This document shows positions 1 to 64,000 of a stretch of 64,000 bases of DNA, one piece after another. The position numbers and the translations under genes are program-made. Location: positions 186,001 to 250,000 of the IMG/VR virus record IMGVR_UViG_3300030419_008158; one strand, given 5' to 3'. Under the pieces are notes generated by a model. That model was not told where the DNA came from. It made no database searches and worked only from the letters and a program-made list of their open reading frames with translations. The number at the start of each line of letters is the position of its first letter. Position 1 is the stretch's first letter.

Positions 1-140
1 TGCGCCTTGCCCAGCCAGTCGGTGGCCGCTTGTTTTGACCCCTTTGCCGGCCAGAATGGTGCGTGCTTATCTCGCCTCTCGAGAAGACGGGCCTTCTCTT
101 CTTTGATGATTCTTCTGAGTTGTCGCTTTGAGATTCTCAT
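1..140 (-). CDS. leader-family A protein, partial (runs off window)
   Basis: Translated by hand: MRISKRQLRRIIKEEKARLLERRDKH...; not in ORF track. Confidence 0.8.
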   Translation of the reverse strand, partial: MRISKRQLRRIIKEEKARLLERRDKHAPFWPAKGSKQAATDWLGKA

Positions 141-143
141 TAT

Positions 144-344
144 CTATGCTTCTGCCTCTATAGTACCTTGTTCATATCCAGCATCATACGCCTGTGGATA
201 TGTTGAGCGATCAGCATCGTTTGGATACCCCTGATAAGCATCATCATACCCGCGATCGTACTCTTGATCTTCATCCCTGTTGGGGCTCATCATTCTAATC
301 TCTTCCTTGATGATCCTTCGCAGTTGTCGCTTGGTGATTCTCAC
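144..344 (-). CDS. leader-family A small acidic protein
   Basis: MRITKRQLRRIIKEE leader; YDxGY repeats; AGAGGA RBS. Confidence 0.8.
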   Translation of the reverse strand: MRITKRQLRRIIKEEIRMMSPNRDEDQEYDRGYDDAYQGYPNDADRSTYPQAYDAGYEQGTIEAEA

Positions 345-357
345 GGTTTATCCTCTT

Positions 358-966
358 TTAAGCTCTAAAGGCATCTCGAACATAGTCGGTTGCGTAGTCA
401 ACGGCAGATTCCTTTTCGCCCTCAGACTCGGCGTACTCAATATTAGCAAGGGCATCGAGTGCCTCATCAACCTCAAACCCCGTACCCAAGTTTCGAACCA
501 TGTCTTCCAATTGAGCCAATGTTGCTGAATCGTTAGGGTTTCGTGATAGCTTGCTCAGCAGATCACTAGCTTGATCGTAAGTTGCTCGGCCACCAGATCG
601 ATTGTCGTCTACTACGTCCTGCACAAATGCGATCATTTGGTCAATAGGTTGTGATGGAGTATCAGAGTCTTCTTCGGAAACTGTGTGATAGCCTGCAGCT
701 TTAAGAGTGTTTAGCGACTGCAACTGTGCTTCAACACCGTCACGGGGCACCGGGCCGCCACCAAACTGCCTAGCAACATCATCATCGGTCATTGCGACGT
801 TATTTCCGTCTAGATACCAAAAACCCTGTGCTAAATCAGCATGACCCTTTTTGTCCATCTGCTCCATCAATCTTCTGCGCACAATTCTACGAATCTTCTG
901 CTCAGCCAGAACTTTGGCTTTCTCTTCTTTGATGATTTGTCTTAGTTGTCGCTTGGAGATTTTCAT
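358..966 (-). CDS. leader-family A protein (double leader)
   Basis: MKISKRQLRQIIKEEKAKVLAEQKIRRIVRRRLME; AAGGA RBS. Confidence 0.85.
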   Translation of the reverse strand: MKISKRQLRQIIKEEKAKVLAEQKIRRIVRRRLMEQMDKKGHADLAQGFWYLDGNNVAMTDDDVARQFGGGPVPRDGVEAQLQSLNTLKAAGYHTVSEEDSDTPSQPIDQMIAFVQDVVDDNRSGGRATYDQASDLLSKLSRNPNDSATLAQLEDMVRNLGTGFEVDEALDALANIEYAESEGEKESAVDYATDYVRDAFRA

Positions 967-981
967 GTTGTTTTTTCCTTC

Positions 982-1371
982 TTACGTCATCTCGACAAAT
1001 TCGTCAAAGTCACCAGCTGCGTAAGGATCACCCCCTGCATACCAGTTGACAAACCAGTCCTTGAGCATTCCAACATCACCCGCGACGTCGAGCATGCTGT
1101 ACCCGCTTGGGCCGGTCCCCCTGTCTGTAAATCTCAGACCACGATATCGGGGGTTTCTTGTCATCTGCTTGAATGGACCACTCTCATCACGTATTTCCCC
1201 GTGTTCGTCCATCATGTCTAGGCCTCGAATTATTCCCTGTTGACCGGTTGGCTCAGCTGGTCCTCGCATCTTGATAGCTTGTTCAGCGATACGACGGACC
1301 TTCTGTTCAGCCAGGACCTTGGCTTTCTCTTCTTTGATAATTCTTCGAAGCTGTTTCTTTGTGATTCTCAT
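982..1371 (-). CDS. leader-family A protein
   Basis: Start trimmed to MRITKKQLRRIIKEE; TAATG overlap with upstream gene. Confidence 0.8.
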   Translation of the reverse strand: MRITKKQLRRIIKEEKAKVLAEQKVRRIAEQAIKMRGPAEPTGQQGIIRGLDMMDEHGEIRDESGPFKQMTRNPRYRGLRFTDRGTGPSGYSMLDVAGDVGMLKDWFVNWYAGGDPYAAGDFDEFVEMT

Positions 1372-1784
1372 TAGAAAAAAGCTCCTATTATGTTTAGCCA
1401 TGTGTCAAGGGTAAATCTGTCGCCGGCATCTGGGTCCATTTCGTCCGCAAGCTCATCGTCCCTGACATGCGTTACACCGTATGTGGATCTAAGCCAGTTG
1501 GCCAGCGCGACATGATCAGCCTTTGAGTCCAGATCTCCTTCCCACCAGACTGTCTTAATGCCTGGCTTGAGCTCAGGATGTGAGTCTGGGTATTGAATTA
1601 CAATACCGGAATTTTCAAGAGTACCAAGGCCGCTGGGAGGCGATCTGTAGTCTATCACTAGTGTTTCACCACCAGCCTGCTCCAATAGTTTCCTGCGGAC
1701 AATTCGACGGACCTTCTGCTCAGCCAGAACTTTGGTCTTCTCTTCTTTGACTATTCTTCTAAGTTGTCTTTTTGTGATTTTCAT
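1371..1784 (-). CDS. leader-family A protein (double leader)
   Basis: Start trimmed to MKITKRQLRRIVKEEKTKVLAEQKVRRIVRRKLLE. Confidence 0.8.
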   Translation of the reverse strand: MKITKRQLRRIVKEEKTKVLAEQKVRRIVRRKLLEQAGGETLVIDYRSPPSGLGTLENSGIVIQYPDSHPELKPGIKTVWWEGDLDSKADHVALANWLRSTYGVTHVRDDELADEMDPDAGDRFTLDTWLNIIGAFF

Positions 1785-1795
1785 TCTGTATCCTT

Positions 1796-1912
1796 TTATG
1801 CTACGTTGCACTTGCCCAGGCAGCTCTCACACGAGCAACAACCGCAGCAGCAGCAGCAGTGTGAAGATTTAAATAAGTTGCGTAGACGATGAAAAAATAG
1901 ATTTGCTGACAT
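1796..1912 (-). CDS. 38-aa cysteine-rich peptide (10 Cys)
   Basis: MSANLFFHRLRNLFKSSHCCCCCGCCSCESCLGKCNVA; AGGAG RBS 8 nt upstream; fills the intergenic gap. Confidence 0.7.
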   Translation of the reverse strand: MSANLFFHRLRNLFKSSHCCCCCGCCSCESCLGKCNVA

Positions 1913-1945
1913 GGCGTCATCTCCTGTGGTTTGTATTACGAGATG

Positions 1946-1952
1946 TAAATAT
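1946..1952 (-). promoter_or_regulatory. ATAYTTA motif (putative late promoter)
   Basis: ATATTTA about 34 nt upstream of 1912 start. Confidence 0.5.
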
Positions 1953-1985
1953 CACAGTGCGGAGAAAATGCCGCTTGCGGCGAGA

Positions 1986-2396
1986 TCATTTTTCTCCGCG
2001 AGCCTCGTCGATGGCCTCAAGTGTCTTGGTCAGAATTTGCAGCGCGAGATTGTCTTTGTCCGCTGCTTTGCTCATTTTGTGAAGAGCTTCGACCAGATCA
2101 CCCATTTGATCGGCGTTCTCTTTAATTCGACCGATCGCATCATCGAGCGCCTGAAATTGATCGTCGTGTGCTTGCGCTTTTAGAACCATCATATCCTGTG
2201 TGCTCATGCTCGGCGCGGAATAGTGATTCTGAACGACGGAGCTTTCCTCACGATCAGATCTTTCGGCGACGGGCGCTGATGAAGGGGACGTCGACGTGTC
2301 CTGGACTCTCTCTGGATGTTGCTGCGTCTTCGACGACTCTTGCGCCGGCTGCACAACGTATGGATTTAGAAGCGGTGATACTGAACTGACTGTCAT
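1986..2396 (-). CDS. hypothetical protein, low-complexity N-terminus and helical C-terminus
   Basis: ORF track 1986..2450; start trimmed to MTVSSV. Confidence 0.65.
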   Translation of the reverse strand: MTVSSVSPLLNPYVVQPAQESSKTQQHPERVQDTSTSPSSAPVAERSDREESSVVQNHYSAPSMSTQDMMVLKAQAHDDQFQALDDAIGRIKENADQMGDLVEALHKMSKAADKDNLALQILTKTLEAIDEARGEK

Positions 2397-2453
2397 TTTT
2401 GGCCTGTGTCTTTCCCGGTCGGGATCATAACCTGTCAAGGGCAAATACAACGC

Positions 2454-2460
2454 TAAGTAT
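2454..2460 (-). promoter_or_regulatory. ATAYTTA motif (putative late promoter)
   Basis: ATACTTA upstream of 2396 start; a TTGTAC-N17-TATAAT variant also lies at 2494..2522. Confidence 0.45.
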
Positions 2461-2779
2461 CCTTTTTCATGCGCGCAAGCTTGCGCCTATAAAATTATAC
2501 TCGAAATCGACAACCTGTACAACAATATTCTTAAGAGCCGGCTGTGCCGGCTCGAGCGAGCTAGCGCAGAAGAAAAGAGGCCGCGGCCTCGTCATCCCGT
2601 GGCGCGAAACGCCACCAAATCCGAGGCCAAACAGATGTCAACCCGTTTTCGACACCGCGTAGAGGCTCCAGATTGAATCCAGAAAGCTCTAGGTGTGTCT
2701 CTAATGAATCGGGCATGGAAAAATGGGTTTACCTAAGGGGCGTTCGATAAGATTCCTTAGAAGATCACCCAGAGCGAGA

Positions 2780-3217
2780 TCAAGTCGACCGGTCCCAGGG
2801 ACGATTTCGAGTTCCGCCGCCGTAGGGTTTTTTCGGTCGAGGTTTGGGTGGGTTCGCCGCTCTTTTCTGCTTGAGCGCGTCCCGATAGGCCAGCACCAGA
2901 TCTTTTAGCTCGGCGCCGGTCGGATATTCTATCCCGGGGCGCATTTTTCTCGCGTGAAAGGACGCCGCGTTCGGACTAACGCCCAAAGCGCCAGCCAATT
3001 CGCGCGCCGCTTGCACGTCTCCGGGCGCCGCGACCATGCCGCTCCACAGCCTCGCCAAATCGTCCAACTCGCCGTCGGATCGTCTTGAGAGAAAACCCAA
3101 CCAACTTTTTAGCGCGAGGTCTCCCTCTCGGCGCAGCCGATCGAACTCCTCGATCGCGTCTTGAGTCTCCAGGGTTTCGGCAATGATCCGCCGCAGCTGT
3201 TTTCTTGTGATCTTCAT
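2780..3217 (-). CDS. leader-family A protein
   Basis: MKITRKQLRRIIAETLE leader. Confidence 0.8.
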   Translation of the reverse strand: MKITRKQLRRIIAETLETQDAIEEFDRLRREGDLALKSWLGFLSRRSDGELDDLARLWSGMVAAPGDVQAARELAGALGVSPNAASFHARKMRPGIEYPTGAELKDLVLAYRDALKQKRAANPPKPRPKKPYGGGTRNRPWDRST

Positions 3218-3423
3218 TCTATGCACCCCGTTTTTCGGCAGTCGCCCGCGTGTTTAGCGCAGGGATCTTTCTTCATGTCTCGATTTAGAATGGTTCGACC
3301 CTTGGGAGCCCGAAGGCCCGCAATGAGCTCCTCGAACAGCTTTGGGTCCAGACCGGGAGGTGTGCCCTCCAGCTTTTCGGCTAGCTCGCGTATTTCGGCG
3401 AGACGACTCTTTCTATCGCTCAT
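3214..3423 (-). CDS. hypothetical protein
   Basis: MSDRKSRL...; GGAGA RBS; ATGA overlap downstream. Confidence 0.6.
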   Translation of the reverse strand: MSDRKSRLAEIRELAEKLEGTPPGLDPKLFEELIAGLRAPKGRTILNRDMKKDPCAKHAGDCRKTGCIE

Positions 3424-3425
3424 AT

Positions 3426-3746
3426 TCAGTTCTCCAATTCTTGTCTGTGCAGCTTGTAGCCCAAGTGATCCTCGATCTCGTGCATGTCGTCCAACATGGC
3501 AGCTAGCTTCGACCGCACCCACTCGGGCAAATGGTCGTCGTCCTCCAATCGATCGTGCAGAGACTGCGCTCTGCTGGCGATATTGAAAAGAGCTCCCCGC
3601 GACATTCGCGCGACTCCGCTGTCGATGGGATGGCCGACAGGATCGACTTTGGGCGCAGCACTCGCCGGCGGCAACGCTAACGCGCCCGCCTCCGCGGCCA
3701 CGCACTCCCTAACAATATTTCTCAGTAGACCTCTCGTGGCGCTCAT
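3426..3746 (-). CDS. phage protein with LPEWVRSKL helical motif and degenerate leader
   Basis: GLLRNIVRE leader; RMSRGALFNIA...LPEWVRSKLA resembles a motif recurrent in large-phage hypothetical proteins. Confidence 0.7.
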   Translation of the reverse strand: MSATRGLLRNIVRECVAAEAGALALPPASAAPKVDPVGHPIDSGVARMSRGALFNIASRAQSLHDRLEDDDHLPEWVRSKLAAMLDDMHEIEDHLGYKLHRQELEN

Positions 3747-3748
3747 TT

Positions 3749-4453
3749 TCAGCTCTCCTCGGAGCGATCGACGACAGCGTTCGCGCTCTCCAGAGCATCC
3801 AAAACAATGGCGCCCTCCTCACCCAAAGAATCAGCCAATCGCGATAAGCGGCGGTGCGCGATGTCCAGCGCGTTCGGGTTCTGTCTGAGCACTAGGTCCG
3901 CGAACTCCTCGTCCGCCCCGAACTGCACGTACATGTTCACAACGGCTTCCACCTGCTCCTGCACGGCGCCGCCCAGCTTGGCGTACTCCCGAGCAAAGTC
4001 GATAAGCAGGGAGCCCGACTCCTCTTCGCCACCAAAACCGTACTGCTCCGAGACAAGGCTGAGGTTGGTGTTCTTGCGGAAATTTCGACCCTCGCGCACT
4101 ACTGCCAGATACCCACCCGGAAATCCTGTCTTGAATCCTAGTTGTTCCAAGTACGCCTGGAACTCGTACGTGCGATCGCTGCTTCCGAAGCCCTCCTCGC
4201 TGTCCGCCAAGCTGTATGCCAGGTCGTCCGCGAAGTCCACGGCCATGGTGTTGATTCTCTGTCTCCCCACCGACTCGATCTCTTCGGGTGTGAGCAGATC
4301 TTCGGCGGTTCGCACGTATTCGCCCGGGTACACGACGTACTGGGTGTACTCGTCGGGGCCGTTGGCACCGAGGCCTCCGCGCTCGTCGAGCCTCCGCGTG
4401 AAAGCGGACTGCGCGCGCACGATCTCTCTAATCATCTCTTTGGAAATTTTCAT
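3749..4453 (-). CDS. leader-family A-like acidic protein
   Basis: MKISKEMIREIVR leader; 234-aa ORF. Confidence 0.75.
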   Translation of the reverse strand: MKISKEMIREIVRAQSAFTRRLDERGGLGANGPDEYTQYVVYPGEYVRTAEDLLTPEEIESVGRQRINTMAVDFADDLAYSLADSEEGFGSSDRTYEFQAYLEQLGFKTGFPGGYLAVVREGRNFRKNTNLSLVSEQYGFGGEEESGSLLIDFAREYAKLGGAVQEQVEAVVNMYVQFGADEEFADLVLRQNPNALDIAHRRLSRLADSLGEEGAIVLDALESANAVVDRSEES

Positions 4454-4503
4454 GAACGGAGTGGCTCCTGTCTTTTAGCATCTTGCAAGTCGATGTCTGA
4501 GGG

Positions 4504-4510
4504 TAAGTAT
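4504..4510 (-). promoter_or_regulatory. ATAYTTA motif (putative late promoter)
   Basis: ATACTTA about 51 nt upstream of 4453 start. Confidence 0.5.
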
Positions 4511-4789
4511 GGCCTGAACGGGGAATTGTGTCTTTCGGAAAATTTTTTGAGAACTAGGGCCCTTTGCGACGGAAATCTTCCGGAAAAAAATTTTTCGAAG
4601 AGACCCCTTTTGAAACTGTCGGCGCTCCCAAAATTTTTTTTTGACTTGGGACCTAGCCCATTTTGGCCCTAATGTACACTGAGTTTGGGCCCCTTTTTTG
4701 GGCCCCCTGGGAGGGGCTCTAGAAGGCCCCCCGAAAGACCCCCCTTTGCCGGGCCCCCTGTATGCCTTTTGCCAGCTCGAGCCAGCCAT

Positions 4790-4822
4790 AAAAAAAGGGG
4801 CCCGATCCGAAGACGGGGCCCC
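4790..4822 (-). terminator. intrinsic terminator
   Basis: GGGGCCC-stem with cUUCGg loop followed by T7. Confidence 0.75.
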
Positions 4823-4863
4823 TAAAGAGCTAGCCGCGCCGGAGTCGGCGCCGCTCGGAGAGA

Positions 4864-5610
4864 TTAGGCAGAAATCTTGGCCACCACCTTGAAGCCGTTC
4901 TTCTTGAGGTCCAGGTAGAAGCGGTGACCCGCGCCACCGAACCGGTTCTTGGTCATCTCGAGGATTCGGCAGCCGAACAGCTCGGACCGCTGGTCCTCCT
5001 CGACCGTGAGCTCCATCATCGCGTCGACCATGTGCTTGAGCACGTTCCGACCCGCAAACTTTCCGTTTTTACCGACCTGGCCGATGACGATGGCGCAGGT
5101 GTTGTTCTCCTTGCACCAGTTCGTGATGAGCGACAGAGCGCGCTCCGGAGAGCGGCTGTTGGTCGAACCGTCGGCGTACTTGCCGTCGTCCATGGTCTGG
5201 AGGCTGTCCACCACGAGGACGAACTGCTTGTTGGGGTGCTTCGCTCGAAGCTTGTCACAGTTCTCGAGCAGCGTGGGGACGTGAATCTCCTCGCCCACCG
5301 CGAAACCGTTCTTGAGGCGGAGTCGCTCCGCTGTAAGCTTGACCTGGTAGAGACTCTCCTCACCGGTGTTGAAGACCCCGATGGCTCCGTTGCCCACCAG
5401 GCTGTCCACCAGCTTGAGCATCATTGTCGTCTTTCCCGCGCCCGGAGTTCCGGTGAACAAGGTCACCGACGAGGGCGTGATACCTTGACCGCCGAACGAG
5501 CCGTCGATGTAGTCCACGTGGGTCTTGATCCGAGTGCGAAGCGCCTTGGGCACCTCCACGTCCAGGATGTTAGTGCCAAAATCGAATCCGTTCTTAGTGT
5601 TGAGCTTCAT
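4864..5610 (-). CDS. RadA/Sms-like RecA-fold ATPase (ATPase domain only)
   Basis: GTPGAGKTT, GEES, VVDSLQT, HMVD, KNRFG signature; no Zn finger or Lon-like domain. Confidence 0.85.
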   Translation of the reverse strand: MKLNTKNGFDFGTNILDVEVPKALRTRIKTHVDYIDGSFGGQGITPSSVTLFTGTPGAGKTTMMLKLVDSLVGNGAIGVFNTGEESLYQVKLTAERLRLKNGFAVGEEIHVPTLLENCDKLRAKHPNKQFVLVVDSLQTMDDGKYADGSTNSRSPERALSLITNWCKENNTCAIVIGQVGKNGKFAGRNVLKHMVDAMMELTVEEDQRSELFGCRILEMTKNRFGGAGHRFYLDLKKNGFKVVAKISA

Positions 5611-5683
5611 TATCTCTCTCTCTCCAGTGTCGTGGTCTCTCGACCGGTTTAGCTCTCCGTCCCCTCTCCCCGGGAACATATCT

Positions 5684-5712
5684 ATTATACACCATGTGTT
5701 TGGCGCTTACAC
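5684..5712 (-). promoter_or_regulatory. GTGTAA-N17-TATAAT promoter
   Basis: Exact motif, repeated across window. Confidence 0.8.
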
Positions 5713-5716
5713 GTTT

Positions 5717-6235
5717 TTACTCACTTATTGGACTGACACTGAACTTTTTGTGCCATTCCTCGACACCGTTGACCAGCAGGCGCACGTAGGAGTCTTCCAT
5801 GCCGCGCTTGATCCAAGCAGGGCGGTTCTTCTTGCTGCGCCCGGGCCTAGAATCATCTTCTGCTACCACAATCCCGATATCGCCGTTCTTCGTCTCCATG
5901 AGATTCCCCGGGGAAAAGTCCGCGGACCACTCGACCTTGACCTCTTTGTGGGTTACTTCGGACAGCGCCTCTCGGTCGACAATCTGTATTCGATTGGTGA
6001 TGTTCTTCTTGGACTTACGCTTATGCTTTCTGCGCGCCTTAGCATTCTCGAACGCCACCTCTGAGGGTTGTGGGTTTTCTTCCAGCCACCGGTCATACTC
6101 GAGACCAGATATTTCGCCAGCGTTGAGCTTGTCTGTCATTTCTGCCAAACCCTGCTCCCACTCAGCGTCTCTGTTCTCTCTCGCTTGAGCTAGCACGTCC
6201 TGTTGGTGAAATCCTCTTATGTGTCTAGACATCAT
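5717..6235 (-). CDS. hypothetical protein with C-terminal SH3/KOW-like module
   Basis: FSPGNLMETKNGDIGIVV; AGGAG RBS. Confidence 0.7.
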   Translation of the reverse strand: MMSRHIRGFHQQDVLAQARENRDAEWEQGLAEMTDKLNAGEISGLEYDRWLEENPQPSEVAFENAKARRKHKRKSKKNITNRIQIVDREALSEVTHKEVKVEWSADFSPGNLMETKNGDIGIVVAEDDSRPGRSKKNRPAWIKRGMEDSYVRLLVNGVEEWHKKFSVSPISE

Positions 6236-6271
6236 ATTCTCCTGTTATCCCCTCTCCCTGGGTACATTTTT

Positions 6272-6300
6272 ATTATATCCTACCCCGGGCCGGATTACAC
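6272..6300 (-). promoter_or_regulatory. GTGTAA-N17-TATAAT promoter
   Basis: Exact motif. Confidence 0.8.
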
Positions 6301-6352
6301 AAAAAAAAAGACCGGCTGGAATCCCGGAGAGAGAGTGGGAAACCAGCCGGTC
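6301..6352 (-). terminator. intrinsic terminator abutting next promoter
   Basis: GACCGGCTGG...CCAGCCGGTC stem followed by T9. Confidence 0.75.
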
Positions 6353-6401
6353 GCGAAGGGCGATACGGTATATTGGGAGAGCCGAACCGCCCGGGAGAAC
6401 C

Positions 6402-7487
6402 TTAGCTATTGCTCAGCTCGCGAGCCTTTCGAATCAGCTCAACAATCTCGTTACCGACCCGAGCATGGAGTGCCTTGATGGGACCCATGTTCTTGGTAGC
6501 CATGATTGCGTTCCACATGTGAACCATCTGCTCGGAGGGAAGACACCGAGCGAAATCAACCACGTTGTCCGCCTGGTTGTCGTCCCAGTCGTTCTTCGAA
6601 GCGTGGTCCACGATCTTGTCCAGAACGGTGAGGCTCTCACTGGCCTTCATCTTCTTGGCAACCTTAGCTGACACGTTTCCGGACAGCACATCATCCGCAC
6701 TGATTTGCTTCTCGTACTTGGCAACGAACTCAGAAAAAGCGATCGCAGCCTCGGTACCGACGAACCCTTGTGCCAGGGCGTAGAATCCCTCGGGACGTGA
6801 GCCGGCAACAGAGCTGGGCGACCAGCCCATGTGCTGGAGGCTGGTGTCCAACCGGTGCCAAGAAGCAGGGTTGGGAGCGATCGTACCGGGCTCAACAGCT
6901 CCGACATCGACTCGGAGGTGCGCAGGGTTCTGCTTGACGAAGTCGATCGTCACAGGGTCGACTCCCGCATTGGAAGCCCAGCTAGTCCAGTCGCTCGTGG
7001 TGGGCTCGAGGTCCACCGTCCAGAAGCGACGAAGAAGTGCCGGGTCCATGTCGTTGACATCGTACTCGGCGCCGTGGTTGACCGCAGCGAAAATACGAGT
7101 CTCGGGATGGAGCTCCATGGGATTACCGTCGGCATCGTTACCGAGGGACCGGTCCAAGACGACCTGGAAAAAGGCCTGCTGAACCTGAGGCATCGAGCGA
7201 TTGAGCTCATCGAGCATCACGACCACAGGCTCCCGGCAGCCTCGAACGAACCAGGAGGGGAGCACGAAGGTAGCCACACCGGACTCCTTGCTCACCTCAA
7301 AATCGGGAATACCCGTCACCTTGGACTCGTCCATGGTCGACCCACGAACATCGATGAAGGGGAGGCCGAGCTCTTTGGCTGCGGCCGCGGCCAGATGGCT
7401 CTTACCGACACCGGTCGGTCCCCGCATAAGAACAGCGATCTCTGGGGGAAGCTTCGTGGCCAGGCTTTTGAAAGTTTTGATGTCCAA
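6402..7487 (-). CDS. MoxR/dynein-related AAA+ ATPase
   Basis: GPTGVGKS Walker A, MLDELNR Walker B, AAVN sensor 1, DPALLRRF Arg finger. Confidence 0.88.
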   Translation of the reverse strand: MDIKTFKSLATKLPPEIAVLMRGPTGVGKSHLAAAAAKELGLPFIDVRGSTMDESKVTGIPDFEVSKESGVATFVLPSWFVRGCREPVVVMLDELNRSMPQVQQAFFQVVLDRSLGNDADGNPMELHPETRIFAAVNHGAEYDVNDMDPALLRRFWTVDLEPTTSDWTSWASNAGVDPVTIDFVKQNPAHLRVDVGAVEPGTIAPNPASWHRLDTSLQHMGWSPSSVAGSRPEGFYALAQGFVGTEAAIAFSEFVAKYEKQISADDVLSGNVSAKVAKKMKASESLTVLDKIVDHASKNDWDDNQADNVVDFARCLPSEQMVHMWNAIMATKNMGPIKALHARVGNEIVELIRKARELSNS

Positions 7488-7549
7488 TTCTCTCTCCTAT
7501 CTTTTGATCTTGAACGTTTCTCTTCGTTCCCCTCCCTGGGAACATATCT

Positions 7550-7578
7550 ATTATACACCAGGTGCGGTGTCTTTACAC
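7550..7578 (-). promoter_or_regulatory. GTGTAA-N17-TATAAT promoter
   Basis: Exact motif. Confidence 0.8.
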
Positions 7579-7613
7579 AAAACTAAATAACTTTTTAGTA
7601 GCAGCGAGCAAAA

Positions 7614-7826
7614 TTACACCTTTCTTAGTTCATTTTCATGAACTGTTCGAACGCGACCGGTCGAGAAGCTCATGGATATCTCTACCCATTTGCCTTTAAC
7701 GTTTAGCACCTCACCAAGCTGATCAGCGGGAATACCGTTAATCTTTGGCTGTCTCTTGGACTTCCCACGTGGGGGTGGTTGTGGCTTTACAAAAGTCACG
7801 AGGTCGCCTTCACTAAAAGATTTCAC
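7614..7826 (-). CDS. GDLV-family small SH3/KOW-like protein
   Basis: FSEGDLV...GEVL pattern; AGGAG RBS. Confidence 0.65.
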   Translation of the reverse strand: MKSFSEGDLVTFVKPQPPPRGKSKRQPKINGIPADQLGEVLNVKGKWVEISMSFSTGRVRTVHENELRKV

Positions 7827-7906
7827 TTACTTTCTCCTATCAAGTACTTCCAAATGTAAATAGCTGCCGCAAAACCTACAATTAATTCAAACACTTATGT
7901 AACCTC

Positions 7907-8125
7907 TTATGTTATCTTTTTACACACACCCTGACGGGCCAACTCACTCAACATCGTGCACGAAACATCTGTTATCTGCCCACTTTTTCTGAGTATCGTA
8001 TAGTTGTACAGCGCGTAAAGTGTGTCTCCTTTTTGAACTCTTGTCACGTCAACTATTGTGACAATTTCTGCATCCTTCGCCGAGCCTAGGAGAAGCAAGT
8101 CCCCAGGATCGTATTCGGGATTCAC
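7907..8125 (-). CDS. GDLV-family small protein
   Basis: YDPGDLL; GTGA overlap with upstream gene. Confidence 0.6.
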   Translation of the reverse strand: MNPEYDPGDLLLLGSAKDAEIVTIVDVTRVQKGDTLYALYNYTILRKSGQITDVSCTMLSELARQGVCKKIT

Positions 8126-9360
8126 GTCTTTTTGTTAGCGCGACTCATTTTCGCAACTGAATCCAGCCGGTCCGGTGCAAACAAAAGCTTTGTGCCGGGA
8201 ACCAACAGCCAGCAGCGCTTGAGCTTCGAGGGCTTTGGTTTTGCTGCCTCACCGTCTGTGATGATGATGTAGCCATCAAACCGATGACGGTTCTTGTTTG
8301 CATGAGAAGTGACACAGTCAAAATCCGTTCCACCGCAGCGGGTTCGTCCCGCCTGAGGTGTGCGATTCTTCTTCCACAGTGTCTCAGACTTCTCATCGAC
8401 TTCAGTGTCGAAATGGAACGTGGTAAACTCGGTTCTCTTTGCGAGAGAACGAAGCTCTCCGAACGCCTGCTCGAGCTCAGCATTTCCAACTGAACCGCTC
8501 TGGTCGATGTAGACCGCAATAGATGATGTGTAACCACGCTTAGCGCCGGTCGCCATGGGTCCGTGCTTCGGGTGAAGATGAACGACATTGACGTTAGACC
8601 ACGTCGTGGACCGTGTCCCTCGCTTGGACATTCCACAGAACTGCTTGAGAATGGCGCGCCAATCGACTTCATTTGAGACCATTTCTCGAAGCTTGCTGCG
8701 CATGCTGCCGCCAACAGATCCCCACTTACCCGTGCGATCTGCCTCTTTGACAGCCTCCTTGAGGACTTCTTTCATCTTGCCTTTAACAAGAGCTTTTTCC
8801 TCATCGGTCATTTCTCCCCAGCCACCGTGGTCATCGAAGCCGTTGCCCTCGCCCTCAGCTTGTTCCTTGGCTTCCTCGTCCTGCATAATCTGGGTGAAGT
8901 ACCACTCCTGAGACTTGTGCTTCGGAAGCGTGGAAATAAGCTTTGCGAGAGGGGAGTCCGCACCCGGTGACTCGGGATCGATCTCTTTGCCCGGGACGAG
9001 GCCACCATCTGGAAGCTCAGACGCTGGAATATCGGAGTTGATAGCCAGGTCAGCCGCGATGTTGGCGACGTTGTGGGGCTCGAGCTTTCGCGACGTGCAG
9101 TGCTCGAACGCCAAGTGAAAGCACTCGTGTTTGAGCAACCCCTTGACATGATTATCATTTAAGTCCGAGATGAAGTCCGGGTTGACCAGCATGTGGACGT
9201 CCGCATCCTTCACCATCACACCCGCAGTGGGAATGTCGTCGCCGAACTCGATGTTCACGCCGCGCAAAATGCGAGCGAAGAACGGCTCGTCGAACATCAT
9301 ACGCAGCAAGTGCGGTGTGAGGTCTTTGTTGTTTTCGATTCTTCGAGCTGCTTGGGTCAT
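8122..9360 (-). CDS. HExxH metallopeptidase-like plus VWA domain protein (DUF2201-type partner of MoxR ATPase)
   Basis: HECFH, NIAADLAIN, DQSGS MIDAS, GGTDF, IITDG. Confidence 0.85.
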   Translation of the reverse strand: MTQAARRIENNKDLTPHLLRMMFDEPFFARILRGVNIEFGDDIPTAGVMVKDADVHMLVNPDFISDLNDNHVKGLLKHECFHLAFEHCTSRKLEPHNVANIAADLAINSDIPASELPDGGLVPGKEIDPESPGADSPLAKLISTLPKHKSQEWYFTQIMQDEEAKEQAEGEGNGFDDHGGWGEMTDEEKALVKGKMKEVLKEAVKEADRTGKWGSVGGSMRSKLREMVSNEVDWRAILKQFCGMSKRGTRSTTWSNVNVVHLHPKHGPMATGAKRGYTSSIAVYIDQSGSVGNAELEQAFGELRSLAKRTEFTTFHFDTEVDEKSETLWKKNRTPQAGRTRCGGTDFDCVTSHANKNRHRFDGYIIITDGEAAKPKPSKLKRCWLLVPGTKLLFAPDRLDSVAKMSRANKKT

Positions 9361-9397
9361 TTCGTCTCCTAAGTCCCCTCTCCCTGGGAACATTAAT

Positions 9398-9426
9398 ATT
9401 ATACCATGGGAGAGGTGATATTACAC
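9398..9426 (-). promoter_or_regulatory. GTGTAA-N17-TATAAT promoter
   Basis: Exact motif. Confidence 0.8.
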
Positions 9427-9439
9427 GAAATACTAGTAA

Positions 9440-9679
9440 TTATCGCGCGATCCAACGCTCTTTTTCCTCGCTGTAATCACGATAATCGTTTCCCGGGGCC
9501 GCTGTGCGTCCGGCCTGACCGTTGCGAATCGTGCACGAAGGGGGTGCAGTGCCCACAATTGCCATTCGAGTGAGGCGGCTCAGCACAAACTCGTACGAGT
9601 CTGGGTCAGTCTTGTCGCTGCAGATCATGCCGAGCAGACGAGCGACGTCGTCCCTGACTTGTTCTTCGATCTTTTTCAC
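9440..9679 (-). CDS. hypothetical protein, paralog of 17517..17714
   Basis: VRDDVARLL...KERWIAR. Confidence 0.65.
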   Translation of the reverse strand: MKKIEEQVRDDVARLLGMICSDKTDPDSYEFVLSRLTRMAIVGTAPPSCTIRNGQAGRTAAPGNDYRDYSEEKERWIAR

Positions 9680-9714
9680 GGAGTCTCCTGTGGAGTTTTG
9701 AGTGTTTTTATTTT

Positions 9715-9743
9715 ATTATACACTCTCCGCGGAAATCTTACAC
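9715..9743 (-). promoter_or_regulatory. GTGTAA-N17-TATAAT promoter
   Basis: Exact motif. Confidence 0.8.
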
Positions 9744-9784
9744 AAAAAAAAGGGCGCGCCGAGGATAAAATCTCCGACGCGCCC
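9744..9784 (-). terminator. intrinsic terminator abutting next promoter
   Basis: GGGCGCG...CGCGCCC stem followed by T8. Confidence 0.7.
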
Positions 9785-9799
9785 CACCCCCACCCGAGA

Positions 9800-10030
9800 C
9801 TACGAGTTGTTGGAGTCGCTCACATTTCCGAGAGACTCGTTCAAGAACGCCTGCAACGCAGTCGCCTCCTTGACAGTCATCTGCAGCTGGGTCGTACCGA
9901 CCGAGTACTGCTGCCCGCTTGCTGGAAGCGTCGCGATTGTGACGACATTGCTACCGGCCTTCTTGGCGGTGTCATTGCGGGAAATTCCAAATTGAAAACG
10001 ACTCGTAGTCTTAGTGCTGTTGTAACTCAT
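9800..10030 (-). CDS. hypothetical protein
   Basis: AGGAG RBS, own promoter and terminator. Confidence 0.7.
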   Translation of the reverse strand: MSYNSTKTTSRFQFGISRNDTAKKAGSNVVTIATLPASGQQYSVGTTQLQMTVKEATALQAFLNESLGNVSDSNNS

Positions 10031-10089
10031 GTGCTATATTCTCCTAGTTGTTTTTAGCATCGATCCACTCCACTAGTGGAACGTGATAT

Positions 10090-10118
10090 AGTATAGCGGT
10101 TTGACCCTCGCTTTACAA
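10090..10118 (-). promoter_or_regulatory. TTGTAA-N17-TATACT promoter variant
   Basis: Near-consensus motif, same spacing. Confidence 0.65.
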
Positions 10119-10169
10119 AAATAAAATGGGCGCTGCGGGCGATGAGACGCCATTTAGCGCGCCCTCGAG

Positions 10170-10445
10170 TCAAAACCCGGGAGCTGCCTTCGAAGTCACT
10201 GACAATTCAGTCTGCCGCCGATGGTGCTCGTGGAACACTGTCATGCTGTTGGCGATGGAAGGGACGAGATCCATGGGAATGTGCACGATCCACGTCGGCT
10301 CGTCCGGCTTGTCCTTGAGAGAGCACCCGAGAGAGAGAACCGTCGGGGATCCGGGCCCGTACGGCTCGTCAAGTCGCTTGAGCGTGATCGACGCTTTCTC
10401 GCGGTCGGTGTACGGGAATACTAGCTTGTCTAAGTGATCTGCCAT
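10170..10445 (-). CDS. hypothetical protein
   Basis: AGGAGGT RBS before MADHLD. Confidence 0.7.
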   Translation of the reverse strand: MADHLDKLVFPYTDREKASITLKRLDEPYGPGSPTVLSLGCSLKDKPDEPTWIVHIPMDLVPSIANSMTVFHEHHRRQTELSVTSKAAPGF

Positions 10446-10461
10446 GTTACCTCCTGTGTAC

Positions 10462-10490
10462 ATTATAACATGCGGGGGAGAGATTTACAC
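10462..10490 (-). promoter_or_regulatory. GTGTAA-N17-TATAAT promoter
   Basis: Exact motif. Confidence 0.8.
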
Positions 10491-10987
10491 GCGGGGGCGG
10501 GATACAAAAGAGTGAAAAAAAGTGATAAAAAAAGTGTACATTAGGGGGAAAGTGGGCCAAACCCCTAGGGCCACCGAGACCGGGCGAGACAGAGCGAGCT
10601 GAAGAGACAGCGGGCGTGCGGGAGCGTAAGCGCGTGGGCATTTTTCCGATTTTAGAGCCGTGTCGTCCCTCTGCGCAGTCGTCTGTCTCTTTAGAGTCTG
10701 AGGAGGAGTGGTGTTGAGTCTGCGTGGACTGCGAGCTGTTTCTCTCTTGATGCTTCCCTCTCTCTGTTCTAGTCTTTCTCTCCTACATTCTCTTTTTAGT
10801 GGGTGTTGCGCGCAAGATTTTTATGGATATTTTGACACAGACAGAGAAGGATCTACACTACATCAAGGGCTCTTGAAGACACTGCTGCGTTGTATTAGAG
10901 CTGTGTCCGTGTGACCCTTCTGTGGCATTTGATTGGCCCCTTGGAGAGAAAAAACAATGTCACAGAGAGCTTTCTGTTAGCTCGTAT

Positions 10988-11482
10988 CTAGACCAGCGAA
11001 AGTGCAATCTTGTAAAGGCTTGCATCGCCCTTGACCATCACTTGAAGAAGCTGACGTTTCTCGTTTAGAAAGACCAACGCGAACTTCTTGTCGTGTTTGA
11101 CAATGTCGCGTGCATTGCTTATCAAGTCTGCTAATTTAATCGTCTGCGCGCGGGGGCACGCTTGGGCAGAATGAGCTCGATCCATTGCTTTTCTATGTGC
11201 TCTATTTCCATCTTCGGGCTTGCTCACATCTGTCAATTCGTCGACGAGAAGTGCAACATCATCACCGAACTCTTTCTGTATTTCGTCTATCGTGACGGAC
11301 GTGTCCTCGACCACATCGTGTAGAAGAGCAGCGGCAAGCATTTCTTCATCATGATCGACAGTTGCAACGATTTCCATCACTTCGATTGGGTGGACAATGT
11401 ACGGCTGCTTTGTGTATTTTCTAATCTGGCCGTCGTGTGCCGTTGTAGCAAATGTAAGAGCTTTTTGAACTAGGTGTGTCAT
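10988..11482 (-). CDS. HD-domain RelA/SpoT-type hydrolase (small alarmone hydrolase/Mesh1-like)
   Basis: AHDGQIRK..PYIVHP, AALLHDVVEDT, KLADLISN. Confidence 0.88.
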   Translation of the reverse strand: MTHLVQKALTFATTAHDGQIRKYTKQPYIVHPIEVMEIVATVDHDEEMLAAALLHDVVEDTSVTIDEIQKEFGDDVALLVDELTDVSKPEDGNRAHRKAMDRAHSAQACPRAQTIKLADLISNARDIVKHDKKFALVFLNEKRQLLQVMVKGDASLYKIALSLV

Positions 11483-12033
11483 GAGCTTTTTCCTTTCTTG
11501 TGGTTAATCCACACCGCATCAGTAATACCTATTGATCTTCTTATTTGTGCTCTGAGCGAATCAGATTTGTCCGACGTACACCATACCCATCGAACTCTAT
11601 TTTTGAGCCGGCTTAGCCTCTGTTCTTTTTCTGTCAACTGATCGGCCATGGAGATCATCTCTTTTTCTGTCAATTTTACCTCAATCGACATATCATTTGC
11701 CATGGCAAAAAGTTTTCCGGCGTCGCCCAATTCGTACGCTGCTTGCATTTCCAAAAATGGCCCACTGTCTTTTGATACATCCGGATGTGTATTCATTGCC
11801 AGCTTTCTGTGCAATTTCTTCAAAACTCTCGTCGGGATTTTAAAGGCTCTGTCTTCTTCTTTTTCTGCCGGCGGTTCCTGTCCTGCTAACAGACTTCTCT
11901 CCTCATGAAAATCTCGTGCGAACTCCTCGAGATATTTTTGATCAAGCTCTCTAAACTCTTGCTCTTCAATTGAGAGAAGTTGCGACTTCAAAAGAAGTTT
12001 TTTGAACTTTCTATCCACACATCCCCCCATCAA
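11479..12033 (-). CDS. J-domain-like protein
   Basis: LKKLHRKLAMNTHPD...MQAAYE. Confidence 0.65.
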   Translation of the reverse strand: MMGGCVDRKFKKLLLKSQLLSIEEQEFRELDQKYLEEFARDFHEERSLLAGQEPPAEKEEDRAFKIPTRVLKKLHRKLAMNTHPDVSKDSGPFLEMQAAYELGDAGKLFAMANDMSIEVKLTEKEMISMADQLTEKEQRLSRLKNRVRWVWCTSDKSDSLRAQIRRSIGITDAVWINHKKGKSS

Positions 12034-12239
12034 CTAGTAGAAGTGGTTTTAGAAGTGGGTATCGAAAGCTCAACAGGCCCTAGATCGTTATCAGTTACCC
12101 AGTATGTAGCACCAGCTGCATGGACGCAGTAGAATGTTCGTTTTTCATCTTGACGAGTGCTCACAATAAGACCGGGAATCAGAAGACGGGTGTTTCCTGT
12201 TTCATTTAGTCTTATCGTAACTAGTTCGCCTGTTTCCAC
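12030..12239 (-). CDS. GDLV-family small protein
   Basis: METGELV...GLIV. Confidence 0.6.
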   Translation of the reverse strand: METGELVTIRLNETGNTRLLIPGLIVSTRQDEKRTFYCVHAAGATYWVTDNDLGPVELSIPTSKTTSTS

Positions 12240-12269
12240 ATATCTAATTAACGCTTACTCATAAGATTG

Positions 12270-12746
12270 TTATCTTTTAGGGATTCTCCACAAGTTCAGC
12301 CACTCTTGTGACCATTGTGGTATTCCCATCGACGTGTAGGATCCGTGGATCCCCCAGCACCATTCGCTAGTAACCCACTTTTCTTTCTCTTCACAAAATT
12401 CAACAAACTCATCGTGTGGGTAAATGAACCAATCAGTGTCATCATTGCCAGCTTTTTCCGGAAATGCAATGTAAAGATCTTTTCCGGAATAACGTTTATC
12501 AATAGTAAGGCGACTTTTGAGCTGAATCCACAGTGCTGTTTTCGAAGGATTTTCAGGCTTGAAGGCAACTAGATCCGCAGCATGTTTATCAGTCGGGGTA
12601 TCAACACCCACATATCCTCGCACTGCGAGCTCTGACTTTAGCAAAGCTGAATGATACGCTTCCTGTTCTTTATTTGACATTTTGAGATAATTTTCTCTTT
12701 TGACTCTGTCGCCTAGCCAACATTGATCTGGTTTAGAATTTTTCAT
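12270..12746 (-). CDS. putative PD-(D/E)xK nuclease-fold protein
   Basis: ADLVA...IQLKSR motif. Confidence 0.55.
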   Translation of the reverse strand: MKNSKPDQCWLGDRVKRENYLKMSNKEQEAYHSALLKSELAVRGYVGVDTPTDKHAADLVAFKPENPSKTALWIQLKSRLTIDKRYSGKDLYIAFPEKAGNDDTDWFIYPHDEFVEFCEEKEKWVTSEWCWGIHGSYTSMGIPQWSQEWLNLWRIPKR

Positions 12747-12939
12747 CTTTCTCCTCTTCAGGTACAACTTCAGTTGCTGCCAAGTATCTTTTTCCTCTTA
12801 CAATTTTTGTACCCTGCGGGACTATACGCCACGCAAATACATCTTTATCCCACACGAGCAGACGATCAAAAGTTGGTGCCCCGCCTGTCACAAGACGACA
12901 AATCACCCACCCAAACGCAATTCCAAAAATAAATTCCAT
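12733..12939 (-). CDS. small membrane-anchored protein
   Basis: Hydrophobic N-terminus. Confidence 0.55.
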   Translation of the reverse strand: MEFIFGIAFGWVICRLVTGGAPTFDRLLVWDKDVFAWRIVPQGTKIVRGKRYLAATEVVPEEEKDEKF

Positions 12940-12940
12940 C

Positions 12941-13102
12941 TTATTTGAATACCTTCTTTAGAGCCCATGGAATATGATATCGACATTCGTTTATATTGTT
13001 CCACTTTACAAGAACAGTTCCGTGAAATGCCTTGAATGAAACAATTCTTCCCCTTCCCAAATATTTGTCTTCTTTGTGCTCTACAAAATCACCGACTTTC
13101 AT
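12941..13102 (-). CDS. GDLV-family small protein
   Basis: Hand-translated MKVGDFVEHK...GRIV...VKW; GAGGT RBS. Confidence 0.7.
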   Translation of the reverse strand: MKVGDFVEHKEDKYLGRGRIVSFKAFHGTVLVKWNNINECRYHIPWALKKVFK

Positions 13103-13182
13103 CACCTCAAACCTCTTTCTTCGTTCCAGATAAACAAAACAATTCCAATGACAGGAATTATCAAACCAAGCAGCTCCATTTT

Positions 13183-13416
13183 CTACTCTTTCTCTTCGTC
13201 AAAGAGTTTCCAAAACTTCGGCCAAAAAGTTTTTTCAAAGAAATAGTGAATAAATGTGTATAAAACATTTAGAAATACCATCAAACTCAAACTTTTCCAT
13301 GGATTACCCATCCATAACCAGGTAATTAGAGCACCAGGGGGAATTGAAAATACAAGCCTCCACACCAGTGCCTTAGTCATGGCTTCTCTGTGAGATATTT
13401 TATTCTCTACTGCCAT
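13183..13416 (-). CDS. DUF2061-like small membrane protein
   Basis: SHREAMTKALVWR plus two TM segments, YFFEKTFW. Confidence 0.55.
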   Translation of the reverse strand: MAVENKISHREAMTKALVWRLVFSIPPGALITWLWMGNPWKSLSLMVFLNVLYTFIHYFFEKTFWPKFWKLFDEEKE

Positions 13417-13603
13417 TTATAACCTCCAGTTCACACTCATGAAACCACTCTGGGTCATTATTCAATTCTGGCAAAGCTGCTAAAACTGCGATGCCGTATG
13501 GATTTATTTCGCCGCCACACTCTTTAGACGGTTTGATTTCTAGTACAATTCCGGGAATGTCGCAGTACCCTTGTGACCAGTTTACTAGATCACCTATTTT
13601 CAC
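13400..13603 (-). CDS. GDLV-family small protein
   Basis: MKIGDLV...GIVL...ELEVI. Confidence 0.75.
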   Translation of the reverse strand: MKIGDLVNWSQGYCDIPGIVLEIKPSKECGGEINPYGIAVLAALPELNNDPEWFHECELEVINGSRE

Positions 13604-13772
13604 TTATCACCTCTAGATCTTCTCCATGATACCACAAGCTTTCATTTTGCCACTGTACGTGTATGCTCAATTGATTCGGATCATATTTTTCTACTTGAAT
13701 TACAATTCCAACTCCGCCGTCAACTGACGTGCATGCACCTTCGACACACCTTACAAGATCACCAACTTTCAC
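13590..13772 (-). CDS. GDLV-family small protein
   Basis: MKVGDLV...DLEVISENR. Confidence 0.75.
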   Translation of the reverse strand: MKVGDLVRCVEGACTSVDGGVGIVIQVEKYDPNQLSIHVQWQNESLWYHGEDLEVISENR

Positions 13773-13958
13773 CGTTCAGCTTTCTTCTGCTATTGAAGCC
13801 AAGAATCCGATCTTTCGCTTTGGTTTGTCTTCAACTTCTTGTACTTCAAAACCCATTTTTTCTAGTTGCGATTCAAAATCTGCTGCTTCTTTTGATGCTC
13901 GAAGATATGGTTTGAGCGATACATTTGCATCAACTACGATAATATTTGGTTTCATTAT

Positions 13959-14144
13959 TTATACCTCGTCTAATGTAATAACTTTCGCACTTCTGCTTAA
14001 AGATTCTAGGTTCATATGTGTAGGGTTTCTAAACGTTACTTCTCCAAAGACCCACACCAAAGCATAACCCCCAAAATCTGGCTGCACATCGATAATAGCA
14101 CCCATTTTTCCTGTTCTAAATGTCAACAAATCACCGACCTTCAT
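13959..14144 (-). CDS. GDLV-family small protein
   Basis: Start trimmed to MKVGDLL. Confidence 0.75.
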   Translation of the reverse strand: MKVGDLLTFRTGKMGAIIDVQPDFGGYALVWVFGEVTFRNPTHMNLESLSRSAKVITLDEV

Positions 14145-14346
14145 TGACAACCTCCACTCTAGACGCAGCAATCCATCCTATGTGAGACGTGCTCCAGAGC
14201 ACCTCGACTATCTGCTGTCCCTGGTCGGGGAACGGAAGTATTCGTTGATTGCCTCTGTACCTGTCAAGTCGTAAAATGGTGCCCATGTAACGTTCATCGT
14301 CGGCCGACGCTGGCCCCGCATGCATGATCAAGTCACCGACTTTCAT
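14131..14346 (-). CDS. GDLV-family small protein
   Basis: MKVGDLI...VEVVNEGR. Confidence 0.75.
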   Translation of the reverse strand: MKVGDLIMHAGPASADDERYMGTILRLDRYRGNQRILPFPDQGQQIVEVLWSTSHIGWIAASRVEVVNEGR

Positions 14347-14518
14347 TGACTAGCTCCAATGCACTCTTTCCCAGTGTTCGTGTCGTCATCATCTTGGGCC
14401 AAAACACTTCGTATGTGTTGTCATCATACTTTTCTTTAACCAGACCAAGCCCCCAATCTTTGACTAGGCCGGACCAGCGATCATCATAGACAAACTCGAC
14501 CAAGTCACCGACTTTCAC
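14333..14518 (-). CDS. GDLV-family small protein
   Basis: MKVGDLV...LELVNESR. Confidence 0.75.
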   Translation of the reverse strand: MKVGDLVEFVYDDRWSGLVKDWGLGLVKEKYDDNTYEVFWPKMMTTRTLGKSALELVNESR

Positions 14519-14729
14519 TGATTGCCTCCATCAAGCTTTCAGCAATATCATAGATCTTGCCGACCTTTGGATACATCACCGTAATACATGGATGAGCCGG
14601 ATTGCTTCCGCCCATTTGCTTTGAGAGAATGATGCCATGGCCAAGCAATTCTCGCTGATCAGATGCAGCCTTTAGTTTCCAGCTTGGTAGATTTCTAGTT
14701 TTTCTAATCACTAAATCACCAACTTTCAT
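14505..14729 (-). CDS. GDLV-family small protein
   Basis: MKVGDLV...MEAISESR. Confidence 0.75.
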   Translation of the reverse strand: MKVGDLVIRKTRNLPSWKLKAASDQRELLGHGIILSKQMGGSNPAHPCITVMYPKVGKIYDIAESLMEAISESR

Positions 14730-14929
14730 TGAACAATCTCCAAATTATGATCAGACCAGCTCAACTCTTCACCCGTGTCTGGGTAAAGCACAGTTACCAA
14801 AAGTTCTTCTTCGTAAGGATCGATCCATCGTGGTCTTGTTGACACGACAATGCCTAGTGCACCGTGATGTTTAGTGCCAGAGTTAGTCCGAACTAGAGAT
14901 CCAATAGATAGAATGGGGTCAAAATTCAT
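14726..14929 (-). CDS. GDLV-family small protein
   Basis: LSIGSLV...LGIVV...NLEIV. Confidence 0.7.
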   Translation of the reverse strand: MNFDPILSIGSLVRTNSGTKHHGALGIVVSTRPRWIDPYEEELLVTVLYPDTGEELSWSDHNLEIVQ

Positions 14930-15138
14930 TAGCTTGTCACCTTCGTCAAATCGCGTGACATAATCCAGACAACATTGTAAGTCGGAGCACTCCAGCAAAC
15001 TTGATGAACGTAGGTGTCACGTCCTCGATCTGCTCTTCGTGTTGCAGCAACCTTTTTAGAATCAACAATGATCCCGAGTGCTTTGTCGTTGCAGTAATCT
15101 TTATCAGAGACAACCTTGACAATATCACCGACTTTCAA
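14929..15138 (-). CDS. GDLV-family small protein
   Basis: MKVGDIV, TTG start. Confidence 0.75.
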   Translation of the reverse strand: MKVGDIVKVVSDKDYCNDKALGIIVDSKKVAATRRADRGRDTYVHQVCWSAPTYNVVWIMSRDLTKVTS

Positions 15139-15349
15139 TGATGACCTCTAGTTCCGAAAATGCCATGGCATGAAGGCCATTCTTCGTTTGGCCCAAACCA
15201 TTCTGGTCACGGCCCTGACCCTCTGCACCGGGAAAATAAACGTATGCTGATTGGCTGGCTGCGTCACCCCAAGTCTTCACAATGGTGCCGATGCGGCCCT
15301 TGTAAAACCTCGCGTCGCCCACGAAATTGACCAAATCACCGACTTTCAT
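15125..15349 (-). CDS. GDLV-family small protein
   Basis: MKVGDLV...ELEVIIESR. Confidence 0.75.
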   Translation of the reverse strand: MKVGDLVNFVGDARFYKGRIGTIVKTWGDAASQSAYVYFPGAEGQGRDQNGLGQTKNGLHAMAFSELEVIIESR

Positions 15350-15522
15350 TAGACATCCGCCCTAAGTCCGGAGTCAACAGGGAACTGGTGCTGACCTAGC
15401 TCATCGAATTCGACCACATATTGACACACATCCCAGTACCATTCGGGACATACATTGACAACCACACCGGCATAATAGCCGTCGGGGGTAAGTGCCTTGA
15501 CTCGATCTCCAACCCTAAACAA
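15349..15522 (-). CDS. GDLV-family small protein
   Basis: Hand-translated (TTG)FRVGDRV...GVVV; AGGAG RBS. Confidence 0.65.
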   Translation of the reverse strand: MFRVGDRVKALTPDGYYAGVVVNVCPEWYWDVCQYVVEFDELGQHQFPVDSGLRADV

Positions 15523-15564
15523 TGTCAGCTCCTATTTCGGGGACCATCCCCAACCAACATTTAT

Positions 15565-15593
15565 ATTATACCATGCACTCTGCTACCTTACAC
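15565..15593 (-). promoter_or_regulatory. GTGTAA-N17-TATAAT promoter
   Basis: Exact motif; -35 box overlaps upstream TAA stop. Confidence 0.8.
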
Positions 15594-15788
15594 AGACTCG
15601 TTACAAAAACTTTCAACAACTTCAATGTTACGAACCGGCGACCAAATTACATCGCCCTCATAAAAAAGCATACAAGAAGCAGGTTCGTACACATTGCTAT
15701 TGTAATATTCAAGTACTAATGCAGAACGATACACACTTTCAGTACCTCCTTCTCTGTAGTAGACATCAACCAAATCACCGGCTTTCAA
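15588..15788 (-). CDS. GDLV-family small protein
   Basis: MKAGDLV. Confidence 0.72.
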   Translation of the reverse strand: MKAGDLVDVYYREGGTESVYRSALVLEYYNSNVYEPASCMLFYEGDVIWSPVRNIEVVESFCNESV

Positions 15789-16149
15789 TTATCACCTTTA
15801 CGTCTGTTTGCCAAACGGATGAAACTGTTCCATCTTCCCACGCCACTGTGCAAGTGTCAGGTACACCATAACTTCTCTGAACTTCTATAACTGTCCCTTT
15901 CTTTTCAGTAAAGGGGTGTCTAAGACTTATTACGATATCATTTGTATTCACATCGGAGTACATTTTTCCCTCTATTTCGATTTCTAATAATCCCTCTTCA
16001 GTCCACCTAGGGCCAACAGTCGGCCAGTGAACATTGTGCTGTGTCAGCTTTGGGTGCATAGGATCATCTTTAGTCTCAATAATAATCCCACCGCTCCAAG
16101 GATTGTCGAAGCACAGCGGACTATGCTTTACTAAATCACCGACTTTCAC
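15775..16149 (-). CDS. GDLV-family protein, two fused modules
   Basis: MKVGDLV...LEI then second module NTNDIV...GTVI...VKVIIESR. Confidence 0.72.
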   Translation of the reverse strand: MKVGDLVKHSPLCFDNPWSGGIIIETKDDPMHPKLTQHNVHWPTVGPRWTEEGLLEIEIEGKMYSDVNTNDIVISLRHPFTEKKGTVIEVQRSYGVPDTCTVAWEDGTVSSVWQTDVKVIIESR

Positions 16150-16336
16150 TAATGACCTCTAGCTCATCTGAGTAAAATTTTTCAAAGTCATCATCTCCTG
16201 ATGACCAGTGAACTTCGACTAGTTGGGGATTTGTTTTTGGGGGTGCTGCCTCTATAATAATTCCGGGCACTTTGCCGTGAACATCAACAAACTCATCGAT
16301 GTCCTGCCTTACCCATACTAAATCCCCGACTTTCAT
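16136..16336 (-). CDS. GDLV-family small protein
   Basis: MKVGDLV...ELEVISESR. Confidence 0.75.
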   Translation of the reverse strand: MKVGDLVWVRQDIDEFVDVHGKVPGIIIEAAPPKTNPQLVEVHWSSGDDDFEKFYSDELEVISESR

Positions 16337-16575
16337 AAAGCCTCCACAAACAATTTGATATCTTTTTCAAAGTCAGCATCGTCATACCAACCCGCATGAT
16401 TCATGATAGTTTCGTTCCAACCGTACTCTTCAACAACATCAAACCATGCTATTTGAAATGCCAAGATAGTCTCGCCGGAACGCAGAAACGCCTCTTTTTG
16501 ATCTGTGATTATGCCTAGACCGGAGTGCTCCCATGAAGAATGGTGCACGTATTGTACCATGTCGCCAATTTTCAC
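16333..16575 (-). CDS. GDLV-family small protein
   Basis: MKIGDMV...LGII. Confidence 0.72.
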   Translation of the reverse strand: MKIGDMVQYVHHSSWEHSGLGIITDQKEAFLRSGETILAFQIAWFDVVEEYGWNETIMNHAGWYDDADFEKDIKLFVEAL

Positions 16576-16898
16576 TAGATGTCTGCCAATCCTTTTCCAA
16601 ACTCGTCAAGGTCCGGATCAGATTCATGATTTTTTTGTCTACACTCACTAATCACTTTAAGCTCAGTAGACTCAAGATATTCCGGGTGACTATCACTCCA
16701 GCACACCAAAACTCTGTCCCTCTTTCCATCTTTTGTTGGGCCCATTCCATCAACTAGATCACCTCTCACAACTTTACCTCTGCCTATTTCTTGATAAATC
16801 TTAAAAGCCTGTGTCGCGCCGTAATAATCAATGTCAATTTTCTCAACAATCCCGTATCGCCCTGTTCTTTTTTCACAAACTAGGTCACCGACTTTCAC
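16575..16898 (-). CDS. GDLV-family protein
   Basis: MKVGDLV...ELKVISE. Confidence 0.72.
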   Translation of the reverse strand: MKVGDLVCEKRTGRYGIVEKIDIDYYGATQAFKIYQEIGRGKVVRGDLVDGMGPTKDGKRDRVLVCWSDSHPEYLESTELKVISECRQKNHESDPDLDEFGKGLADI

Positions 16899-17046
16899 TT
16901 ATAAGCTCCAGTTCATGATAAAATGCAAACTCACAAACACCGTTTTCATAGAGGACAGACCACCCGTCGTTCATTGCTGAACATTCACTTACTATGATGC
17001 CGCACATTTTATTTGCTAGGTCAAACACCAGGTCACCAGTTCTCAT
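16885..17046 (-). CDS. GDLV-family small protein
   Basis: Hand-translated MRTGDLV...ELELISESR. Confidence 0.7.
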   Translation of the reverse strand: MRTGDLVFDLANKMCGIIVSECSAMNDGWSVLYENGVCEFAFYHELELISESR

Positions 17047-17444
17047 GAAACTACCTCTAGTAAGTGACGCTTAATGTAGGTTTCTTCACCGGTTTCGGTG
17101 CATAGAATCTTAGCCAAGCCAGGTGTTGGATTACCGTATCCCAGACGAACTCGACAGCGTGCCCGAAGAACAGTGTAAATGCGATCTTTGTGAAGTGTGA
17201 CTCGCCTTGATTGAGGCGGGAGTTTTGTCTCGCCGGCTGAGTTCATTCCCTTTGACGCGTCACTGTCATACCAAGCAGCTGTCTCAGCGGCTGTAACAGG
17301 ACGTGAGGACTCGACAATCCCTGCTTTATCATTAGAATAGTTCGTAAGTGGAAAACGAAGGCCGCCGCCTTCTTTGGTGGTAAAGCAGACGTTCTTGTTG
17401 AGTCGAACGAGTGCTCCCTTTCTAATCTTTTTTTCAGCATTCAT
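17043..17444 (-). CDS. GDLV-like protein with large insertion
   Basis: IRKGALV...LLEVV; AGGAG RBS. Confidence 0.7.
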   Translation of the reverse strand: MNAEKKIRKGALVRLNKNVCFTTKEGGGLRFPLTNYSNDKAGIVESSRPVTAAETAAWYDSDASKGMNSAGETKLPPQSRRVTLHKDRIYTVLRARCRVRLGYGNPTPGLAKILCTETGEETYIKRHLLEVVS

Positions 17445-17481
17445 GATCTGCTAGACTCCTGCTGCGGTTTTATATGTGACT

Positions 17482-17511
17482 ATTGTAACACTTTTGAACC
17501 CTTTCTTACAC
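17482..17511 (-). promoter_or_regulatory. GTGTAA-N18-TACAAT promoter variant
   Basis: Near-consensus motif. Confidence 0.6.
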
Positions 17512-17516
17512 AAACC

Positions 17517-17714
17517 CTAGGGTGCTATCCAGCGCTCTTTTCTTGCACTAAAGTCATCATCAAATGCTGTAGTTCGAACAGGTCTGTCCAAAATCATACT
17601 AACTAGTTTGTCTCGAACCTCAGAGTAAACTCCTCCGTCTTCTGCAGCATTATTTAGCAAATAGTCCAACAATTTTGTTACATCATCTTTTACTAAACTT
17701 CTCATTTTTTCCAT
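17517..17714 (-). CDS. hypothetical protein, paralog of 9440..9679
   Basis: VKDDVTKLL...KERWIAP; AAGGAG RBS. Confidence 0.65.
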   Translation of the reverse strand: MEKMRSLVKDDVTKLLDYLLNNAAEDGGVYSEVRDKLVSMILDRPVRTTAFDDDFSARKERWIAP

Positions 17715-17825
17715 GTGTTTCTCCTTATCCTTACAGGCCAATAATCCTTAGCGGAAGTGTAATAATAGTAAATAGTGTCTTAGCACAAGCAGCTATCAAT
17801 GTAGTTACTATAGATATAAAGATTT

Positions 17826-18017
17826 TCATTTTTTCTCCGAAAGAACCTGTAAGTCACCTTTTCGAAACCACCCGCGATCAAACGGATCTGTGCAAATTAC
17901 CTCATACATTCTGTCAATTTCACAACCATCAGACAAATCAAAAGTATCTGTAATAAGCCCAGCTTTACAGCCCCCCGTCATTGGGCAAACATATTGAACT
18001 AGATCACCCGGTTTCAA
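17826..18017 (-). CDS. GDLV-family small protein
   Basis: MKPGDLV. Confidence 0.7.
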   Translation of the reverse strand: MKPGDLVQYVCPMTGGCKAGLITDTFDLSDGCEIDRMYEVICTDPFDRGWFRKGDLQVLSEKK

Positions 18018-18137
18018 AGTCTATCCTCGTAAATTTTATGCTGCTGCGAGCACCTGTATAATTTTTTGTGATCAAAAAAAGAAGCAACCTGATCTTTAGA
18101 AGACGGCGATTCAAGGGCTATAAGATAACCCAAAGCC

Positions 18138-18144
18138 ATATTTA
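18138..18144 (+). promoter_or_regulatory. ATAYTTA motif (putative late promoter)
   Basis: ATATTTA upstream of isolated + strand gene. Confidence 0.55.
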
Positions 18145-18197
18145 GATGTGCCTCGCTCGTGCGAACGAGGCTTAACCCATTAAAAGGAGAAAGCACA

Positions 18198-18437
18198 ATG
18201 AGAGAGAAGTTAGAAGCCGCTTTAGGGTGGCTAAGACTGAGTGTTGACCTTGGACTTGCACTTCTATGTTTGGCGATTATCGTCGGGCTGATGTTTGGTC
18301 CTAGTGCACCATTCTTCCCAGTAGACGTCATTGGGAATGTGGTCGCTGTGACTAAAGGTCTTGGAAGTGAGGGTCTTGTGGGTCTCGTTGCTGTCTGGGT
18401 GCTAGCTAGCATCTTTAACAGGCAGTTAGGGGAGTGA
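18198..18437 (+). CDS. small two-TM membrane protein
   Basis: AAGGAG RBS; hydrophobic; GLGSEGLVGLV; own terminator. Confidence 0.75.
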   Translation: MREKLEAALGWLRLSVDLGLALLCLAIIVGLMFGPSAPFFPVDVIGNVVAVTKGLGSEGLVGLVAVWVLASIFNRQLGE

Positions 18438-18469
18438 GGCGCCTCTGATGCCTTTCGGGGTATCGCCCG

Positions 18470-18508
18470 GGGTGGGGATGATTTATCATCCCCACCCTTT
18501 TTATTTTT
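18470..18508 (+). terminator. intrinsic terminator
   Basis: GGGTGGGGATGAT/ATCATCCCCACCC stem followed by T tract. Confidence 0.8.
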
Positions 18509-18522
18509 CGTTATCTGCTTTG

Positions 18523-18711
18523 TCATTGCTCTTGCTTTGTGACCAGCTTCAAATATGTGTTGTATTCTGTTGTGATTTTTCCATCTGACCAATATACTGT
18601 TGCAGAGCTCTTATTTTTCTTGATAATCAAACCAGGGTTGGAATATCTTTCTTCAGCATGCTTAAATACCCATGCTCTGGAATGAAAATCGACTAGATCA
18701 CCCAGTTTCAT
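18523..18711 (-). CDS. GDLV-family small protein
   Basis: MKLGDLV. Confidence 0.72.
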   Translation of the reverse strand: MKLGDLVDFHSRAWVFKHAEERYSNPGLIIKKNKSSATVYWSDGKITTEYNTYLKLVTKQEQ

Positions 18712-18917
18712 TCACTCTCCACACATGTTACGATTTTATAATCTTCATAGAAGTAGACTTGTTGTCCCTCTTTAGGCATGCAAGGAGATAAGTCCAAAGA
18801 GACGTAAGAGTGCATAATCCTGCCATTTTTTTCGTATTCAATGAGTGCATTATTGTTTTCAATTTGATCAACAATGCCCAGCATCAAGAGTGCTGCTATG
18901 ACAATGTCAGTCCTCAT
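18708..18917 (-). CDS. hypothetical protein (OB-fold-like pattern)
   Basis: GIVDQIE..ALIE...KEGQ; overlaps neighbours in operon fashion. Confidence 0.55.
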   Translation of the reverse strand: MRTDIVIAALLMLGIVDQIENNNALIEYEKNGRIMHSYVSLDLSPCMPKEGQQVYFYEDYKIVTCVESE

Positions 18918-19185
18918 CAGGAACCTCTACTTTAGTTGTACATTCTTCAAGTGCGTGAAAGTCAACATCAAGCCAAATTTCTTGAGGCTCGTCGGTGTCT
19001 TTCATCTTGCAAAGCCAGAGAGTTCTCATTTCAATATCATTGTGTGGAAAGCACATTGCAAGCAAATGTGTTCCTGATGGGTCAAGTGTAGTTGCAAACT
19101 CAACCAGATGAACAGACCGATTTCTGCCCTCTGAATTTTTTGCAAGATAAAGAATACCCTGTGTATTTGTTAGCGTCATTTTCAT
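18907..19185 (-). CDS. hypothetical protein
   Basis: ORF in operon. Confidence 0.6.
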   Translation of the reverse strand: MKMTLTNTQGILYLAKNSEGRNRSVHLVEFATTLDPSGTHLLAMCFPHNDIEMRTLWLCKMKDTDEPQEIWLDVDFHALEECTTKVEVPDED

Positions 19186-19351
19186 GATGTTGTCTTATCT
19201 GTCCTTGTTTTTTCTATTTTCAAAAAAAGAGGGTGCAAGAATAATTGTTGCAGTCACAACCCCCATTATAAAGAAAATTAGACCATCGCTTATGACATGA
19301 GATGCTGCAACTCCGGAAGCTTTCGTCACTTCATGATAAAAAACCCACATA

Positions 19352-19636
19352 TTACCACATCCATCCCATAAGAGCACAGACTTCTTGAAAGAATGCATCG
19401 GGATAACTAGGGTAGTTATATTCTCGACAGCTGGGTCCATATTCACTATATCTATTTGGGCCTGTGTAGTCAACAGGTGTAAACCCTAGCTCGCCTCCGT
19501 TACCACCGTTCGCCATATCAATATACTGCAGTCTGACTTCGCGATACATGCTGCTTTGTGGCGTGATTTTTTCCATCTCCTTGTAAAACATTGCTGTTTC
19601 GAGTGCGCTCTTTGTTTTAGTCATTATTTTCTCCAA
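19352..19636 (-). CDS. hypothetical protein
   Basis: ORF in operon; GGAG RBS favours MTKTK start. Confidence 0.6.
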   Translation of the reverse strand: MEKIMTKTKSALETAMFYKEMEKITPQSSMYREVRLQYIDMANGGNGGELGFTPVDYTGPNRYSEYGPSCREYNYPSYPDAFFQEVCALMGWMW

Positions 19637-19651
19637 ATAAAGAAAGTGATT

Positions 19652-19849
19652 TTATCTAACAACATGCAGGTGATCAGACTTGCAGAGCCTAGTTTCGCCA
19701 TCTTGCCAGAGTACACGAGAAAAGTTGGCGTCTGGATAGCCGCTACGATTTGTCATCATGTTAGTTTCTAGCAACAAGCCCAGCTCTCCTTCACGATCGT
19801 AAGAAGACCATATACTACCCTGCAACAATACTAAATCACCTTTTTTCAC
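19652..19849 (-). CDS. GDLV-family small protein
   Basis: MKKGDLV. Confidence 0.72.
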   Translation of the reverse strand: MKKGDLVLLQGSIWSSYDREGELGLLLETNMMTNRSGYPDANFSRVLWQDGETRLCKSDHLHVVR

Positions 19850-20009
19850 TTATCACCTTTAGTCGACTCATAGAAACATTATCAAAATCTCGGTAGTGTA
19901 TCCTAGGAGGTGTCCATACAACATCAGCAGACTTGTTCTTGTTCCTGATTTCAAGAACCACTCCCAGGCACCCTCTTCTCTTGTGTTGAACCAAATCACC
20001 GACTTTCAT
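19836..20009 (-). CDS. GDLV-family small protein
   Basis: MKVGDLV...LKVISEKR. Confidence 0.72.
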   Translation of the reverse strand: MKVGDLVQHKRRGCLGVVLEIRNKNKSADVVWTPPRIHYRDFDNVSMSRLKVISEKR

Positions 20010-20206
20010 TTGACAACCTTGCAATCTTTATAGAAATGCCTGTGGACAGCTCCATCAAGACGGCTCCAGCTTACGTGGATCCACTGCCCAGCGTGGTCAC
20101 TTGGGCTGGTGTACCCATCATCGATCACGACTCCATACCCGTTATGGCCACCACCGGGCGTGTTTGGCCCAGGGCGATCCAATACAACCAAATCACCGAC
20201 TTTCAT
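20006..20206 (-). CDS. GDLV-family small protein
   Basis: Start trimmed to MKVGDLV. Confidence 0.72.
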   Translation of the reverse strand: MKVGDLVVLDRPGPNTPGGGHNGYGVVIDDGYTSPSDHAGQWIHVSWSRLDGAVHRHFYKDCKVVK

Positions 20207-20408
20207 TGATAGCCTCCAATGCACTATGCGCCAGAGGGTGCTCGTACCCGAATCGCGGAAACAAAACCAGCGGGGTACCAAAACTGCTGACTCCTACGAT
20301 AATGCCCAACTCATTTTTGATCGCATGTTTCATCGGGACACACACTCCGCCCTGAACCTTGCTGGTTGTAGGCTGAAATAAACACCTAACTAGGTCACCT
20401 ACTTTCAT
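20193..20408 (-). CDS. GDLV-family small protein
   Basis: MKVGDLV...LEAINESR. Confidence 0.75.
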   Translation of the reverse strand: MKVGDLVRCLFQPTTSKVQGGVCVPMKHAIKNELGIIVGVSSFGTPLVLFPRFGYEHPLAHSALEAINESR

Positions 20409-20621
20409 TTATGCACCTTGAATTTGAATCATATGTAGGATGTGCGGGTGTTTAGTAGCCTTCCAGCCCTTGAGCATACTGATTAACTTGATGACGCTTT
20501 CGGTGTCTTCTCGATTCTGAAAGGTGACAAGCCAACCGTCGGAACCCCCGATCTCATCCAGGCCGTCAAATGCCTTGACGATATGTTCAACTGCGGAAAG
20601 TGGTGCGTTAGGAATAGTCAT
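20409..20621 (-). CDS. hypothetical protein
   Basis: AAGGAG RBS, downstream of promoter. Confidence 0.6.
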   Translation of the reverse strand: MTIPNAPLSAVEHIVKAFDGLDEIGGSDGWLVTFQNREDTESVIKLISMLKGWKATKHPHILHMIQIQGA

Positions 20622-20666
20622 TTTTTATTCTCCTTGCAAGTAGAGTCTGCCTCCACCGTCATTTAC

Positions 20667-20695
20667 ATTATACAATACGGTGACAATTCTTACAC
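20667..20695 (-). promoter_or_regulatory. GTGTAA-N17-TATAAT promoter
   Basis: Exact motif. Confidence 0.78.
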
Positions 20696-20892
20696 GTGCT
20701 ATCGGGCAAAGATGAGACAATTTCCCACTGATCGACCAGACCCACTTTGATTTTTCCGTCTGGCATTAATACTTTTATTCCTCTTGCATGTATGCTATAC
20801 ACGAGACCCATTTGATTTGTATAATCCTCTGATCGATTTCGAACTTTCCACCAGGAATCATATTTCATCTTTACAAGATCACCGGGTTTCAT
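20668..20892 (-). CDS. GDLV-family small protein
   Basis: MKPGDLV. Confidence 0.7.
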   Translation of the reverse strand: MKPGDLVKMKYDSWWKVRNRSEDYTNQMGLVYSIHARGIKVLMPDGKIKVGLVDQWEIVSSLPDSTCKNCHRIV

Positions 20893-21563
20893 TGCACACT
20901 CACAGATTCCATATCTTCCAGAGTATTGACTATGTTGATCAACGAATCCATTCCGACGTCATTTGGCACTCTGACTATCATATCGAGATTTAGTGTTTCG
21001 TTAGCGCCTATTTTTGCAGAAAGTGATATTATAGAAATGTTTTGCTTTGTTAAGTTTTCCCTAAGATCATTGACAAGACCTTTTCTATCTCGAACTGTTA
21101 GACTTATTTCTCTTGTGCTATGGCCTGGAATAAAAAATTTCTGGAACTTATCAATGACAGTCAGCGCTGAGAGAACCAAAATTGTGGTGATCAAAGCCAA
21201 GTAATAGTACCCAGCTCCGCAAGCAATACCAATAATCGCGCAGGTCCATAGCGAACTAGCAGTTGTAAGACCCTTGACTGTCACACCAAATCTCAAAATG
21301 GCACCAGCTCCGAGAAATCCCACGCCTGATACTACTTGTGCCACTATTCTTGCGGGGTCGCTTGGAATATTTGGCGGCGAAAATTCTTTTGAAAATGCTA
21401 TACTTAAAATTGCTGCTAGGGCTGCCCCGAGACCTAAAATCATGTGTGTTCTTGTGCCTGCTGGTTGGCCATGGAATTCACGCTCGAGACCAATCAGAGC
21501 ACATAACCCGGCTGCGGCGCCTAAGTTTATCATGGATTCGATGTCGAAATTAAAAAGTTCCAT
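20889..21563 (-). CDS. mgtC: MgtC/SapB family membrane protein with C-terminal ACT-like domain
   Basis: IGLERE..PAGTRTH, DPARIVAQVVSGVGFLGAG, GLTTASSLW. Confidence 0.9.
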   Translation of the reverse strand: MELFNFDIESMINLGAAAGLCALIGLEREFHGQPAGTRTHMILGLGAALAAILSIAFSKEFSPPNIPSDPARIVAQVVSGVGFLGAGAILRFGVTVKGLTTASSLWTCAIIGIACGAGYYYLALITTILVLSALTVIDKFQKFFIPGHSTREISLTVRDRKGLVNDLRENLTKQNISIISLSAKIGANETLNLDMIVRVPNDVGMDSLINIVNTLEDMESVSVQ

Positions 21564-21604
21564 CTAGATATTATATCAACAAGAACAAAGTTATACAAGG
21601 CAGA

Positions 21605-21784
21605 CTATAGGACTCTTATCCATTTTTCGTGCATTTTTGACACACCCATATCCTCGTTGTAGAGTTGCCAAAGGGAACCTAAATATTGCTGCGCTTCATC
21701 AGTGTCAGCTTCACGAAGAAAATCAACTATGAGATAGACATCTTTTCCGTATGGGAGAACTGTGACTAAATCACCAATCTTCAT
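21605..21784 (-). CDS. GDLV-family small protein
   Basis: MKIGDLV. Confidence 0.7.
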   Translation of the reverse strand: MKIGDLVTVLPYGKDVYLIVDFLREADTDEAQQYLGSLWQLYNEDMGVSKMHEKWIRVL

Positions 21785-21789
21785 GAAAA

Positions 21790-21993
21790 TTAATTGTCGA
21801 TACTTCCTTCTCGAATACATCCGAGAGGAAGCTCATTCCAGCAGTATACCAAATCTTTTTCAAGAATAGTAACGCTCTCCTTTAAAGTATCAATTTTAGC
21901 TTTCCCGGGCGCTGAGTGTCTCCCTAGGGAAAACCCTACCATGAAAAATAAAATTGCGATTAAAAATAGGAGATTTCTTACTTTTGTGAACAT
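21790..21993 (-). CDS. small membrane-anchored coiled-coil protein
   Basis: N-terminal TM segment. Confidence 0.55.
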   Translation of the reverse strand: MFTKVRNLLFLIAILFFMVGFSLGRHSAPGKAKIDTLKESVTILEKDLVYCWNELPLGCIREGSIDN

Positions 21994-22208
21994 GTTTTGG
22001 CAACGCTATTTAGACGAGAATTTTCTGCCTCTAGTGAAGCTGCGTATTCAAAGAGGCCTTTGCAGCTGGTAGAAACTTCTTCAATGCAAGAATCTAGGGC
22101 TTCTCTGATTTCATTATTTCTAGGGAGTGATAGTAAAATCACAGTCAGCATTATACAGACAAATGATAGAATGACTACCAACATAGAAAGTTTCTTGTTT
22201 GTGTTCAT
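21978..22208 (-). CDS. small membrane-anchored coiled-coil protein
   Basis: N-terminal TM segment. Confidence 0.55.
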   Translation of the reverse strand: MNTNKKLSMLVVILSFVCIMLTVILLSLPRNNEIREALDSCIEEVSTSCKGLFEYAASLEAENSRLNSVAKTCSQK

Positions 22209-22459
22209 GATACAGATTTTCCTTCACGTATGATATCAAATTCACGCCTGCAGTTGTGAATATTGATACCTGCGTATCCGTGTTTTTTATTATACTCCGG
22301 AGGTGTATCATCGTTTACCCATTCAATAAACACATTTCTTTGGTGTCCGTAATTGCATCTTACGATCTTTGTAACCAATCCAAAATAACGTTCGTCCTTG
22401 TTCTTTTGAATGATAAGGTCTCCAATCGCAGGCATTCTATGATGTAGCGACCTAGACAT
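22205..22459 (-). CDS. GDLV-family small protein
   Basis: IGDLI...FGLV...IEW. Confidence 0.68.
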   Translation of the reverse strand: MSRSLHHRMPAIGDLIIQKNKDERYFGLVTKIVRCNYGHQRNVFIEWVNDDTPPEYNKKHGYAGINIHNCRREFDIIREGKSVS

Positions 22460-22643
22460 CTAGCTTCTCCAGCTGCCAGGGATACCATTCTAAAATCTTA
22501 CCACTATCGTGCATCACTTCGACGACACCAACCTCTGAAGAGTTGGGCCCAAACACACATGTGTTTACGATAATACCCCTTTTCGACTCGGGTCCGGTCC
22601 CAAAGCCTGGTGTCTTTGTTTTTACCAAATCACCGATTTTCAA
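22452..22643 (-). CDS. GDLV-family small protein
   Basis: MKIGDLV. Confidence 0.72.
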   Translation of the reverse strand: MKIGDLVKTKTPGFGTGPESKRGIIVNTCVFGPNSSEVGVVEVMHDSGKILEWYPWQLEKLDV

Positions 22644-22854
22644 CTGTATACCATCCCGGCGCGTCAGAAGAAGTCTTGCTCAAATGAACAATTTTACTTC
22701 CCATGGGCCCTAAAAAATTCTGGTGAGATTCATCATACCCAGACGACTTTTTTGATCGTAAGATCACATCGGCAGGCAAAGAAATCTTACCGTCTTCGTA
22801 GTAAGAAATACCAAAATCGTAGCATTGTTCTCTATCTAGATAAATTTGTTTCAC
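22630..22854 (-). CDS. hypothetical protein ending in the array junction (VENR*)
   Basis: 14-nt overlap with downstream GDLV gene. Confidence 0.55.
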   Translation of the reverse strand: MKQIYLDREQCYDFGISYYEDGKISLPADVILRSKKSSGYDESHQNFLGPMGSKIVHLSKTSSDAPGWYTVENR

Positions 22855-23066
22855 TTGACGACCTCAATATCATTGTCATTCATTATTTTTGAAATATTTT
22901 TGGCGGGCCACCAGATCTCAACTCCTGCTGTAACTTTAGAGAAATCATCTTCCAAGAAACCTACAATCACTCCTACACCCCATGGTTTAGAAACGAACTC
23001 TTCAAAATGATCAGGAGGAGATGTTCTACAATCCCTCTTTAGCTTTACTAAGTCTCCAACTTCCAC
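22851..23066 (-). CDS. GDLV-family small protein
   Basis: MEVGDLV...DIEVV. Confidence 0.72.
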   Translation of the reverse strand: MEVGDLVKLKRDCRTSPPDHFEEFVSKPWGVGVIVGFLEDDFSKVTAGVEIWWPAKNISKIMNDNDIEVVK

Positions 23067-23380
23067 TAGTGATAATCAGCTTCATCGAAGCTAGGTGAAA
23101 GAACCATAAGGTGGACGATAGGAGCGTCTACATCCTCAGTAGACTCCGACTCCCAATAAGACCAGCCGATAAACTGGCGAGTACCAGCCTCAGAGTCTGC
23201 GTAAAAGGAGGGTCCGCTATGTTCATATACAACTGAACGTCCGGATAAATCACGTACCAGCAACTCGTCAGGAGGAACAGCACGATGCCGACCTGGCAAT
23301 GAAGCTAGCGGGACGAGAACCGTACCTCCCCCTGTAGGGGAGTCAGCTGATCGAAATGTAAAGTCTGAAAAATTAAGCAC
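23066..23380 (-). CDS. hypothetical protein
   Basis: AAGGAG RBS. Confidence 0.6.
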   Translation of the reverse strand: MLNFSDFTFRSADSPTGGGTVLVPLASLPGRHRAVPPDELLVRDLSGRSVVYEHSGPSFYADSEAGTRQFIGWSYWESESTEDVDAPIVHLMVLSPSFDEADYH

Positions 23381-23395
23381 TAGGAATCTCCTTGT

Positions 23396-23533
23396 TTAGA
23401 AACTGCACTCTACACATTCTCCGGTACACACATCATGCTCGGTGCGCTGATCGCATGCTGGGCAGTGCTGCGCAGTATACTCATCGTTACCGCCGCGGTC
23501 ATCGTTCTCATCATCATCATACCAGTGCTTCAC
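23396..23533 (-). CDS. 45-aa acidic zinc-ribbon-like protein
   Basis: Hand-translated MKHWYDDDEND...CPAC..TEH..C..ECVEC; AGGAG RBS. Confidence 0.6.
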   Translation of the reverse strand: MKHWYDDDENDDRGGNDEYTAQHCPACDQRTEHDVCTGECVECSF

Positions 23534-23542
23534 TTCTTTCTC

Positions 23543-23809
23543 CTATATCAGCTCGACGTTATCGCAAATGCCACCAAAGAGCTTCGGGGTACCATTCACT
23601 GGCGGATAAACCTTAGCGGGCCAAGCATCCTTCTCCACACCACCGAAAATACATCGTTCGACTTGGATAACGTAACGTTCACACCCTTGGTAATGTTCAA
23701 ACCCGACGACTTCCCCCTCGACATAACAGGCTCGTTTACCCGAAAGGGACCGGCCGTCGGGGCCATCAGAAAAATCAAACGAGCGAACTCGATCACCAAC
23801 TTTAATCAT
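23543..23809 (-). CDS. GDLV-family protein
   Basis: MIKVGDRV. Confidence 0.7.
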   Translation of the reverse strand: MIKVGDRVRSFDFSDGPDGRSLSGKRACYVEGEVVGFEHYQGCERYVIQVERCIFGGVEKDAWPAKVYPPVNGTPKLFGGICDNVELI

Positions 23810-24153
23810 TACGCATTCCTCACATCATCAAACATTGGCATGTACGTCTCTTTGAACCAGGCATCGTAACCGGCCTTGGTGGTGGGATACCCATCCCTCT
23901 TGAGCCACTTCTTGATGTGGGGGAGGAGGTATCCAGTCGACTTAGCAATATCGAGAGGAGCCTTGCCGGCATCCCTCTCAGCGAAGTAATCCTCGACAGT
24001 CCAGTTCTTCCGGAGGTGAGTCATGAAGCTACCAACCCCAGCAACCTTGAATCGAGCAACGAACTTGGCATCGGCAGCGTAGGGGTTACCGGTAGCACTG
24101 TAGTAGACGTACGGTCCGTCTTTGACGAGGTTTTCTTTAGTGAAAGCAGTCAT
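23809..24153 (-). CDS. hypothetical protein
   Basis: AAGGAG RBS, first gene after promoter. Confidence 0.7.
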   Translation of the reverse strand: MTAFTKENLVKDGPYVYYSATGNPYAADAKFVARFKVAGVGSFMTHLRKNWTVEDYFAERDAGKAPLDIAKSTGYLLPHIKKWLKRDGYPTTKAGYDAWFKETYMPMFDDVRNA

Positions 24154-24199
24154 GATTTTCTCCTTTGTCTTCTAGGGACCATCCCCTCTAGACATTTAT

Positions 24200-24228
24200 A
24201 TTATACCATGACTCAGGCCAGCTTACAC
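24200..24228 (-). promoter_or_regulatory. GTGTAA-N17-TATAAT promoter
   Basis: Exact motif. Confidence 0.8.
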
Positions 24229-24238
24229 AAAACGATAT

Positions 24239-24270
24239 AAAAAAAAGGCCTGGCGTGTGCCAGGCCTTTT
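24239..24270 (-). terminator. intrinsic terminator (bidirectional-type)
   Basis: AAAAGGCCTGGC/GCCAGGCCTTTT palindrome plus T8 on minus strand. Confidence 0.75.
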
Positions 24271-24288
24271 GTTAAAGGGCCGCGGCCT

Positions 24289-24672
24289 TTAAGCAGCCAT
24301 ATCGTAGATTGCACCGCGAATATTGGCATCTGGAACATACTTACGAAGCTTAGCTTGAACCTTGTTCCGTTCATAGTTTTGCTTTTTAGCAGCTTTGGTG
24401 TGGCCGTGACTATAAGGAACAGCCCGAAGAGCTTCTAGGATTTCACTGACCTCTGGATCTTGTAGGGTTTCCATTGCCAAGCTGTGAAAATGTTCCTTAG
24501 TACGCGCCCTGTTTTCTGCAACCTGCTTCGACCACTCCCTCGTAGCCTTTTTCTCTCTGTTGAGCGACCAAATAGCGATTGCCACCTTAGTAACGTTGTA
24601 CGCTACTTGTACAAGAACGATGGCGCAGAAGGCACCGAGTGTAATGAGAAGAGCATTCGTGAATAGTTCCAT
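24289..24672 (-). CDS. membrane-anchored hypothetical protein
   Basis: AAGGAG RBS before MELFTN; N-terminal TM. Confidence 0.65.
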   Translation of the reverse strand: MELFTNALLITLGAFCAIVLVQVAYNVTKVAIAIWSLNREKKATREWSKQVAENRARTKEHFHSLAMETLQDPEVSEILEALRAVPYSHGHTKAAKKQNYERNKVQAKLRKYVPDANIRGAIYDMAA

Positions 24673-24718
24673 GAGATTCTCCTTTTTAAAATCGTTGGCC
24701 AGTTGTGCCAACATCGTT

Positions 24719-24747
24719 ATTATAACACAGTCAGATCTAGCTTACAC
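24719..24747 (-). promoter_or_regulatory. GTGTAA-N17-TATAAT promoter
   Basis: Exact motif. Confidence 0.8.
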
Positions 24748-24957
24748 AAACGAAGCCTAAGAATTAACTGTCAGCGCATATTTGCTAAATGCACCGGGAA
24801 TCAAAGCGAGAACAATACATTTCTTGTTTGCAGCTTTTGCTTGAGAAATTGCATCTTTGGAATTGTAAGATAAGTTCAATTCTTTTGTAGCGATCTTGCC
24901 GTCAACACTGTAGATACATGTATATACTCTTGTCATTTTTTCCTGCCATTTGAAAAT

Positions 24958-25161
24958 TTAAGCACAATTGCGCTTTGCTAATAAGCGCAAGCAATGTGAA
25001 CTGTACCAGTTGCCTGGGCCGACTGGAATTATTTTACCTTTTTCGTTGTAAAGCCTGACTAGCTGTTCGTAATCTTTGTTTCTGACAACAGACGCTACTA
25101 TGCATATTCCTTCTCTGTCGTTGCTAGTCATGACTAAGTCACCCACTGAATACTCATCCAT
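24958..25161 (-). CDS. GDLV-family small protein
   Basis: YSVGDLV. Confidence 0.65.
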   Translation of the reverse strand: MDEYSVGDLVMTSNDREGICIVASVVRNKDYEQLVRLYNEKGKIIPVGPGNWYSSHCLRLLAKRNCA

Positions 25162-25182
25162 AAAAGAATTGTATAGGTTTTC

Positions 25183-25644
25183 TTAGAGATGTTCAGATTT
25201 TACTCTCGTTCCGAAAAGATAATCAAAGATGGAGTTTGTGACACCCCAGTTTGAATTTTGATCCTTTCCCATGTGATGATCGTAGTGCCATGGAATCCAC
25301 TTTTTTCCCCACTCCACATCAATATGACTTTTTCTATGAACAAAGTAATAAACATGTGCGTGAAAGACAAGGCCGAACCAAAGCCAAATAGAGAACAAAG
25401 CGAGAGGAGAAGATAGTGCGACGGCTGACAATAACAGAACTATCTCGGTCAAGCCAGAGTTCATCGAGTCCGGAGGAAACTTTTCATAGTCAGCATCATA
25501 AAAATCGTTCTGTCTACAGTTTTTATGATGTGTTGAGAAGTGAGAATGAGAAAAGAGACGATATGAAAAATTATGAAGCAAGTACTTGTGAGCCACCCAT
25601 TCGAGCAGCCCGCCAGCAAAGATGCCAAGAAGAAAATAAAGCAA
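25183..25644 (-). CDS. sterol desaturase / fatty acid hydroxylase family protein
   Basis: His boxes HKYLLH, HFSTHH, HRKSH, WHYDHH; NWGVT..FDYLFGT. Confidence 0.82.
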   Translation of the reverse strand: MLYFLLGIFAGGLLEWVAHKYLLHNFSYRLFSHSHFSTHHKNCRQNDFYDADYEKFPPDSMNSGLTEIVLLLSAVALSSPLALFSIWLWFGLVFHAHVYYFVHRKSHIDVEWGKKWIPWHYDHHMGKDQNSNWGVTNSIFDYLFGTRVKSEHL

Positions 25645-25888
25645 CTGGAGGCCCTCCCATTAAATAAGGTATGGAAAACCTTCAAGACATGATCATACTT
25701 TTTGAAAATTTTTCAATTTTGTCACATTGCAAGACTCATTTAAAGACGGTTTCTATATAGTCGCCTGTGTGTCTTAGAAAGAACTTGTGAGGCTTAGGGC
25801 TTACATTTGAGTCAATAAAGTAATACGGTGTGTTTTTTGACAAAAGTTCAAAAAATTGTGTTCATTGATAAAATGTATCATGATAAAC

Positions 25889-26245
25889 TCATCCGCTCAG
25901 ATTTTTTGTAAGCCAATCTGACGCCGACACTGCTAATCCTGGAGTCCCTATTTCGGGAACCTTTCTATCATCAAACAGACCGGCATGTCTGGATTTTTCT
26001 AAGATGTCTGCAATCTCTTGAGCTTTATTCGCAACAGTTTTTAGAATGAGTTCCGCTTCTGGATTAATGCCGGTACAGGACATTACAGCTGCCCAATTAG
26101 CAACATCGTATGCTTCTTCTTTGATTTCCTCCACCAGTGCATCAGAACCTTTATAAAAAGATCGATCGCCATACTCTCGAGCACCTGCTTCAAGCCTTTT
26201 GTAACATTTGTCTAAAAAATTTTCCATTTTTTGTATCCCTTTCAC
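25889..26245 (-). CDS. hypothetical protein, possible all-alpha NTP pyrophosphohydrolase-like
   Basis: RLEAGAREYG...EIKEEAYD acidic helix; weak. Confidence 0.45.
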   Translation of the reverse strand: MKGIQKMENFLDKCYKRLEAGAREYGDRSFYKGSDALVEEIKEEAYDVANWAAVMSCTGINPEAELILKTVANKAQEIADILEKSRHAGLFDDRKVPEIGTPGLAVSASDWLTKNLSG

Positions 26246-26340
26246 TATCTGTAAGTCATTTAAATTGTAGTAAAGACCAGCAAACAGTGCAAACTTTGAG
26301 TTGGCAAAATATGAAATATTTTGCCAGATACCATTGAAGC

Positions 26341-26347
26341 ATACTTA
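26341..26347 (+). promoter_or_regulatory. ATAYTTA motif (putative late promoter)
   Basis: ATACTTA immediately before AGGAG RBS of + strand gene. Confidence 0.55.
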
Positions 26348-26366
26348 TAGACAGGAGACTGTAACA

Positions 26367-26729
26367 ATGCTATTTGATAGCCTCATATTTTTAATGATAG
26401 GTGCTTCAATTTTTGGGCTAGGTGTGGGTTTAGGAGCGATTATAGAATTCAGAAGGTCAAAAGAGTGTTTTAGTGAAATTCTTATAGAAAGAGACGAAAC
26501 ATACATTCAAAACACAGAAGCTTTTTTGGAGTCAGCTAACAGAATAGAGGGAAAAATAAGAATTCTTCATCAAAGAATATCATATACAACTGAAGAACTT
26601 CGGCAGCTAAATCATTTTGTTACTACAAATATACCCGAAGAAACTCAGATTATTCCGATCCCGACAAAAATCGAAGATGAAAATCACACTCCTCCCATGC
26701 CTTACAAAGTCGATTCATGGTGGAGATAG
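26367..26729 (+). CDS. membrane-anchored coiled-coil protein
   Basis: AGGAG RBS before MLFDSL; TM then heptads. Confidence 0.65.
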   Translation: MLFDSLIFLMIGASIFGLGVGLGAIIEFRRSKECFSEILIERDETYIQNTEAFLESANRIEGKIRILHQRISYTTEELRQLNHFVTTNIPEETQIIPIPTKIEDENHTPPMPYKVDSWWR

Positions 26730-26730
26730 G

Positions 26731-27771
26731 CTAAATAGTTTCGGGCGACTCTGACCAAGAAATTGTCCAAATGTGTGGGCATGACTTTTTGAGAAAGTTT
26801 TCTATGAAGTCTTTGAATTCATTTTCGCTCTTAAAATCAATGATTTTGTCATCAACTATCAGCTTGTACACACCGACTTCACGGATGACATCCATCTTGT
26901 TAAAGATAAGCCTAGTCACACCATTTACATTTGCTGCCCTCACCAAGCTATCTAAATCCATCCAGTTACATTGACGAGGTCTTCCAGTAGTTGCACCGAA
27001 CTCCATCCCTACCTTTTGAATCTGGAGCAGCGCTGGGTGTTCACCACCAAACTTTTTTGACCCAACATATGTTTCATAAGGTTTGGCGACTCCGATAATC
27101 TGGTGAATACTTTGAGGAGGTATACCTACATTGACAGCAGCAGATACTGTACAAGTGCTCGAACTGACGTATGGGTAATCTCCCCAGTCGATGTCTAAAC
27201 CAAAGCCCTGGGCGCCTTCCATCAGAACAGCTTTTCGACGCCCACGCTGGCTCCATATCGCATCGTAGGGATCAATTAGAAACTTTGAAATTCTCTTTTC
27301 ATCGATTGCGCGCTTTCCAATTCTTGCGTGCTTGTCCCTGTAAGCAGGACCATTACCTGTCCTGGTGGTGCCGATTCTCTCTTCTTGAAGCTCTTCTTCT
27401 ACGTGTGCACTCTGCACAATATGAGCATTGCTGGCAATCTTAACAAGCCTTCTTGCTTCAATGCCTGATTCTTCGAGTTCATCTATTTCTGATAAAAATT
27501 TATCAACATCAACAACACACCCACCTCCGATGAGTGATGGTATTTCATGAAAGACACCTGCAGGGACCAAGTGTGTTACAAACTTTTTACCATTGTGAAA
27601 AATTGTATGGCCTGCATTTGACCCGCCGTTATACCTTGCTACAAGATCATAATTTCCTGTCTTTGCAAGTGTGTGTACAACTTTTCCCTTTCCACAGTCT
27701 CCGTACTGTAAATCAACAACAACATCAGCAATCGGCGGCATTATCTTCTCCAGTTTTTTATTGATTGCCAT
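26731..27771 (-). CDS. purA: adenylosuccinate synthetase (short form)
   Basis: QYGDCGKGK, GGSNAGHT, EGAQG.LDIDWGDYPYVSSS, EFGATTGRPR, NKMD. Confidence 0.93.
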   Translation of the reverse strand: MAINKKLEKIMPPIADVVVDLQYGDCGKGKVVHTLAKTGNYDLVARYNGGSNAGHTIFHNGKKFVTHLVPAGVFHEIPSLIGGGCVVDVDKFLSEIDELEESGIEARRLVKIASNAHIVQSAHVEEELQEERIGTTRTGNGPAYRDKHARIGKRAIDEKRISKFLIDPYDAIWSQRGRRKAVLMEGAQGFGLDIDWGDYPYVSSSTCTVSAAVNVGIPPQSIHQIIGVAKPYETYVGSKKFGGEHPALLQIQKVGMEFGATTGRPRQCNWMDLDSLVRAANVNGVTRLIFNKMDVIREVGVYKLIVDDKIIDFKSENEFKDFIENFLKKSCPHIWTISWSESPETI

Positions 27772-27809
27772 CTAAAGATATGAAACCGGGTTTAGATTTT
27801 CAACTAAAG

Positions 27810-28709
27810 TTAATAAATGTTTTCGTATTTACCTGAAGAGAATCTTCCGTAAAAGAAGGGAATAGCATTGTTTCCAATTCTACCATGTGTCCAGGGAAAG
27901 GGAAGCCTATAAGCTTCCACAAATCTGGAACCCTGTTTGTGCCTTTTCTTCCACCGAATATAGTTTTTCCACGGTTTACCGAATGATTGACCAAGCACCA
28001 ATATTCTAAACTTTCGATCCCGAATGCTCTTTCCTAGGCATCCGCTCCAAGATCGATCAAACCACCTGCCATAAGTTGAGTCTGAGAACACCACCGCGAC
28101 AGGCTTAGTTTCGCAGAGTCCACCATATTTTGCAGCAGATGCGATTGCGGATCCGCCTGCAGAGTGTCCTACAATAATCCTTTTGAATACAAAATTCTTA
28201 TTTTTTCTCAAAATTTGGACGACTTTTTCTTCAACTTCACTTGTATAGCTCAAGAACTCGTTCTTTTTTCTAAACACGCGTCCTTGTCTTTTCCACTGTG
28301 TAGATGTGAATTTACTCCATGGCATTTCGGCAACAACAAGAATAGCGGGCCAGCTTTGTTTTCTTACCAGCCACGAATATTGCGGTGCAAGTCGCTTCTC
28401 AAAAGTTTTCTTACTAAAGCCTGTAAGACCGTGAAACCAATAAATGATCTCAGCAGATGATGCACTTTCTAAACCATCTGGGATTATTACAATGGTGTCC
28501 CTATGACCCCTCTTGTGGCGGCGATCATTTTGCCCAGATGACTTTGTAGGCATCGATATTAAAGTAAAACAGACACGATGTTTTACTAACGCGTCTTTCA
28601 TCCATTTGATAGGTTTTGGGTTTGAATCTGGGTGAGCTATCAAATCCACTTCACACGCCACAGCCGGAGGTGTTAGAAGGATCAACAGCACTGTCAGAAT
28701 GAACCTCAT
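27810..28709 (-). CDS. secreted alpha/beta-hydrolase-fold protein
   Basis: Signal peptide; WFHG; GHSAGG nucleophile elbow. Confidence 0.65.
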   Translation of the reverse strand: MRFILTVLLILLTPPAVACEVDLIAHPDSNPKPIKWMKDALVKHRVCFTLISMPTKSSGQNDRRHKRGHRDTIVIIPDGLESASSAEIIYWFHGLTGFSKKTFEKRLAPQYSWLVRKQSWPAILVVAEMPWSKFTSTQWKRQGRVFRKKNEFLSYTSEVEEKVVQILRKNKNFVFKRIIVGHSAGGSAIASAAKYGGLCETKPVAVVFSDSTYGRWFDRSWSGCLGKSIRDRKFRILVLGQSFGKPWKNYIRWKKRHKQGSRFVEAYRLPFPWTHGRIGNNAIPFFYGRFSSGKYENIY

Positions 28710-28969
28710 GACTTCTTTTTCTTTTTCTCTCTTTTCTGTTTCTTGCTCTGACGTTCTTTCTTCTCCTTCTTCGGAGAGTCTTTCTTCTCTAGAACTTCTC
28801 GATAGTGAACAGTAAAGTTATTGGCTGCATGTCGACGGCGAACTTTCGTCTGCGTGTTTTCATTTGATGCGATCTTGTTTCGCTTAGCATCAGCTTCAGC
28901 AAAAGTATCAAATGTGCCTGCTTTTGTCCATGGCCCCATGATTTTTTGATTCTTAGGATTTTTTGTCAT
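28706..28969 (-). CDS. small basic protein
   Basis: Lys-rich C-terminus; ATGA overlap. Confidence 0.6.
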   Translation of the reverse strand: MTKNPKNQKIMGPWTKAGTFDTFAEADAKRNKIASNENTQTKVRRRHAANNFTVHYREVLEKKDSPKKEKKERQSKKQKREKKKKKS

Positions 28970-28974
28970 ATGTT

Positions 28975-29175
28975 TTACTCCAAACTTCCGGTCAACTCTT
29001 TTAGATTGTTTGTCAAATGATCTATCTTGTCAAGCAATTCTTTTATTGCAAACTGTTGATTTACTTCTGATCGTACGGATTCTGCTAGCTCGCGCTGGGC
29101 ATGTTCAAGCTTTTCTCTCAGAAGCTTATTTTCGCTTCGCAGCTCTTCGATCGTTTTCTCTCTCTCATGAGACAT
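28975..29175 (-). CDS. coiled-coil protein
   Basis: Heptad pattern. Confidence 0.6.
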   Translation of the reverse strand: MSHEREKTIEELRSENKLLREKLEHAQRELAESVRSEVNQQFAIKELLDKIDHLTNNLKELTGSLE

Positions 29176-29426
29176 TTTTTCTTTACCTCTTTTCTATCCG
29201 TATTATTAGTATCGTATCTTTTAGAACAACAGTTTACAATCTCAAATTTCCAAAATTTGTTATCGAACTCTCTTAGTACACCGTCAACAAGAAGGCTCAG
29301 AGCATACTCATTTTCTGTAGCACTCATGAACTTATCAATGTAGATACCTAAGATTTCTTTTTCGCCCGTATAGGGAAAAAATGACGTCATATTTGATTTT
29401 GCAAATATTAGGTCACCCGGTTTCAT
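29118..29426 (-). CDS. GDLV-family protein
   Basis: MKPGDLI. Confidence 0.6.
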   Translation of the reverse strand: MKPGDLIFAKSNMTSFFPYTGEKEILGIYIDKFMSATENEYALSLLVDGVLREFDNKFWKFEIVNCCSKRYDTNNTDRKEVKKKCLMRERKRSKSCEAKISF

Positions 29427-29439
29427 TTTGTTTGAGATG

Positions 29440-29649
29440 TCATTTTTTCTCAAAGTCTTTTTTACCAGCCTTTTCTACAAGTTGAACTCTTGCTTCGTGC
29501 ATCTCACCTTGACATAAAATGTGATAAGTCATCATCAGCCTATCAAATTCAATAACCATGCCGATGTAGGGCTTTTTTACTGTCGACCAGTCTTTCATGT
29601 GATCAAACTCTCCCCACTTGGCAAATCTGACTAAATCACCCGGTTTCAT
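29440..29649 (-). CDS. GDLV-family small protein
   Basis: MKPGDLV...IGMVI. Confidence 0.72.
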   Translation of the reverse strand: MKPGDLVRFAKWGEFDHMKDWSTVKKPYIGMVIEFDRLMMTYHILCQGEMHEARVQLVEKAGKKDFEKK

Positions 29650-29831
29650 TTCTTGTGCTTGAGAAGATTAATTGAACGCATCTCTGCAATTACCTGACGG
29701 CCTTCGTCAGTATCTTTTACAGGGCACAGAAGTCCATTTCCAACCACATACCACCCATCATTTCGGCGAGTTAGATGATAATCACATGCTGTATCAAACT
29801 CAATACCATCGTCAAACTTTATTTTTGACAT
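29646..29831 (-). CDS. hypothetical protein
   Basis: Overlaps both neighbours in operon fashion. Confidence 0.6.
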   Translation of the reverse strand: MSKIKFDDGIEFDTACDYHLTRRNDGWYVVGNGLLCPVKDTDEGRQVIAEMRSINLLKHKK

Positions 29832-30610
29832 TACTTGCCCCTCTTTTTTCTTCGATCTTTCTTGAGATCATCAATCATTACATTTACCTGTGAACCTTCA
29901 AGAAGAAGAGAAAAACAAGGCTTTCCTTTAGGGCTTACGAAGACCTCACTAGTCACCAAACCCAATTGACCTTTCTTGGTCTGAGCAAGAGACCCTACAG
30001 GCCAACGAGATGCAGCGTCTGCCATCTTTTCACGATCAGTTTTGCACAGACTCATCATTTTTTGTGCTGACCACTCGTCCAAAAAGTCAATATTACCTGC
30101 GAGCCATTCTGTGCACTCTCTGAGTGCTTTTGCCTTGCCCGGCTGGCCCGAAAGATAATATTGATCATACCTTCGACAAAAAGCTACACCGATTTCAATG
30201 TCTCTCTTTTCAGATTCGCTGGGAACCCATTGGCCGTAGTTGCGAATGTCATCTGCTTTCGCTTGAAGCTTTTTCCTAAAGCTTTCTTGTTTTTCGCTTA
30301 GACTCCAGCCACGAGAAAGCTTGTAAGCAAAGTCACGAAGTACCTGTGCTGATTTCTCCATTCCGGGAAGCTCAGAATCTGATAACAACTTATCGACTGC
30401 TTCTTTGTTTTGTGGTTCTGGAGGGCTAGAGACAACAGCAGAATCGTACCAGGCACGTTGTTTTGTGGTGAGAGATCGACCACCGTCAAGTCGAACAAGC
30501 ATATCTCTTACAAATCGAACATTTTTCGAATTGCCGCAATTTGCTGCTTCCCATCGACTGACCATTTCGTTGCCAAGTTCAATTCTCTTCGCTACACTCA
30601 TTCTTGCCAT
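29831..30610 (-). CDS. hypothetical protein with two L(T/S)xKQ repeats and C-terminal SH3/KOW-like module
   Basis: GRSLTTKQ, GWSLSEKQ; WPVGSLAQTKKGQLGLV; AGGAGG RBS. Confidence 0.75.
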   Translation of the reverse strand: MARMSVAKRIELGNEMVSRWEAANCGNSKNVRFVRDMLVRLDGGRSLTTKQRAWYDSAVVSSPPEPQNKEAVDKLLSDSELPGMEKSAQVLRDFAYKLSRGWSLSEKQESFRKKLQAKADDIRNYGQWVPSESEKRDIEIGVAFCRRYDQYYLSGQPGKAKALRECTEWLAGNIDFLDEWSAQKMMSLCKTDREKMADAASRWPVGSLAQTKKGQLGLVTSEVFVSPKGKPCFSLLLEGSQVNVMIDDLKKDRRKKRGK

Positions 30611-30643
30611 TCTTGCCTCCTAGCCGATTGGCCTTACATGTAT

Positions 30644-30672
30644 ATTATACCATGGGCAAGAACTACTTACAC
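30644..30672 (-). promoter_or_regulatory. GTGTAA-N17-TATAAT promoter
   Basis: Exact motif. Confidence 0.8.
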
Positions 30673-30677
30673 ATTTT

Positions 30678-30995
30678 CTATAAGCTCTTTTTCATGGGTA
30701 GAACATGAGATGGTCTGGGAGGCCTACGATCGCACTGTCTGCACTGCGTATCAGTGCACTTCTTTGAAACCCACTCGTCACACGGATCACAAAAATAAGC
30801 ATCAAAATTCGTATCGTAATGAAACCAATTTCCACAGATGTTACACGATGCTGTATAGTCAATCAATCCATTTTCCCCACGTATGTTGGGCGCTGTCTTG
30901 TGCTTCATACCACTCATCTTCATCGTGCCAAAAATCTCTCCATGAAAAATCATGGAATTCTCTAGAGTATTCATTCTCTTGACAATAAAACTCAT
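30678..30995 (-). CDS. Cys-rich zinc-binding hypothetical protein
   Basis: CxxC...CxxC..W..C....CxxC; start uncertain. Confidence 0.55.
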   Translation of the reverse strand: MSFIVKRMNTLENSMIFHGEIFGTMKMSGMKHKTAPNIRGENGLIDYTASCNICGNWFHYDTNFDAYFCDPCDEWVSKKCTDTQCRQCDRRPPRPSHVLPMKKSL

Positions 30996-31381
30996 CTTCG
31001 TCTGTGTATAACATTTTTATCGGCGCCGTGCTCGACTAAGTGTCTTAGAGTGCCTATCATAGCTACTGCAAACTGACATCTTCTTATCATCTTCTTCTGC
31101 AGTCTTTTTAATGAGATAAAAAGTATAGGCAGCTGTTGTGGCGAAAAATAACCAGATCATAATAATTCCTCTCAGGGTTAAAAGCGTATTGCCCTTTATA
31201 ATAAAAAAGAGAGCGTATGTTTACAATTCGCTATCAACATCATCCAAAGGTTCAGAACAAACTACACCCGGTGTTGGTGAAGAAAGCGACTCCAGAACCC
31301 AATATCCAAACTTCCTAAGATTTTCTTTGATGCTTTCTATCAAAAGTATCATTTCCTCGACATCTTCCCTGGTCTTGTACA

Positions 31382-31732
31382 TTAAAGCTCTTCAATTCTC
31401 TTTGCTTTATCATCAATCAATAAATCAAAGTGAGGCTTTGGATTTGGGCTGGTTCCAGTTACAAGTTCGTGGTATTTGCAACCCCATTCTGCAAGCTGCT
31501 TGGATGTGTGATGGGCATAATCTTTGCCTGACACAGAACCTCTCGCAGTCCAATATACTATTTTCCAACCCTCGTCATAAAGATTGTTGATTTTTTCAAT
31601 ATTCTTTTGGTTGGGTTCAGAAAGATCGTACCTTCTCTCACCGGAATAAAAGCAAATTGTCTCATCAATGTCGACCAGGGCTACCTTTTGTTTTCCTTCG
31701 TCGGAAAACCTTTTTGACTCATGAAACTTCAT
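31382..31732 (-). CDS. short HAD-superfamily phosphatase
   Basis: VDIDETI, YWTARG, KP..D..IDDK. Confidence 0.8.
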   Translation of the reverse strand: MKFHESKRFSDEGKQKVALVDIDETICFYSGERRYDLSEPNQKNIEKINNLYDEGWKIVYWTARGSVSGKDYAHHTSKQLAEWGCKYHELVTGTSPNPKPHFDLLIDDKAKRIEEL

Positions 31733-31805
31733 AAAACACCTCTGTATGTTTTTCCTCTGTATGATTGCATTTTATGACACAGAAGTAAAAAATTCACCCA
31801 ATTGT

Positions 31806-32105
31806 CTAGTCATCCATCATTTTTTCCAGCCCTAAAACTGATCTTGCCATGCTAAAAGAGTAGTATAACTGTGTAAACATATCCCAAGCATACTCAACTT
31901 TCACTGGTCGTATAGATTTTGTGCGCCAATATTCAGGATCGACTTCAGAAATTGCATCCTCAGCTTCACACAAGTTATTTGCCTTGATGAACTGTACATG
32001 GCTTTTGAACTCCCTATTTGAAGTTTTCTCATAAAGTTCGAAAATTTTTCCTTCAAGCTCTTCATCCTTTTCAAAAAGATCAATTTGAATTCCCAAACTA
32101 TTCAT
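31806..32105 (-). CDS. hypothetical protein
   Basis: AGGAGGT RBS. Confidence 0.65.
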   Translation of the reverse strand: MNSLGIQIDLFEKDEELEGKIFELYEKTSNREFKSHVQFIKANNLCEAEDAISEVDPEYWRTKSIRPVKVEYAWDMFTQLYYSFSMARSVLGLEKMMDD

Positions 32106-32108
32106 ATC

Positions 32109-32345
32109 TTACCTCCTGTCGCTCAGATTTTTCTTTTTTCGGCTTGCAAACTTTTTTCCATCTGCTGACATGCACACGTCTGCATGATTTTTACGCTTGA
32201 CGCAGACGTTATAGATATCATCATCATCTTTAATCTTCTGGCACAGTATTTTTGGGTACCACGTTGCCCAAAATGCTATCCCTAAAACAGAAAAACCCAT
32301 AAGTAAAAATGTTACTATTATTATTTCTATAATACTCATTCCCAA
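32109..32345 (-). CDS. small membrane protein
   Basis: N-terminal TM. Confidence 0.55.
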   Translation of the reverse strand: MGMSIIEIIIVTFLLMGFSVLGIAFWATWYPKILCQKIKDDDDIYNVCVKRKNHADVCMSADGKKFASRKKKNLSDRR

Positions 32346-32386
32346 CCTCTCAAGGTGAATTATTTGTGTGTCGTAAGCAGAGGAAC

Positions 32387-32653
32387 CTAAACATAATATG
32401 GATTAACTCCGGCACTGTGTTGGGTTGCGTCTTGAATCTCTTTAATTTCTGAGAACTCTTCTTTTAACATACTGTCGACTGCGTACATCATAGTTTGCTT
32501 TGCGCCGGCGCATCCTTGGCATCCTCCGCCTAATATCACATAAAGAATGCCTGTCTCAGCGTCAAACTCTCGGGCAGTCAAAGATCCTCCATGCATTGCT
32601 AAGCCTGGATTTACATTTTCATTTATGAATTCTTGTATCGTCTCTTTATTCAT
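32387..32653 (-). CDS. NifU C-terminal (NfuA-type) Fe-S carrier domain protein
   Basis: VNPGLAMHGG, LGGGCQGC. Confidence 0.88.
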   Translation of the reverse strand: MNKETIQEFINENVNPGLAMHGGSLTAREFDAETGILYVILGGGCQGCAGAKQTMMYAVDSMLKEEFSEIKEIQDATQHSAGVNPYYV

Positions 32654-32654
32654 A

Positions 32655-32990
32655 CTAAAACCCTACTGACTCTCCGCAACCACATGATCTTGTTGCCTTA
32701 GGAGAGTTGAAGGTAAACCCAGAAGACATTATCGTCTCTTCGTAGTCAACCTCTGTACCCATTAAGAATAGATATGATTTTTTGTCACACAAGACACGAA
32801 GACCAGGTTTTTCAATTATGTGATATAGACTTTCGTCTTCAGGGGGTTCAATGAAATCTATTTGATACTTGAAGCCGGAACAACCTCCTCCTTGAAGGCC
32901 TATGTGCAACGGCCAATCGTTAGGTTTATCCATTCGTGATCTTATTTCTTTCGCCTTCTGGATTGCTTTATCTGTTATCGTCAATTTCAT
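32655..32990 (-). CDS. iscA: A-type Fe-S carrier (IscA/HesB family)
   Basis: GGGCSGFKY, SCGCGES. Confidence 0.9.
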   Translation of the reverse strand: MKLTITDKAIQKAKEIRSRMDKPNDWPLHIGLQGGGCSGFKYQIDFIEPPEDESLYHIIEKPGLRVLCDKKSYLFLMGTEVDYEETIMSSGFTFNSPKATRSCGCGESVGF

Positions 32991-35023
32991 TTAGGGCTCC
33001 ATAGTTTGTTACGGTCAGTGTCGTAGATCGGAACACCAAGGTCTAGTGAAGCCAACATAATCTTCTTCACTACACCTGCCGAGAAATAATCAATGTCTTT
33101 AGCTGTGTTGCCACTAGGCGGGCTCTGACCGCCAGAAATTAGTTTTTCTGCTGTTTTGAGAATAGCGTCTGTAACATCATCCTTTGCAACGATAACCCCT
33201 CTAGGTCTCCAGTTATCCACCAGGGCCTCATTATTCGACCACTCTGCACCTACCGGGTTCCACGTTGACTGGTCTAAAACGTATGGGATACCATCTCTTG
33301 CCATCTTCTCCATATATTCGTTTCCGCGCTGGAGCTGGCCGTATCGGCTGTAATCTTTTGACACAGAGGGTCGTTTGTTTCTGCCAGAAGACCGATCTCT
33401 CTGTGCAATAGCCTCCTCGTCACCTTCTGGCCCTACACCATAATCCCCGTAAAACCCTGAATACATTTTGTCTTGATCGTTTGTTGCCAGCGTTATTCGA
33501 CCTTTGATCCACAGCCCGTATGGGAGACCGGCTGCTGGCTCAAAGCTATCACCAGGGAGAGTCATTGTGGTAGAAAGCTCGTCCTTGCCTCTTCCTTTCA
33601 TGTTCTCAATGCCATAGAAATCATCAGTCCAGTGGACAGTGTCTAGGGTGCTAAGAAATTGGTGGTCTGCATTCTTGTTGAATGCGCGCTTGATATCTCT
33701 GCCAGCCTCTTTGCCGATTTGCCCACCGAAGAACTGATCGCCGAACTTATCCGATGCGGCAAGGTCATGCACGAAGCCCATGGGGTCTTCCTTGAGAAGC
33801 TGTCTCACGTATTTTCTTAAAACGTTTTCTTTCATAGCATCCTTCTTTAGCCTAATCTCTACGTCGCTCCTCCCGAAGATCCCGTCTCCGCCAAGCGCGC
33901 TTGTTATTTTGTAACCTAGAGACTCAATGCTGGCGACATCTTCTGGAAATTGTTGGGCGAACTCTTCGACTCCCATGACCGTCTTTTCAGGCATGAGACC
34001 GGTGCCGAATATTAGTTCCTCAACGCCCTCTTCCCTGTAGCTTTCGTCGAAGTTCCTAAACTCTCCACCCATAGCCTTGATGAGATCGATGAGAGGCCCA
34101 TGATCAGCATACATTTCCTTTTCGGCTTGTTTTCTTGCGCGGTCGAGGCCTCGGTGTTCGACCTCGAAGATATTGAACATTGCCACCTTTCCCTTGAGTG
34201 GGTCAAGCACTGTGTCAAACATGTCTTTGAACTTCTTTTCGTATTGCTGTGCCCTTTGGTCGTGCTTAGACCCGGGATTTAATTCGATGATATCACCGTT
34301 TTTCATGTTAAGTTGTTCTGGAACGCCGAGAACCAAGCTTCCATCGTTCTTTAGGTAGTCAGCAAAGATGTCGCCAAATAGATCAAAGTCACCACTGGGT
34401 AGTTCGATACCCGGAAACAGCTCACTCAGCAAGACGTCTGGGTTTGAGACACCAAGTCTGCGACCAGTTTTCTTCATTGAATCTCTAACATGTTCGGCTT
34501 CCATGGTTCCACCACCATGAGACAGCCAGACCAGTTCCATCATATACTCTTTTATAAGAGTTGTGAATGGGTCTTTAGCGCTGAATGATTTCGCATCACT
34601 ATTCTCAAGCATGTGGTGTAGATCATGCGCCAGATAGTGAGGGTTAACGTCAGCTATGAATGTATCTCCACCGGCAGGAACTTCAAAAGACTTAGGGTAG
34701 ACGTAAAGAAGATTGATTCCGTCTGGATCCATCTCCTTCTGTATTTTCGGGTATAGCTTTCCGATGTTTGAAATGTCAGTAAGGGCAACTTGTCCTCTAC
34801 TCTTGAACCCTGATACTTTACCCTGTATTTCATTTGGCAGTCTATGCGCCCAGCTGAGGTCGTCTGTGTGTGCGACATAGATGTTGACGCTCTGTGGGAT
34901 TGCTTTGAAGTAGTCAGCAACCTCTTCGCGGACCATTACATCGTCGTCATCCTGCTTGAGATATTCAAAGTCGTCTAGAGGGACTTCCATGAGAAGGTCT
35001 CTTATGTATTCGTGTAGTAACAT
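32987..35023 (-). CDS. leader-family B multidomain protein; C-terminal domain paralogous to 40915..41730
   Basis: MLLHEYIRDLLME leader; internal MKENVLRKYVRQLLKE; HDLHH. Confidence 0.8.
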   Translation of the reverse strand: MLLHEYIRDLLMEVPLDDFEYLKQDDDDVMVREEVADYFKAIPQSVNIYVAHTDDLSWAHRLPNEIQGKVSGFKSRGQVALTDISNIGKLYPKIQKEMDPDGINLLYVYPKSFEVPAGGDTFIADVNPHYLAHDLHHMLENSDAKSFSAKDPFTTLIKEYMMELVWLSHGGGTMEAEHVRDSMKKTGRRLGVSNPDVLLSELFPGIELPSGDFDLFGDIFADYLKNDGSLVLGVPEQLNMKNGDIIELNPGSKHDQRAQQYEKKFKDMFDTVLDPLKGKVAMFNIFEVEHRGLDRARKQAEKEMYADHGPLIDLIKAMGGEFRNFDESYREEGVEELIFGTGLMPEKTVMGVEEFAQQFPEDVASIESLGYKITSALGGDGIFGRSDVEIRLKKDAMKENVLRKYVRQLLKEDPMGFVHDLAASDKFGDQFFGGQIGKEAGRDIKRAFNKNADHQFLSTLDTVHWTDDFYGIENMKGRGKDELSTTMTLPGDSFEPAAGLPYGLWIKGRITLATNDQDKMYSGFYGDYGVGPEGDEEAIAQRDRSSGRNKRPSVSKDYSRYGQLQRGNEYMEKMARDGIPYVLDQSTWNPVGAEWSNNEALVDNWRPRGVIVAKDDVTDAILKTAEKLISGGQSPPSGNTAKDIDYFSAGVVKKIMLASLDLGVPIYDTDRNKLWSPK

Positions 35024-35024
35024 C

Positions 35025-36182
35025 TTATAATCCTATAAAGATAACGTCGCCTGACGAGTTGTACTCTCTTGCCAAGGACGCCCAGACTCGCTTAGCTTCT
35101 GGTGAAGTTCCTGACCCTATTGTGCAGTGATGTGCTCCAATAAACACACCACCCGATGATCTAGAGTATTCTACTGCCTTGTCAATAAAGGCTTTGTAGA
35201 TTTGCTTACCGTATCCCTTGCCTCTGTTTTCAGGGTTGTTGATCCAGGCATTGTCAACATCATAGAATTTTGGTCGGAATACCGCTTGTCCTATCTCTAC
35301 TTCTTCGTACTGACCAGTTTCTTCGTTTTTAACAATGTCGGTTCTTGGTTTTGCGTTCGCTACATACTTCTTTTCTGCATCGAGATATTCAGGTGTCTTC
35401 ATTAGAGCGTCAACATCTGATTGGCACTCTTTGAATCCAAGGTTTGACCCTCCTTGAGCATATCCGATGTTAGGTAGATCAACACGAAAGTAGTAGCTGT
35501 CACCTCTGTGCTTGAACGTAGCAGCCTCTGTCAAGGTTGCTGTGTATCTACTGTCACCTTCATATATGAACTGATCTACGTGATTAAAGCTTAAACCTTG
35601 AGCTGCGCCAAGAATTTCAACTTCAGCCATGCATTCGTTTCTGGCACCACCTGCAAGATCTGAACCACTCCAGCTGGGTAATTCATCTTCTAAATCAGGA
35701 ATCCAAAACCCGTAATCCTCAAGATCGTCAATCAAAAGCTCACTTACACCAATTGATTCAATGTCTTCTTCTTCTAGATCTCGAATGTCTCTAATGTCGT
35801 TGTCGATCATGTGCTTGACAATCTTTACGATTGACGCGCGGTCAAAACAAACACTCGAGTCCATAACGTCTCTGAAAAATCCGTATCCTTTGTCGAAGAA
35901 GGTCGACTTGGAAAGCAAATCATCGAACAGCTCTTCATCGTAGTCCAGCTTTTCGAAGTAGAAGTTCTTCAGTGCAGATTCTGAAACCATGCCGAGAGTA
36001 TCTTCACCGTTGAACAAGAATAGTACCCTGGAATAATCTTCTGCTGCAGTTCTTAACATATCACCGATATCGAACGATGTGCCGCTTTCGTATTCTGGCT
36101 GGATGTCAACTACGACAAGACTACCCTTTGATCCTTGCTCTTGCTCGAGTAAAACCCTTATATATTCACGCAGCAGCTTCAT
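35025..36182 (-). CDS. leader-family B protein: isochorismatase-like N-domain plus GNAT-like C-domain
   Basis: MKLLREYIRVLLE; LVVVDIQ...GGARNEC; ENRGKGYGKQIY...SPEAKRVW. Confidence 0.65.
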   Translation of the reverse strand: MKLLREYIRVLLEQEQGSKGSLVVVDIQPEYESGTSFDIGDMLRTAAEDYSRVLFLFNGEDTLGMVSESALKNFYFEKLDYDEELFDDLLSKSTFFDKGYGFFRDVMDSSVCFDRASIVKIVKHMIDNDIRDIRDLEEEDIESIGVSELLIDDLEDYGFWIPDLEDELPSWSGSDLAGGARNECMAEVEILGAAQGLSFNHVDQFIYEGDSRYTATLTEAATFKHRGDSYYFRVDLPNIGYAQGGSNLGFKECQSDVDALMKTPEYLDAEKKYVANAKPRTDIVKNEETGQYEEVEIGQAVFRPKFYDVDNAWINNPENRGKGYGKQIYKAFIDKAVEYSRSSGGVFIGAHHCTIGSGTSPEAKRVWASLAREYNSSGDVIFIGL

Positions 36183-36775
36183 GATATCACCAGCTTTCCT
36201 GCAGCCTCAAGCGCACTCATTGTTGTGGGTGGCTTTGTGTATCTCTTGCTAAGGGGTGATCCCTGAAAGTCAACGACCTTTGGCATACCTGCGCTGCTTC
36301 GTCCGACTGTGGATGCATGTTGCTCGCAGTTATCTTCTTCTTCCGGTGTAATGGTGTTTTGCAAGTCATCAAGCTGGACGCTTTGTACGTCACTACGGTT
36401 TGACAGATAATAATCCCAGACTTCTCTTGCGGACGGTGAGACGTGATCACGATCGGAGACTAAGCCCCCACCGTTTTGAGTCGCCCATTCCATCATTACA
36501 TCATATAGCATAGGGCCCCAGCCCTGGGAGGCATGTGATATTACAACTTCCCAGGCACCGCCGCACGGATGAGCAGGCTTCCTGACAGCTATTTTTCCAC
36601 CGATTGGAGCTGTCGAATGAATATAGGTTCCGTAGTCAGGGTTTTTCACAACATAGCGAACTACAGCATGATCACCCTTGTTTAGGACCTCTACAAACAC
36701 GTCTTCTGGTAAATCAGCAGGCCCTTTAGCAGCCTCGGTCAGCAGTTCTCTTATGTACTCGCGGAGTAGGTTCAT
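36179..36775 (-). CDS. leader-family B protein, GNAT-like
   Basis: MNLLREYIRELLTE; QGWGPMLYD...SD..VSPSAREVW. Confidence 0.62.
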   Translation of the reverse strand: MNLLREYIRELLTEAAKGPADLPEDVFVEVLNKGDHAVVRYVVKNPDYGTYIHSTAPIGGKIAVRKPAHPCGGAWEVVISHASQGWGPMLYDVMMEWATQNGGGLVSDRDHVSPSAREVWDYYLSNRSDVQSVQLDDLQNTITPEEEDNCEQHASTVGRSSAGMPKVVDFQGSPLSKRYTKPPTTMSALEAAGKLVIS

Positions 36776-37557
36776 CGCCCTGTTATCTCCTTCGCCTGCT
36801 CAAGCGTTTTAATGTTCCAGCCTTCGGGATTTAGATCATACTTTGGGTGCAGACCTTGCATCACTAAGTCCAGCCAATACTCCCACAGCTCACCAGATTT
36901 TTCCTGAAGCTGGTTGCGTGATATACGGATTGGTATCATCTCATCCAGCAAAGTGGCAGCTTTAGCTCTGTGGTGACCGTCTGAAAACATGAGAGATCCA
37001 TCAGCATAAACTCGGACATCCAGGGGTTCCCTTATCCCACCAGCAAAATGTTTTTCAGCCCAGGCGAGTTGCTCTTCCTTGGGCAGCTTGCGAAAGTTTT
37101 GCCAATACCACTCGGTCCGGTACTCACCTGTATCTGTGTCTAAAATCTTGGCGGGTACCATCAACTGTTGGCCGGCTGTTTCAAGAAGCACAGACTCTTG
37201 CATCGTCCATGGGCCAGCCTGACCGCTTTTCAAACAGTTGACCATTGTCTCTTCGGCTGTGTATTCGTTATGAATTTCTGGTTGGAATATGTCGTAATAC
37301 GTTTCTCTGTCAATCCCACCTGGTTTTGTGTCGTGGGTCTGCCAGTCAAATATCATATCACCTTTTTCAACCCAGGCATGAAGATAACTCTCGCCGCTAA
37401 ACTTATCAGTCACCCTACCATGAACAACCTTGAACCTGGTTAGGTCTGAGAATTCTTCTTGAGAAGAACCCTGAGCCATCTTGACAGCATGCGGATAGCA
37501 CTGGCCTATCGCAGTCTCAATCAGCAGACCTCTTATGTACTCGCGGAGCAGGTTCAT
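36772..37557 (-). CDS. leader-family B protein: transglutaminase-like Cys-His-Asp domain plus ParB/Srx-like domain
   Basis: MNLLREYIRGLLIE; GQCY...HAWVE...FD; PLDV...SDGHHRAKAA. Confidence 0.62.
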   Translation of the reverse strand: MNLLREYIRGLLIETAIGQCYPHAVKMAQGSSQEEFSDLTRFKVVHGRVTDKFSGESYLHAWVEKGDMIFDWQTHDTKPGGIDRETYYDIFQPEIHNEYTAEETMVNCLKSGQAGPWTMQESVLLETAGQQLMVPAKILDTDTGEYRTEWYWQNFRKLPKEEQLAWAEKHFAGGIREPLDVRVYADGSLMFSDGHHRAKAATLLDEMIPIRISRNQLQEKSGELWEYWLDLVMQGLHPKYDLNPEGWNIKTLEQAKEITGR

Positions 37558-38774
37558 TAGTCTTCGCCCTTTGATACTGTCGTGTCATTATATTTCTTTT
37601 TCATCCAATTTGACAACGCTTTTGTCACGTCTATCTGAGACAGTCTTGTGTCGTCCGGAAACGATTTTAGGTTGTTGAGATAATCTTTAAAAAATAAATT
37701 CTCAACAGCATCATCGAGAACTCTAGACACATCATCATCAACGTCTAATGCTGCAAGAGCTCCTGTCTCAGCCTCGTCCGGAAGCTTGTACGCATTTTTC
37801 GCAGCCATGGCAAGATTTTTTGCTGTTGCGAAACCTGGAATCATACCCTGGATTTCATCAACGACGATATCGGTTACTGTAGCAGCCAGTCCCTTGGCAC
37901 CCTCCTTACCCTGCTTCTTAAGCTGAGCGTATTTGATCACCGCTCTTAGGTCGCCAACTGTCTTAACATCGTTAATTGACGTCATCTTTTTCTTTTGTTT
38001 TTTCTCTACAAGAATTTTCTGTAACAGCGCTTCCCTTATGTAACTTCTTATGATTGATTCATTCATGTACTTCTTGAGAAGGTCAATAAGCTCCTTGTCT
38101 TTACCCCTTGGTTGTTTACCAAGGTAGGGGACGACTAGTCCTTTTCTATCCCGCGGACCCTTGACCACCTCTGCAGGGCCCTCCTGTGCGTACTCATCTT
38201 CAAATTTTGTTAGGGCTTTCTTGATCTCTTCTTGGGACATCATCTTGATCGCAGCTTCGGGATGATTGGTCGATCTAAGTCCTGAAATGCTAGATGCGCC
38301 GTCCTCATGTTTGTGCGCGCCACGAATACCTTTTTTTTGTTTCGCGCTGTAATAAGAAGAGTCAACCGAGTCCCACAGCTCGTCTTTATCCATGGTCTTG
38401 CCCAAGAATTCTATCTCATCCCCAGCCTCTTCCCACACCTCTTGTGATATGAGAACTTCTGACCCTGTATCAAACCGGTTCACTCCTCCCGATTTTTCGA
38501 TGACCCAGTGCGGAACTTTGTAGGCATACACGTTACCGCTAACACCATGATTCCAGGCGATATCTGTTGGGTTGGGTGTTAGAAACACACCGGATTTAAC
38601 GGGACCCTCTATCCAGTCTCTGGACCAGCCTTCCTCTCCTTTTGCACCCCAGCGCTCGGCCGGTTTTGGTGAAGCGGGGCGTTTGCCGATATGATAAAGT
38701 GTACGCTTGTCCTTCTGGCCTCGAATCGATTTTTCAGATAGAATATCTCTTATATGTTTTCGAATCAAATCCAC
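37557..38774 (-). CDS. leader-family B multidomain protein, possible ART-like N-domain
   Basis: (GTG)DLIRKHIRDILSE; TLYHIG...GVFLT...SEVLI; internal MNESIIRSYIREAL. Confidence 0.6.
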   Translation of the reverse strand: MDLIRKHIRDILSEKSIRGQKDKRTLYHIGKRPASPKPAERWGAKGEEGWSRDWIEGPVKSGVFLTPNPTDIAWNHGVSGNVYAYKVPHWVIEKSGGVNRFDTGSEVLISQEVWEEAGDEIEFLGKTMDKDELWDSVDSSYYSAKQKKGIRGAHKHEDGASSISGLRSTNHPEAAIKMMSQEEIKKALTKFEDEYAQEGPAEVVKGPRDRKGLVVPYLGKQPRGKDKELIDLLKKYMNESIIRSYIREALLQKILVEKKQKKKMTSINDVKTVGDLRAVIKYAQLKKQGKEGAKGLAATVTDIVVDEIQGMIPGFATAKNLAMAAKNAYKLPDEAETGALAALDVDDDVSRVLDDAVENLFFKDYLNNLKSFPDDTRLSQIDVTKALSNWMKKKYNDTTVSKGED

Positions 38775-38784
38775 TTTAAAGTTC

Positions 38785-40041
38785 CTAAAAGCATATTTCA
38801 CTACTCATAACATCTTCTAAATAACCAAATGTATTTTCTGGTTTACCGTTCAAATCAAAAGTCATTCCGGAGGTCGCATCAGCAAGAGGCTCCCATCCGC
38901 CGGTTATGTCTTTGCTCATGTTGTCTATGAAAGCGTACAGCTTTATATCATCAATTGATTCGAGCATCATCAATAGCTTTTCCTGTGTTATCGTACTGTT
39001 AGTATTGTATGACTTACCGACTTTTGATGCAGGAATTAGAAAACTTTGTCCAGGCTCATCAGTAAAAACTATGACAATTTTTTTGCTATTCGCTCGCCAG
39101 TCCACATAAAACTCATCAAGAGGCGGATCGGACTCATCTATTACATTGCCCACCCATACAGGCCATAAAAGCTCTTCCCACTGGTATGGCAAAAAAGCAG
39201 ATATATTTCTTAGAGATAAATAAAGTGCGTCATATAACATCTCATACTGCCCTATCATGTCATATGTTGTTACGTCACCTAGCACATCCTGAAATTCCCC
39301 TATTGCTTGCAGGTTACTAGCCAAGTACAGAAAATTATGTTTTCCTGGCGTGTCGCCGGCGTTTTTAGGGCCCACAATAAGTGCCCACTTTACATGACTT
39401 GATTCTTTATACTTTTCAGAGAAAGCACTTGCAAGTGCATAGACAGATTCAATTTCTGGTAACATAGATGCAGACAAATCAAGTATGATCAGTACGTCGA
39501 CGTCTTCTTTTTCACACTCATCGTAAACGCTAATACTTGAGTCTTCTTCAGGGTCAGAAAGTGCGTCTTCAGGTTGCTCTGCTGCGATGTCTTTGACGTC
39601 TTTTTCTTCTCTTTCACCTTGTGTAAAGCTTCCCTTGCAGAGACCCTCTTCTAAGTACCCTTTAACGCAGTATGTTGTATAAAAACCTTCGTTTCCGTCT
39701 TCTGTGACGCAAGGCTTTTCGCCCAAATTATAGTGGTGAGGATCACACTCTAGAAACTCTTTGCACTCACTCATACTCAACACTATCGGCGGGTCCACAC
39801 AGACATCTTTTGTAATCTCAATTCTCATTAGAGGTCCACTAACACCAGGGCAAAAATAATATTCTGTTCTTATACATAGTTTCTCGTATTCTTCTTGAGA
39901 ATCAACTATTATAATTTCGCTGGTGTCGTTGTCATAATTCACATGTGTATGGTAGACAGGGTTTTCCATAAACCATTCCGAACAACTTACGTTGGTAAAA
40001 GACAGCAATATCATCGCAAGAAGTATTAGTGTGTGTTTCAT
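38785..40041 (-). CDS. putative lipoprotein with Cys-rich N-domain and VWA domain
   Basis: Signal/lipobox NVSC; ILDLSAS MIDAS; VFTDE. Confidence 0.72.
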   Translation of the reverse strand: MKHTLILLAMILLSFTNVSCSEWFMENPVYHTHVNYDNDTSEIIIVDSQEEYEKLCIRTEYYFCPGVSGPLMRIEITKDVCVDPPIVLSMSECKEFLECDPHHYNLGEKPCVTEDGNEGFYTTYCVKGYLEEGLCKGSFTQGEREEKDVKDIAAEQPEDALSDPEEDSSISVYDECEKEDVDVLIILDLSASMLPEIESVYALASAFSEKYKESSHVKWALIVGPKNAGDTPGKHNFLYLASNLQAIGEFQDVLGDVTTYDMIGQYEMLYDALYLSLRNISAFLPYQWEELLWPVWVGNVIDESDPPLDEFYVDWRANSKKIVIVFTDEPGQSFLIPASKVGKSYNTNSTITQEKLLMMLESIDDIKLYAFIDNMSKDITGGWEPLADATSGMTFDLNGKPENTFGYLEDVMSSEICF

Positions 40042-40571
40042 GCTTTCACCATCATGGGGCTTTCTTCGTCTTTCAAGAGGATGAGATCGAATTGTGATTC
40101 CTGAGATGCGAATTTATCTTTTCTCTTAATGAAGAGGTATATCGCCGTGATTGGCATAGCGGCACCAGGTTCCATTCTTATTTCGTTTTCGTCCCAGAAC
40201 AGCCGCGGTTCTTGGCCCGCAGTAATTGGATCGTAGCCTTGTCCATCGTCGATAGTAGCCTGAAGGATTACATGAATTGTCTTGCCTCTATTCGAAGCAT
40301 CCCACACATCAGCAAATCTAACAGCAGTATGAAAAGTCTCAGACCACGAAACACCGGTGGATTCATTTTGTAGCTGACCGAGGATTAATCTTGCTCGCTC
40401 GTCGCCGCTGATTTTACCCCTACGGATTGCTGACGCTAATGATGCACTGGGCATTGTAAGCTTCATCCCTCTGTATACGTTTTTCTTGCCCTTTGTGAAG
40501 GATGGTTGTCCGTAAGCTGATGCAATCCTTTCGTTCAATAGAGACCTTATGTATTCGCGGAGAAGTTTCAT
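40038..40571 (-). CDS. leader-family B protein, R-S-E-type ADP-ribosyltransferase-like
   Basis: MKLLREYIRSLLNE; VYRGM, GVSWS....AVRFA, ENEI. Confidence 0.62.
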   Translation of the reverse strand: MKLLREYIRSLLNERIASAYGQPSFTKGKKNVYRGMKLTMPSASLASAIRRGKISGDERARLILGQLQNESTGVSWSETFHTAVRFADVWDASNRGKTIHVILQATIDDGQGYDPITAGQEPRLFWDENEIRMEPGAAMPITAIYLFIKRKDKFASQESQFDLILLKDEESPMMVKA

Positions 40572-40918
40572 TATATCTTACTCAAACTATCCGGCCATTT
40601 TTTCCATGTTCGACTGTCACCGTCAGGCTGAACCATGACGAATTTTCCGCCGCGGCGCACAACAGTCCCCACCTTTAGAGAACCGTTCTTGAGCGTCCAT
40701 TGGACCCGGTCGCCTTTTTTGAATCCGGCCTTTAATTCATTTCGCTTTCGCTTGACTGTGTCAGCCACAGCTGTCCATATGACTCGAAGATCAGCTATTG
40801 GCATCTCTTCCATTTGATCCAAGATAACTTGAACGTTTGGGTTCTGGGCAGGTGGTTCTACGGGAGCATCTGCCGTTTCCTGAATCAATTTTCTTAGTTG
40901 TCTCTTAGTAATTTTCAT
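40571..40918 (-). CDS. leader-family A protein with C-terminal SH3/KOW-like module
   Basis: Start trimmed to MKITKRQLRKLIQE; FKKGDRVQW...GTVV. Confidence 0.75.
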   Translation of the reverse strand: MKITKRQLRKLIQETADAPVEPPAQNPNVQVILDQMEEMPIADLRVIWTAVADTVKRKRNELKAGFKKGDRVQWTLKNGSLKVGTVVRRGGKFVMVQPDGDSRTWKKWPDSLSKI

Positions 40919-41730
40919 ACCCAACCCCTCGATGTGAACTCTTTGTGAGTCATGACTTGAATGTCCAGGCCGGCTTCTTCCGCCAGATCCTCCCATTCTT
41001 CTGCTTCTGTTGTATCGGGAACTTTCGGTTCGGTTCGTTCGGAACCCGGGTGCCACTCCGGAGGCAATCTGGTAAGTGGACCATCAGGTACGATCAACGC
41101 CATAGGTGTCCAGTTATCAACCAGCGCCTCATTGTTCTGTGTGCTTCGAAATCCGCCAAAGCTTGGATCCCAGTCTTCTTCATCCAGGACTAGAATCTTG
41201 TACTCTTCATAAGCTTCTGGGTCGTATGTCGATTGAACGCCCTTGTTGATACCAGACTGCTTCTTCATATCCGGGAATACTTCTTCGTATGCCAGTGTTC
41301 CCCCTGTGTAAAGCTGGTCCATATCATTTGCCAAAAGCGTGATATGGCCTTTGATAAGAATGCCATAGTCTCCGAATTTACCTGCACCCTTGATCTCACC
41401 TGGTAGATAAGCTGAAGCTGATAATTCATCCTTGGAGCTAAATGATCCGTCAAGAAAAGCTTTCATCGTCTGAGGGCTTCGAAACCAGTGAACAGTTACC
41501 AAGCTGTCAAGAAACCCGCGATCAGCACTTTTGGCAAACGCCTTCTTGAGATCTCGCCCCTGTGAACGTGCTTGCTTAACTAGTTCAACATGTTCTTCAT
41601 CGGTAGCGTATACACTGGGGGTTGGATTGTTCTCTTTAGTACCTGCTGCGGCGAGATCTTTAGCTAACTGTTTGCGTTTAGCTGCGTCTTCAATCAGCAG
41701 ACCTCTTATGTATTCTCGGAGGATGTTCAT
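40915..41730 (-). CDS. leader-family B protein, paralog of 32987 C-domain
   Basis: MNILREYIRGLLIE; TVHW, KDELS, IKGHITL, NNEALVDNW. Confidence 0.78.
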   Translation of the reverse strand: MNILREYIRGLLIEDAAKRKQLAKDLAAAGTKENNPTPSVYATDEEHVELVKQARSQGRDLKKAFAKSADRGFLDSLVTVHWFRSPQTMKAFLDGSFSSKDELSASAYLPGEIKGAGKFGDYGILIKGHITLLANDMDQLYTGGTLAYEEVFPDMKKQSGINKGVQSTYDPEAYEEYKILVLDEEDWDPSFGGFRSTQNNEALVDNWTPMALIVPDGPLTRLPPEWHPGSERTEPKVPDTTEAEEWEDLAEEAGLDIQVMTHKEFTSRGWV

Positions 41731-41731
41731 T

Positions 41732-43045
41732 TTATGTCTTATCTCCGACTATAGTATCTATCAGCGCTTTTCTTCTGTCCTTATCAGCCCACGCTTTTTG
41801 CGCGTACGGGTCTAGCGAGTGAAGAGGGTCGAAATACAAAAACTTTTTTCCTGGCTTTACGCTGGGTGCTGTGTATACGCTTATCCCAAAATTCCTGTCG
41901 TATCTCTCAAAAGAATGTACGCAACGCTTTCCACCGCCGCCGGGAGCATCGACAACAAACGTGGGTGTGTTAAATCCAGCAGTAACTCCTCGCACACTCT
42001 TCTCAACATCTATCGCAGTCTGAACTGACGTTCTCATATCCTCAGTACCAGCTGTTAGGTCATGAATGTAGACATAGTAAGGCTGGATGTTAATGTAGCT
42101 TAGCTTTTTCACCAATGATATCATGCTGTCGGCAGAGTCGTTCACGTGATTCTGAAATACAGACTGATTTCTGACTTTTACTCCCCTCGAAAATAAAACG
42201 TTCATGGCGTCTTGTGTGATACCCGTAATTTCATTTGAGTGATTGAAATGCGTATGAATACATACCTCTTTGTACTGTTTTCTTGCCTTGCTAGTTATCC
42301 TACACACAGCATCTGTCCACGCTGCGTCTGTCAAGATCTTCATCGGCATAATCGCAAGACCCTTCGTAGCAAATCGGAACCGCCTAATGTGATCAATCTT
42401 TAGAAGCTCTTCACCTAAGTCTTTTACCTGAGAGGCTTTTAAGCGATAAGAATCTCCTCCGGATATCACTACATCCTGAATTTGCTTGTTTTCGCGGAGG
42501 TACTTGAACATATCATTCCACCGATCTCGAGAGGCTTTAATAGATACTTTCTCCGCTGTGTCTGTGTCTCCCCCGACGGCGTATGCCCGAGTGCAGTATC
42601 GACAGTATACAGGGCACGTGTCTAGCGCAAGAAATAGCACCTTATCTTCGTATCGATGAGTCAGACCTTTTACAGGAGAGTCTGCCTGTTCACCCAAGCT
42701 ATCGAAACGTAACATAGGATGATCAGGTTGAAGATGTGAAGCAAGCGTCAGGAATTGTCTTCTGATGGGACAATTGTCAGGATTGTTCCAATTCATCAAC
42801 GAAAGAAGATAAGGCGTAATACGTGTCGTCATCGGTGCTCTTCTAAAACCTTCTTTAGCGTCTTCTAGAAACTTTTTATCCACAAGATCCTGAATTGTAT
42901 TTAGAAGCTTCCTGTGATTTGTAATTGCATTCTTTTCTTGCCACTTATGATCAACAAAAGTGTCATAGTCGATATCCCGCCATGCAGGAATAGCTCTCCA
43001 AAACTCATCGCCTCTGAATTCTGTGCTGTCTGAAAAGACGTTCAT
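41732..43045 (-). CDS. kamA: KamA-family radical SAM / PLP aminomutase (lysine 2,3-aminomutase-like)
   Basis: GLTHRY, CPVYCRYCTR, ISGGD, NQSV, QPYY, DAPGGGGK. Confidence 0.88.
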   Translation of the reverse strand: MNVFSDSTEFRGDEFWRAIPAWRDIDYDTFVDHKWQEKNAITNHRKLLNTIQDLVDKKFLEDAKEGFRRAPMTTRITPYLLSLMNWNNPDNCPIRRQFLTLASHLQPDHPMLRFDSLGEQADSPVKGLTHRYEDKVLFLALDTCPVYCRYCTRAYAVGGDTDTAEKVSIKASRDRWNDMFKYLRENKQIQDVVISGGDSYRLKASQVKDLGEELLKIDHIRRFRFATKGLAIMPMKILTDAAWTDAVCRITSKARKQYKEVCIHTHFNHSNEITGITQDAMNVLFSRGVKVRNQSVFQNHVNDSADSMISLVKKLSYINIQPYYVYIHDLTAGTEDMRTSVQTAIDVEKSVRGVTAGFNTPTFVVDAPGGGGKRCVHSFERYDRNFGISVYTAPSVKPGKKFLYFDPLHSLDPYAQKAWADKDRRKALIDTIVGDKT

Positions 43046-43770
43046 GCAAAACCTCCAGCGTTAGGATATCTTATCTTTGCATATTTTCTATACTCACTTC
43101 TTATTTTAAGCATAAAGGGATGTAGACTCTCTTCAGAATAACCGTTCGCTTTTCCCGTTTCAAAAATTCTGTACAGCTCATAATCTATCACATCACTCAA
43201 AGGCACCTTGTTGGATTTTGCTCTCTTCATAAACCCAGCAATGTGTGCCTTTACTTCGGCGGGACAAAGATAGTATTCAGCAGCATTTGAAAGTGACTTC
43301 CAAATCACATCAGCTGTGGGTGTCTTTTCTTGACAATCCATAAGTTCCCACGTCTCTTGCCCTGAGTGCTCTAGTTCATGTCTAATAACATCAACTAGCT
43401 CGTCATTAATGTTACTAAGAACTTGATCCGGATAATCTCGAGGCAAAACAAGATTCACACGTAAATCTGACGTCGATCTTTGGGACTGTGATGCTCCTAA
43501 ATCATACTCATAAGCAGCATCTGCGTTGACAGATTGTCCCTCTGTTACATGGATAATCACATCCCTAAGATAATCTATTTCTGTAATTTCCGGTACATTC
43601 TGCAGCCTAAAATAGGCTTCTCCAGTTTGTCTAAAATGCTCTCGAACATCTTCATCTTTTAGAGCACTTAGAACATGGCGCTTTATTATTGTCGTATATC
43701 TATCAAGCTTGCGACCGGTAATCACAGCCTCAAACAGCAAAGAGCTTATATAGTCACGGAGAAGCTTCAT
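43042..43770 (-). CDS. leader-family B protein with zincin-like HExxH motif
   Basis: MKLLRDYISSLLFE; RHELEH; YY..PAEVKA. Confidence 0.65.
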   Translation of the reverse strand: MKLLRDYISSLLFEAVITGRKLDRYTTIIKRHVLSALKDEDVREHFRQTGEAYFRLQNVPEITEIDYLRDVIIHVTEGQSVNADAAYEYDLGASQSQRSTSDLRVNLVLPRDYPDQVLSNINDELVDVIRHELEHSGQETWELMDCQEKTPTADVIWKSLSNAAEYYLCPAEVKAHIAGFMKRAKSNKVPLSDVIDYELYRIFETGKANGYSEESLHPFMLKIRSEYRKYAKIRYPNAGGFA

Positions 43771-44105
43771 GCACTGCCCCACTTTTTTGCAAGTCCTTCT
43801 GATATCAGGAATGCTCTTATATCAACATCGTCCATAACATATACAGTCGCCAACCAACGTCCGTACTTGCCCTTTCCGTGTGTCTCAATTGTTACTTCTT
43901 TACCTAGGCAGAGCTCTCTAACTCTGTCACGGGCTTTTATCGCCAAAGCTTTTTCTTCGAGGTCTTTCGTTCGAATCTCAGGTGTATCAATTCCTATGAG
44001 CCTAAGTTTTATTTTTTTGGCCCACATCTTAAAGCCCAAGTCAACTTCAGCTGTAAGCGTATCACCATCATAAACCTTTGTTATGATTGCTCTATATACA
44101 TACAT
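43767..44105 (-). CDS. thermonuclease (SNase-like) family protein
   Basis: VYDGDT, RLIGIDTPE, GKYGRWLA. Confidence 0.9.
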   Translation of the reverse strand: MYVYRAIITKVYDGDTLTAEVDLGFKMWAKKIKLRLIGIDTPEIRTKDLEEKALAIKARDRVRELCLGKEVTIETHGKGKYGRWLATVYVMDDVDIRAFLISEGLAKKWGSA

Positions 44106-44141
44106 CAGACTTCTCGCATAATGAAATTGATTTCATAGTGC

Positions 44142-44148
44142 TAAATAT
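44142..44148 (-). promoter_or_regulatory. ATAYTTA motif (putative late promoter)
   Basis: ATATTTA at head of the leader-family B operon. Confidence 0.55.
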
Positions 44149-44160
44149 CTTGCAAAAGAC

Positions 44161-44196
44161 AAAAAAAAGGGCAGGTTGAAAGTTTTCAACCTGCCC
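44161..44196 (-). terminator. intrinsic terminator
   Basis: GGGCAGGTTGAAA/TTTCAACCTGCCC stem followed by T8. Confidence 0.8.
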
Positions 44197-44216
44197 AAAA
44201 CAAGAAATTTGTCTTG

Positions 44217-44462
44217 CTACTGCTCAGTTGCTTCTTCTGCTGTTTCAACAGCATCGCCAGCTTGAGCACCCCCGTCAGAAGAAGGGGAGGCATCGTCTTC
44301 TACAGTCTGTGTTGTATCTTCTGTAGATTGTGTATCCACAACATCTTCTACAACTTCAACAGCTGTGCTTGAAGACGCATCAGCATCAACCTTATCATCA
44401 CAACCTGTGTTTACAAACAGAAATAAAAGCGCTACCAAGGAAACGGTAAGAATGTTCTTCAT
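44217..44462 (-). CDS. small acidic lipoprotein
   Basis: Signal peptide with NTGC lipobox; D/E/T-rich. Confidence 0.7.
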   Translation of the reverse strand: MKNILTVSLVALLFLFVNTGCDDKVDADASSSTAVEVVEDVVDTQSTEDTTQTVEDDASPSSDGGAQAGDAVETAEEATEQ

Positions 44463-44525
44463 GATTTCTCCTTTTTTTACCGAGGCTATAGTTTAGGAAA
44501 ATCATGAAGAATGTTCACTACTTTT

Positions 44526-45614
44526 TTATTTTTTTAATCCACCTAAAACTGTAACTGCAATTAGGCCTGGCAGATTCTTTTGAACGTAGACACCTGAAAA
44601 CAGTGTGTCTGCACGGCCACCCACGTAAGAGAAGGCTGACTCAAGTCTATTGCTTACACCGGGATCTTCTGCCATTTCGCTGGTTACGACGAGTAAAAGA
44701 ACACCTGACTTGGCATTTCCTGACGGTCCTGGACACGGAGAAGATCGCAAACACCCTTGATATACTGTTGAACCCAAGTCTGCTCTAGTAACGTCTCTCA
44801 CAACAGTACTTCCAAGCAAGATTCTCCCGTCTTGGTGAAGACATTTTTCCAAATCTTTTGAGTCAAAACTCTGGATTGGGGAGCTGTCATTTGCCATTTT
44901 TAGTACAACACCTAAAAGCTTGGCAAAATTCTTGTTGGCAGCCGGATACATGTTGAGCATCCCAACTTTTCCTCGAAGAAGTTGCAACTGCTTCTCATTG
45001 TCAATTACAACATGTGGGTGATCAGAAACATCAGACAAAAGAAGCTTGTAGTTGTTACTAATTGTTGGGTTGAGCATTTCTTGAGCTGTCGGTTTGCTTA
45101 TTACATAAATGACCTTTCCGACTGCTTCTATGGAGCTTAGATAACGAGTTGCAGAATTATGAAGAACGTGACACGCTGAGCCGGTTCCACCACCGCCGCC
45201 TGCCAAGACGAAAATCCAGTCAACCTTTCCAATTCTCGTTCTAAGCGCGTCTTCGTAAAGGGCGCTATTTTCACCAAGCACCTTCTTGCCGACAACAACG
45301 TCTTTTCCGACACCATCGGCGCCTGGTATTAAAAGAAAATGTGCAGGATCAACGCCGTCCGGCTGGTCTTTTACCGTGGTGTTGACAAGAAGTGTTTTGC
45401 TGAACCCTACATCTAAAAATGCTTTTGCCAGTTTTCCTCCACCCCCACCAACTCCAATAAATGCGCAGTTAATTGCACTGGGCGCTGTATTGTCAGGTAA
45501 AAGTCTTTCATCACCTTGGGCAGGTGCATCATCATATGCTTCAACAAAACCAAAGTCAAAGTCTGTATTGTTGATGTAGTTTTCGTTAATTTCGTTCTCG
45601 TTTTCTGTACTCAT
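44526..45614 (-). CDS. tubulin/FtsZ-superfamily GTPase
   Basis: IGVGGGGGK, VNT, GADGVGKD, GGGGGTGS signature, IDNE, D..DL. Confidence 0.88.
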   Translation of the reverse strand: MSTENENEINENYINNTDFDFGFVEAYDDAPAQGDERLLPDNTAPSAINCAFIGVGGGGGKLAKAFLDVGFSKTLLVNTTVKDQPDGVDPAHFLLIPGADGVGKDVVVGKKVLGENSALYEDALRTRIGKVDWIFVLAGGGGGTGSACHVLHNSATRYLSSIEAVGKVIYVISKPTAQEMLNPTISNNYKLLLSDVSDHPHVVIDNEKQLQLLRGKVGMLNMYPAANKNFAKLLGVVLKMANDSSPIQSFDSKDLEKCLHQDGRILLGSTVVRDVTRADLGSTVYQGCLRSSPCPGPSGNAKSGVLLLVVTSEMAEDPGVSNRLESAFSYVGGRADTLFSGVYVQKNLPGLIAVTVLGGLKK

Positions 45615-45645
45615 GTCAACCTCTCTTTGTAGGACAAGTTAATTG

Positions 45646-45652
45646 TAAATAT
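45646..45652 (-). promoter_or_regulatory. ATAYTTA motif (putative late promoter)
   Basis: ATATTTA upstream of tubulin-like gene. Confidence 0.5.
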
Positions 45653-45678
45653 CTAAGAGTTGAAGTTTTGCTTCGATA

Positions 45679-45882
45679 TCACTCTGTGCTTCTAACTCTG
45701 CTTGGGAAAAGTGTCACATTAATGGACACATCCAGCATATGTTTGTCTGCCTTCACACGAACTATTTTATGAGTGTGTGTCCCAATTGTACTGGTCATAA
45801 TTTCAAGAACAGTGCCTGTATGCTCTCTTCCCATATAGTCAAAATTCACTCTATCACCGACTTTTACTGTTTTTTCAATCAT
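45679..45882 (-). CDS. GDLV-family small protein
   Basis: MIEKTVKVGDRV...GTVL. Confidence 0.65.
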   Translation of the reverse strand: MIEKTVKVGDRVNFDYMGREHTGTVLEIMTSTIGTHTHKIVRVKADKHMLDVSINVTLFPSRVRSTE

Positions 45883-45894
45883 GCTCAAAAAATA

Positions 45895-46258
45895 TGGTGG
45901 AGGTGCCGGGAGTCGAACCCGGGTCCAGCATGTCTCCTTCAGCAGGTCATTCACAAGTTTGTCTGATTTATTTCCAAACCAGCAAGGTATCTCGAAAACA
46001 CCGCGTCCCTATCGAGAATCAGGATCTCACCTGCTTGCGCCGGGAACCATTGTGGATCTTTTTTTACTCCGTGAGATCAACCACTTATCCGATCTTTGTT
46101 AACAAGGTTACCGGAAACCCCGCGACTAAGCAGCTAGTGCGTAATCGTACTCAACATTATCGTTGGCAATTAAAGTTCGTAACACTGTCACGCCATGTGT
46201 TACAGTTGGCTACTTGCACCTGAAAAATTCAACACCCTGTCGAAACCATTTCACCCCC
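45895..46258 (-). ncRNA. ssrA: tmRNA, tag (A)ANDNVEYDYALAA
   Basis: 5' GGGGGTG..GGTTTCGAC; 3' T-arm and CACCTCC-ACCA with G3.U pair; tag ORF 46126..46167. Confidence 0.93.
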
Positions 46259-46271
46259 ATAACTTTTTTCT

Positions 46272-46739
46272 CTACTCAATTGTTAGTGTCCCTACACCCG
46301 TATAGACAACGACTCCTAGACCGGCGACTGTATGGGGCTCAGCTTCAACTGCCTTTTTTAGGAGCCCAAGCGTTGTAGGAAATCCAAACTTTACGCGATA
46401 AAATCCACGCTTGTAATCATACTGTTCAAGTGTTCCATCCACAAAATCAAAGTCCCACATATTGTCGCGAACTACTCCGGCGACATAATTCTCAAAATCA
46501 TAATCTCCTCGATTATAATCATCAAGTAAGCCAGATTCTCGCAAAACCTGAATTATCAAATTATCCTTGAACACAGGGGACGTGACGAGCTGTGCAAAGC
46601 TTTGAAATATTCCTGTGTCTTCAAATACACTCTCGTGATAGTTATCGTGACAGTGTATTACGTCACACCCACCATCAAATTTTAGTTCGACGGGTGTCAC
46701 ATCATCAAACTCAAGTGTTAAAACTCTATAATCAGCCAT
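46272..46739 (-). CDS. hypothetical acidic protein
   Basis: AGGAG RBS. Confidence 0.7.
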   Translation of the reverse strand: MADYRVLTLEFDDVTPVELKFDGGCDVIHCHDNYHESVFEDTGIFQSFAQLVTSPVFKDNLIIQVLRESGLLDDYNRGDYDFENYVAGVVRDNMWDFDFVDGTLEQYDYKRGFYRVKFGFPTTLGLLKKAVEAEPHTVAGLGVVVYTGVGTLTIE

Positions 46740-46761
46740 CTTATTCTCCTAGTGTAATTAT

Positions 46762-46849
46762 TGGCGGAAGGAGAGGGATTCGAACCCCCGGTAGCTCTCA
46801 CTACGGCGGTTTTCAAGACCGCTGCCTTCAACCACTCGGCCATCCTTCC
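46762..46849 (-). tRNA. tRNA-Ser(TGA)
   Basis: Cloverleaf with long variable arm, CCA encoded. Confidence 0.93.
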
Positions 46850-46850
46850 T

Positions 46851-47222
46851 CTATTCTTCTTTTCCACCCTTTATAAGGGTGAATTTAGATCTCTTTTCAT
46901 TGACTTTTCTTTCATTGTATTTTGATTTTTGTGTCTCTAGAGATAGACAAAATTCTTTCATCCAGTCCTCTCTTTCAAATGCGTAATGAACAAATTCCAT
47001 CGCAATCATTGATGATATTGTATCATCCATGTGTTCATTTTTCAATGGGGGAATCATAGAAGATAAAGTGCCATCTTTTTCAAAGAAAAGTATAGCTACA
47101 GGCAAATTTTCATGATCGCTGGGATCAATTTCTAAAATTGCACTATGAAGAGCCTTATATAACGGACGGTCTGCTTCTCCATTACTTCCTGTGATGTTAG
47201 ATTTCATTTTTCTTTTCTTCAA
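46851..47222 (-). CDS. hypothetical protein
   Basis: ORF between pckA and tRNA; ends FTLIKGG. Confidence 0.6.
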
Positions 47223-48651
47223 AAAGTGTCATTAAGCGGGTACATGCATCTTCATACTGATCAAAAGTCTTCCATCGACGCTCAGGACACAAATACTGAT
47301 CTACCTCGGAGTCAAAGCTGTTCGGTATGGAAAGCCCTGTCAACAAGTGTGTTATAAACCATTTTTTTGTAAGGCGTCCGGACACTATCTCTCTGATTAT
47401 CTTTCGAGAGACGCTTATTGGCATTCTTGTACCCACTCCGTACCCACCTCCTGACCACCCTGTATTGACAAGCCAACAGTCTACGTTGTGATCAAGTATT
47501 TTCTTCTCTAAAAGGTTTGCATATGCATCTACATGCATAGGCATAAAAGGTGCACCAAAGCAGTGCGAAAATGTTGCCTGGGGTTCAACAATTCCGGATT
47601 CAGTTCCTGCAACTTTAGCTGTGTATCCCATCTTAAAGTGCTGAACTGCTTGTTCTCTTGTTAACCTAGAAACCGGAGGAAGCACACCAAATGCATCACA
47701 CGTTAGGAATATCACATTTTCAGGATGAGCACAGACACCTGTTTTAGATGCACCAGTAATTAGAGAAATATCGTATGAAGACCTTGTGTTTTCTGTAATT
47801 TGAGAATCTGAAAAATCTGGAACGCCATCTTTGACAATAACATTTTCTAAAATCGATCCTTCTTGCTGGCACGCATTCCAAATTTGTGGCTCAGCTTCTT
47901 TAGAAAGATTAATCACCTTAGCATAACAACCGCCCTCAAAATTAAAAAGACCATCAGGAGACCAGCCATGCTCGTCGTCGCCGATTAGAAGTCTCTCCTC
48001 ATCAGACGAAAGTGTCGTTTTTCCTGTGCCAGACAAGCCAAAAAATACTGCGGGTCGACTTCCATCTTTTGCTGTGTTGACAGAGCAGTGCATTGGAAGA
48101 ACATTTTTTTGCGGCAACAAATAGTTCAAGACAGTAAACACAGACTTCTTAATTTCACCTGCGTAGTATGTTCCTGTGATGAGTATTTCTTGGCTATCCA
48201 AGTTGATAAGAACCCTAGGATCTTCCTGTGCACCGGGAGCACAGTAAAGAGTCCAGTCACAAGATTCATCTTTGTTTTCTTTGCATACAAACATGTTATT
48301 CGCAAAAAGTGCCTGCCATGAAAGCTCTGTGGTCACCTCTAGTGAAAGAGCATAGTTCGAATCCCACCCAGCTTGCAAAAATTGTGTGGTGACATTTTTA
48401 TCGCTCAAATAACGAAGAATTCTTTCCTTAGTGTCAAGAAAATAAGCCTGTGTCACTCTTTGATTGTTTTCCCAATCAATTAGGGACGCCTTCTCATCGA
48501 GTGGATCGCATACAAAGAACTTAGCAGTTGGGCATCTGCCTGTATACTTTCCCGTAGTTACTACAAGCGCTCCAGTTTTTAATTGAGATGCGCCTTCGTG
48601 GGAAAGTGCCCTCTCAAGAAAAGATTTTTTAGCTCGGATCGAACTTTTCAT
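47197..48651 (-). CDS. pckA: phosphoenolpyruvate carboxykinase (ATP)
   Basis: YAGEIKK, MHCS, GLSGTGKTTLS, LIGDDEHGW, NFEGGCYAK. Confidence 0.95.
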   Translation of the reverse strand: MKSSIRAKKSFLERALSHEGASQLKTGALVVTTGKYTGRCPTAKFFVCDPLDEKASLIDWENNQRVTQAYFLDTKERILRYLSDKNVTTQFLQAGWDSNYALSLEVTTELSWQALFANNMFVCKENKDESCDWTLYCAPGAQEDPRVLINLDSQEILITGTYYAGEIKKSVFTVLNYLLPQKNVLPMHCSVNTAKDGSRPAVFFGLSGTGKTTLSSDEERLLIGDDEHGWSPDGLFNFEGGCYAKVINLSKEAEPQIWNACQQEGSILENVIVKDGVPDFSDSQITENTRSSYDISLITGASKTGVCAHPENVIFLTCDAFGVLPPVSRLTREQAVQHFKMGYTAKVAGTESGIVEPQATFSHCFGAPFMPMHVDAYANLLEKKILDHNVDCWLVNTGWSGGGYGVGTRMPISVSRKIIREIVSGRLTKKWFITHLLTGLSIPNSFDSEVDQYLCPERRWKTFDQYEDACTRLMTLFEEKKNEI

Positions 48652-48737
48652 AAAGAATCATGTCTCCTCTTACATTTCCTACATTGTAATACTCAAAAAT
48701 TTTTCGTAATAAAGGAAATCTTAAGAGGCACACACTT

Positions 48738-49577
48738 TTAGATGCGCAAAGAATCCAGTGTACCGCCTGCCATCCAATTTTTATCGCAGCGACCTTTAAT
48801 GCCAGGGACTTCGCCGTGACTCGTCCACTGCCAGACATCCCAGGAGTTCCATATTTTTGTAGGCTTTCTTTTTGGGTCAACACCCTCGTTGTAACTAGCC
48901 CACCATACAGGATACTCAGCCAGCTCTTTTAGAGATGACTTTGATGCTTTCGCCAAATAAAGATTGACCGCCCATCTTGCTGTATAGATCATGGGCTTTG
49001 ATCCAATTTCAGACTCAACATATTCAAGCCACGCTAAACTCCAGTCAACGTTATGCTGATCGTCTGTTTTCATTCCTGCTTCGACATCTAAGACAGGAAT
49101 TAGATCTCCTGGCTGCAAAAGAGGTTCAAGCTTAGATAAAAAATGTTGTGCTTCTGCAATTGCATCTTTTCGAATACCGCTATCAATGCCCGTGTCAGGC
49201 CGTCCAAAATGATAGCCACCGACTGCGATATCATTGCTATGACACCCATCAATATTTCTTTTATGTGGCTTGTTTGTGTGGGTTCTTCCTTCAGTCACTT
49301 TAACCCATGCATACTCAACGCCTGCAGCCTTTACTCCTGCCCAGTCAATTTTTCCATTCCACGCTGATACATCAATTCCCATCAGAACAGGAATTCCCAT
49401 TTTTCCTAATGTTTTTGGGCCTGCTATACCATCGACGGCCAAAGAATTGTATGTTTGATACAGCTTTACAGCTGCTTCTGTTTTAGGGCCAAAATCACCA
49501 TCAGGTGTGATTGATAATGAACGCTGAAGACGTTGGATCTCTTGACCTTTGTCTCCCTTACGCATTACATAAGACAT
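48738..49577 (-). CDS. endolysin: peptidoglycan-binding domain plus GH25 muramidase
   Basis: DGDFGPKT/DGIAGPKT; GIDVS, KVTEG, LDVE, WQWT; GGAGG RBS at MSYVMR. Confidence 0.88.
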   Translation of the reverse strand: MSYVMRKGDKGQEIQRLQRSLSITPDGDFGPKTEAAVKLYQTYNSLAVDGIAGPKTLGKMGIPVLMGIDVSAWNGKIDWAGVKAAGVEYAWVKVTEGRTHTNKPHKRNIDGCHSNDIAVGGYHFGRPDTGIDSGIRKDAIAEAQHFLSKLEPLLQPGDLIPVLDVEAGMKTDDQHNVDWSLAWLEYVESEIGSKPMIYTARWAVNLYLAKASKSSLKELAEYPVWWASYNEGVDPKRKPTKIWNSWDVWQWTSHGEVPGIKGRCDKNWMAGGTLDSLRI

Positions 49578-49684
49578 TATTACCTCCGTGTCTAATCTGC
49601 ACGGAACAGAGCATCCAAAGCATCCCGGGCAAAATCCCCGCTTTTCTCTCTGTTCACTTACAACAGAAATATCATGCACAAAAA

Positions 49685-49691
49685 TAAGTAT
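49685..49691 (-). promoter_or_regulatory. ATAYTTA motif (putative late promoter)
   Basis: ATACTTA upstream of endolysin. Confidence 0.5.
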
Positions 49692-49699
49692 CTTATGCC

Positions 49700-50431
49700 C
49701 TAGGTCAGCTTCTTTATCCTGTCTAGAGATTTTCTATGATAATTCTTGTCAAATTCACACCCTACAAATTTCCTTCCATTTCTAAGAGCAGCAACTGCTG
49801 TGCTACCTGATCCTGAAAAGAAATCTAGAACTGTGTCACCGGGTGAAGTATTGGCTAAAACAATTCTCTCGAGAAGCTCAATAGGCTTTTGTGTGGAGTG
49901 CCAACCAGCATACTCCTTTGATGTGGTGTGATTATTTTTATACCAAACATCAGTAGGAATTTTTCCTAAAGGATTGTTTTGTGCGCCCTTTCGAACATTT
50001 GATTTCATCTTGTAGGGTATGCGCACTTCGTCTGCATTGAAGGGAAATTCCTTACCCTTAGAGTACATCAATAAATCTTCATGCTTTCTTGGAAATGTCT
50101 TTTTTGTTCGACCACCCCAGTCATAAGACCATATAATCCAATTCTGGTAAAAGAGATCATCTTGATTGTTAAGGACGTCTAGTTTGAGACGTAAAAATGT
50201 ATCAGATTTAGTTGTGCCCCACACGTAAAGACATCGCCCTGGTGCGAGAACACGAGCCGCTTCTTTGACCCATTTCTCGCACCAAGACAAATAATGCTTT
50301 TCAGACATCCACTGGTTGTCCCAGTAGTCTTTTATCGTACGATAATACGGTGGATCTGCGATAATAAGATCGACAGAATCATCTGGTAACGATGATAAAA
50401 AATTAAGACAGTCAGTGCAGTCTAATCGCAT
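49700..50431 (-). CDS. orphan beta-class N6A/N4C DNA methyltransferase
   Basis: DPPY precedes HSTQKP and DFFSGSGST. Confidence 0.9.
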   Translation of the reverse strand: MRLDCTDCLNFLSSLPDDSVDLIIADPPYYRTIKDYWDNQWMSEKHYLSWCEKWVKEAARVLAPGRCLYVWGTTKSDTFLRLKLDVLNNQDDLFYQNWIIWSYDWGGRTKKTFPRKHEDLLMYSKGKEFPFNADEVRIPYKMKSNVRKGAQNNPLGKIPTDVWYKNNHTTSKEYAGWHSTQKPIELLERIVLANTSPGDTVLDFFSGSGSTAVAALRNGRKFVGCEFDKNYHRKSLDRIKKLT

Positions 50432-50434
50432 ATG

Positions 50435-50641
50435 CTACGCCCTTTTTTGAACAAAATCGTAGAGCTTTTCCGCAACAATCAAAACGTCTTCAGTTGCGTA
50501 TGGATTGACAGGCATTCGCTGTCCTTCTGGCTTTAGACATTCATTGTCAAATTGGCGCGCGTTTCGAGATTCAAGAATCCCAATTGCCATTCCTAGCAAG
50601 TCACTTCTAAGCTCATATCCGCTCTTATTTGAATCACCCAT
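50435..50641 (-). CDS. small hypothetical phage protein
   Basis: SGYELRSDLL...AEKLYDFV; AAGGAGG RBS. Confidence 0.7.
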   Translation of the reverse strand: MGDSNKSGYELRSDLLGMAIGILESRNARQFDNECLKPEGQRMPVNPYATEDVLIVAEKLYDFVQKRA

Positions 50642-50736
50642 TTTTTCCTCCTTGTGTGTGTGTGTTGTAATGGGTTTCACAAAGCACTTTGCTTTGTAAT
50701 TTTACTATAGTAAATCATGCATCGATGTTCACTAAG

Positions 50737-50743
50737 ATATTTA
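50737..50743 (+). promoter_or_regulatory. ATAYTTA motif (putative late promoter)
   Basis: ATATTTA upstream of + strand gene. Confidence 0.55.
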
Positions 50744-50759
50744 TGAACAAGGCTTGCTA

Positions 50760-51332
50760 ATGAAGACACTTGTAATATTTGATTTCGATGACACGCTATT
50801 TCGAAGCGGAGCGATGATAGGGGTTCATCGCCCAGGTAAACCAAAGCGTTATTTGAGCTCTCATGAATACGCGACATATGTGCCTAAAGAGGATGAAGAA
50901 TTTGACTATGAGCAGTTTCATGTATATCCACCAGATCCAGTACCTATTGAAAAATCCACTGAAAAGCTTCAAAGATCTGTGGGTAGTCAGGGCATTAGAA
51001 ACGTAGTGATACTCACAGCTCGAACACACCCAGAACCTGTCGAAGAAGTATTACAAAACTTTGGAATGCCGCCTGTCGAAGTCCTCGCCATAGGATCAGC
51101 TGACCCTGAAAGAAAAGCAGATGAAGTTGAAAGGCTGATCAGTGAAAGAGGATATGAAAGAGTCATTGTGTATGAAGATAGTAGTCCCAATATTGCAGCA
51201 ATAAAAGCTCGTGTAAAGCCCATCCTAGGTGGAAATTTTACTGGTTTTAAAGTAAAAGCAACACCTCGAGGAGATGTCCTGCAAAAAGAATCAAAGGGTT
51301 ACCGTTTCAGGCACATCCGAAACTTCACCTAG
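50760..51332 (+). CDS. HAD-superfamily phosphatase
   Basis: FDFDDTL, ILTAR, K, YEDS. Confidence 0.78.
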   Translation: MKTLVIFDFDDTLFRSGAMIGVHRPGKPKRYLSSHEYATYVPKEDEEFDYEQFHVYPPDPVPIEKSTEKLQRSVGSQGIRNVVILTARTHPEPVEEVLQNFGMPPVEVLAIGSADPERKADEVERLISERGYERVIVYEDSSPNIAAIKARVKPILGGNFTGFKVKATPRGDVLQKESKGYRFRHIRNFT

Positions 51333-51502
51333 GTCTCATTGACCTTTACCTAATACACTCATGTGCTAGCGGGCTGACAAAATCCAAGTTGTCTTCGCCA
51401 TTACCGTCGTGCTCGGACACGTCTTTAGTGCGTTGCGGCACACTAAAGATTCACATAATACTCCGCAAAGCAAACACTGAAAATGATAGACTTTCAGTGA
51501 AT

Positions 51503-51919
51503 TTAATTATCATCCTTGACTCCTGAGCCGTACCATCTTGCATTCCACCCTCGTGTGTCATAGTGTGTAAAAGTTCTATAAAGCCCTATGCCACCCTTGG
51601 CCATTTTGCCCTCCTTTATTAGGCTGACAATGACTTCCTTGACTTCTTTAGGTGTCATTCCCTTTATCTTAATGTCGGCAGCTTTTGCACGCATGTGCTG
51701 ACTTTTTCTTGCGCCGCCTATTCTTCTGTTGTATTTTGGAGAGCGATACCCAGAAATAATTCGAATTGGCTTGCCAATATAATCTCTAAGAACCTGTAGA
51801 TTTTTTGCCAAAAAACATACATTGTCCATTAGCTCTTCTGGTACATTAGTCCCGTCTTTACACTTAAACTCAGATAATAAAAAATTTTTTTCTAATTTCA
51901 TGTGATTAATCATATACAA
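51503..51919 (-). CDS. peptidase M15A family Zn peptidase
   Basis: SGYRS..N..IGGA..SQH...AAD; FTHYD. Confidence 0.88.
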   Translation of the reverse strand: MYMINHMKLEKNFLLSEFKCKDGTNVPEELMDNVCFLAKNLQVLRDYIGKPIRIISGYRSPKYNRRIGGARKSQHMRAKAADIKIKGMTPKEVKEVIVSLIKEGKMAKGGIGLYRTFTHYDTRGWNARWYGSGVKDDN

Positions 51920-51938
51920 AAAACAAGAACTTTACAAT

Positions 51939-52709
51939 TTAGACGCCAGAAACTCTTTTACGTAGCACAGCAATGTGTGTGCCGTTCCACCACTGGAGTG
52001 AAGGAGTTTCGAACGGAGTGGGCCGCTTTCCTGGAATAATTGCTCGTGATGAAACAATGTCAAACCCAAGATCTTCCCATGCACTTCGTGTCCCTCTTCG
52101 AACAGGCTCTTGCTCCCAATCATCAATAACAGCAATAAATGTATCTGCAAACGCAGGATAAAAATGTACGAAAGCATTTCTTTGAGATTCTTCTGAGTGT
52201 TCTCCGTCATAAAAAAATACATCTATTTTTGGAAGCTTTCTGACATCAAACTGAAAACAGTCTTCTTCGTAAAATTGAATATCTGCATTTGGTAAAAATC
52301 TTTCTATGTTCTGCAAAAAACTGGCCCTAGGGTTGGTCGACTCCGAAAACTCGCTAAAATTATCAATTGCGTGAACAGAAGAAAGTGTGCCTTCGTTTCC
52401 TAAGACAGCTGACACCAAAGTAGACCCCATATAAGTACCCACTTCCAAGTAATTTGCACTTGGAAGACTGCAAATATTATTCATCATATGACGAAATTGG
52501 TAGCCTGAAAATCCTATCAGCTTATTGGGTGTGTCGATATGTGCCTCCACTACTGAATCGTATGCAAGACTCTTGGGCAACTTAGAGTCATTGGCACACG
52601 CTTGCTGAATACTCTTATCAACATGAGCTGTTAAAGTAACGTCTCTATTGTTATAATCTGCCATCGAGGCGAATTCATTTTCAAAAAGATTTGGGCTGTC
52701 TAGTATCAT
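51939..52709 (-). CDS. class I SAM-dependent methyltransferase (Methyltransf_24-like)
   Basis: YLEVGTYMGS, FYDGEH, IDD. Confidence 0.78.
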   Translation of the reverse strand: MILDSPNLFENEFASMADYNNRDVTLTAHVDKSIQQACANDSKLPKSLAYDSVVEAHIDTPNKLIGFSGYQFRHMMNNICSLPSANYLEVGTYMGSTLVSAVLGNEGTLSSVHAIDNFSEFSESTNPRASFLQNIERFLPNADIQFYEEDCFQFDVRKLPKIDVFFYDGEHSEESQRNAFVHFYPAFADTFIAVIDDWEQEPVRRGTRSAWEDLGFDIVSSRAIIPGKRPTPFETPSLQWWNGTHIAVLRKRVSGV

Positions 52710-52741
52710 TTTGTCTATTTTCCTGTCATTAAAACTTAGTT

Positions 52742-52817
52742 TGGAGCCACTGAGAGGACTCGAACCTCCGACCTGCTGATTACAAATCAGCTGCTCTACC
52801 AGCTGAGCTACAGTGGC
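52742..52817 (-). tRNA. tRNA-Thr(TGT)
   Basis: 76-nt cloverleaf, CCA encoded. Confidence 0.95.
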
Positions 52818-52916
52818 ACTTTCACATTACATCGTCTCCCAAAAAATGTGTCATAGTAAAATATGAGGTCACTACACACACGGCAAAAAATGCTGCTGTA
52901 AACTTTAAAGTTGTCT

Positions 52917-53735
52917 TTAGCATATGTCCCTTTTTATTTTTGGAATTATTTCGTGATGAATTATGTCAATTGTCGCTTCAGGGCATGAAGTTTGATATGC
53001 TCTGTCAAATTTTTTCAAAGCATCATAAATTTTTTTGTCATTTCCGGAACCTGTACACTTATCCCCTACAAACCAACACTTTTTCCCTTCAAAGTATTTT
53101 AAAGCATAGGTTTTATCCCAGCCGCTAGGGTAGATATCAATTGATGTTTGCCCGCCCAGAGCACATGTTACATCTATTTTTTCTTTCTCACAAAATTCTC
53201 TAACCAGTTCTATGAATTGGTCTCTTATGTTTGCTGACTTGTCCAGATCTAAAAAAATACTTCGCTCTTTGTCGCCTGAATTTCTTCCGATGGGACACCA
53301 GTTTAGCAAAGATTTTCTATAGCTTATAAACTCCCCCGTTAGAGGAACATCATGCTTTGCTAAAAGAGCGAGCTGAAGGTATAGCAGCTGTCTAATAAGA
53401 AGACGATACTTTTTCTTTCCAACTTTTTGAATCATAGACGCTGTCTGTACCTCTATGAAGTCACGCTCGTCGTCACACCACTTGTAAATTTGTGTACCGT
53501 TACAGGGCATTAGAACGATATCATCTAGGCTGTGAATGATCCCTGATTGCCACAAGAAGCTGCATTGCTTGGTTACGTAATCGATACCTGAGCCTGTAAC
53601 TATCGCCACGCTAACATTGCGCAGATCAGTTAAATCTTTTAGCGCGTGTATCATCTCATCTGTGATGGCTTTTCTCACTGGCGTGAGAGTTCCGTCCATA
53701 TCAAACAAAACTGTCTGGCAGCTTTTCATTACCAC
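52917..53735 (-). CDS. HAD-IIB phosphomannomutase, eukaryotic-PMM type
   Basis: FDMDGTL, CPIGR, GGQTSIDIYPSGWDKTYAL, GDK..GSGND. Confidence 0.85.
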   Translation of the reverse strand: MVMKSCQTVLFDMDGTLTPVRKAITDEMIHALKDLTDLRNVSVAIVTGSGIDYVTKQCSFLWQSGIIHSLDDIVLMPCNGTQIYKWCDDERDFIEVQTASMIQKVGKKKYRLLIRQLLYLQLALLAKHDVPLTGEFISYRKSLLNWCPIGRNSGDKERSIFLDLDKSANIRDQFIELVREFCEKEKIDVTCALGGQTSIDIYPSGWDKTYALKYFEGKKCWFVGDKCTGSGNDKKIYDALKKFDRAYQTSCPEATIDIIHHEIIPKIKRDIC

Positions 53736-53950
53736 TCTTCTTCAGACTTGATGGGTGCATTACACATATCAAAAGGATCTATTCGAACAGTTCCAGTGCT
53801 TTGATTGCGCGACAATAATTTTGAAGCACGTTTGACAATATCTTCAAAGACACAAATTCCGGGATCTTTTTCGGTTCCCATAGTATTATAATAATCAATC
53901 AAATCCAAAAGTATGGACCTTGTTTCATCGTTCATTTTTATCCGCCTCAA
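53729..53950 (-). CDS. hypothetical protein
   Basis: ORF in operon. Confidence 0.55.
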   Translation of the reverse strand: MRRIKMNDETRSILLDLIDYYNTMGTEKDPGICVFEDIVKRASKLLSRNQSTGTVRIDPFDMCNAPIKSEEEW

Positions 53951-54118
53951 GGATGAATTGGTGGGGATAATGATAGGTCAGCTATCGCCGAAAATGTCCA
54001 CCATACCGCTAGACCAATTGCAACTCCTAATACTGCGCGAAGAAATAGTCGCACTGCAATCATATGTTTCTCCATCGTATTTGTTAGTATAGCACTTTAA
54101 ACACAAAAATTCATTTGT

Positions 54119-54194
54119 TGGTGAGCCACCTGGGACTTGAACCCAGAACCCACGGATTAAAAGACCGATACTCTTCCTGTTGAGCTAGAGGCCC
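54119..54194 (-). tRNA. tRNA-Lys(TTT), degenerate
   Basis: 76 nt with CCA; U.U mismatches in acceptor and anticodon stems. Confidence 0.7.
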
Positions 54195-54210
54195 CAACAA
54201 ACTTTATCTA

Positions 54211-54217
54211 ATACTTA
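54211..54217 (+). promoter_or_regulatory. ATAYTTA motif (putative late promoter)
   Basis: ATACTTA 5 nt before GTG of + strand gene. Confidence 0.55.
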
Positions 54218-54222
54218 GACAT

Positions 54223-54846
54223 GTGAAAGCATATGTTAAATCACGCTTCTTCATTGTATTCTCTATCTTTATTTTTACAATTGCGGTATCATGTATTGGC
54301 AGTACTTGGTCGCCCAAAAAATCTTCTGTAAGACAAAATTCACAGCTAGGCGAATGTGATCCATGGAAATCAGGTCCACAAATGATAAAGCTTCCTGTGT
54401 TTTCAAATGCATGGCAAATAGTCAGTGAATGTGATCGACACGAAAGAGAAGCAGTCACTATTGCAATGATTTTTTTCTACAAAGAATGGCAACACACATT
54501 TGGCGACTCTTCAAATAGCGTGTGGATGGCACTCAACACGCTTCTAATAGAGTGGTCTCAGCTGGACAAAAGAGCAACAGCACACGACATGTCAGGAAAA
54601 CTTAGATATGAGGCAGCACTTGCAGGAGCTGCTCTCACTTCTGGTATGATTTGGGTTAGGCCTGGTCATAATGTTCCTGTATGTGAAACTGCATTTGTCC
54701 ACGAACTAGTGCATATAGCAATTTGGAGTCAAAAAGGAACAGATGGTGACCCAGATCACTTGGGAGACAAGTATACTGGGTGGTCCGTTGATCACGCTGC
54801 GCTCATACAAAGAGTCAACGACCAGCTTTGCTCTTTGAGCATATAG
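54223..54846 (+). CDS. exported/lipoprotein with zincin-like HExxH motif
   Basis: Hydrophobic signal ending AVSC; HELVH. Confidence 0.65.
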   Translation: MKAYVKSRFFIVFSIFIFTIAVSCIGSTWSPKKSSVRQNSQLGECDPWKSGPQMIKLPVFSNAWQIVSECDRHEREAVTIAMIFFYKEWQHTFGDSSNSVWMALNTLLIEWSQLDKRATAHDMSGKLRYEAALAGAALTSGMIWVRPGHNVPVCETAFVHELVHIAIWSQKGTDGDPDHLGDKYTGWSVDHAALIQRVNDQLCSLSI

Positions 54847-54850
54847 AAGT

Positions 54851-55591
54851 CTATTTTTTGCTTTTGAAGACCTGATCGCAAAGCTGTGTCGTACTGGGTG
54901 TCCCTACATCAAATTCGCAGTACTTCATTCCATATGGCCTACCAACATTTTCGACCAGTCTGTGTACGTGAATTATCCCATGCATAAAATGTTTTTCTAC
55001 ATTGGCAAGGTCATCATAAAATTGTAGCTGACTTGTTGGTGTTATAAAGAACCAATCAGAACAGTGCCTATCTGCACCCGCAACATAACCATTTTGATTC
55101 AAAACTACAGATGTTTGGAGATTATTGAGATCAAGCTTTGACTTAAAAACTAAGTCTGTTCGCATACGAACAAAATACTCATAGTCGCTAGGATTTTCAA
55201 CCATTCTAGCACAATCTGCAATGCCCTGGTATTGTGACTTGACTCGGTAATAGATATCTCTCGACTTCTCTAGAGTTATAGGCATATCTCGCTCTATAGA
55301 AAGCTTGTTATAGTTTGAAACATCAAACACAAGCGGATCATTTACTTCTAGTTTGACCAAGTTACAGGGCTTGTAAAGCTCAACAAAATCTTCTAGCTCA
55401 TTTGTTTCAAATGTATCATTGTACTCATGGTGAACTTGTGTGTTTTTCCAGTCTTTGTCCCACTGTAAGTTAGCATAAATGTCATAACTTCCTAAACCAT
55501 CTAAGAAGTTTTCTTTTATATTGTCAAACACTCTTCTGACAAATCTGGGATAACCCGAAAAACAAACGGCAAATTTTTTCTTCATTCCCAC
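54851..55591 (-). CDS. putative glycosyltransferase-like protein
   Basis: AVCFSGYPR, Y..VRMRTDL, SDWF pattern; sugar-cluster context. Confidence 0.5.
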   Translation of the reverse strand: MGMKKKFAVCFSGYPRFVRRVFDNIKENFLDGLGSYDIYANLQWDKDWKNTQVHHEYNDTFETNELEDFVELYKPCNLVKLEVNDPLVFDVSNYNKLSIERDMPITLEKSRDIYYRVKSQYQGIADCARMVENPSDYEYFVRMRTDLVFKSKLDLNNLQTSVVLNQNGYVAGADRHCSDWFFITPTSQLQFYDDLANVEKHFMHGIIHVHRLVENVGRPYGMKYCEFDVGTPSTTQLCDQVFKSKK

Positions 55592-56544
55592 GCTCCCCTT
55601 ATCTCGTCAAATCTACTGAAGAGTTTTTTTGCAAGTGCTTCTCTAACAGACCCCAGCAGAGATCTAAAGGGCTCTTCGGTGAAGCAATAATGACCTGATA
55701 CTTCTACAATCATTCTTTCAGGTGGCGAACTTTTGTGCTCTTCAGGAATCCACTTGGAAAATTTATTGACTTTTTTGCATGTTCGAAGAGCATCATCAAA
55801 TCTAATCCCATGCTCCAGAAGAAGTCGGGTTTGTGTGACACCAAACTCAGGCGCTATGTTAATAGAGTCTAAGCCTAGCGAGGCTCTTTTTTGTATTTGT
55901 GCCCTTGACAAGTAATCCCCGTTGTGCTCTTTGGAAAGAATGCCGTGCTTTTTTGTAATCTCCACCATGTCTTCAAGCCTGGCCGGATCAAAATTTCCAA
56001 CGTTGGACGTGCCACTTATTTTTACGCCTGACTGTATTACGCCGAACTTTACACGGTCAAATTCTCTACCCATGCTTTTTTGAAGAGATGACAAAATAAA
56101 ATCTAAGTCTTCAGCTGTATACGGAAAAATTGACTCTTCGGTACCTACTTCAAATAGAATATTATCGTCTAGATTCATGCAGTAAGAAATTAACTCTTCA
56201 GTTTTTCGAACGCCCTCTTCAACAGTGCTGCACGTCTTCCATGGATCGATGTGAAGCATGTCAAATTTGCTTTCAATATCGTTTTTTAGGCTGTCTAGAC
56301 CGTCATCATGCTCTGACCCTTGACCGGGCCCACCATGATCTCTAACTAAGCAAACAGCATCACTTTTCTCTTTAACATATTGAGAAAAATCACCTGTCGT
56401 CCAACTATTGACGTACCCACCGGTATTTTCAATTTGCCGCCTAGACGGAATCAAACCTAGCGAGCTTTTTTCTTTGGAGTATTCTATTACTATGTCAACT
56501 ATCTCTTGAGACATGGGGCCCACAAACAATCTTGGTATTTTCAT
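55582..56544 (-). CDS. GatZ/KbaZ-like TIM-barrel sugar-phosphate epimerase/aldolase-like protein
   Basis: SRRQI..GGY, RDHGGP, HIDP, EVGTE, KEHNGDY, NIAPEFG. Confidence 0.72.
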   Translation of the reverse strand: MKIPRLFVGPMSQEIVDIVIEYSKEKSSLGLIPSRRQIENTGGYVNSWTTGDFSQYVKEKSDAVCLVRDHGGPGQGSEHDDGLDSLKNDIESKFDMLHIDPWKTCSTVEEGVRKTEELISYCMNLDDNILFEVGTEESIFPYTAEDLDFILSSLQKSMGREFDRVKFGVIQSGVKISGTSNVGNFDPARLEDMVEITKKHGILSKEHNGDYLSRAQIQKRASLGLDSINIAPEFGVTQTRLLLEHGIRFDDALRTCKKVNKFSKWIPEEHKSSPPERMIVEVSGHYCFTEEPFRSLLGSVREALAKKLFSRFDEIRGAWE

Positions 56545-58121
56545 AGATCACCTCTTTTCTCCAGGCTTCGAAACAGATTGTACTTGCCGAAATTAAACAA
56601 AAACTTATCAAGTGGGTGCTCATGAAGTGGAGACATATTAATCCATATCAAAGATGTAAGCATCTTAACCTTGTCTAAATCATACCCGTGTGACGTTACG
56701 AAACTGTGTAAAACTTCTTGACAATCAATTAGATTTTTTCTGCATAAAATGTCACACTCATAACCTACTTTTCGAGGTTGCAGTATGTAGTGACTTTGAT
56801 TGACTAGCTCATGATTGAAGACAAGATTGTGATTTAGTTTTGCAAGATCATAGTACACATCACCCACATCTAATCTTCCTGCAAAATCTTGACGCCAGTC
56901 TATTAGAACAAAATCTGTTTCTGTTTCGATGACGTTGTCAAGAATCAGATCGCCATGTATTGTAGTAGCTATGCCATTACAAAGCCATTCCCAATCTATT
57001 GAAGACAACATCTCTTGTACAGGCGGGATTTTCTTTCCGTTGATAATTGATGCTTTATCAGACAGATCCCCTAAATGAAGCTGTATCCTCTTTTTAGTTT
57101 TTTCAAAATAAAACTTATGACAGTCTGCAGATATGTCTTCGTTACTCTTACCCGGGTTCCACATGTTTTGTGAAACCCAGTCTAAAAATAGTGACATTTT
57201 ATCAGGTGTGACAGAATCAGCAAAGAGGTCTCCTGGGACGTATCTATATTTGAAAAAATGTCTAGAAGATGCAGCTATTCTAGGTACCAACCCAGACAAA
57301 GAAGTTGCCCTTTCTACACGTTTACTAATAAGCGTCTCATCATGAAAAAACTTGACGACGTGATTATTTACAATATAAATGTTTTCCTGAATTTTGTCCA
57401 AGACTTCTATCGAAGAGGACATTTTCTCTCTGGTTTTTGACAAAGCGAAAGGCTCGCCGATATCATACCATTCGTCTACTAATACTGTGTCAAATTGAAT
57501 ATTTTCCTGGTCTGACATCATCTGCAAAACATGGCAATCCGAAAGACTTTTAGCACTTGCCTTGTCCGACGTAGCTACTATTCTATCTAGACATCTCCAG
57601 AATATTTCGAAGTCTTTAATTCCAGCCAAGCCCGGATAGGCGTAATCGTAATTAATTTCTCCCTTTTCATTGATCTTGATAAGGTGTTGATCAGGTGAAA
57701 CATTGATAGTTCTATACTGCTCAGAAGTTTCTGATTTTGCAGTACCGATCCAGTTATATGAAGGGTCAGGTATCTTGTCGAGTATGACTGAGTCGCAAAC
57801 ATGAAAAATAAAAGGGCACTGCAATTTCGGCCTGGCGACGTTCATTGAATGAAGAAGGCTAGAGTTTTCACCCTTATAATTTTCGACTTCTACAAATTCA
57901 AAACTAGCACCAGGATAAGTCAACTCCAAAAACTCTTTCACGTGATAACCATAATGTCCTATGGTTATCACAAATTTTGTACCAGAAGGATAATTCTCAA
58001 TTATGTGTGATAGTGCAGGTTTGTCTCCCACTCTTACAAGTGACTTGTTAGTAAAGTCTGTCAAGCTACCTAAGCGACTCCCTAAGCCGCTGGTCGTTAT
58101 TAGTACTTTATGCTCTGCCAT
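56541..58121 (-). CDS. nucleotidyltransferase fused to choline/APH-kinase-like domain
   Basis: SGLGSRL...K..V; WYDIG; HGDL..DN, IDWR, YYDLAKL. Confidence 0.8.
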   Translation of the reverse strand: MAEHKVLITTSGLGSRLGSLTDFTNKSLVRVGDKPALSHIIENYPSGTKFVITIGHYGYHVKEFLELTYPGASFEFVEVENYKGENSSLLHSMNVARPKLQCPFIFHVCDSVILDKIPDPSYNWIGTAKSETSEQYRTINVSPDQHLIKINEKGEINYDYAYPGLAGIKDFEIFWRCLDRIVATSDKASAKSLSDCHVLQMMSDQENIQFDTVLVDEWYDIGEPFALSKTREKMSSSIEVLDKIQENIYIVNNHVVKFFHDETLISKRVERATSLSGLVPRIAASSRHFFKYRYVPGDLFADSVTPDKMSLFLDWVSQNMWNPGKSNEDISADCHKFYFEKTKKRIQLHLGDLSDKASIINGKKIPPVQEMLSSIDWEWLCNGIATTIHGDLILDNVIETETDFVLIDWRQDFAGRLDVGDVYYDLAKLNHNLVFNHELVNQSHYILQPRKVGYECDILCRKNLIDCQEVLHSFVTSHGYDLDKVKMLTSLIWINMSPLHEHPLDKFLFNFGKYNLFRSLEKRGDL

Positions 58122-58449
58122 ATTTGTCTTTTAGGCGGACGATATCGTCCTCGCCAAAGTAAGATCCCGTTTGAACTTCAATGAACACCAAATCTTCACT
58201 ACCACAATTTTTGATTGTGTGTTTAGACATAACGGGAACGTGAACTCGATCACCTCCGGAAACTGTCAAAGGCTTGCCGTCTAAAAACACTTCGCCGGCG
58301 CCCGAAACTATTATCCAGTCCTCAGCTCGCTTGTGATGAAATTGATAGCTTGGGCTTTGCCCGGGCTTCACAGTAATTTTTTTTACTTTACAATTTTCAT
58401 CGTCCAAAAGAACTTCATAGATACCCCATGGCCTCTCTGTCTTTTCCAT
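58108..58449 (-). CDS. cupin, type II mannose-6-phosphate isomerase C-terminal domain
   Basis: ERPWG, SYQFHHKRAE.W, EVQTGSYFGEDDIVRL.D.YGR. Confidence 0.88.
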   Translation of the reverse strand: MEKTERPWGIYEVLLDDENCKVKKITVKPGQSPSYQFHHKRAEDWIIVSGAGEVFLDGKPLTVSGGDRVHVPVMSKHTIKNCGSEDLVFIEVQTGSYFGEDDIVRLKDKYGRA

Positions 58450-58791
58450 CTAGTTTCCCCTATATGCCACAATTGATGCTATCTTTAGATCTTCTTTTTC
58501 TCCAGAGAATGTAATAATGTCAACAACAGGCAAGACCGGGTCGTCATTTGCAAAAATAGAAAGTTCTGCTATTACTGTCATATCATTGACATGTAGATTG
58601 TCTACGTTGACCCGCAGAGAATTGACTGACTTGAAGATTTCGTCGTTTGCTCCCAAAACATCCTGCTTTCCAGACACAGAAATGTTCCAATCTTTGAGAG
58701 AGACATTTTCATGAAACATATCCCCCAGCGTTTCTAGTTGCTTTTGTTCAAATGCAGTAAAATAAGATCTCGCAATATCTTCTAAATTCAT
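58450..58791 (-). CDS. SnoaL/NTF2-like protein
   Basis: YFTAF..L..MF..V.L.DW...G pattern. Confidence 0.72.
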   Translation of the reverse strand: MNLEDIARSYFTAFEQKQLETLGDMFHENVSLKDWNISVSGKQDVLGANDEIFKSVNSLRVNVDNLHVNDMTVIAELSIFANDDPVLPVVDIITFSGEKEDLKIASIVAYRGN

Positions 58792-58817
58792 AGTTTTCCT
58801 TTTTATGAACCGAGATG

Positions 58818-60464
58818 CTATCCTGCGTAGGTTAGCATTCTTTCGGCTTCGCTTGTACCGTACTTGTCAATATAGTATTTTTCTGACAATTCTTCAAATA
58901 TCTTATTTCCCACGTCGTCGAACTTTTCTGCTCTTTTAATGTCCTTATGGTATGACTTGGGCAGTGTGACGTAAAGAGGAAAGACCCGTTGAATTCCCAA
59001 CATTTCATCAGGCTGAAGGTATGGTTTTGGCATTCTCAAAATAGACTTTTCTATGAAAGAAGTCGCTTGAAGATTCGGGTCTAACCATCCTTCTTCTATC
59101 GCTTTCTGTCGTAACACTGTTCCTCTATAGGGTGCAAATATATTGACTGCGATAGAATCAAAAGTTTCGATGTCCCTTACAAGATTGATGGTATCAAGAA
59201 CCAACTCTCTTGTCTCGTAGGGCATTCCGATAATTGTGTTAACTGAGTAGGGCAATTTGAAATTTCCTAAAATCTTAGCCTTTTCAATCATAGTTTCGTT
59301 TTTGATTCTACGATAAAGTCTTTTTCTTCGAAACTCTTCATTACCATGCTCCAGCCCAAAAGACATTCGATACAAACCTACTTCACGAAGCCATCCTATC
59401 TTATCTTCATCAATATCTTCAAACCGAGTCTGGCACCAGAAAGGAAGCCGAAAGTCTTTGTACATCTCAGCAAATTCTTTTAGTTCGCTTTTTGGGCGGG
59501 CCATAAAAGCATCATCATTAATATACAGAAAATTAGGATTGTACTTCTCAACCATCGATTCTAGCTCTCGTCGAACTGTATCGATACTTTTTCGTCTTGT
59601 GTATACGCCCTGCTTTTTTTCTTTTGCAAGGACACTCTGGATGGGAGAATTACAAAACGTGCACTGGTATGGGCAGCCTCTGTAAGTTTCAATTGGAATT
59701 GCCTTCCAAATCTTAGCACCGAGAGGCCTAAGAAAACGTCTTTCATCGAACAAAGAAAAATCTGGAATTATGTCATTGACATTTACCAGAGGTCTGGGTC
59801 CGTTGATTATGATTTTTCCATCTTTATCTTTTGCCCGGGTTCCTTTGATATCGAGCAGAGATGTAGAGTTTCGCACAGACTCACAAAATTCAGGTATAAT
59901 GTGCTCTCCTTCACCCGATGCTATGCATTGCACGTTAGGATCAGAAATTACATCATTCGGTGCCATTGTTGGAAAAACCCCACCTATGATCGATTTAATG
60001 TTTGGATATTTTGAAACAACAGACATCAAGTCTTGCACTTGAGGCCATGTATCCTCGACCAGCGTAGAAACAATAACTACATGTGGGTCAAACTCTTCAA
60101 GCTTCTGGGTAAAATCTCCTAACAAGTCTGTCTTTGGATTGCCAAATAGCTTTATTGGATCAAACTTTCTGCTGGCCATGAGCTTGTTTGCACGCGTAGC
60201 ACTAGCTGATTCGTCCATTGCTTCTTTTACATTTTCATCGTCTGCTTTTCCGACAAACTCATAAGTTGGCATATAAGGTGTGCAGTCAAAAAGATCCACA
60301 TTATATTTTTGTTCTTTGAGAATTGCTGTCCACAAGCCTATAGCATAAGAAGGTGTCAACATCATGCTCAAGTTGGGATAGACAATTAAAGTTCGAAAGT
60401 CTTCTCTATCAATGCTTTTTGCTGTTGATGAAACTTCTTTCTTGATTTTTACTTCTCTAGACAT
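58818..60464 (-). CDS. B12-binding-domain radical SAM enzyme
   Basis: GGVFPT, GEGE, RGCPYQCTFC, NDDAF, GLEHG, IIGMPYET. Confidence 0.88.
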   Translation of the reverse strand: MSREVKIKKEVSSTAKSIDREDFRTLIVYPNLSMMLTPSYAIGLWTAILKEQKYNVDLFDCTPYMPTYEFVGKADDENVKEAMDESASATRANKLMASRKFDPIKLFGNPKTDLLGDFTQKLEEFDPHVVIVSTLVEDTWPQVQDLMSVVSKYPNIKSIIGGVFPTMAPNDVISDPNVQCIASGEGEHIIPEFCESVRNSTSLLDIKGTRAKDKDGKIIINGPRPLVNVNDIIPDFSLFDERRFLRPLGAKIWKAIPIETYRGCPYQCTFCNSPIQSVLAKEKKQGVYTRRKSIDTVRRELESMVEKYNPNFLYINDDAFMARPKSELKEFAEMYKDFRLPFWCQTRFEDIDEDKIGWLREVGLYRMSFGLEHGNEEFRRKRLYRRIKNETMIEKAKILGNFKLPYSVNTIIGMPYETRELVLDTINLVRDIETFDSIAVNIFAPYRGTVLRQKAIEEGWLDPNLQATSFIEKSILRMPKPYLQPDEMLGIQRVFPLYVTLPKSYHKDIKRAEKFDDVGNKIFEELSEKYYIDKYGTSEAERMLTYAG

Positions 60465-60816
60465 CTATTTCTTCTATTCCTTTATTTCTAGTAACACAGT
60501 AGGCATACGCCGTAGGAATATCAGAATCTTTTTTGAAATCATTGATGAGAATTCTGGATCCGCCGCCGATGCCCATGACAAGCTGATCGTATATTATGCC
60601 CGCATCAGACAATTGTTCAACTGTCTGCTTTCGCATACACTCCTTTCGGCCTGTCACCAGGATTATATTATACCCTTTGCGATCCCACTCATTCAGCTTT
60701 TCAATAGTTCCTTTTAGGAGCGTCATTTTGCTATGAGAAGATGCAGCTGTACTTGGTTTCATATGTGTTACAAGCGTGCCATCAATATCACAAAAAATAG
60801 TTTTAGGACGACTCAT
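60457..60816 (-). CDS. short HAD-superfamily phosphatase
   Basis: CDIDGTL, VTGR, LIND; GGAG RBS at MSRPKT. Confidence 0.8.
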   Translation of the reverse strand: MSRPKTIFCDIDGTLVTHMKPSTAASSHSKMTLLKGTIEKLNEWDRKGYNIILVTGRKECMRKQTVEQLSDAGIIYDQLVMGIGGGSRILINDFKKDSDIPTAYAYCVTRNKGIEEIDV

Positions 60817-60831
60817 CTCGCTGTCTCCGTG

Positions 60832-60907
60832 TGGAGCGGGTGATGGGTCTCGAACCCACAACATTCAGCTTGGAAGGCTGACACTCTACCAATTGAGTTA
60901 CACCCGC
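60832..60907 (-). tRNA. tRNA-Gly(TCC)
   Basis: 76-nt cloverleaf, GCG start, U73, CCA. Confidence 0.95.
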
Positions 60908-61014
60908 AAAAAAATGGTTACTAGATAATACTAAGATCATTTTTCACCTAGTCCGGTTATGGACTTATTATTGTTCATCATATAGACACCACTGTCTTAT
61001 TCTACTGTCATAGT

Positions 61015-61632
61015 TTAATCCTTTTTGCCGCCATTGTTAACCCAGCTAAGTTTTTTCCTAAGCATTTTATGAATTCCTGGATTCACGATCAAAGATTTTG
61101 GTAGCAATTCGTGTCTAATAAAATTTCTCATAAATCGAGTATCAGAGTTACTGGGATCTTCAACATAAGATACGTTCTTTCTTGCACACCAATCTTCAAA
61201 AATTGCTTTTCTGGTTTGCAAAAAAGGTCGAATATAACAATCTCTAGTCTCTGGGATCAAATACGAAGTACCGTGCAGTGAAGTAAAAATCCAAGTCTCA
61301 GCAACGTCATCCAAGTGATGACATGTAATTACTGGCAGATTTTCTCGAGAATCTTCAAAAAAATCATATCTCTTCACTCTCCAAAAGTCTTCTAAAGAAA
61401 CACCCTTTGGAGGTTCATCCCAGTTTTTTCCCACAGTAATTGGGATATCTTTTTCTATACAGTACTTTCGAACTAGAACCTCTGCCTTGTCAGAATAATC
61501 TGTCCCGTGATTATAGTGCAGAACACGCACATCGTGTGACTTGCGTAAAAAATCTAAAGCTGCCATTGAATCACAACCACCGGACACAGCAATAGCAATT
61601 TGTCTCGGCAGCTTTCTTGAAAGTCGAATCAC
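61015..61632 (-). CDS. tilS: tRNA(Ile)-lysidine synthetase, catalytic domain only
   Basis: AVSGGCDS PP-loop, HHLDDVAET, IRPF, EDPSN...RNFIRH. Confidence 0.88.
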   Translation of the reverse strand: MIRLSRKLPRQIAIAVSGGCDSMAALDFLRKSHDVRVLHYNHGTDYSDKAEVLVRKYCIEKDIPITVGKNWDEPPKGVSLEDFWRVKRYDFFEDSRENLPVITCHHLDDVAETWIFTSLHGTSYLIPETRDCYIRPFLQTRKAIFEDWCARKNVSYVEDPSNSDTRFMRNFIRHELLPKSLIVNPGIHKMLRKKLSWVNNGGKKD

Positions 61633-61650
61633 GACAATCTCCTTTTTGAA

Positions 61651-61727
61651 TGGTGGGCCTCCGGGGACTTGAACCCCGAACCTGCCGGTTATGAGCCGGA
61701 TGCTCTAACCTATTGAGCTAGAGGCCC
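61651..61727 (-). tRNA. tRNA-Ile2(CAT) (lysidine substrate; Met less likely)
   Basis: CAT anticodon, G1-C72 paired, adjacent to tilS, CCA. Confidence 0.85.
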
Positions 61728-61737
61728 TCAAATAACT

Positions 61738-61810
61738 TACCCCCTGTCCGGTTCGAACGGACGACCTAGCGGTTAAAAGCCGCGTGCTCTACCAACTGAG
61801 CTAAGGAGGT
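61738..61810 (-). tRNA. tRNA-Lys(TTT), CCA not encoded
   Basis: 73-nt cloverleaf. Confidence 0.85.
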
Positions 61811-61844
61811 ATAAATGAAGCGGGTCACCCAACATCCCGCTTCT

Positions 61845-62029
61845 GACACGGCCTATCCCCCTCGGCCTAACTGCGGGTTATCGCAGGTCTGCATTCTGGG
61901 TTACGCTTACGCAATCACGAGCCTGGCTTCAACCGGCATGCCACTCGCTCCATCTCGTTTATAAGATGTTAACGCTCCAAACGCTAAGCTAAGTGCCCGG
62001 TGATCTATCCAGGTCCCTTGACCCGTGTC
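61845..62029 (-). ncRNA. candidate ~185-nt structured RNA
   Basis: Closed by GACACGG/CCGTGTC; several internal helices; lies in tRNA operon with no credible ORF. Confidence 0.45.
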
Positions 62030-62047
62030 TCCCACATAACTTTATCA

Positions 62048-62226
62048 AACCCGGGGCCGGATTTGAACCGGCTACCCCACCTCGTAACGTAGATCCACTT
62101 TGCATAAGTGTTTCCAACGCAGACCCCATCGCCACTAGTTCCGGCAGGGGCGATCTTCCCTGTTTGCTCCGGTGTGTGGATCTTTGGTTTCCTACTGGGT
62201 GCGCTCTCCCAATGAGCTACCCGGGT
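62048..62226 (-). ncRNA. tRNA-like RNA with ~106-nt insertion in anticodon arm
   Basis: Acceptor ACCCGGG/CCCGGGT, D-arm GCTC/GAGC, T-arm GCCGG-TTCAAAT-CCGGC intact; structured insert between CACC and GGTG. Confidence 0.75.
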
Positions 62227-62232
62227 ACATAA

Positions 62233-62309
62233 TGGCACCCCGAACAGGATTCGAACCTGTGACCCTCGGCTTAGAAGGCCGATGCTCTATCCAGCTGAGC
62301 TATCGGGGC
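62233..62309 (-). tRNA. tRNA-Arg(TCT)
   Basis: 77-nt cloverleaf, CCA. Confidence 0.95.
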
Positions 62310-62347
62310 ATTTTTTATTTAGATTTCAATGAGCAATCTTACAAGAT

Positions 62348-62376
62348 ATTATAACATCTTCATTGATCATTTACAT
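62348..62376 (-). promoter_or_regulatory. ATGTAA-N17-TATAAT promoter (tRNA operon)
   Basis: Near-consensus motif. Confidence 0.7.
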
Positions 62377-62388
62377 CTATTATATGAT

Positions 62389-62474
62389 TGGTGCGGCTGG
62401 CGGGATTCGAACCCGCATAGCTCAAAGCCGACAGATTTTAAGTCTGTTGTGTATACCAGTTCCACCACAGCCGC
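62389..62474 (-). tRNA. tRNA-Leu(TAA)
   Basis: 86-nt cloverleaf with variable arm, CCA. Confidence 0.95.
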
Positions 62475-62522
62475 GAAATCTCTTTATATTTCAATGAGCG
62501 TGTCAACCTCTTGACAGAAAAT

Positions 62523-62551
62523 ATTATAACACGCTGTGACTGTCTTTACAC
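62523..62551 (-). promoter_or_regulatory. GTGTAA-N17-TATAAT promoter (tRNA operon)
   Basis: Exact motif. Confidence 0.8.
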
Positions 62552-62561
62552 GAAATAAGCC

Positions 62562-62960
62562 CTACAGAACAGTAGAGGCTACTATTTTTTTTGCCCACTT
62601 AATACATGGTTTTAGAAAAGCATATGTGTTTTCTTCCAGAACGTCCCAATCAACCCACTGTGAGTCAATGTGCTCAACGACGAGAGTGTGTGGGTGAGGA
62701 GTTATGACTGGATCTTGGGTTGTCTGTGCCACGTAGCATGTCATATCTCCACTGATTACACTCTTGTTGCCCCAGACAAAATTGAGATTTGTAATGCCAG
62801 CTTCTTCTTTGGTTTCACGTAAAGCTGCTTCTAAAGAAGACTCTCCGGGATCAATGATACCCTTGGGAATATCCATCACGCCGTCTCTTGCGATAAGTGC
62901 AAGAACTTTTGTCTTTTCGTGAATCTGTCTGACGATTATAATTCCAGCGCCGGGTTTCAT
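62562..62960 (-). CDS. NUDIX hydrolase (Ap4A hydrolase-like)
   Basis: PKG..DPGE....AALRETKEEAG Nudix box; AGIII, EH..SQW. Confidence 0.88.
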   Translation of the reverse strand: MKPGAGIIIVRQIHEKTKVLALIARDGVMDIPKGIIDPGESSLEAALRETKEEAGITNLNFVWGNKSVISGDMTCYVAQTTQDPVITPHPHTLVVEHIDSQWVDWDVLEENTYAFLKPCIKWAKKIVASTVL

Positions 62961-63145
62961 TTCTTTTTCTTTCTACGTGCTGAACGTCTGATGAACTTTT
63001 CCAACAAAAAAAGTCGCCGCTTTAGAAACTTGTTCTCTAGTTCGAGGCGTTTGCGTGCTTCTTCGTCTTCTGGGCTCATGAATAGAAAGGAGACGAAAAT
63101 TCCTGCTAAAAAGCAAAGAAAATGGGTTACAAATGTATAGACCAT
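62957..63145 (-). CDS. small membrane-anchored protein
   Basis: AGGAG RBS; TM then coiled coil. Confidence 0.6.
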   Translation of the reverse strand: MVYTFVTHFLCFLAGIFVSFLFMSPEDEEARKRLELENKFLKRRLFLLEKFIRRSARRKKKK

Positions 63146-63169
63146 GAATTTCTCTCCTGTTGTATATTA

Positions 63170-64000
63170 TCATATGCTTATTTCGACAATCCTCATTGGC
63201 GTCGCAATATATTCATTCCATAGACTGGTTCGAACTTCCCCGTCGCATGTATCAAGCTCATAGCAAATATTGTTCTTGTCTCGTCCCGGGTATTCTAGTC
63301 GAAGCAAATTACATGCTCGGCGCCCATTATCAACTGCATACGACTTAATGTCAGATCTAAATCCAGCTCTAACATTACCGACTAGAGTTAGGATTATGTT
63401 TGACTCTTTTCTAAAGAAAGGCCTTTCAGCAGTCGTAAAGCAAGAAATGTCAAAAGTTTGCCCGGATGCTATTGACTTTTGAATTCTTTCCACACCCGAA
63501 AGTGTTGTATAGTGAAAAAGTTTTTTTGGATTGTGTGTGCTTCCGTATAGCTGTGTTGTAAACTCATCATCAAGAAGGACATAAGGCTCCATGTCCCCCC
63601 TGGAATAAAAGTAAGCAAACTTTAAATTCTCGATATCTGGAAAATAGCTTCCAAAATCTCTCTCAAATGACCAGAACCTGTGATTGACAAAGTCTTCAAT
63701 GAAGTCGTAAACATTCTTGACTGTAAGAAGATCGTATCTAGGCACTTCGACATTGAGCTGAAATGAAAAGTATTTTTCAATCAACGCTCTTGCTTCATGA
63801 ATCTCTTGAGTTTCACACGAGTCAGGATGCTTGCAGCTAATCTCTCCACCCCTTGAATCTATTCCTACTTCTTGAAGCTTCAACATTTGCACAACAAAGT
63901 CTTCCCACTGAGCAAGCGTAAAAAAAGATGAAGCTGGCTTAAAATAGCCTAACACTCTTTTTTCTTCTTTTATAGCTTCTTTGATAAATTCATGTAGCAT
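63170..64000 (-). CDS. leader-bearing protein with possible ART-like C-domain (start at window edge)
   Basis: MLHEFIKEAIKEE; LFHYTT...ISCFT...G.V....D...WNEYI. Confidence 0.65.
   Translation of the reverse strand: MLHEFIKEAIKEEKRVLGYFKPASSFFTLAQWEDFVVQMLKLQEVGIDSRGGEISCKHPDSCETQEIHEARALIEKYFSFQLNVEVPRYDLLTVKNVYDFIEDFVNHRFWSFERDFGSYFPDIENLKFAYFYSRGDMEPYVLLDDEFTTQLYGSTHNPKKLFHYTTLSGVERIQKSIASGQTFDISCFTTAERPFFRKESNIILTLVGNVRAGFRSDIKSYAVDNGRRACNLLRLEYPGRDKNNICYELDTCDGEVRTSLWNEYIATPMRIVEISI

What the first reader, a model, noticed from the sequence alone, without database searches (positions are those of the whole stretch)
1..4453. Second leader family MKITKRQLRRIIKEE on tandem acidic proteins
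Seen: six ORFs (starts 140, 344, 966, 1371, 1784, 3217) plus 40918 share this basic amphipathic leader ending I-x-E. Three continue KAKVLAEQK(I/V)RRI, giving a doubled leader. Starts 3746 and 4453 carry degenerate versions. The bodies are unrelated and mostly acidic. Both sub-clusters lie downstream of ATAYTTA. Inference: a second class of packaging tag, with the conserved 5' DNA also offering a recombination anchor for exchanging gene bodies.
Basis: partly seen in the sequence, partly recalled or inferred. Interest (0 to 1): 0.72.

Follow-up and report, generated by a model that had tools for sequence, protein, structure and literature searches.

The report
Shared N-terminal tag on phage proteins
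About 42 small, mostly acidic proteins of a 284-kb marine T4-like phage start with the same 14-residue basic helix ending in the cut site of the phage's head protease, so it is probably a new tag for loading varied proteins into the capsid.

Summary
All the genes lie on the minus strand. The leader M-K-I-T-K-R-Q-L-R-R-I-I-K-E(-E) heads window genes starting at 140, 344, 966, 1371, 1784, 3217 and 40918. It heads about 42 ORFs in the whole 284,429-bp virus record and occurs in 6,892 protein clusters from mostly marine metagenomes. It is almost absent from cellular genomes.

The phage is a distant T4 relative with a Gp23 capsid protein and a gp21-type (Peptidase_S77) prohead protease. The invariant leader residues are M1, L8 and E14, with I12 nearly invariant. 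I12-x-E14 matches the T4 protease motif L/I-x-E.

DNA identity is confined to codons 1-15. Third codon positions vary, so selection acts on the peptide. Bodies are unrelated and significantly acidic.

The leader arrays lie downstream of GATAYTTA, a motif that also precedes the portal, sheath, tube and endolysin genes. Two conserved head-module proteins carry leader-like N-termini. In a related phage, leader genes directly flank the head genes. Some tagged metagenome proteins are Mod/Alt-type ADP-ribosyltransferases.

Best reading: a new capsid-targeting propeptide, unrelated in sequence to T4's. No proteomic evidence exists. The recombination-anchor idea is only partly supported.

The parts
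1..140 (-). 5' part of a leader gene (MRISKRQLRRIIKEEKARLL...). The ORF is 241 aa, runs off the window start and contains a second, in-frame leader copy at genome 185630.
   Evidence: 38.0 bits
144..344 (-). Leader gene, 66 aa, GTG start (VRITKRQLRRIIKEEIRMM...). Body pI is 4.05.
358..966 (-). Leader gene, 202 aa, with the 'doubled' 38-aa leader MKISKRQLRQIIKEEKAKVLAEQKIRRIVRRRLMEQ.
982..1371 (-). Leader gene, 129 aa from the ATG at 1371, with the doubled leader.
1371..1784 (-). Leader gene, 137 aa from the ATG at 1784, with the doubled leader. AlphaFold2 gives a helix at residues 5-36, a low-confidence break at 34-39 (EQAGG), then the body.
1946..1952 (-). ATATTTA late-promoter-like motif ahead of the array 1784 -> 1371 -> 966 -> 344 -> 140.
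2454..2460 (-). ATACTTA motif ahead of the leaderless acidic gene at 1986-2450.
2780..3217 (-). Leader gene, 145 aa (MKITRKQLRRIIAETLE). The body is basic (pI 9.7). A 324-nt contig from a metatranscriptome library covers 2923-3246.
3426..3746 (-). Gene of 106 aa with a weak leader-like N-terminus, MSATRGLLRNIVRE|C. Its body is paralogous to the C-terminal half of the gene at genome 1145-1750.
3749..4453 (-). Gene of 234 aa with a degenerate leader, MKISKEMIREIVRAQ (A14 instead of E14). It is homologous to a metagenome module that has a canonical leader.
4504..4510 (-). ATACTTA motif ahead of the array 4453 -> 3746 -> 3423 -> 3217.
40571..40918 (-). Isolated leader gene, 115 aa (MKITKRQLRKLIQET), embedded among genes of the other leader family (MxLLREYIRxLLxE).
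   Evidence: 42 bits

Best explanation
The leader is a capsid-targeting propeptide of a new sequence class.

Proposed mechanism:
- The roughly 14-residue basic amphipathic helix (38 residues in the 'doubled' version) docks the protein onto the acidic scaffold/core of the assembling prohead.
- The phage's gp21-type (Peptidase_S77) prohead protease then cuts after the invariant Glu14 of I12-x-E14. In the long version it would also cut at L20-A-E22 and L33-L-E35.
- The acidic body is left free inside the head, to be delivered with the DNA.
- The tag is modular. It is attached to about 42 unrelated bodies in this genome and to thousands of bodies in marine relatives, so the genes behave as exchangeable cassettes.

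Shown here: the motif and its conservation pattern, the protease, the head-module relatives of the leader, the shared upstream motif, and the modularity.

Inferred: docking, cleavage, packaging and injection.
For: 1. The genome is T4-like. It has a Gp23 capsid protein, a Peptidase_S77 protease (91.8 bits), a portal and a large terminase.
2. In 30 aligned leaders, M1, L8 and E14 are invariant and I12 is at least 90% conserved, while position 13 is free. In 421 copies from metagenomes, E14 is present in 419 and I/V12 in 417. T4 gp21 cuts after L/I-x-E, and in the T4 CTS the processing residues are I8 and E10 (PMC9026906).
3. The capsid protein has L58-K59-E60|A61 about 20 residues before the block that aligns with T4 gp23 residue 91. 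This is close to the T4 cleavage site at residue 65.
4. The genes just after the protease begin MAKI[ST]KxxLKxIVKE|CLVE|IL and K[LI]TPxLLKKLVxEEKxKLME in six related phages. hhalign against the leader profile gives E 3.9e-5 and 2.6e-4 in the same register.
5. GATAYTTA lies 6-45 nt before the portal, tail sheath, tail tube, endolysin and head-core genes, and ahead of the leader arrays at window 1952 and 4510 and genome 1767.
6. In related phage G004, leader genes directly follow the capsid gene, and three more lie just upstream of the block that holds the terminase and portal genes.
7. All 9 large leader-bearing viral contigs tested have an S77 protease. Only 3 MAG contigs among 185,579 cellular genomes carry the exact leader.
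8. A second leader family in the window (MxLLREYIRxLLxE) also ends in L-x-E at residues 12-14.
9. Some doubled-leader proteins carry PF26816 Mod_ADP_RT. This is the family of T4 Alt, a head-packaged enzyme processed by gp21 (PMC9026906).
10. Third codon positions vary, which indicates peptide-level selection. AlphaFold2 models a lone helix.
Against: - There are no proteomic, expression-timing or cleavage data for any member.
- Forty-two packaged species would be far more than the handful of T4 internal proteins.
- The leader has no sequence similarity to the T4 CTS.
- Bodies are acidic, whereas T4 IPII and IPIII are basic (from my own knowledge of T4).
- Most of the 271-284 kb array has no GATAYTTA close by, so late transcription there relies on read-through from genome position 1767.
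- Similarity to the head-core proteins is modest (hhalign probability 70% and 42%).
- Co-occurrence with the S77 protease is not phylogenetically independent, because all the contigs belong to one clade.
- The complex prediction of protease plus leader gave no answer.
- Gene 4453 has lost E14.
Confidence: 0.55

Rival explanations
1. The leader is a generic docking helix unrelated to the capsid. It would bind a common hub inside the infected cell, such as host RNA polymerase, the ribosome, a chaperone or protease, the membrane, or a phage factory. That would recruit many different effector bodies to one place. I-x-E would then be structural rather than a cleavage site.
For: It is a short basic amphipathic helix on many unrelated small acidic proteins. 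Small acidic phage proteins are often host-takeover or anti-defence factors (general knowledge). The number of members, 42, is unusually high for capsid cargo.
Against: This reading does not explain several observations: the near-absolute invariance of E14 with a free position 13; the leader-like N-termini of conserved head-module proteins; the placement of leader genes around the head genes in G004; the late-type upstream motif; or a second, unrelated leader that also ends in L-x-E.
Confidence: 0.22
2. The conservation reflects a nucleic-acid element: a translation-initiation or mRNA-regulatory box, or a recombination or gene-conversion site in the first 45 nt. The peptide would be incidental.
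For: Conservation starts exactly at the start codon and ends at codon 15. Identical codons among same-residue pairs are somewhat more frequent than codon usage predicts (0.54 against 0.40). A few pairs share exact runs of 25-43 nt. Unrelated marine contigs share only this roughly 45-nt stretch.
Against: Third codon positions are much less conserved (0.54) than first and second positions (0.79 and 0.81). Synonymous codons are used freely: CTA/CTT/CTC/CTG, ATC/ATT, CGA/AGA. The median longest exact run is 9 nt. Distant relatives keep the residues but not the bases. An internal copy with ATA at codon 1 keeps the peptide.
Confidence: 0.07
3. The leader is a RiPP-type precursor leader: a conserved leader with a hypervariable core, as in prochlorosins, cleaved at the double glycine of the long version and modified by the phage's radical-SAM enzymes.
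For: The long leader ends in ...LLEQxGG across unrelated bodies. The window encodes radical-SAM enzymes. The general architecture of conserved leader plus variable body fits.
Against: The bodies are 50-240 aa folded-size proteins, not short Cys/Ser/Thr-rich cores. Only the doubled sub-family has the GG. No C39 peptidase is found in the genome. The radical-SAM genes lie more than 35 kb from the cluster. Some bodies are enzymes (Mod_ADP_RT).
Confidence: 0.03
4. The leader is a relic of serial gene duplication. One ancestral small gene expanded in tandem, the bodies diverged beyond recognition, and the N-terminus stayed conserved for a function intrinsic to that one protein family.
For: The genes form tandem arrays on one strand. 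A few bodies are still weakly related.
Against: The same 38-aa leader at more than 85% identity sits on at least four body types that do not align and differ in length. A Mod-type ADP-ribosyltransferase domain carries it. The boundary is abrupt, dropping to background identity within one codon. Modules recombine in different orders.
Confidence: 0.08

Closest known systems
Capsid targeting sequence (CTS) of T4 internal proteins IPI/IPII/IPIII (MKTYQEFIAE)
   Same: Both are short N-terminal tags on otherwise unrelated proteins. Both end in the gp21 motif (I-A-E in T4, I-K-E here). Both occur in a phage with a gp21-family protease. In T-even phages the cargo set is diverse and fast-evolving, sharing only the CTS (PMC3012670, PMC9026906; the sequence itself appears in 10.1101/2021.01.19.427310).
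   Different: There is no sequence similarity (-2.8 bits). This tag is 14-38 residues and strongly basic, against 10 residues in T4. There are about 42 tagged genes per genome instead of a few. The bodies are mostly acidic. Function is untested.
T4 Alt, a head-packaged ADP-ribosyltransferase with gp21-cleaved propeptides
   Same: A Mod/Alt-family ADP-ribosyltransferase domain (PF26816) is found behind the doubled leader in metagenome relatives.
   Different: Those proteins are not in this window. Their assignment rests on precomputed Pfam hits and language-model neighbours. A direct Pfam scan gave only a weak DRAT hit, and the single-sequence fold failed.
Propeptides of phiKZ, 201phi2-1 and SPN3US head and ejection proteins
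   Same: Many (19 or more) head proteins are processed after Glu by a diverged gp21 homologue. Redundant cleavage sites occur within propeptides (PMC9026906), and the long leader here has three.
   Different: Their motif is S/A/G-x-E with no common leader sequence. These are different phage lineages.
Encapsulin cargo-loading peptides and P22 scaffold-fusion targeting
   Same: The concept is the same: a short conserved peptide directs diverse cargo into an HK97-fold shell.
   Different: Those peptides are C-terminal, are not cleaved by a gp21-type protease and are unrelated in sequence. This comparison rests on my own knowledge and was not tested here.
RiPP precursor families with shared leaders (for example prochlorosins)
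   Same: Many paralogous genes share a conserved leader and have hypervariable remainders. The long version ends in a double glycine.
   Different: The bodies are protein-sized. No C39 peptidase is present, and no adjacent maturase is present.

Membership tests
T4-type capsid targeting sequence / gp21-cleaved propeptide | The tag lies at the extreme N-terminus of the precursor. | tested here: met
   About 40 of the 42 copies start an ORF, with an RBS-like purine run upstream. Two are in-frame internal copies of fused cassettes.
T4-type capsid targeting sequence / gp21-cleaved propeptide | The tag ends in the protease motif L/I-x-E. | tested here: met
   I12-x-E14: E14 is invariant and I12 at least 90% conserved in 30 leaders. 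In metagenome copies, 419 of 421 have E and 417 of 421 have I/V.
T4-type capsid targeting sequence / gp21-cleaved propeptide | The phage encodes a gp21-family (Peptidase_S77) prohead protease. | tested here: met
   Genome 82430-83035, 91.8 bits, PHROG head maturation protease at 9.8e-51. Also present in all 9 related contigs tested.
T4-type capsid targeting sequence / gp21-cleaved propeptide | The same tag is carried by otherwise unrelated cargo proteins. | tested here: met
   All-against-all BLAST of the bodies. Alignment A2 shows one 38-aa leader on at least four body types.
T4-type capsid targeting sequence / gp21-cleaved propeptide | Sequence similarity to the T4 CTS MKTYQEFIAE. | tested here: not met
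   -2.8 bits against the leader HMM. The other leader family in the window (MxLLREYIRxLLxE) resembles it more, but only by eye.
T4-type capsid targeting sequence / gp21-cleaved propeptide | Co-expression with the head genes (late). | tested here: inconclusive
   GATAYTTA is shared with the portal, sheath, tube and endolysin genes and lies ahead of the arrays. There are no timing data.
T4-type capsid targeting sequence / gp21-cleaved propeptide | The tag is sufficient for encapsidation and is removed in mature virions. | not testable with these tools
   This needs virion proteomics or fusion experiments. The complex prediction gave no answer.
RiPP precursor leader (double-glycine type) | A short core peptide follows the leader. 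| tested here: not met
   Bodies are 50-240 aa. Some are enzyme-sized domains.
RiPP precursor leader (double-glycine type) | A C39 peptidase/exporter, or an adjacent maturase, is present. | tested here: not met
   No Peptidase_C39 in the genome, while the controls rang in 7 of 14 genomes. No enzyme genes lie within window 1-4500.
Sec/Tat signal peptide | A hydrophobic h-region of about 10 or more residues follows a basic n-region. | tested here: not met
   The sequence itself shows this: the leader is KRQLRRIIKEEK, with no hydrophobic stretch.
phiKZ-type head propeptides | Cleavage motif S/A/G-x-E. | tested here: not met
   P3 is Ile/Val, as in T4.

The most novel reading that the evidence does not exclude
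Marine far-T4 jumbo phages use a previously undescribed, sequence-distinct capsid-targeting propeptide, or two of them. With it they load dozens of different, rapidly exchanged effector proteins per virion, including Alt-like ADP-ribosyltransferases. Each tagged gene would be a plug-in cassette. This would be the largest known repertoire of virion-delivered phage proteins, and the 6,892 tagged protein clusters would be a ready-made catalogue of injected host-takeover and anti-defence factors.
Probability: 0.4. Interest if true: 0.82.

Novelty: new variant of a known kind. Interest (0 to 1): 0.66.

Why it matters
If the tag is a capsid-targeting propeptide, one short motif would identify, from sequence alone, thousands of proteins that uncultured marine phages inject with their DNA. 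That class is otherwise invisible without virion proteomics. It would also extend the T4 CTS principle to a distant lineage with a different tag and a cargo set roughly ten times larger. It would offer a portable tag for loading proteins into large capsids. Finally, it would explain why about 12% of the genes of these jumbo phages are small 'hypothetical' cassettes. Full-text searches of the paper library found no description of the motif.

Tried and rejected
- Pfam and PHROGs scans of the leader proteins found no family.
- tblastn and blastn of leader genes against GenBank phages gave nothing usable. The apparent hit in Pelagibacter phage Mosig was chance: no leader was found there.
- The T4 late promoter TATAAATA is not enriched (5 copies). 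Sigma-70-type promoter and terminator scans are at chance level.
- Complex prediction of protease plus leader residues 1-40 gave 'no answer', which is not evidence either way.
- The single-sequence fold of the tagged ADP-ribosyltransferase candidate P0234 had pLDDT 36 and is unusable. A PDB sequence search found no match.
- ESM Atlas neighbours of the 137-aa window protein are all unnamed.
- A first pI comparison that used crude gene starts was flawed and was redone with the correct starts.
- I considered that the E-[GS]-K residues before internal leader copies form an extra cleavage site. I rejected this because the same pattern appears when the untranslated RBS region of separate genes is translated in frame.
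- Full-text searches for the motif strings returned nothing.


Full report
**What is in the sequence**

The window is bases 186001-250000 of a 284,429-bp IMG/VR virus record that CheckV rates 100% complete. Nearly all genes lie on the minus strand (310 of 342 crude calls), and so do all the genes in this finding.

Reading the minus strand confirms the leader at these start codons:
- 140: MRISKRQLRRIIKEEK
- 344: GTG start, RITKRQLRRIIKEEI
- 966: MKISKRQLRQIIKEEK
- 1371: MRITKKQLRRIIKEEK
- 1784: MKITKRQLRRIVKEEK
- 3217: MKITRKQLRRIIAETL
- 40918: MKITKRQLRKLIQET

A degenerate DNA pattern hits 25 times on the gene strand of the genome, never on the other strand and never in the reversed-pattern control. 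A 22-column HMM finds about 42 ORFs, all on the minus strand. They form two arrays, at genome 184.5-190.5 kb (the window start) and at 271-284.4 kb plus 0.1-0.6 kb (the contig ends), with the single copy at window 40918. That is roughly 12% of the genes.

**Where conservation begins and ends**

In an alignment of 30 leaders (A1), M1, L8 and E14 are invariant. I3, T4, Q7, R9, I11 and I12 are at least 90% conserved, and position 13 is free.

At the DNA level, mean pairwise identity behaves as follows:
- Upstream it is at background (0.25), apart from a purine-rich RBS.
- Over nt +1 to +45 it is 0.70-0.76.
- From codon 16 onward it is 0.26-0.32.

Within codons 2-15, first and second positions are 0.79 and 0.81 identical, but third positions only 0.54. 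Among pairs with the same residue, the codon is identical in 0.54 of cases against 0.40 expected from codon usage. The median longest exact run between two leaders is 9 nt, and the longest are 43, 33 and 28 nt. Selection therefore acts on the peptide rather than the DNA.

Laying marine metagenome contigs on window 1-5000 shows depth spikes and unlike 'loose ends' exactly at the leader edges: 91/141, 923/966 and 1737-1753/1784-1785. Many unrelated contigs share only this roughly 45-nt stretch.

**The bodies**

With the leader removed, all-against-all BLAST finds only one weak trio of related bodies, plus two trivial self-hits. The self-hits arise because two leader copies are internal to longer ORFs. 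One is at genome 185630, inside the ORF that starts at window 140. The other is at 274646 and has ATA at codon 1.

The bodies are acidic. Median pI is 4.9, and 90% are below 6 against 51% of other small proteins of this genome (Fisher p 4e-5). Exceptions in the window are genes 3217 and 40918, whose bodies are basic.

Gene 4453 (MKISKEMIREIVRAQ) is a genuine degenerate member. Its leader and body align at 45% identity (E 7e-31) with the third module of metagenome protein P0009, where the leader is canonical. It has lost E14. Gene 3746 (MSATRGLLRNIVRE) is only weakly leader-like.

**What kind of phage this is**

The genome encodes the following:
- a Gp23-family major capsid protein (genome 76443-78323);
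- a Peptidase_S77 (T4 gp21-type) prohead protease (82430-83035);
- a portal protein;
- a large terminase.

The closest cultured capsid proteins belong to Flavobacterium phage vB_FspM_immuto and Microcystis phage Mel-JY01. The closest overall is the uncultured 484-kb phage LR756508. The phage is therefore a distant 'far-T4' jumbo phage from marine metagenomes.

**Why a capsid-targeting propeptide is the best reading**

In T4, the internal proteins share only a 10-residue N-terminal capsid targeting sequence. It takes them into the scaffolding core and is then cut off by gp21 after the motif L/I-x-E. Within that sequence, residues 8 and 10 govern processing (PMC9026906, PMC3012670; the sequence MKTYQEFIAE appears in 10.1101/2021.01.19.427310).

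The evidence here falls into eight lines:

1. *Cleavage motif.* The leader's conservation pattern is exactly of that type: I12, a free position 13 and an invariant E14. The pattern holds in 421 copies from 255 metagenome proteins, with E14 in 419 and I/V12 in 417. That set was selected by score, so the figure is somewhat inflated.
2. *Capsid protein.* The phage's own capsid protein has L58-K59-E60|A61 about 20 residues before the block that aligns with T4 gp23 residue 91. This is near the T4 cleavage site at residue 65 and suggests the protease specificity is retained.
3. *Head-module relatives.* Two conserved genes lie immediately downstream of the protease, where prohead core proteins sit in T4. 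In six related phages they begin MAKI[ST]KxxLKxIVKE|CLVE|ILxE and K[LI]TPxLLKKLVxEEKxKLME. Profile-profile comparison with the leader gives E 3.9e-5 (probability 70%) and E 2.6e-4 (probability 42%). Both alignments are in the register that puts the leader's E14 on the head proteins' V-K-E or V-x-E. In this genome, these two genes are the only genes outside the arrays whose N-termini score above about 7 bits with the leader HMM.
On the gene strand it is the most enriched upstream 7-mer. Twenty-six of its 45 copies lie in the 5.8% of the genome that is intergenic, against 3 of 19 on the other strand, and G precedes it in 21 of 27 cases. It sits 6-45 nt before the start codons of the portal, tail sheath, tail tube, endolysin and a head-core gene. 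That is the layout of a single-element late promoter. Copies lie at window 1952 (ahead of 1784 -> 1371 -> 966 -> 344 -> 140), 2460 and 4510 (ahead of 4453 -> 3746 -> 3423 -> 3217). Another lies at genome 1767, ahead of the tightly packed array that leads into the second cluster.
5. *Gene neighbourhood.* In related phage G004, four leader genes directly follow the capsid gene. Three more lie just upstream of the block that holds the terminase and portal genes.
6. *Distribution.* The tag is viral. It occurs in 59 IMG/VR stretches, usually in several copies. Five related 240-290-kb contigs have 16-29 leader ORFs each. All 9 large contigs tested carry an S77 protease. Only 3 MAG contigs among 185,579 cellular genomes have the exact leader.
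7. *A second leader family.* The window holds a second, unrelated leader family, M[KN]LLREYIRxLLxE, at starts 36182, 36775, 37557, 40571, 41730 and 43770. It also ends in L-x-E at residues 12-14.
8. *An Alt-like cargo.* Four metagenome clusters with the doubled leader carry PF26816. The Atlas names this family Mod_ADP_RT, the T4 ModB-type ADP-ribosyltransferases, and the nearest language-model neighbours are ADP-ribosyltransferases. T4's Alt is a head-packaged enzyme processed by gp21 (PMC9026906); that it belongs to the same transferase family is from my own knowledge.

AlphaFold2 models the 137-aa window protein with one helix over residues 5-36, a low-confidence break at 34-39 and then the body (overall confidence is modest, pLDDT 60). 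The leader does not look like part of a shared folded domain.

**The long leader**

The 38-residue version, MKITKRQLRRIIKEEKAKVLAEQKVRRIVRRRLLEQxGG, is conserved at more than 85% identity on at least four body types that do not align with one another. Identity collapses right after the GG (A2). It contains three L/I-x-E motifs (IKE14, LAE22, LLE35). This recalls the redundant cleavage sites in phiKZ propeptides (PMC9026906).

**Modularity and the 'recombination anchor'**

The metagenome search found 6,892 clusters (at 50% identity) with the leader at E <= 0.001. Many of these proteins have two to four leader-body modules in one ORF. Internal copies keep Met in 68% of cases. They also keep RBS-like codons upstream, and the same pattern appears when the untranslated upstream region of separate genes is translated in frame. 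They are therefore in-frame fusions of neighbouring cassettes.

Modules also occur in different combinations. P0009 joins relatives of two genes that lie 85 kb apart in this genome, 275030 and window 4453.

The contig's first 392 bases are an imperfect copy of its last 421 bases:
- Bases 281-392 match 284318-284429 at 96%.
- Bases 1-114 match 284009-284122 at 91%.
- The body between them is unrelated.

This is what a cassette swap between two leader-bearing flanks would look like, although tandem paralogy cannot be excluded.

Cassette exchange is therefore real at the protein-module level. However, the DNA identity available in most leader pairs is too short to call the leader a dedicated recombination site.

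**Rivals**

- *Docking helix for an intracellular hub (0.22).* This fits the helix and the acidic effectors but not the E14 pattern or the links to the head module.
- *Nucleic-acid element (0.07).* The synonymous variation argues against it.
- *RiPP-type leader (0.03).* Body size and the absence of a C39 peptidase argue against it.
- *Simple duplication relic (0.08).* The sharp boundary and the unrelated bodies, including an enzyme domain, argue against it.

**What is missing**

No member has been seen in a virion, no cleavage has been shown, and expression timing is inferred from a motif. The complex prediction gave no answer. No cultured phage with several copies was found: immuto has one weak copy, and P-HM2, Mel-JY01 and Mosig have none. 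Full-text searches found no description of the motif.

**Verdict**

The most likely reading is a new, sequence-distinct variant of the T4 capsid-targeting propeptide, carried by an unusually large and widespread cargo repertoire (confidence 0.55).

Noticed in passing
window 33829-43770, minus strand (starts 36182, 36775, 37557, 40571, 41730, 43770; weaker 35026): This is another N-terminal leader family, M[KN][LI]LR[ED]YI[RS]xLLxE, on larger proteins (177-678 aa) with no Pfam match. It also ends in L-x-E at residues 12-14. By eye it resembles the T4 CTS MKTYQEFIAE (REYI against QEFI) more than the leader studied here does.
   Followed up: partly
genome-wide; window copies at 1952, 2460, 4510, 44148, 45652, 49691: GATAYTTA on the gene strand is a late-promoter-like element. 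Twenty-six of its 45 copies are intergenic, 6-45 nt before the portal, sheath, tube, endolysin and head-core genes. The canonical T4 late box TATAAATA is not enriched.
   Followed up: yes
L074:1-392 and L071:14009-14429 (genome 1-392 and 284009-284429): The contig start is an imperfect copy of the contig end (96% and 91% identical flanks), but the gene body between the two leader-bearing flanks is unrelated. This is either allelic cassette replacement in a permuted genome or diverged tandem paralogues.
   Followed up: partly
window 1796-1912, minus strand: A 38-aa ORF with a good RBS spacing lies directly after the ATATTTA at 1952. It reads MSANLFFHRLRNLFKSSHCCCCCGCCSCESCLGKCNVA (12 Cys) and is encoded partly by a (CTG)5 repeat. 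It could be a Cys-rich peptide or just a simple repeat.
   Followed up: no
window about 2000-10000: This stretch has 53-57% G+C against about 40-42% in the rest of the window. It holds the degenerate-leader genes (3217, 3746, 4453), a KaiC/RecA-like ATPase, an AAA_5 ATPase and a DUF2201 metallopeptidase/VWA protein. It may be an acquired island.
   Followed up: no
window 4454-4863: This is a 400-nt intergenic stretch full of homopolymer runs (GGGGCCC, A7-9, T6-7), just upstream of the ATACTTA at 4510. No function has been assigned.
   Followed up: no
window 47197-48651, 41732-43045 and 58818-60464: The phage encodes a full-length ATP-dependent PEP carboxykinase (Pfam E 8e-170) and two radical-SAM enzymes (one lysine-2,3-aminomutase-like, one B12-binding). 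These are unusual auxiliary metabolic genes.
   Followed up: no
window 3426-3746 and L074:1145-1750: The body of gene 3746 is paralogous (34% identity, E 8e-15) to the C-terminal half of the first gene after the GATATTTA at genome 1767. The conserved block is RGAL(F/R)NIA...LxDxDxLPxW...YKLxRQ. Both genes sit near the head of a leader array.
   Followed up: partly
metagenome proteins P0234, P0236, P0237 and P0241 (not in the window): The doubled leader is fused to a Mod/Alt-type ADP-ribosyltransferase domain. Support comes from the precomputed PF26816 hit, R...S-x-S...E-x-E motifs seen by eye, and Atlas neighbours scoring 0.96. A direct Pfam scan gave only a weak DRAT hit.
   Followed up: partly
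L099 (NHDW01000006.1, a 305,838-bp contig of a 'Methylococcaceae' MAG): The exact leader occurs on a 306-kb MAG contig. The contig may be a mis-binned jumbo phage of this group, but I did not check its other genes.
   Followed up: no

Follow-up and report, generated by a model that had tools for sequence, protein, structure and literature searches.

Unrelated proteins of a marine myovirus share an N-terminal leader that may act as a capsid-targeting propeptide

The closest described counterpart of the leader discussed below is the capsid-targeting sequence (CTS) of phage T4, a short N-terminal peptide carried by unrelated, fast-evolving proteins (IPI-III and the R-S-E ADP-ribosyltransferase Alt) and removed by the prohead protease gp21. 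The T4 internal proteins have only this CTS in common, and gp21, as well as the phiKZ and SPN3US prohead proteases, cleaves after Glu within x-x-E motifs (PMC5694885, PMC3012670). The heads of the large myoviruses phiKZ, 201phi2-1, and SPN3US also hold tens of ejection or inner-body proteins with N-terminal propeptides cut after Glu, at (S/A/G)-x-E, and paralogues in giant myoviruses can have identical N-termini in common (PMC5694885). Shuffled enzyme repertoires are further known from the polyvalent proteins and MuF-fused effectors of phages and conjugative elements (Iyer et al. 2017, PMC5512222). Polyvalent proteins, which are predicted to travel with the DNA, carry these enzymes as domains of one giant polypeptide. 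As for cellular, non-viral systems, microcompartment encapsulation peptides and encapsulin cargo-loading peptides consist of an amphipathic helix and a flexible linker, load unrelated enzymes into a shell, and stay uncleaved.

The window analysed here (64,000 nt) is part of a 284-kb marine myovirus contig, where at least 35 leader genes form three clusters. Matches to its tail sheath comprise 2052 phage records, the majority T4-like and many from cultured phages; unlike the sheath, the cluster DNA and the tubulin-like gene, leader, and 271-aa cargo queries have no match in cultured phages. A preliminary description reported eight ORFs with a shared leader at 32987-43770, and all eight starts do carry it, on the minus strand, with the consensus M-(K/N)-L-L-R-E-Y-I-R-x-L-L-x-E (n = 8). 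The canonical form, M-K/N-L/I-L-R-E-Y-I-R-x-L-L-x-E, is found at 36182, 36775, 37557, 40571, and 41730. The copies at 43770, 35023, and 38774 read MKLLRDYISSLLFE, MLLHEYIRDLLME (residue 2 missing), and VDLIRKHIRDILSE (weaker, GTG start), respectively. As a degenerate DNA pattern, the leader has four exact matches in the window versus 0.00 expected from 100 shuffles. The observation is confirmed as genuine and is larger than first described, since two internal copies (near residue 400 of a 678-aa ORF and near residue 240 of a 405-aa ORF, first codons 33823 and 38054) and a second leader type, MKITKRQLRxIIxE (start 40918 within the cluster and starts 134, 344, 966, 1371, 1784, and 3217), can be added. 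A weak variant, MLHEFIKEAIKEE, opens a 276-aa ORF (63170-64000, minus strand), whose true N-terminus is confirmed at 64000.

Three subtypes fit a common 14-residue frame, M-(K/N)-h-h-x-x-x-h-R-x-h-h-x-E, with h hydrophobic: A (MNLLREYIRxLLxE), B (MKITKRQLRRIIKE, present on one gene inside the cluster and on five or six at positions 1-3217 of the window), and C (MKLILENWRKYLxE). The proposal that the leader is portable is borne out: it is an N-terminal module, since of 175 type-A copies 160 begin at residue 1. Across about 50 stretches of large viral contigs, the 236 ORFs with a leader represent about 79 unrelated cargo families. A search of 1.84 billion proteins with a 30-residue leader profile yields 97 matches at E <= 0.001, of which nearly all lie at residue 1. 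The suggested L-x-E end of the leader appears as a sharp stop of conservation at Leu-Leu-x-Glu14, and information content in the type-A alignment drops to background directly after Glu14. Leu11, Leu12, and Glu14 were not part of the search pattern, and their conservation thus does not stem from ascertainment. Moreover, the DNA upstream of the leaders is not conserved and their Leu and Glu codons vary, which indicates that the peptide is under selection. Homologous cargoes bear different leader types, i.e., the types swap, and cargo modules that are fused in one phage can be separate in another, including two- and three-module fusions. Pfam matches among the cargoes comprise SLT/tail lysozyme, Zeta-toxin-like kinase, ART-PolyVal, and SprT-like, as well as HD, RNase T, CCA-adding enzyme, DUF192, and HAD; those to ART-PolyVal and DUF3990 are weak. 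Together with the ADP-ribosyltransferase fold described below, this predicted repertoire would be consistent with injected effectors.

All genes of the cluster lie on the minus strand, and the leader operon begins after a strong intrinsic terminator (44169-44196, 12-bp stem, T8 tail), which closes the upstream unit. Its first gene (43767-44105) encodes a staphylococcal-nuclease homologue without leader (Pfam SNase, E = 3.6e-14). Next, a type-A leader precedes a 242-aa cargo (43042-43770), which has no Pfam match and is a possible zincin according to a conserved H-E-x-x-H-S. Interleaved among the leader genes is a leaderless lysine-2,3-aminomutase-like radical SAM enzyme (41732-43045, Pfam LAM_C and Radical_SAM). 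The following 271-aa type-A protein (40915-41730) belongs to a widespread marine family, in which all 38 aligned homologues have Glu14. Its confident structure model matches no known fold, and the leader continues as a long helix (residues 2-28), so that in this protein it may belong to the fold. A 115-aa protein with the type-B leader MKITKRQLRKLIQE is encoded at 40571-40918, its true start being 40918 rather than the GTG further upstream that begins the mechanical ORF.

Regarding the 177-aa type-A protein (40038-40571), the earlier R-S-E ADP-ribosyltransferase call is backed by invariant Arg34, Ser75, and Glu128-x-Glu130, and the best fold matches of its model are nearly all ADP-ribosyltransferase toxins. 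In this model the leader is a detached low-confidence helix followed by disordered residues 14-23. A predicted leaderless lipoprotein (38785-40041; signal peptide with Cys, D-x-S-x-S VWA-like motif) has no Pfam match and, according to blastp, is a paralogue of a 697-aa lipoprotein encoded downstream of the window. The 405-aa ORF (37557-38774, weak type-A leader) consists of an LYHI / SGvF / E motif module, the internal leader, and a C-terminal module. The next type-A gene (36772-37557) combines a Cys20/His46/His60/Asp71 module with a ParB-like (DGHHR) one; only '..VLLE' is left of the leader at their junction, and in other phages the two are separate leader-bearing genes. The 198-aa type-A cargo (36179-36775) represents the largest family; it has a GWGP..YD motif, is possibly GNAT-like, and has no PDB sequence match. 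Two modules (residues 1-225 and 217-385) follow the type-A leader at 35025-36182, joined by a decayed leader ending L-T-E, and the second occurs alone elsewhere with its own leader. In the 678-aa ORF (32987-35023), finally, a type-A leader opens a unique N-terminal half of 400 aa. M-K-E-N and a complete internal leader come next, and the C-terminal half is paralogous to the 271-aa ORF. The statement that the ORFs diverge completely after the leader thus holds in part, this C-terminal half being the exception. The type-B block (1-3217, minus strand; starts 344, 966, 1371, 1784, and 3217) continues downstream of window position 1, where the gene starting at 134 runs off the window. The remaining enzyme calls did not fare as well: the GNAT, transglutaminase-like, zincin, isochorismatase-like, and H-type ADP-ribosyltransferase assignments correspond only to conserved short motifs with no Pfam or PDB sequence match, and the sole basis of the ParB call is one faint PHROG match.

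Internal leaders of fused proteins show a pattern of their own. Among 41 non-redundant copies, 27 have Glu at the Met1 position versus 7% background (p ~1e-21), in 26 the residue two positions ahead of this Glu is hydrophobic, and 32 keep Glu14. Internal leaders thus tend to be bracketed on both sides by hydrophobic-x-Glu, which supports the proposed L-x-E cleavage site and would be consistent with cutting after Glu at both ends.

Based on these data, we estimate a probability of roughly one half that the leader is a capsid-targeting propeptide removed after Glu, similar to the T4 CTS on a far larger scale. It would serve as a portable sorting tag, most likely forming an amphipathic helix that docks each cargo on the prohead scaffold or core during assembly. 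Its subsequent removal after Glu14, at the hydrophobic-x-Glu site, would be the task of the head-maturation protease, which would also cut multi-module proteins into separate modules at internal leaders. Once mature, the cargo would remain inside the head and be delivered to the host along with the DNA. Among the leader-bearing proteins are the ADP-ribosyltransferase-fold enzyme, other enzymes with a putative role in modification or RNA repair, a lytic transglycosylase, and numerous small acidic proteins. Binding to the scaffold, packaging into the head, cleavage, and ejection are all inferred here.

Similarly to the CTS, the leader is a short N-terminal peptide on unrelated proteins that ends in a hydrophobic-x-Glu site, its cargo includes an R-S-E ADP-ribosyltransferase-fold enzyme, and T4 MKTYQEFIAE can be aligned with its first 10 residues at Met1, Glu6, Phe/Tyr7, Ile8, and Glu10. 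In T4-like head modules, related leaders even stand beside gp21-family proteases: the type-B leader starts three ORFs among 92 such loci (chance expectation 0.05), all three directly downstream of a Peptidase_S77 gene, with the capsid gene following in L077 and L135, while L101 ends before it. Two contigs, L043 and L020, also contain a T4-like TerL plus type-A-like leaders (truncated in L043). However, the leader has 14 residues versus 10 in T4, exists in three subtypes, occurs as internal copies, and marks at least 35 genes per genome in several clusters versus a handful, which is far above any known capsid-targeted set. In comparison with giant myovirus propeptides, which are mostly 80-130 residues long, have no common short motif, and have small P3 residues (Ser, Ala, Gly), it is short and has a hydrophobic P3. 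Polyvalent-like domains are predicted here as well (ADP-ribosyltransferase, ParB-like, Zeta-kinase-like, peptidase, and RNA-end-processing), mostly, however, in separate genes with their own short leader.

Several observations count against head packaging. Type-B ORFs occur in only 3 of the 92 head modules, and some cargoes (CCA-adding enzyme, HAD phosphatase, RNase T) are not known as components of virions. The unusually large number of leader genes, the long leader helix in the 271-aa model, and the codon conservation described below also speak against it. In this genome, no S77/gp21 protease, Gp23 capsid, portal, or terminase gene is seen in about 150 kb of the 284 kb, nor is a MuF or portal-fusion anchor in the portion examined. 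The only protease candidates in these 150 kb are a Trypsin_2 lipoprotein and a ClpP-family protein in a non-head gene context.

It is also conceivable, albeit rather unlikely, that the leader directs encapsulation in, or docking to, a non-capsid target and is not removed by a head protease. The target might be a microcompartment-like shell or phage-nucleus-like structure in the infected cell, or a large cytoplasmic multi-enzyme assembly held by leader-leader or leader-hub coiled coils. The layout of a short N-terminal amphipathic helix, flexible linker, and enzyme is that of bacterial microcompartment encapsulation peptides, a tubulin/FtsZ-family gene (44526-45614) adjoins the cluster, and many cargoes resemble RNA-repair or metabolic enzymes, which would act in the cell. 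Also, the leader clusters of this genome are not adjacent to head genes, and very many tagged proteins would be easier to house in a cellular compartment than in a head. However, no shell, chimallin-like, or microcompartment gene is seen in the same 150 kb, such docking gives no role to the Glu conserved at both ends of internal leaders, and it does not fit type-B ORFs beside the S77 protease in T4-like head modules.

Leader codons are conserved beyond the need of the peptide, which would allow for an RNA-level function. In type A, Ile8 is ATA in 91% (33% in the same genes), Arg9 is AGR in 94% (51%), Arg5 is CGY in 81% (25%), and Tyr7 is TAC in 78% (42%), whereas in type B Ile is ATY, with ATA almost absent. 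The 5' coding segment could thus work mainly at the nucleic-acid or translation level, the peptide being secondary: as a translational-repressor or small-RNA site, as codon context that throttles or times toxic genes, or as a homology patch, from which frequent module shuffling would gain. The window also encodes tRNA-Arg(TCT), a CAT-anticodon tRNA, and tmRNA. We nevertheless consider this improbable, since the Leu and Glu codons are free to vary, the upstream DNA is not conserved, three leader types with different nucleotides keep one peptide frame, and the peptide is retained in internal copies far from any start codon. The bias itself resembles near-saturated transitions with few transversions, as expected from shared descent of leader DNA under peptide selection.

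Signs of such descent, the long continuous helix of the 271-aa model, and paralogy of some window cargoes might suggest a mere remnant of one old family's N-terminal fold or oligomerisation helix, which is very hard to reconcile with cargoes of different fold or Pfam family (ADP-ribosyltransferase, CCA-adding enzyme, SLT, DUF192, HAD, RNase T), conservation ending abruptly at residue 14, different leader types on one cargo family, and a helix detached from the 177-aa domain.

As for the ATAYTTA motif said to head the operon, it is not enriched (13 copies versus 15.2 expected). One ATATTTA copy (44142-44148) lies between the terminator and the first gene of the unit, 37 nt upstream of the latter.

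Genes are densely packed on the minus strand of the window at 32987-43782, and eight of them are headed by the leader M-(K/N)-(L/I)-L-R-E-Y-I-R-x-L-L-x-E. All eight ORFs proposed in the preliminary description to share this N-terminus are present: five have canonical type-A leaders (MNLLREYIRxLLxE; starts 36182, 36775, 37557, 40571, and 41730) and three have variant ones (starts 43770, 35023, and 38774), with residue 2 missing at 35023 and a GTG start and a weaker match at 38774. The degenerate leader DNA pattern has 4 matches in the window vs 0.00 expected from shuffles. Since the DNA 5' of the start codons is unconserved and Leu and Glu codons differ among the window copies, selection acts on the leader peptide; a purely DNA-level repeat is ruled out by the variable upstream DNA and the many variable codons. 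Further leaders had been overlooked, namely internal ones within the 678-aa and 405-aa proteins (at approximately residues 400 and 240, respectively), and type-B leaders (MKITKRQLRxIIxE) on a small gene at 40918 and in a gene block at 134-3217. The window holds at least seven leaders of type B.

The leader transcription unit appears to begin past a strong terminator at 44169-44196, and its first gene is a staphylococcal-nuclease homologue without a leader. The motif ATAYTTA, previously said to head this operon, does precede the nuclease gene in a single copy, but it is not enriched in the window (13 copies vs 15.2 expected) and was dropped as a promoter motif. Interleaved within the cluster are two leaderless genes, one for a radical SAM enzyme resembling lysine-2,3-aminomutase (41732-43045) and one for a predicted lipoprotein. 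Predicted lipoproteins among leader genes are found at 38785-40041 in the window and in the fetched stretches L051 (14468-16561), L053 (13520-14308), and L055 (5064-5525); all four are leaderless, one having a VWA-like D-x-S-x-S motif and one belonging to the Trypsin_2 family. The leader operon is followed by Fe-S assembly genes of IscA and NifU type (32387-32990).

The window belongs to a 284,429-bp contig of a marine metagenome and encodes a tubulin/FtsZ-family protein, PEP carboxykinase, GH25 lysozyme, a DNA methylase, a tmRNA, and eight tRNAs. Outside the window, the contig encodes a tail sheath of 1114 aa, matched over its conserved part by 2052 phage records, most of them from T4-like phages, as well as tail-fibre-sized ORFs, PhoH, HSP20, ThyX, peptide deformylase, PrkA/SpoVR, and glycosyltransferases. 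According to this gene content, including the T4-like-matching tail sheath and the tail-fibre-sized ORFs, the contig is a huge myovirus of bacteria. Within the ~117 kb of it scanned for leaders, at least 35 leader genes form three clusters. Megablast and tblastn against 50,697 phage records give no match in cultured phages for the cluster, for the leader, or for the tubulin-like gene and 271-aa cargo.

In IMG/VR, the degenerate leader DNA pattern matches 45 stretches on contigs of up to 293 kb, often in 3-6 tandem copies. About 25 consecutive genes are headed by a type-A or type-B leader in a 302-kb relative, and six consecutive genes by type C (MKLILENWRKYLxE) in a 169-kb relative. The three types have the common frame M-(K/N)-h-h-x-x-x-h-R-x-h-h-x-E, where h is a hydrophobic residue. 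A 30-residue leader profile yields 97 matches at E <= 0.001 among 1.84 billion representative proteins, nearly all of them at residue 1, and some of the matched proteins hold two to five leader copies. The leader motif strings looked for are absent from the open literature searched. No earlier description could be found of the tag, of its scale or three subtypes, or of the bracketing of its internal copies; the concept is already established in T-even phages.

Regarding the anatomy of the leader, 160 of 175 type-A leaders start at Met1. Among 119 unique leaders, position 11 is Leu in 83, position 12 is Leu in 93, and position 14 is Glu in 88, all three positions lying outside every search pattern. 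Glu14 is also found in 46 of 49 type-B leaders and does not vary across 38 aligned 271-aa-family proteins, whose leaders are of type A or C. Directly past Glu14 the information content falls to background. The earlier proposal that the leader ends in an L-x-E cleavage-type motif is supported at the level of sequence by the conserved Leu12-x-Glu14, by the stop of conservation at this point, and by the h-x-E motifs that bracket the internal copies. AlphaFold models the 177-aa protein (pLDDT 83) with the leader as a helix of its own, at low confidence, which disordered residues 14-23 separate from the globular domain; in the model of the 271-aa protein the leader is continuous with a long helix (residues 2-28). 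In L054:1686-2306, L046:7114-7749, and proteins P0072, P0075, and P0231, another conserved N-terminal segment ('M-x-K-x-P-Q-I-F-T...', ~35 residues) lies ahead of an internal leader; together the two look like a two-part propeptide.

The bracketing of the internal copies is considered the most informative result. In 41 non-redundant internal leaders, the position corresponding to Met1 is Glu in 27, compared with a background of 7% (binomial p ~1e-21, some cases being homologous and thus not fully independent). A hydrophobic residue stands two positions ahead of this Glu position in 26 of the 41, and a small residue (Ser, Asn, Ala, or Gly) usually follows it. Glu14 is retained in 32 of the 41, and h-x-E therefore flanks the internal leader at both ends. 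Two window fusions, the 385-aa and 261-aa proteins, have internal leaders with a decayed first half but a preserved L-x-E end ('..TLTE' and '..VLLE', respectively). Given the h-x-E on both sides and the end kept in decayed copies, the pattern is what one expects of a protease that would cut after Glu, freeing the modules and trimming the tag. A helix-capping preference does not account for Glu at the Met1 position.

The internal proteins of T4 are diverse and have only the capsid-targeting sequence (CTS) in common, which is cut off by the prohead protease gp21, and the head proteases of T4, phiKZ, and SPN3US all cleave after Glu (PMC3012670; PMC5694885). The leader system is similar in that a short N-terminal peptide is common to otherwise unrelated proteins of one phage and seems to end in an h-x-Glu protease-type motif. 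With the T4 CTS string cited in the preliminary description, the leader has pattern resemblance only (Met1, Glu6, aromatic residue 7, Ile8, and Glu10). The main reading, to which we give a probability of about one half, is that the leader is a CTS-like capsid-targeting propeptide, cut after Glu14. Such a leader would load an unusually large, shuffled set of proteins into the head for delivery at infection, and a post-Glu protease would free the fused modules at internal leaders and trim the tag off.

The leader family is tied to T4-type heads by TerL genes, by head-module ORFs with type-B leaders, and by a superoxide dismutase. According to tblastn of T4-like head proteins against all fetched leader contigs, only TerL is found, in stretches L043 and L020, and it is 52-59% identical to TerL of the T4-like Microcystis phage Mel-JY01; the leaders of both stretches are type-A-like, truncated in L043. 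In 92 T4-like head-module loci, a type-B leader heads exactly three ORFs (in L077, L135, and L101), with ~0.05 expected by chance and zero in reversed sequence. All three lie just 3' of a Peptidase_S77 gene, the family of gp21, and are followed by scaffold and Gp23 genes in L077 and L135; L101 stops short of these genes. The T4-like head module of L077 also encodes, at 14331-14969, an Fe/Mn superoxide dismutase in which a leader-like extension of 16 residues (MKLKTILKEILELDQT) precedes position 1 of the Pfam domain; its gene adjoins an MreB-like gene and lies between those for the S77 protease and the capsid. A scan of viral contigs with the S77 profile gives 80 T4-like loci, none of them on a known leader contig.

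As for the 284-kb genome, no Peptidase_S77/gp21-family protease, capsid, portal, or terminase was found in ~150 kb of it. A ClpP-family protease (L053:14777-15397; Pfam CLP_protease), a candidate only for a role in the head, is present; among PHROGs it is matched best by proteases of head maturation (PHROG 94, 'head maturation protease', E 2e-38). At 67-80% identity it recurs in six further viral contigs, of which five are leader-bearing, and its neighbours are non-head genes. The leader could instead target another compartment or complex, which we regard as unlikely. The precomputed Pfam annotation of the same ~150 kb contains no microcompartment shell genes.

That the leader is a portable module, as had been proposed, is borne out. 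Once the leader is trimmed off, blastp sorts 236 leader ORFs into 79 families, and leader types are exchanged among homologous cargoes, one family having types A and C and another A, B, and C. Modules fused in the window are separate leader-bearing genes elsewhere, and the converse is also seen. The claim that cargoes diverge completely behind the leader is true only in part: the C-terminal half of the 678-aa protein had been overlooked as a paralogue, leader included, of the 271-aa protein.

At the DNA level, several type-A codons differ from usage elsewhere in the same genes (window leaders at 35023-43770 and ~50 fetched viral-contig loci): Ile8 is ATA in 91% vs 33%, Arg9 is AGR in 94% vs 51%, and Arg5 is CGY in 81% vs 25%. 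Type-B Ile codons are ATY and almost never ATA. An action of the leader at the RNA or translation level is improbable; the leader DNA is read as having a common descent, since its variable sites are mainly transition pairs, and as having been carried onto unrelated genes by recombination. That the leader is a mere ancestral remnant is very improbable.

Among the cargoes, only the 177-aa protein (40038-40571) has good identity evidence. In 17 homologues Glu128 and Glu130 are invariant, Arg34 (in YRGM) and Ser75 are near-invariant (>=90%), and position 77 is Ser or Thr. Foldseek ranks ADP-ribosyltransferase (ART) toxins in almost all of the top places for its model, with probability 0.92-0.99 but an E of only 4.5e-3 and TM-scores of 0.34-0.55; no Pfam or PHROG match is reported. 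The Arg, Ser-x-Ser/Thr, and Glu-x-Glu motifs together with the model-based matches thus favour the earlier assignment to the R-S-E ARTs. The remaining domain calls (among them two GNATs, a zincin, a transglutaminase-like triad, and a ParB/Srx domain) are matched by conserved short motifs but not by Pfam: the 242-aa protein has H-E-x-x-H-S, the 261-aa protein has Cys, His, His, and Asp in its first module and DGHHR in its second, the 385-aa protein has a GNAT-like RGKGxGK in its second module, and the 405-aa protein has LYHI..SGvF..E. For the ten cluster ORFs, Pfam and PHROGs identify just the radical SAM enzyme and give one faint ParB match, from PHROGs, to the DGHHR module; relaxing Pfam to E <= 1 adds nothing meaningful. 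The 271-aa family has 161 homologues and is abundant in marine data; its model is confident (pLDDT 86), and its fold matches nothing better than E 0.02 in PDB or BFVD. For the 198-aa family, a profile search of PDB sequences is empty.

The majority of 108 leader proteins from elsewhere have no Pfam match. Single matches are CCA-adding enzyme, DUF192, HAD_SAK_1, RNase T, HD, SLT with phage tail lysozyme, and GNAT, followed by weak ones to ART-PolyVal (E 9e-4), Zeta_toxin (a Zeta-toxin-like kinase; 2e-5), SprT-like (8e-4), and DUF3990. This repertoire overlaps with that of polyvalent proteins, which are thought to be delivered with DNA by phages and plasmids (PMC5512222). No MuF or portal anchor domain is matched by Pfam in the 108 proteins.

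A broader reading, which we put forward only tentatively, is that the tag is a single 14-residue code, in three dialects, by which huge myoviruses of a widespread, uncultured marine lineage load several dozen different proteins into the head, with cargoes shuffled, split, and fused and polyproteins cut at internal tags. If so, the payload diversity would be an order of magnitude above that of any studied phage, and one part of the payload would be the 271-aa family, which is modelled with confidence but matches no fold in PDB or BFVD. Should the tag be a packaging signal, it would provide a simple sequence rule, usable on viromes, for listing the proteins that an entire uncultured phage lineage injects and for flagging ~80 cargo families of unknown function for study. 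Injected proteins act before phage gene expression and are therefore prime candidates for counter-defence and host take-over. T4-style capsid targeting could then scale to dozens of cargoes and polyproteins, and a new short tag would be available for loading foreign proteins into phage heads.

Several other features of the window and related contigs were recorded. The tubulin/FtsZ-family protein (44526-45614), directly upstream of the leader operon, is divergent, with a Pfam E of 8e-5 that is below the curated cut-off. The phage tmRNA (tag ANDNVEYDYALAA) is located at 45895-46258, and the eight tRNA genes, including tRNA-Arg(TCT) and a tRNA with a CAT anticodon, at 46762-62474. PEP carboxykinase (47197-48651) is ATP-dependent and full-length (Pfam E 8e-170). 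An adenylosuccinate-synthetase homologue at 26731-27771 is short (346 aa), a size reminiscent of PurZ from phages with 2-aminoadenine genomes. Positions 1-11000, which contain the type-B leader block, a MoxR-like AAA ATPase, and a DUF2201 metallopeptidase/VWA pair, have 53-57% G+C vs 40-45% in the remainder of the window. Positions 12000-26000 hold a long series of tiny ORFs (mostly 57-110 aa), nearly all on the minus strand, and the few scanned have no family match; a MgtC-family protein with an ACT domain is encoded at 20889-21563. Finally, a PrkA/DUF444/SpoVR trio, a chlamydial Hc1-like histone gene, and a gene for a 61-aa sigma-70 region-4 protein are carried by the phage (L053:17515-21065 and L057:15608-15811).
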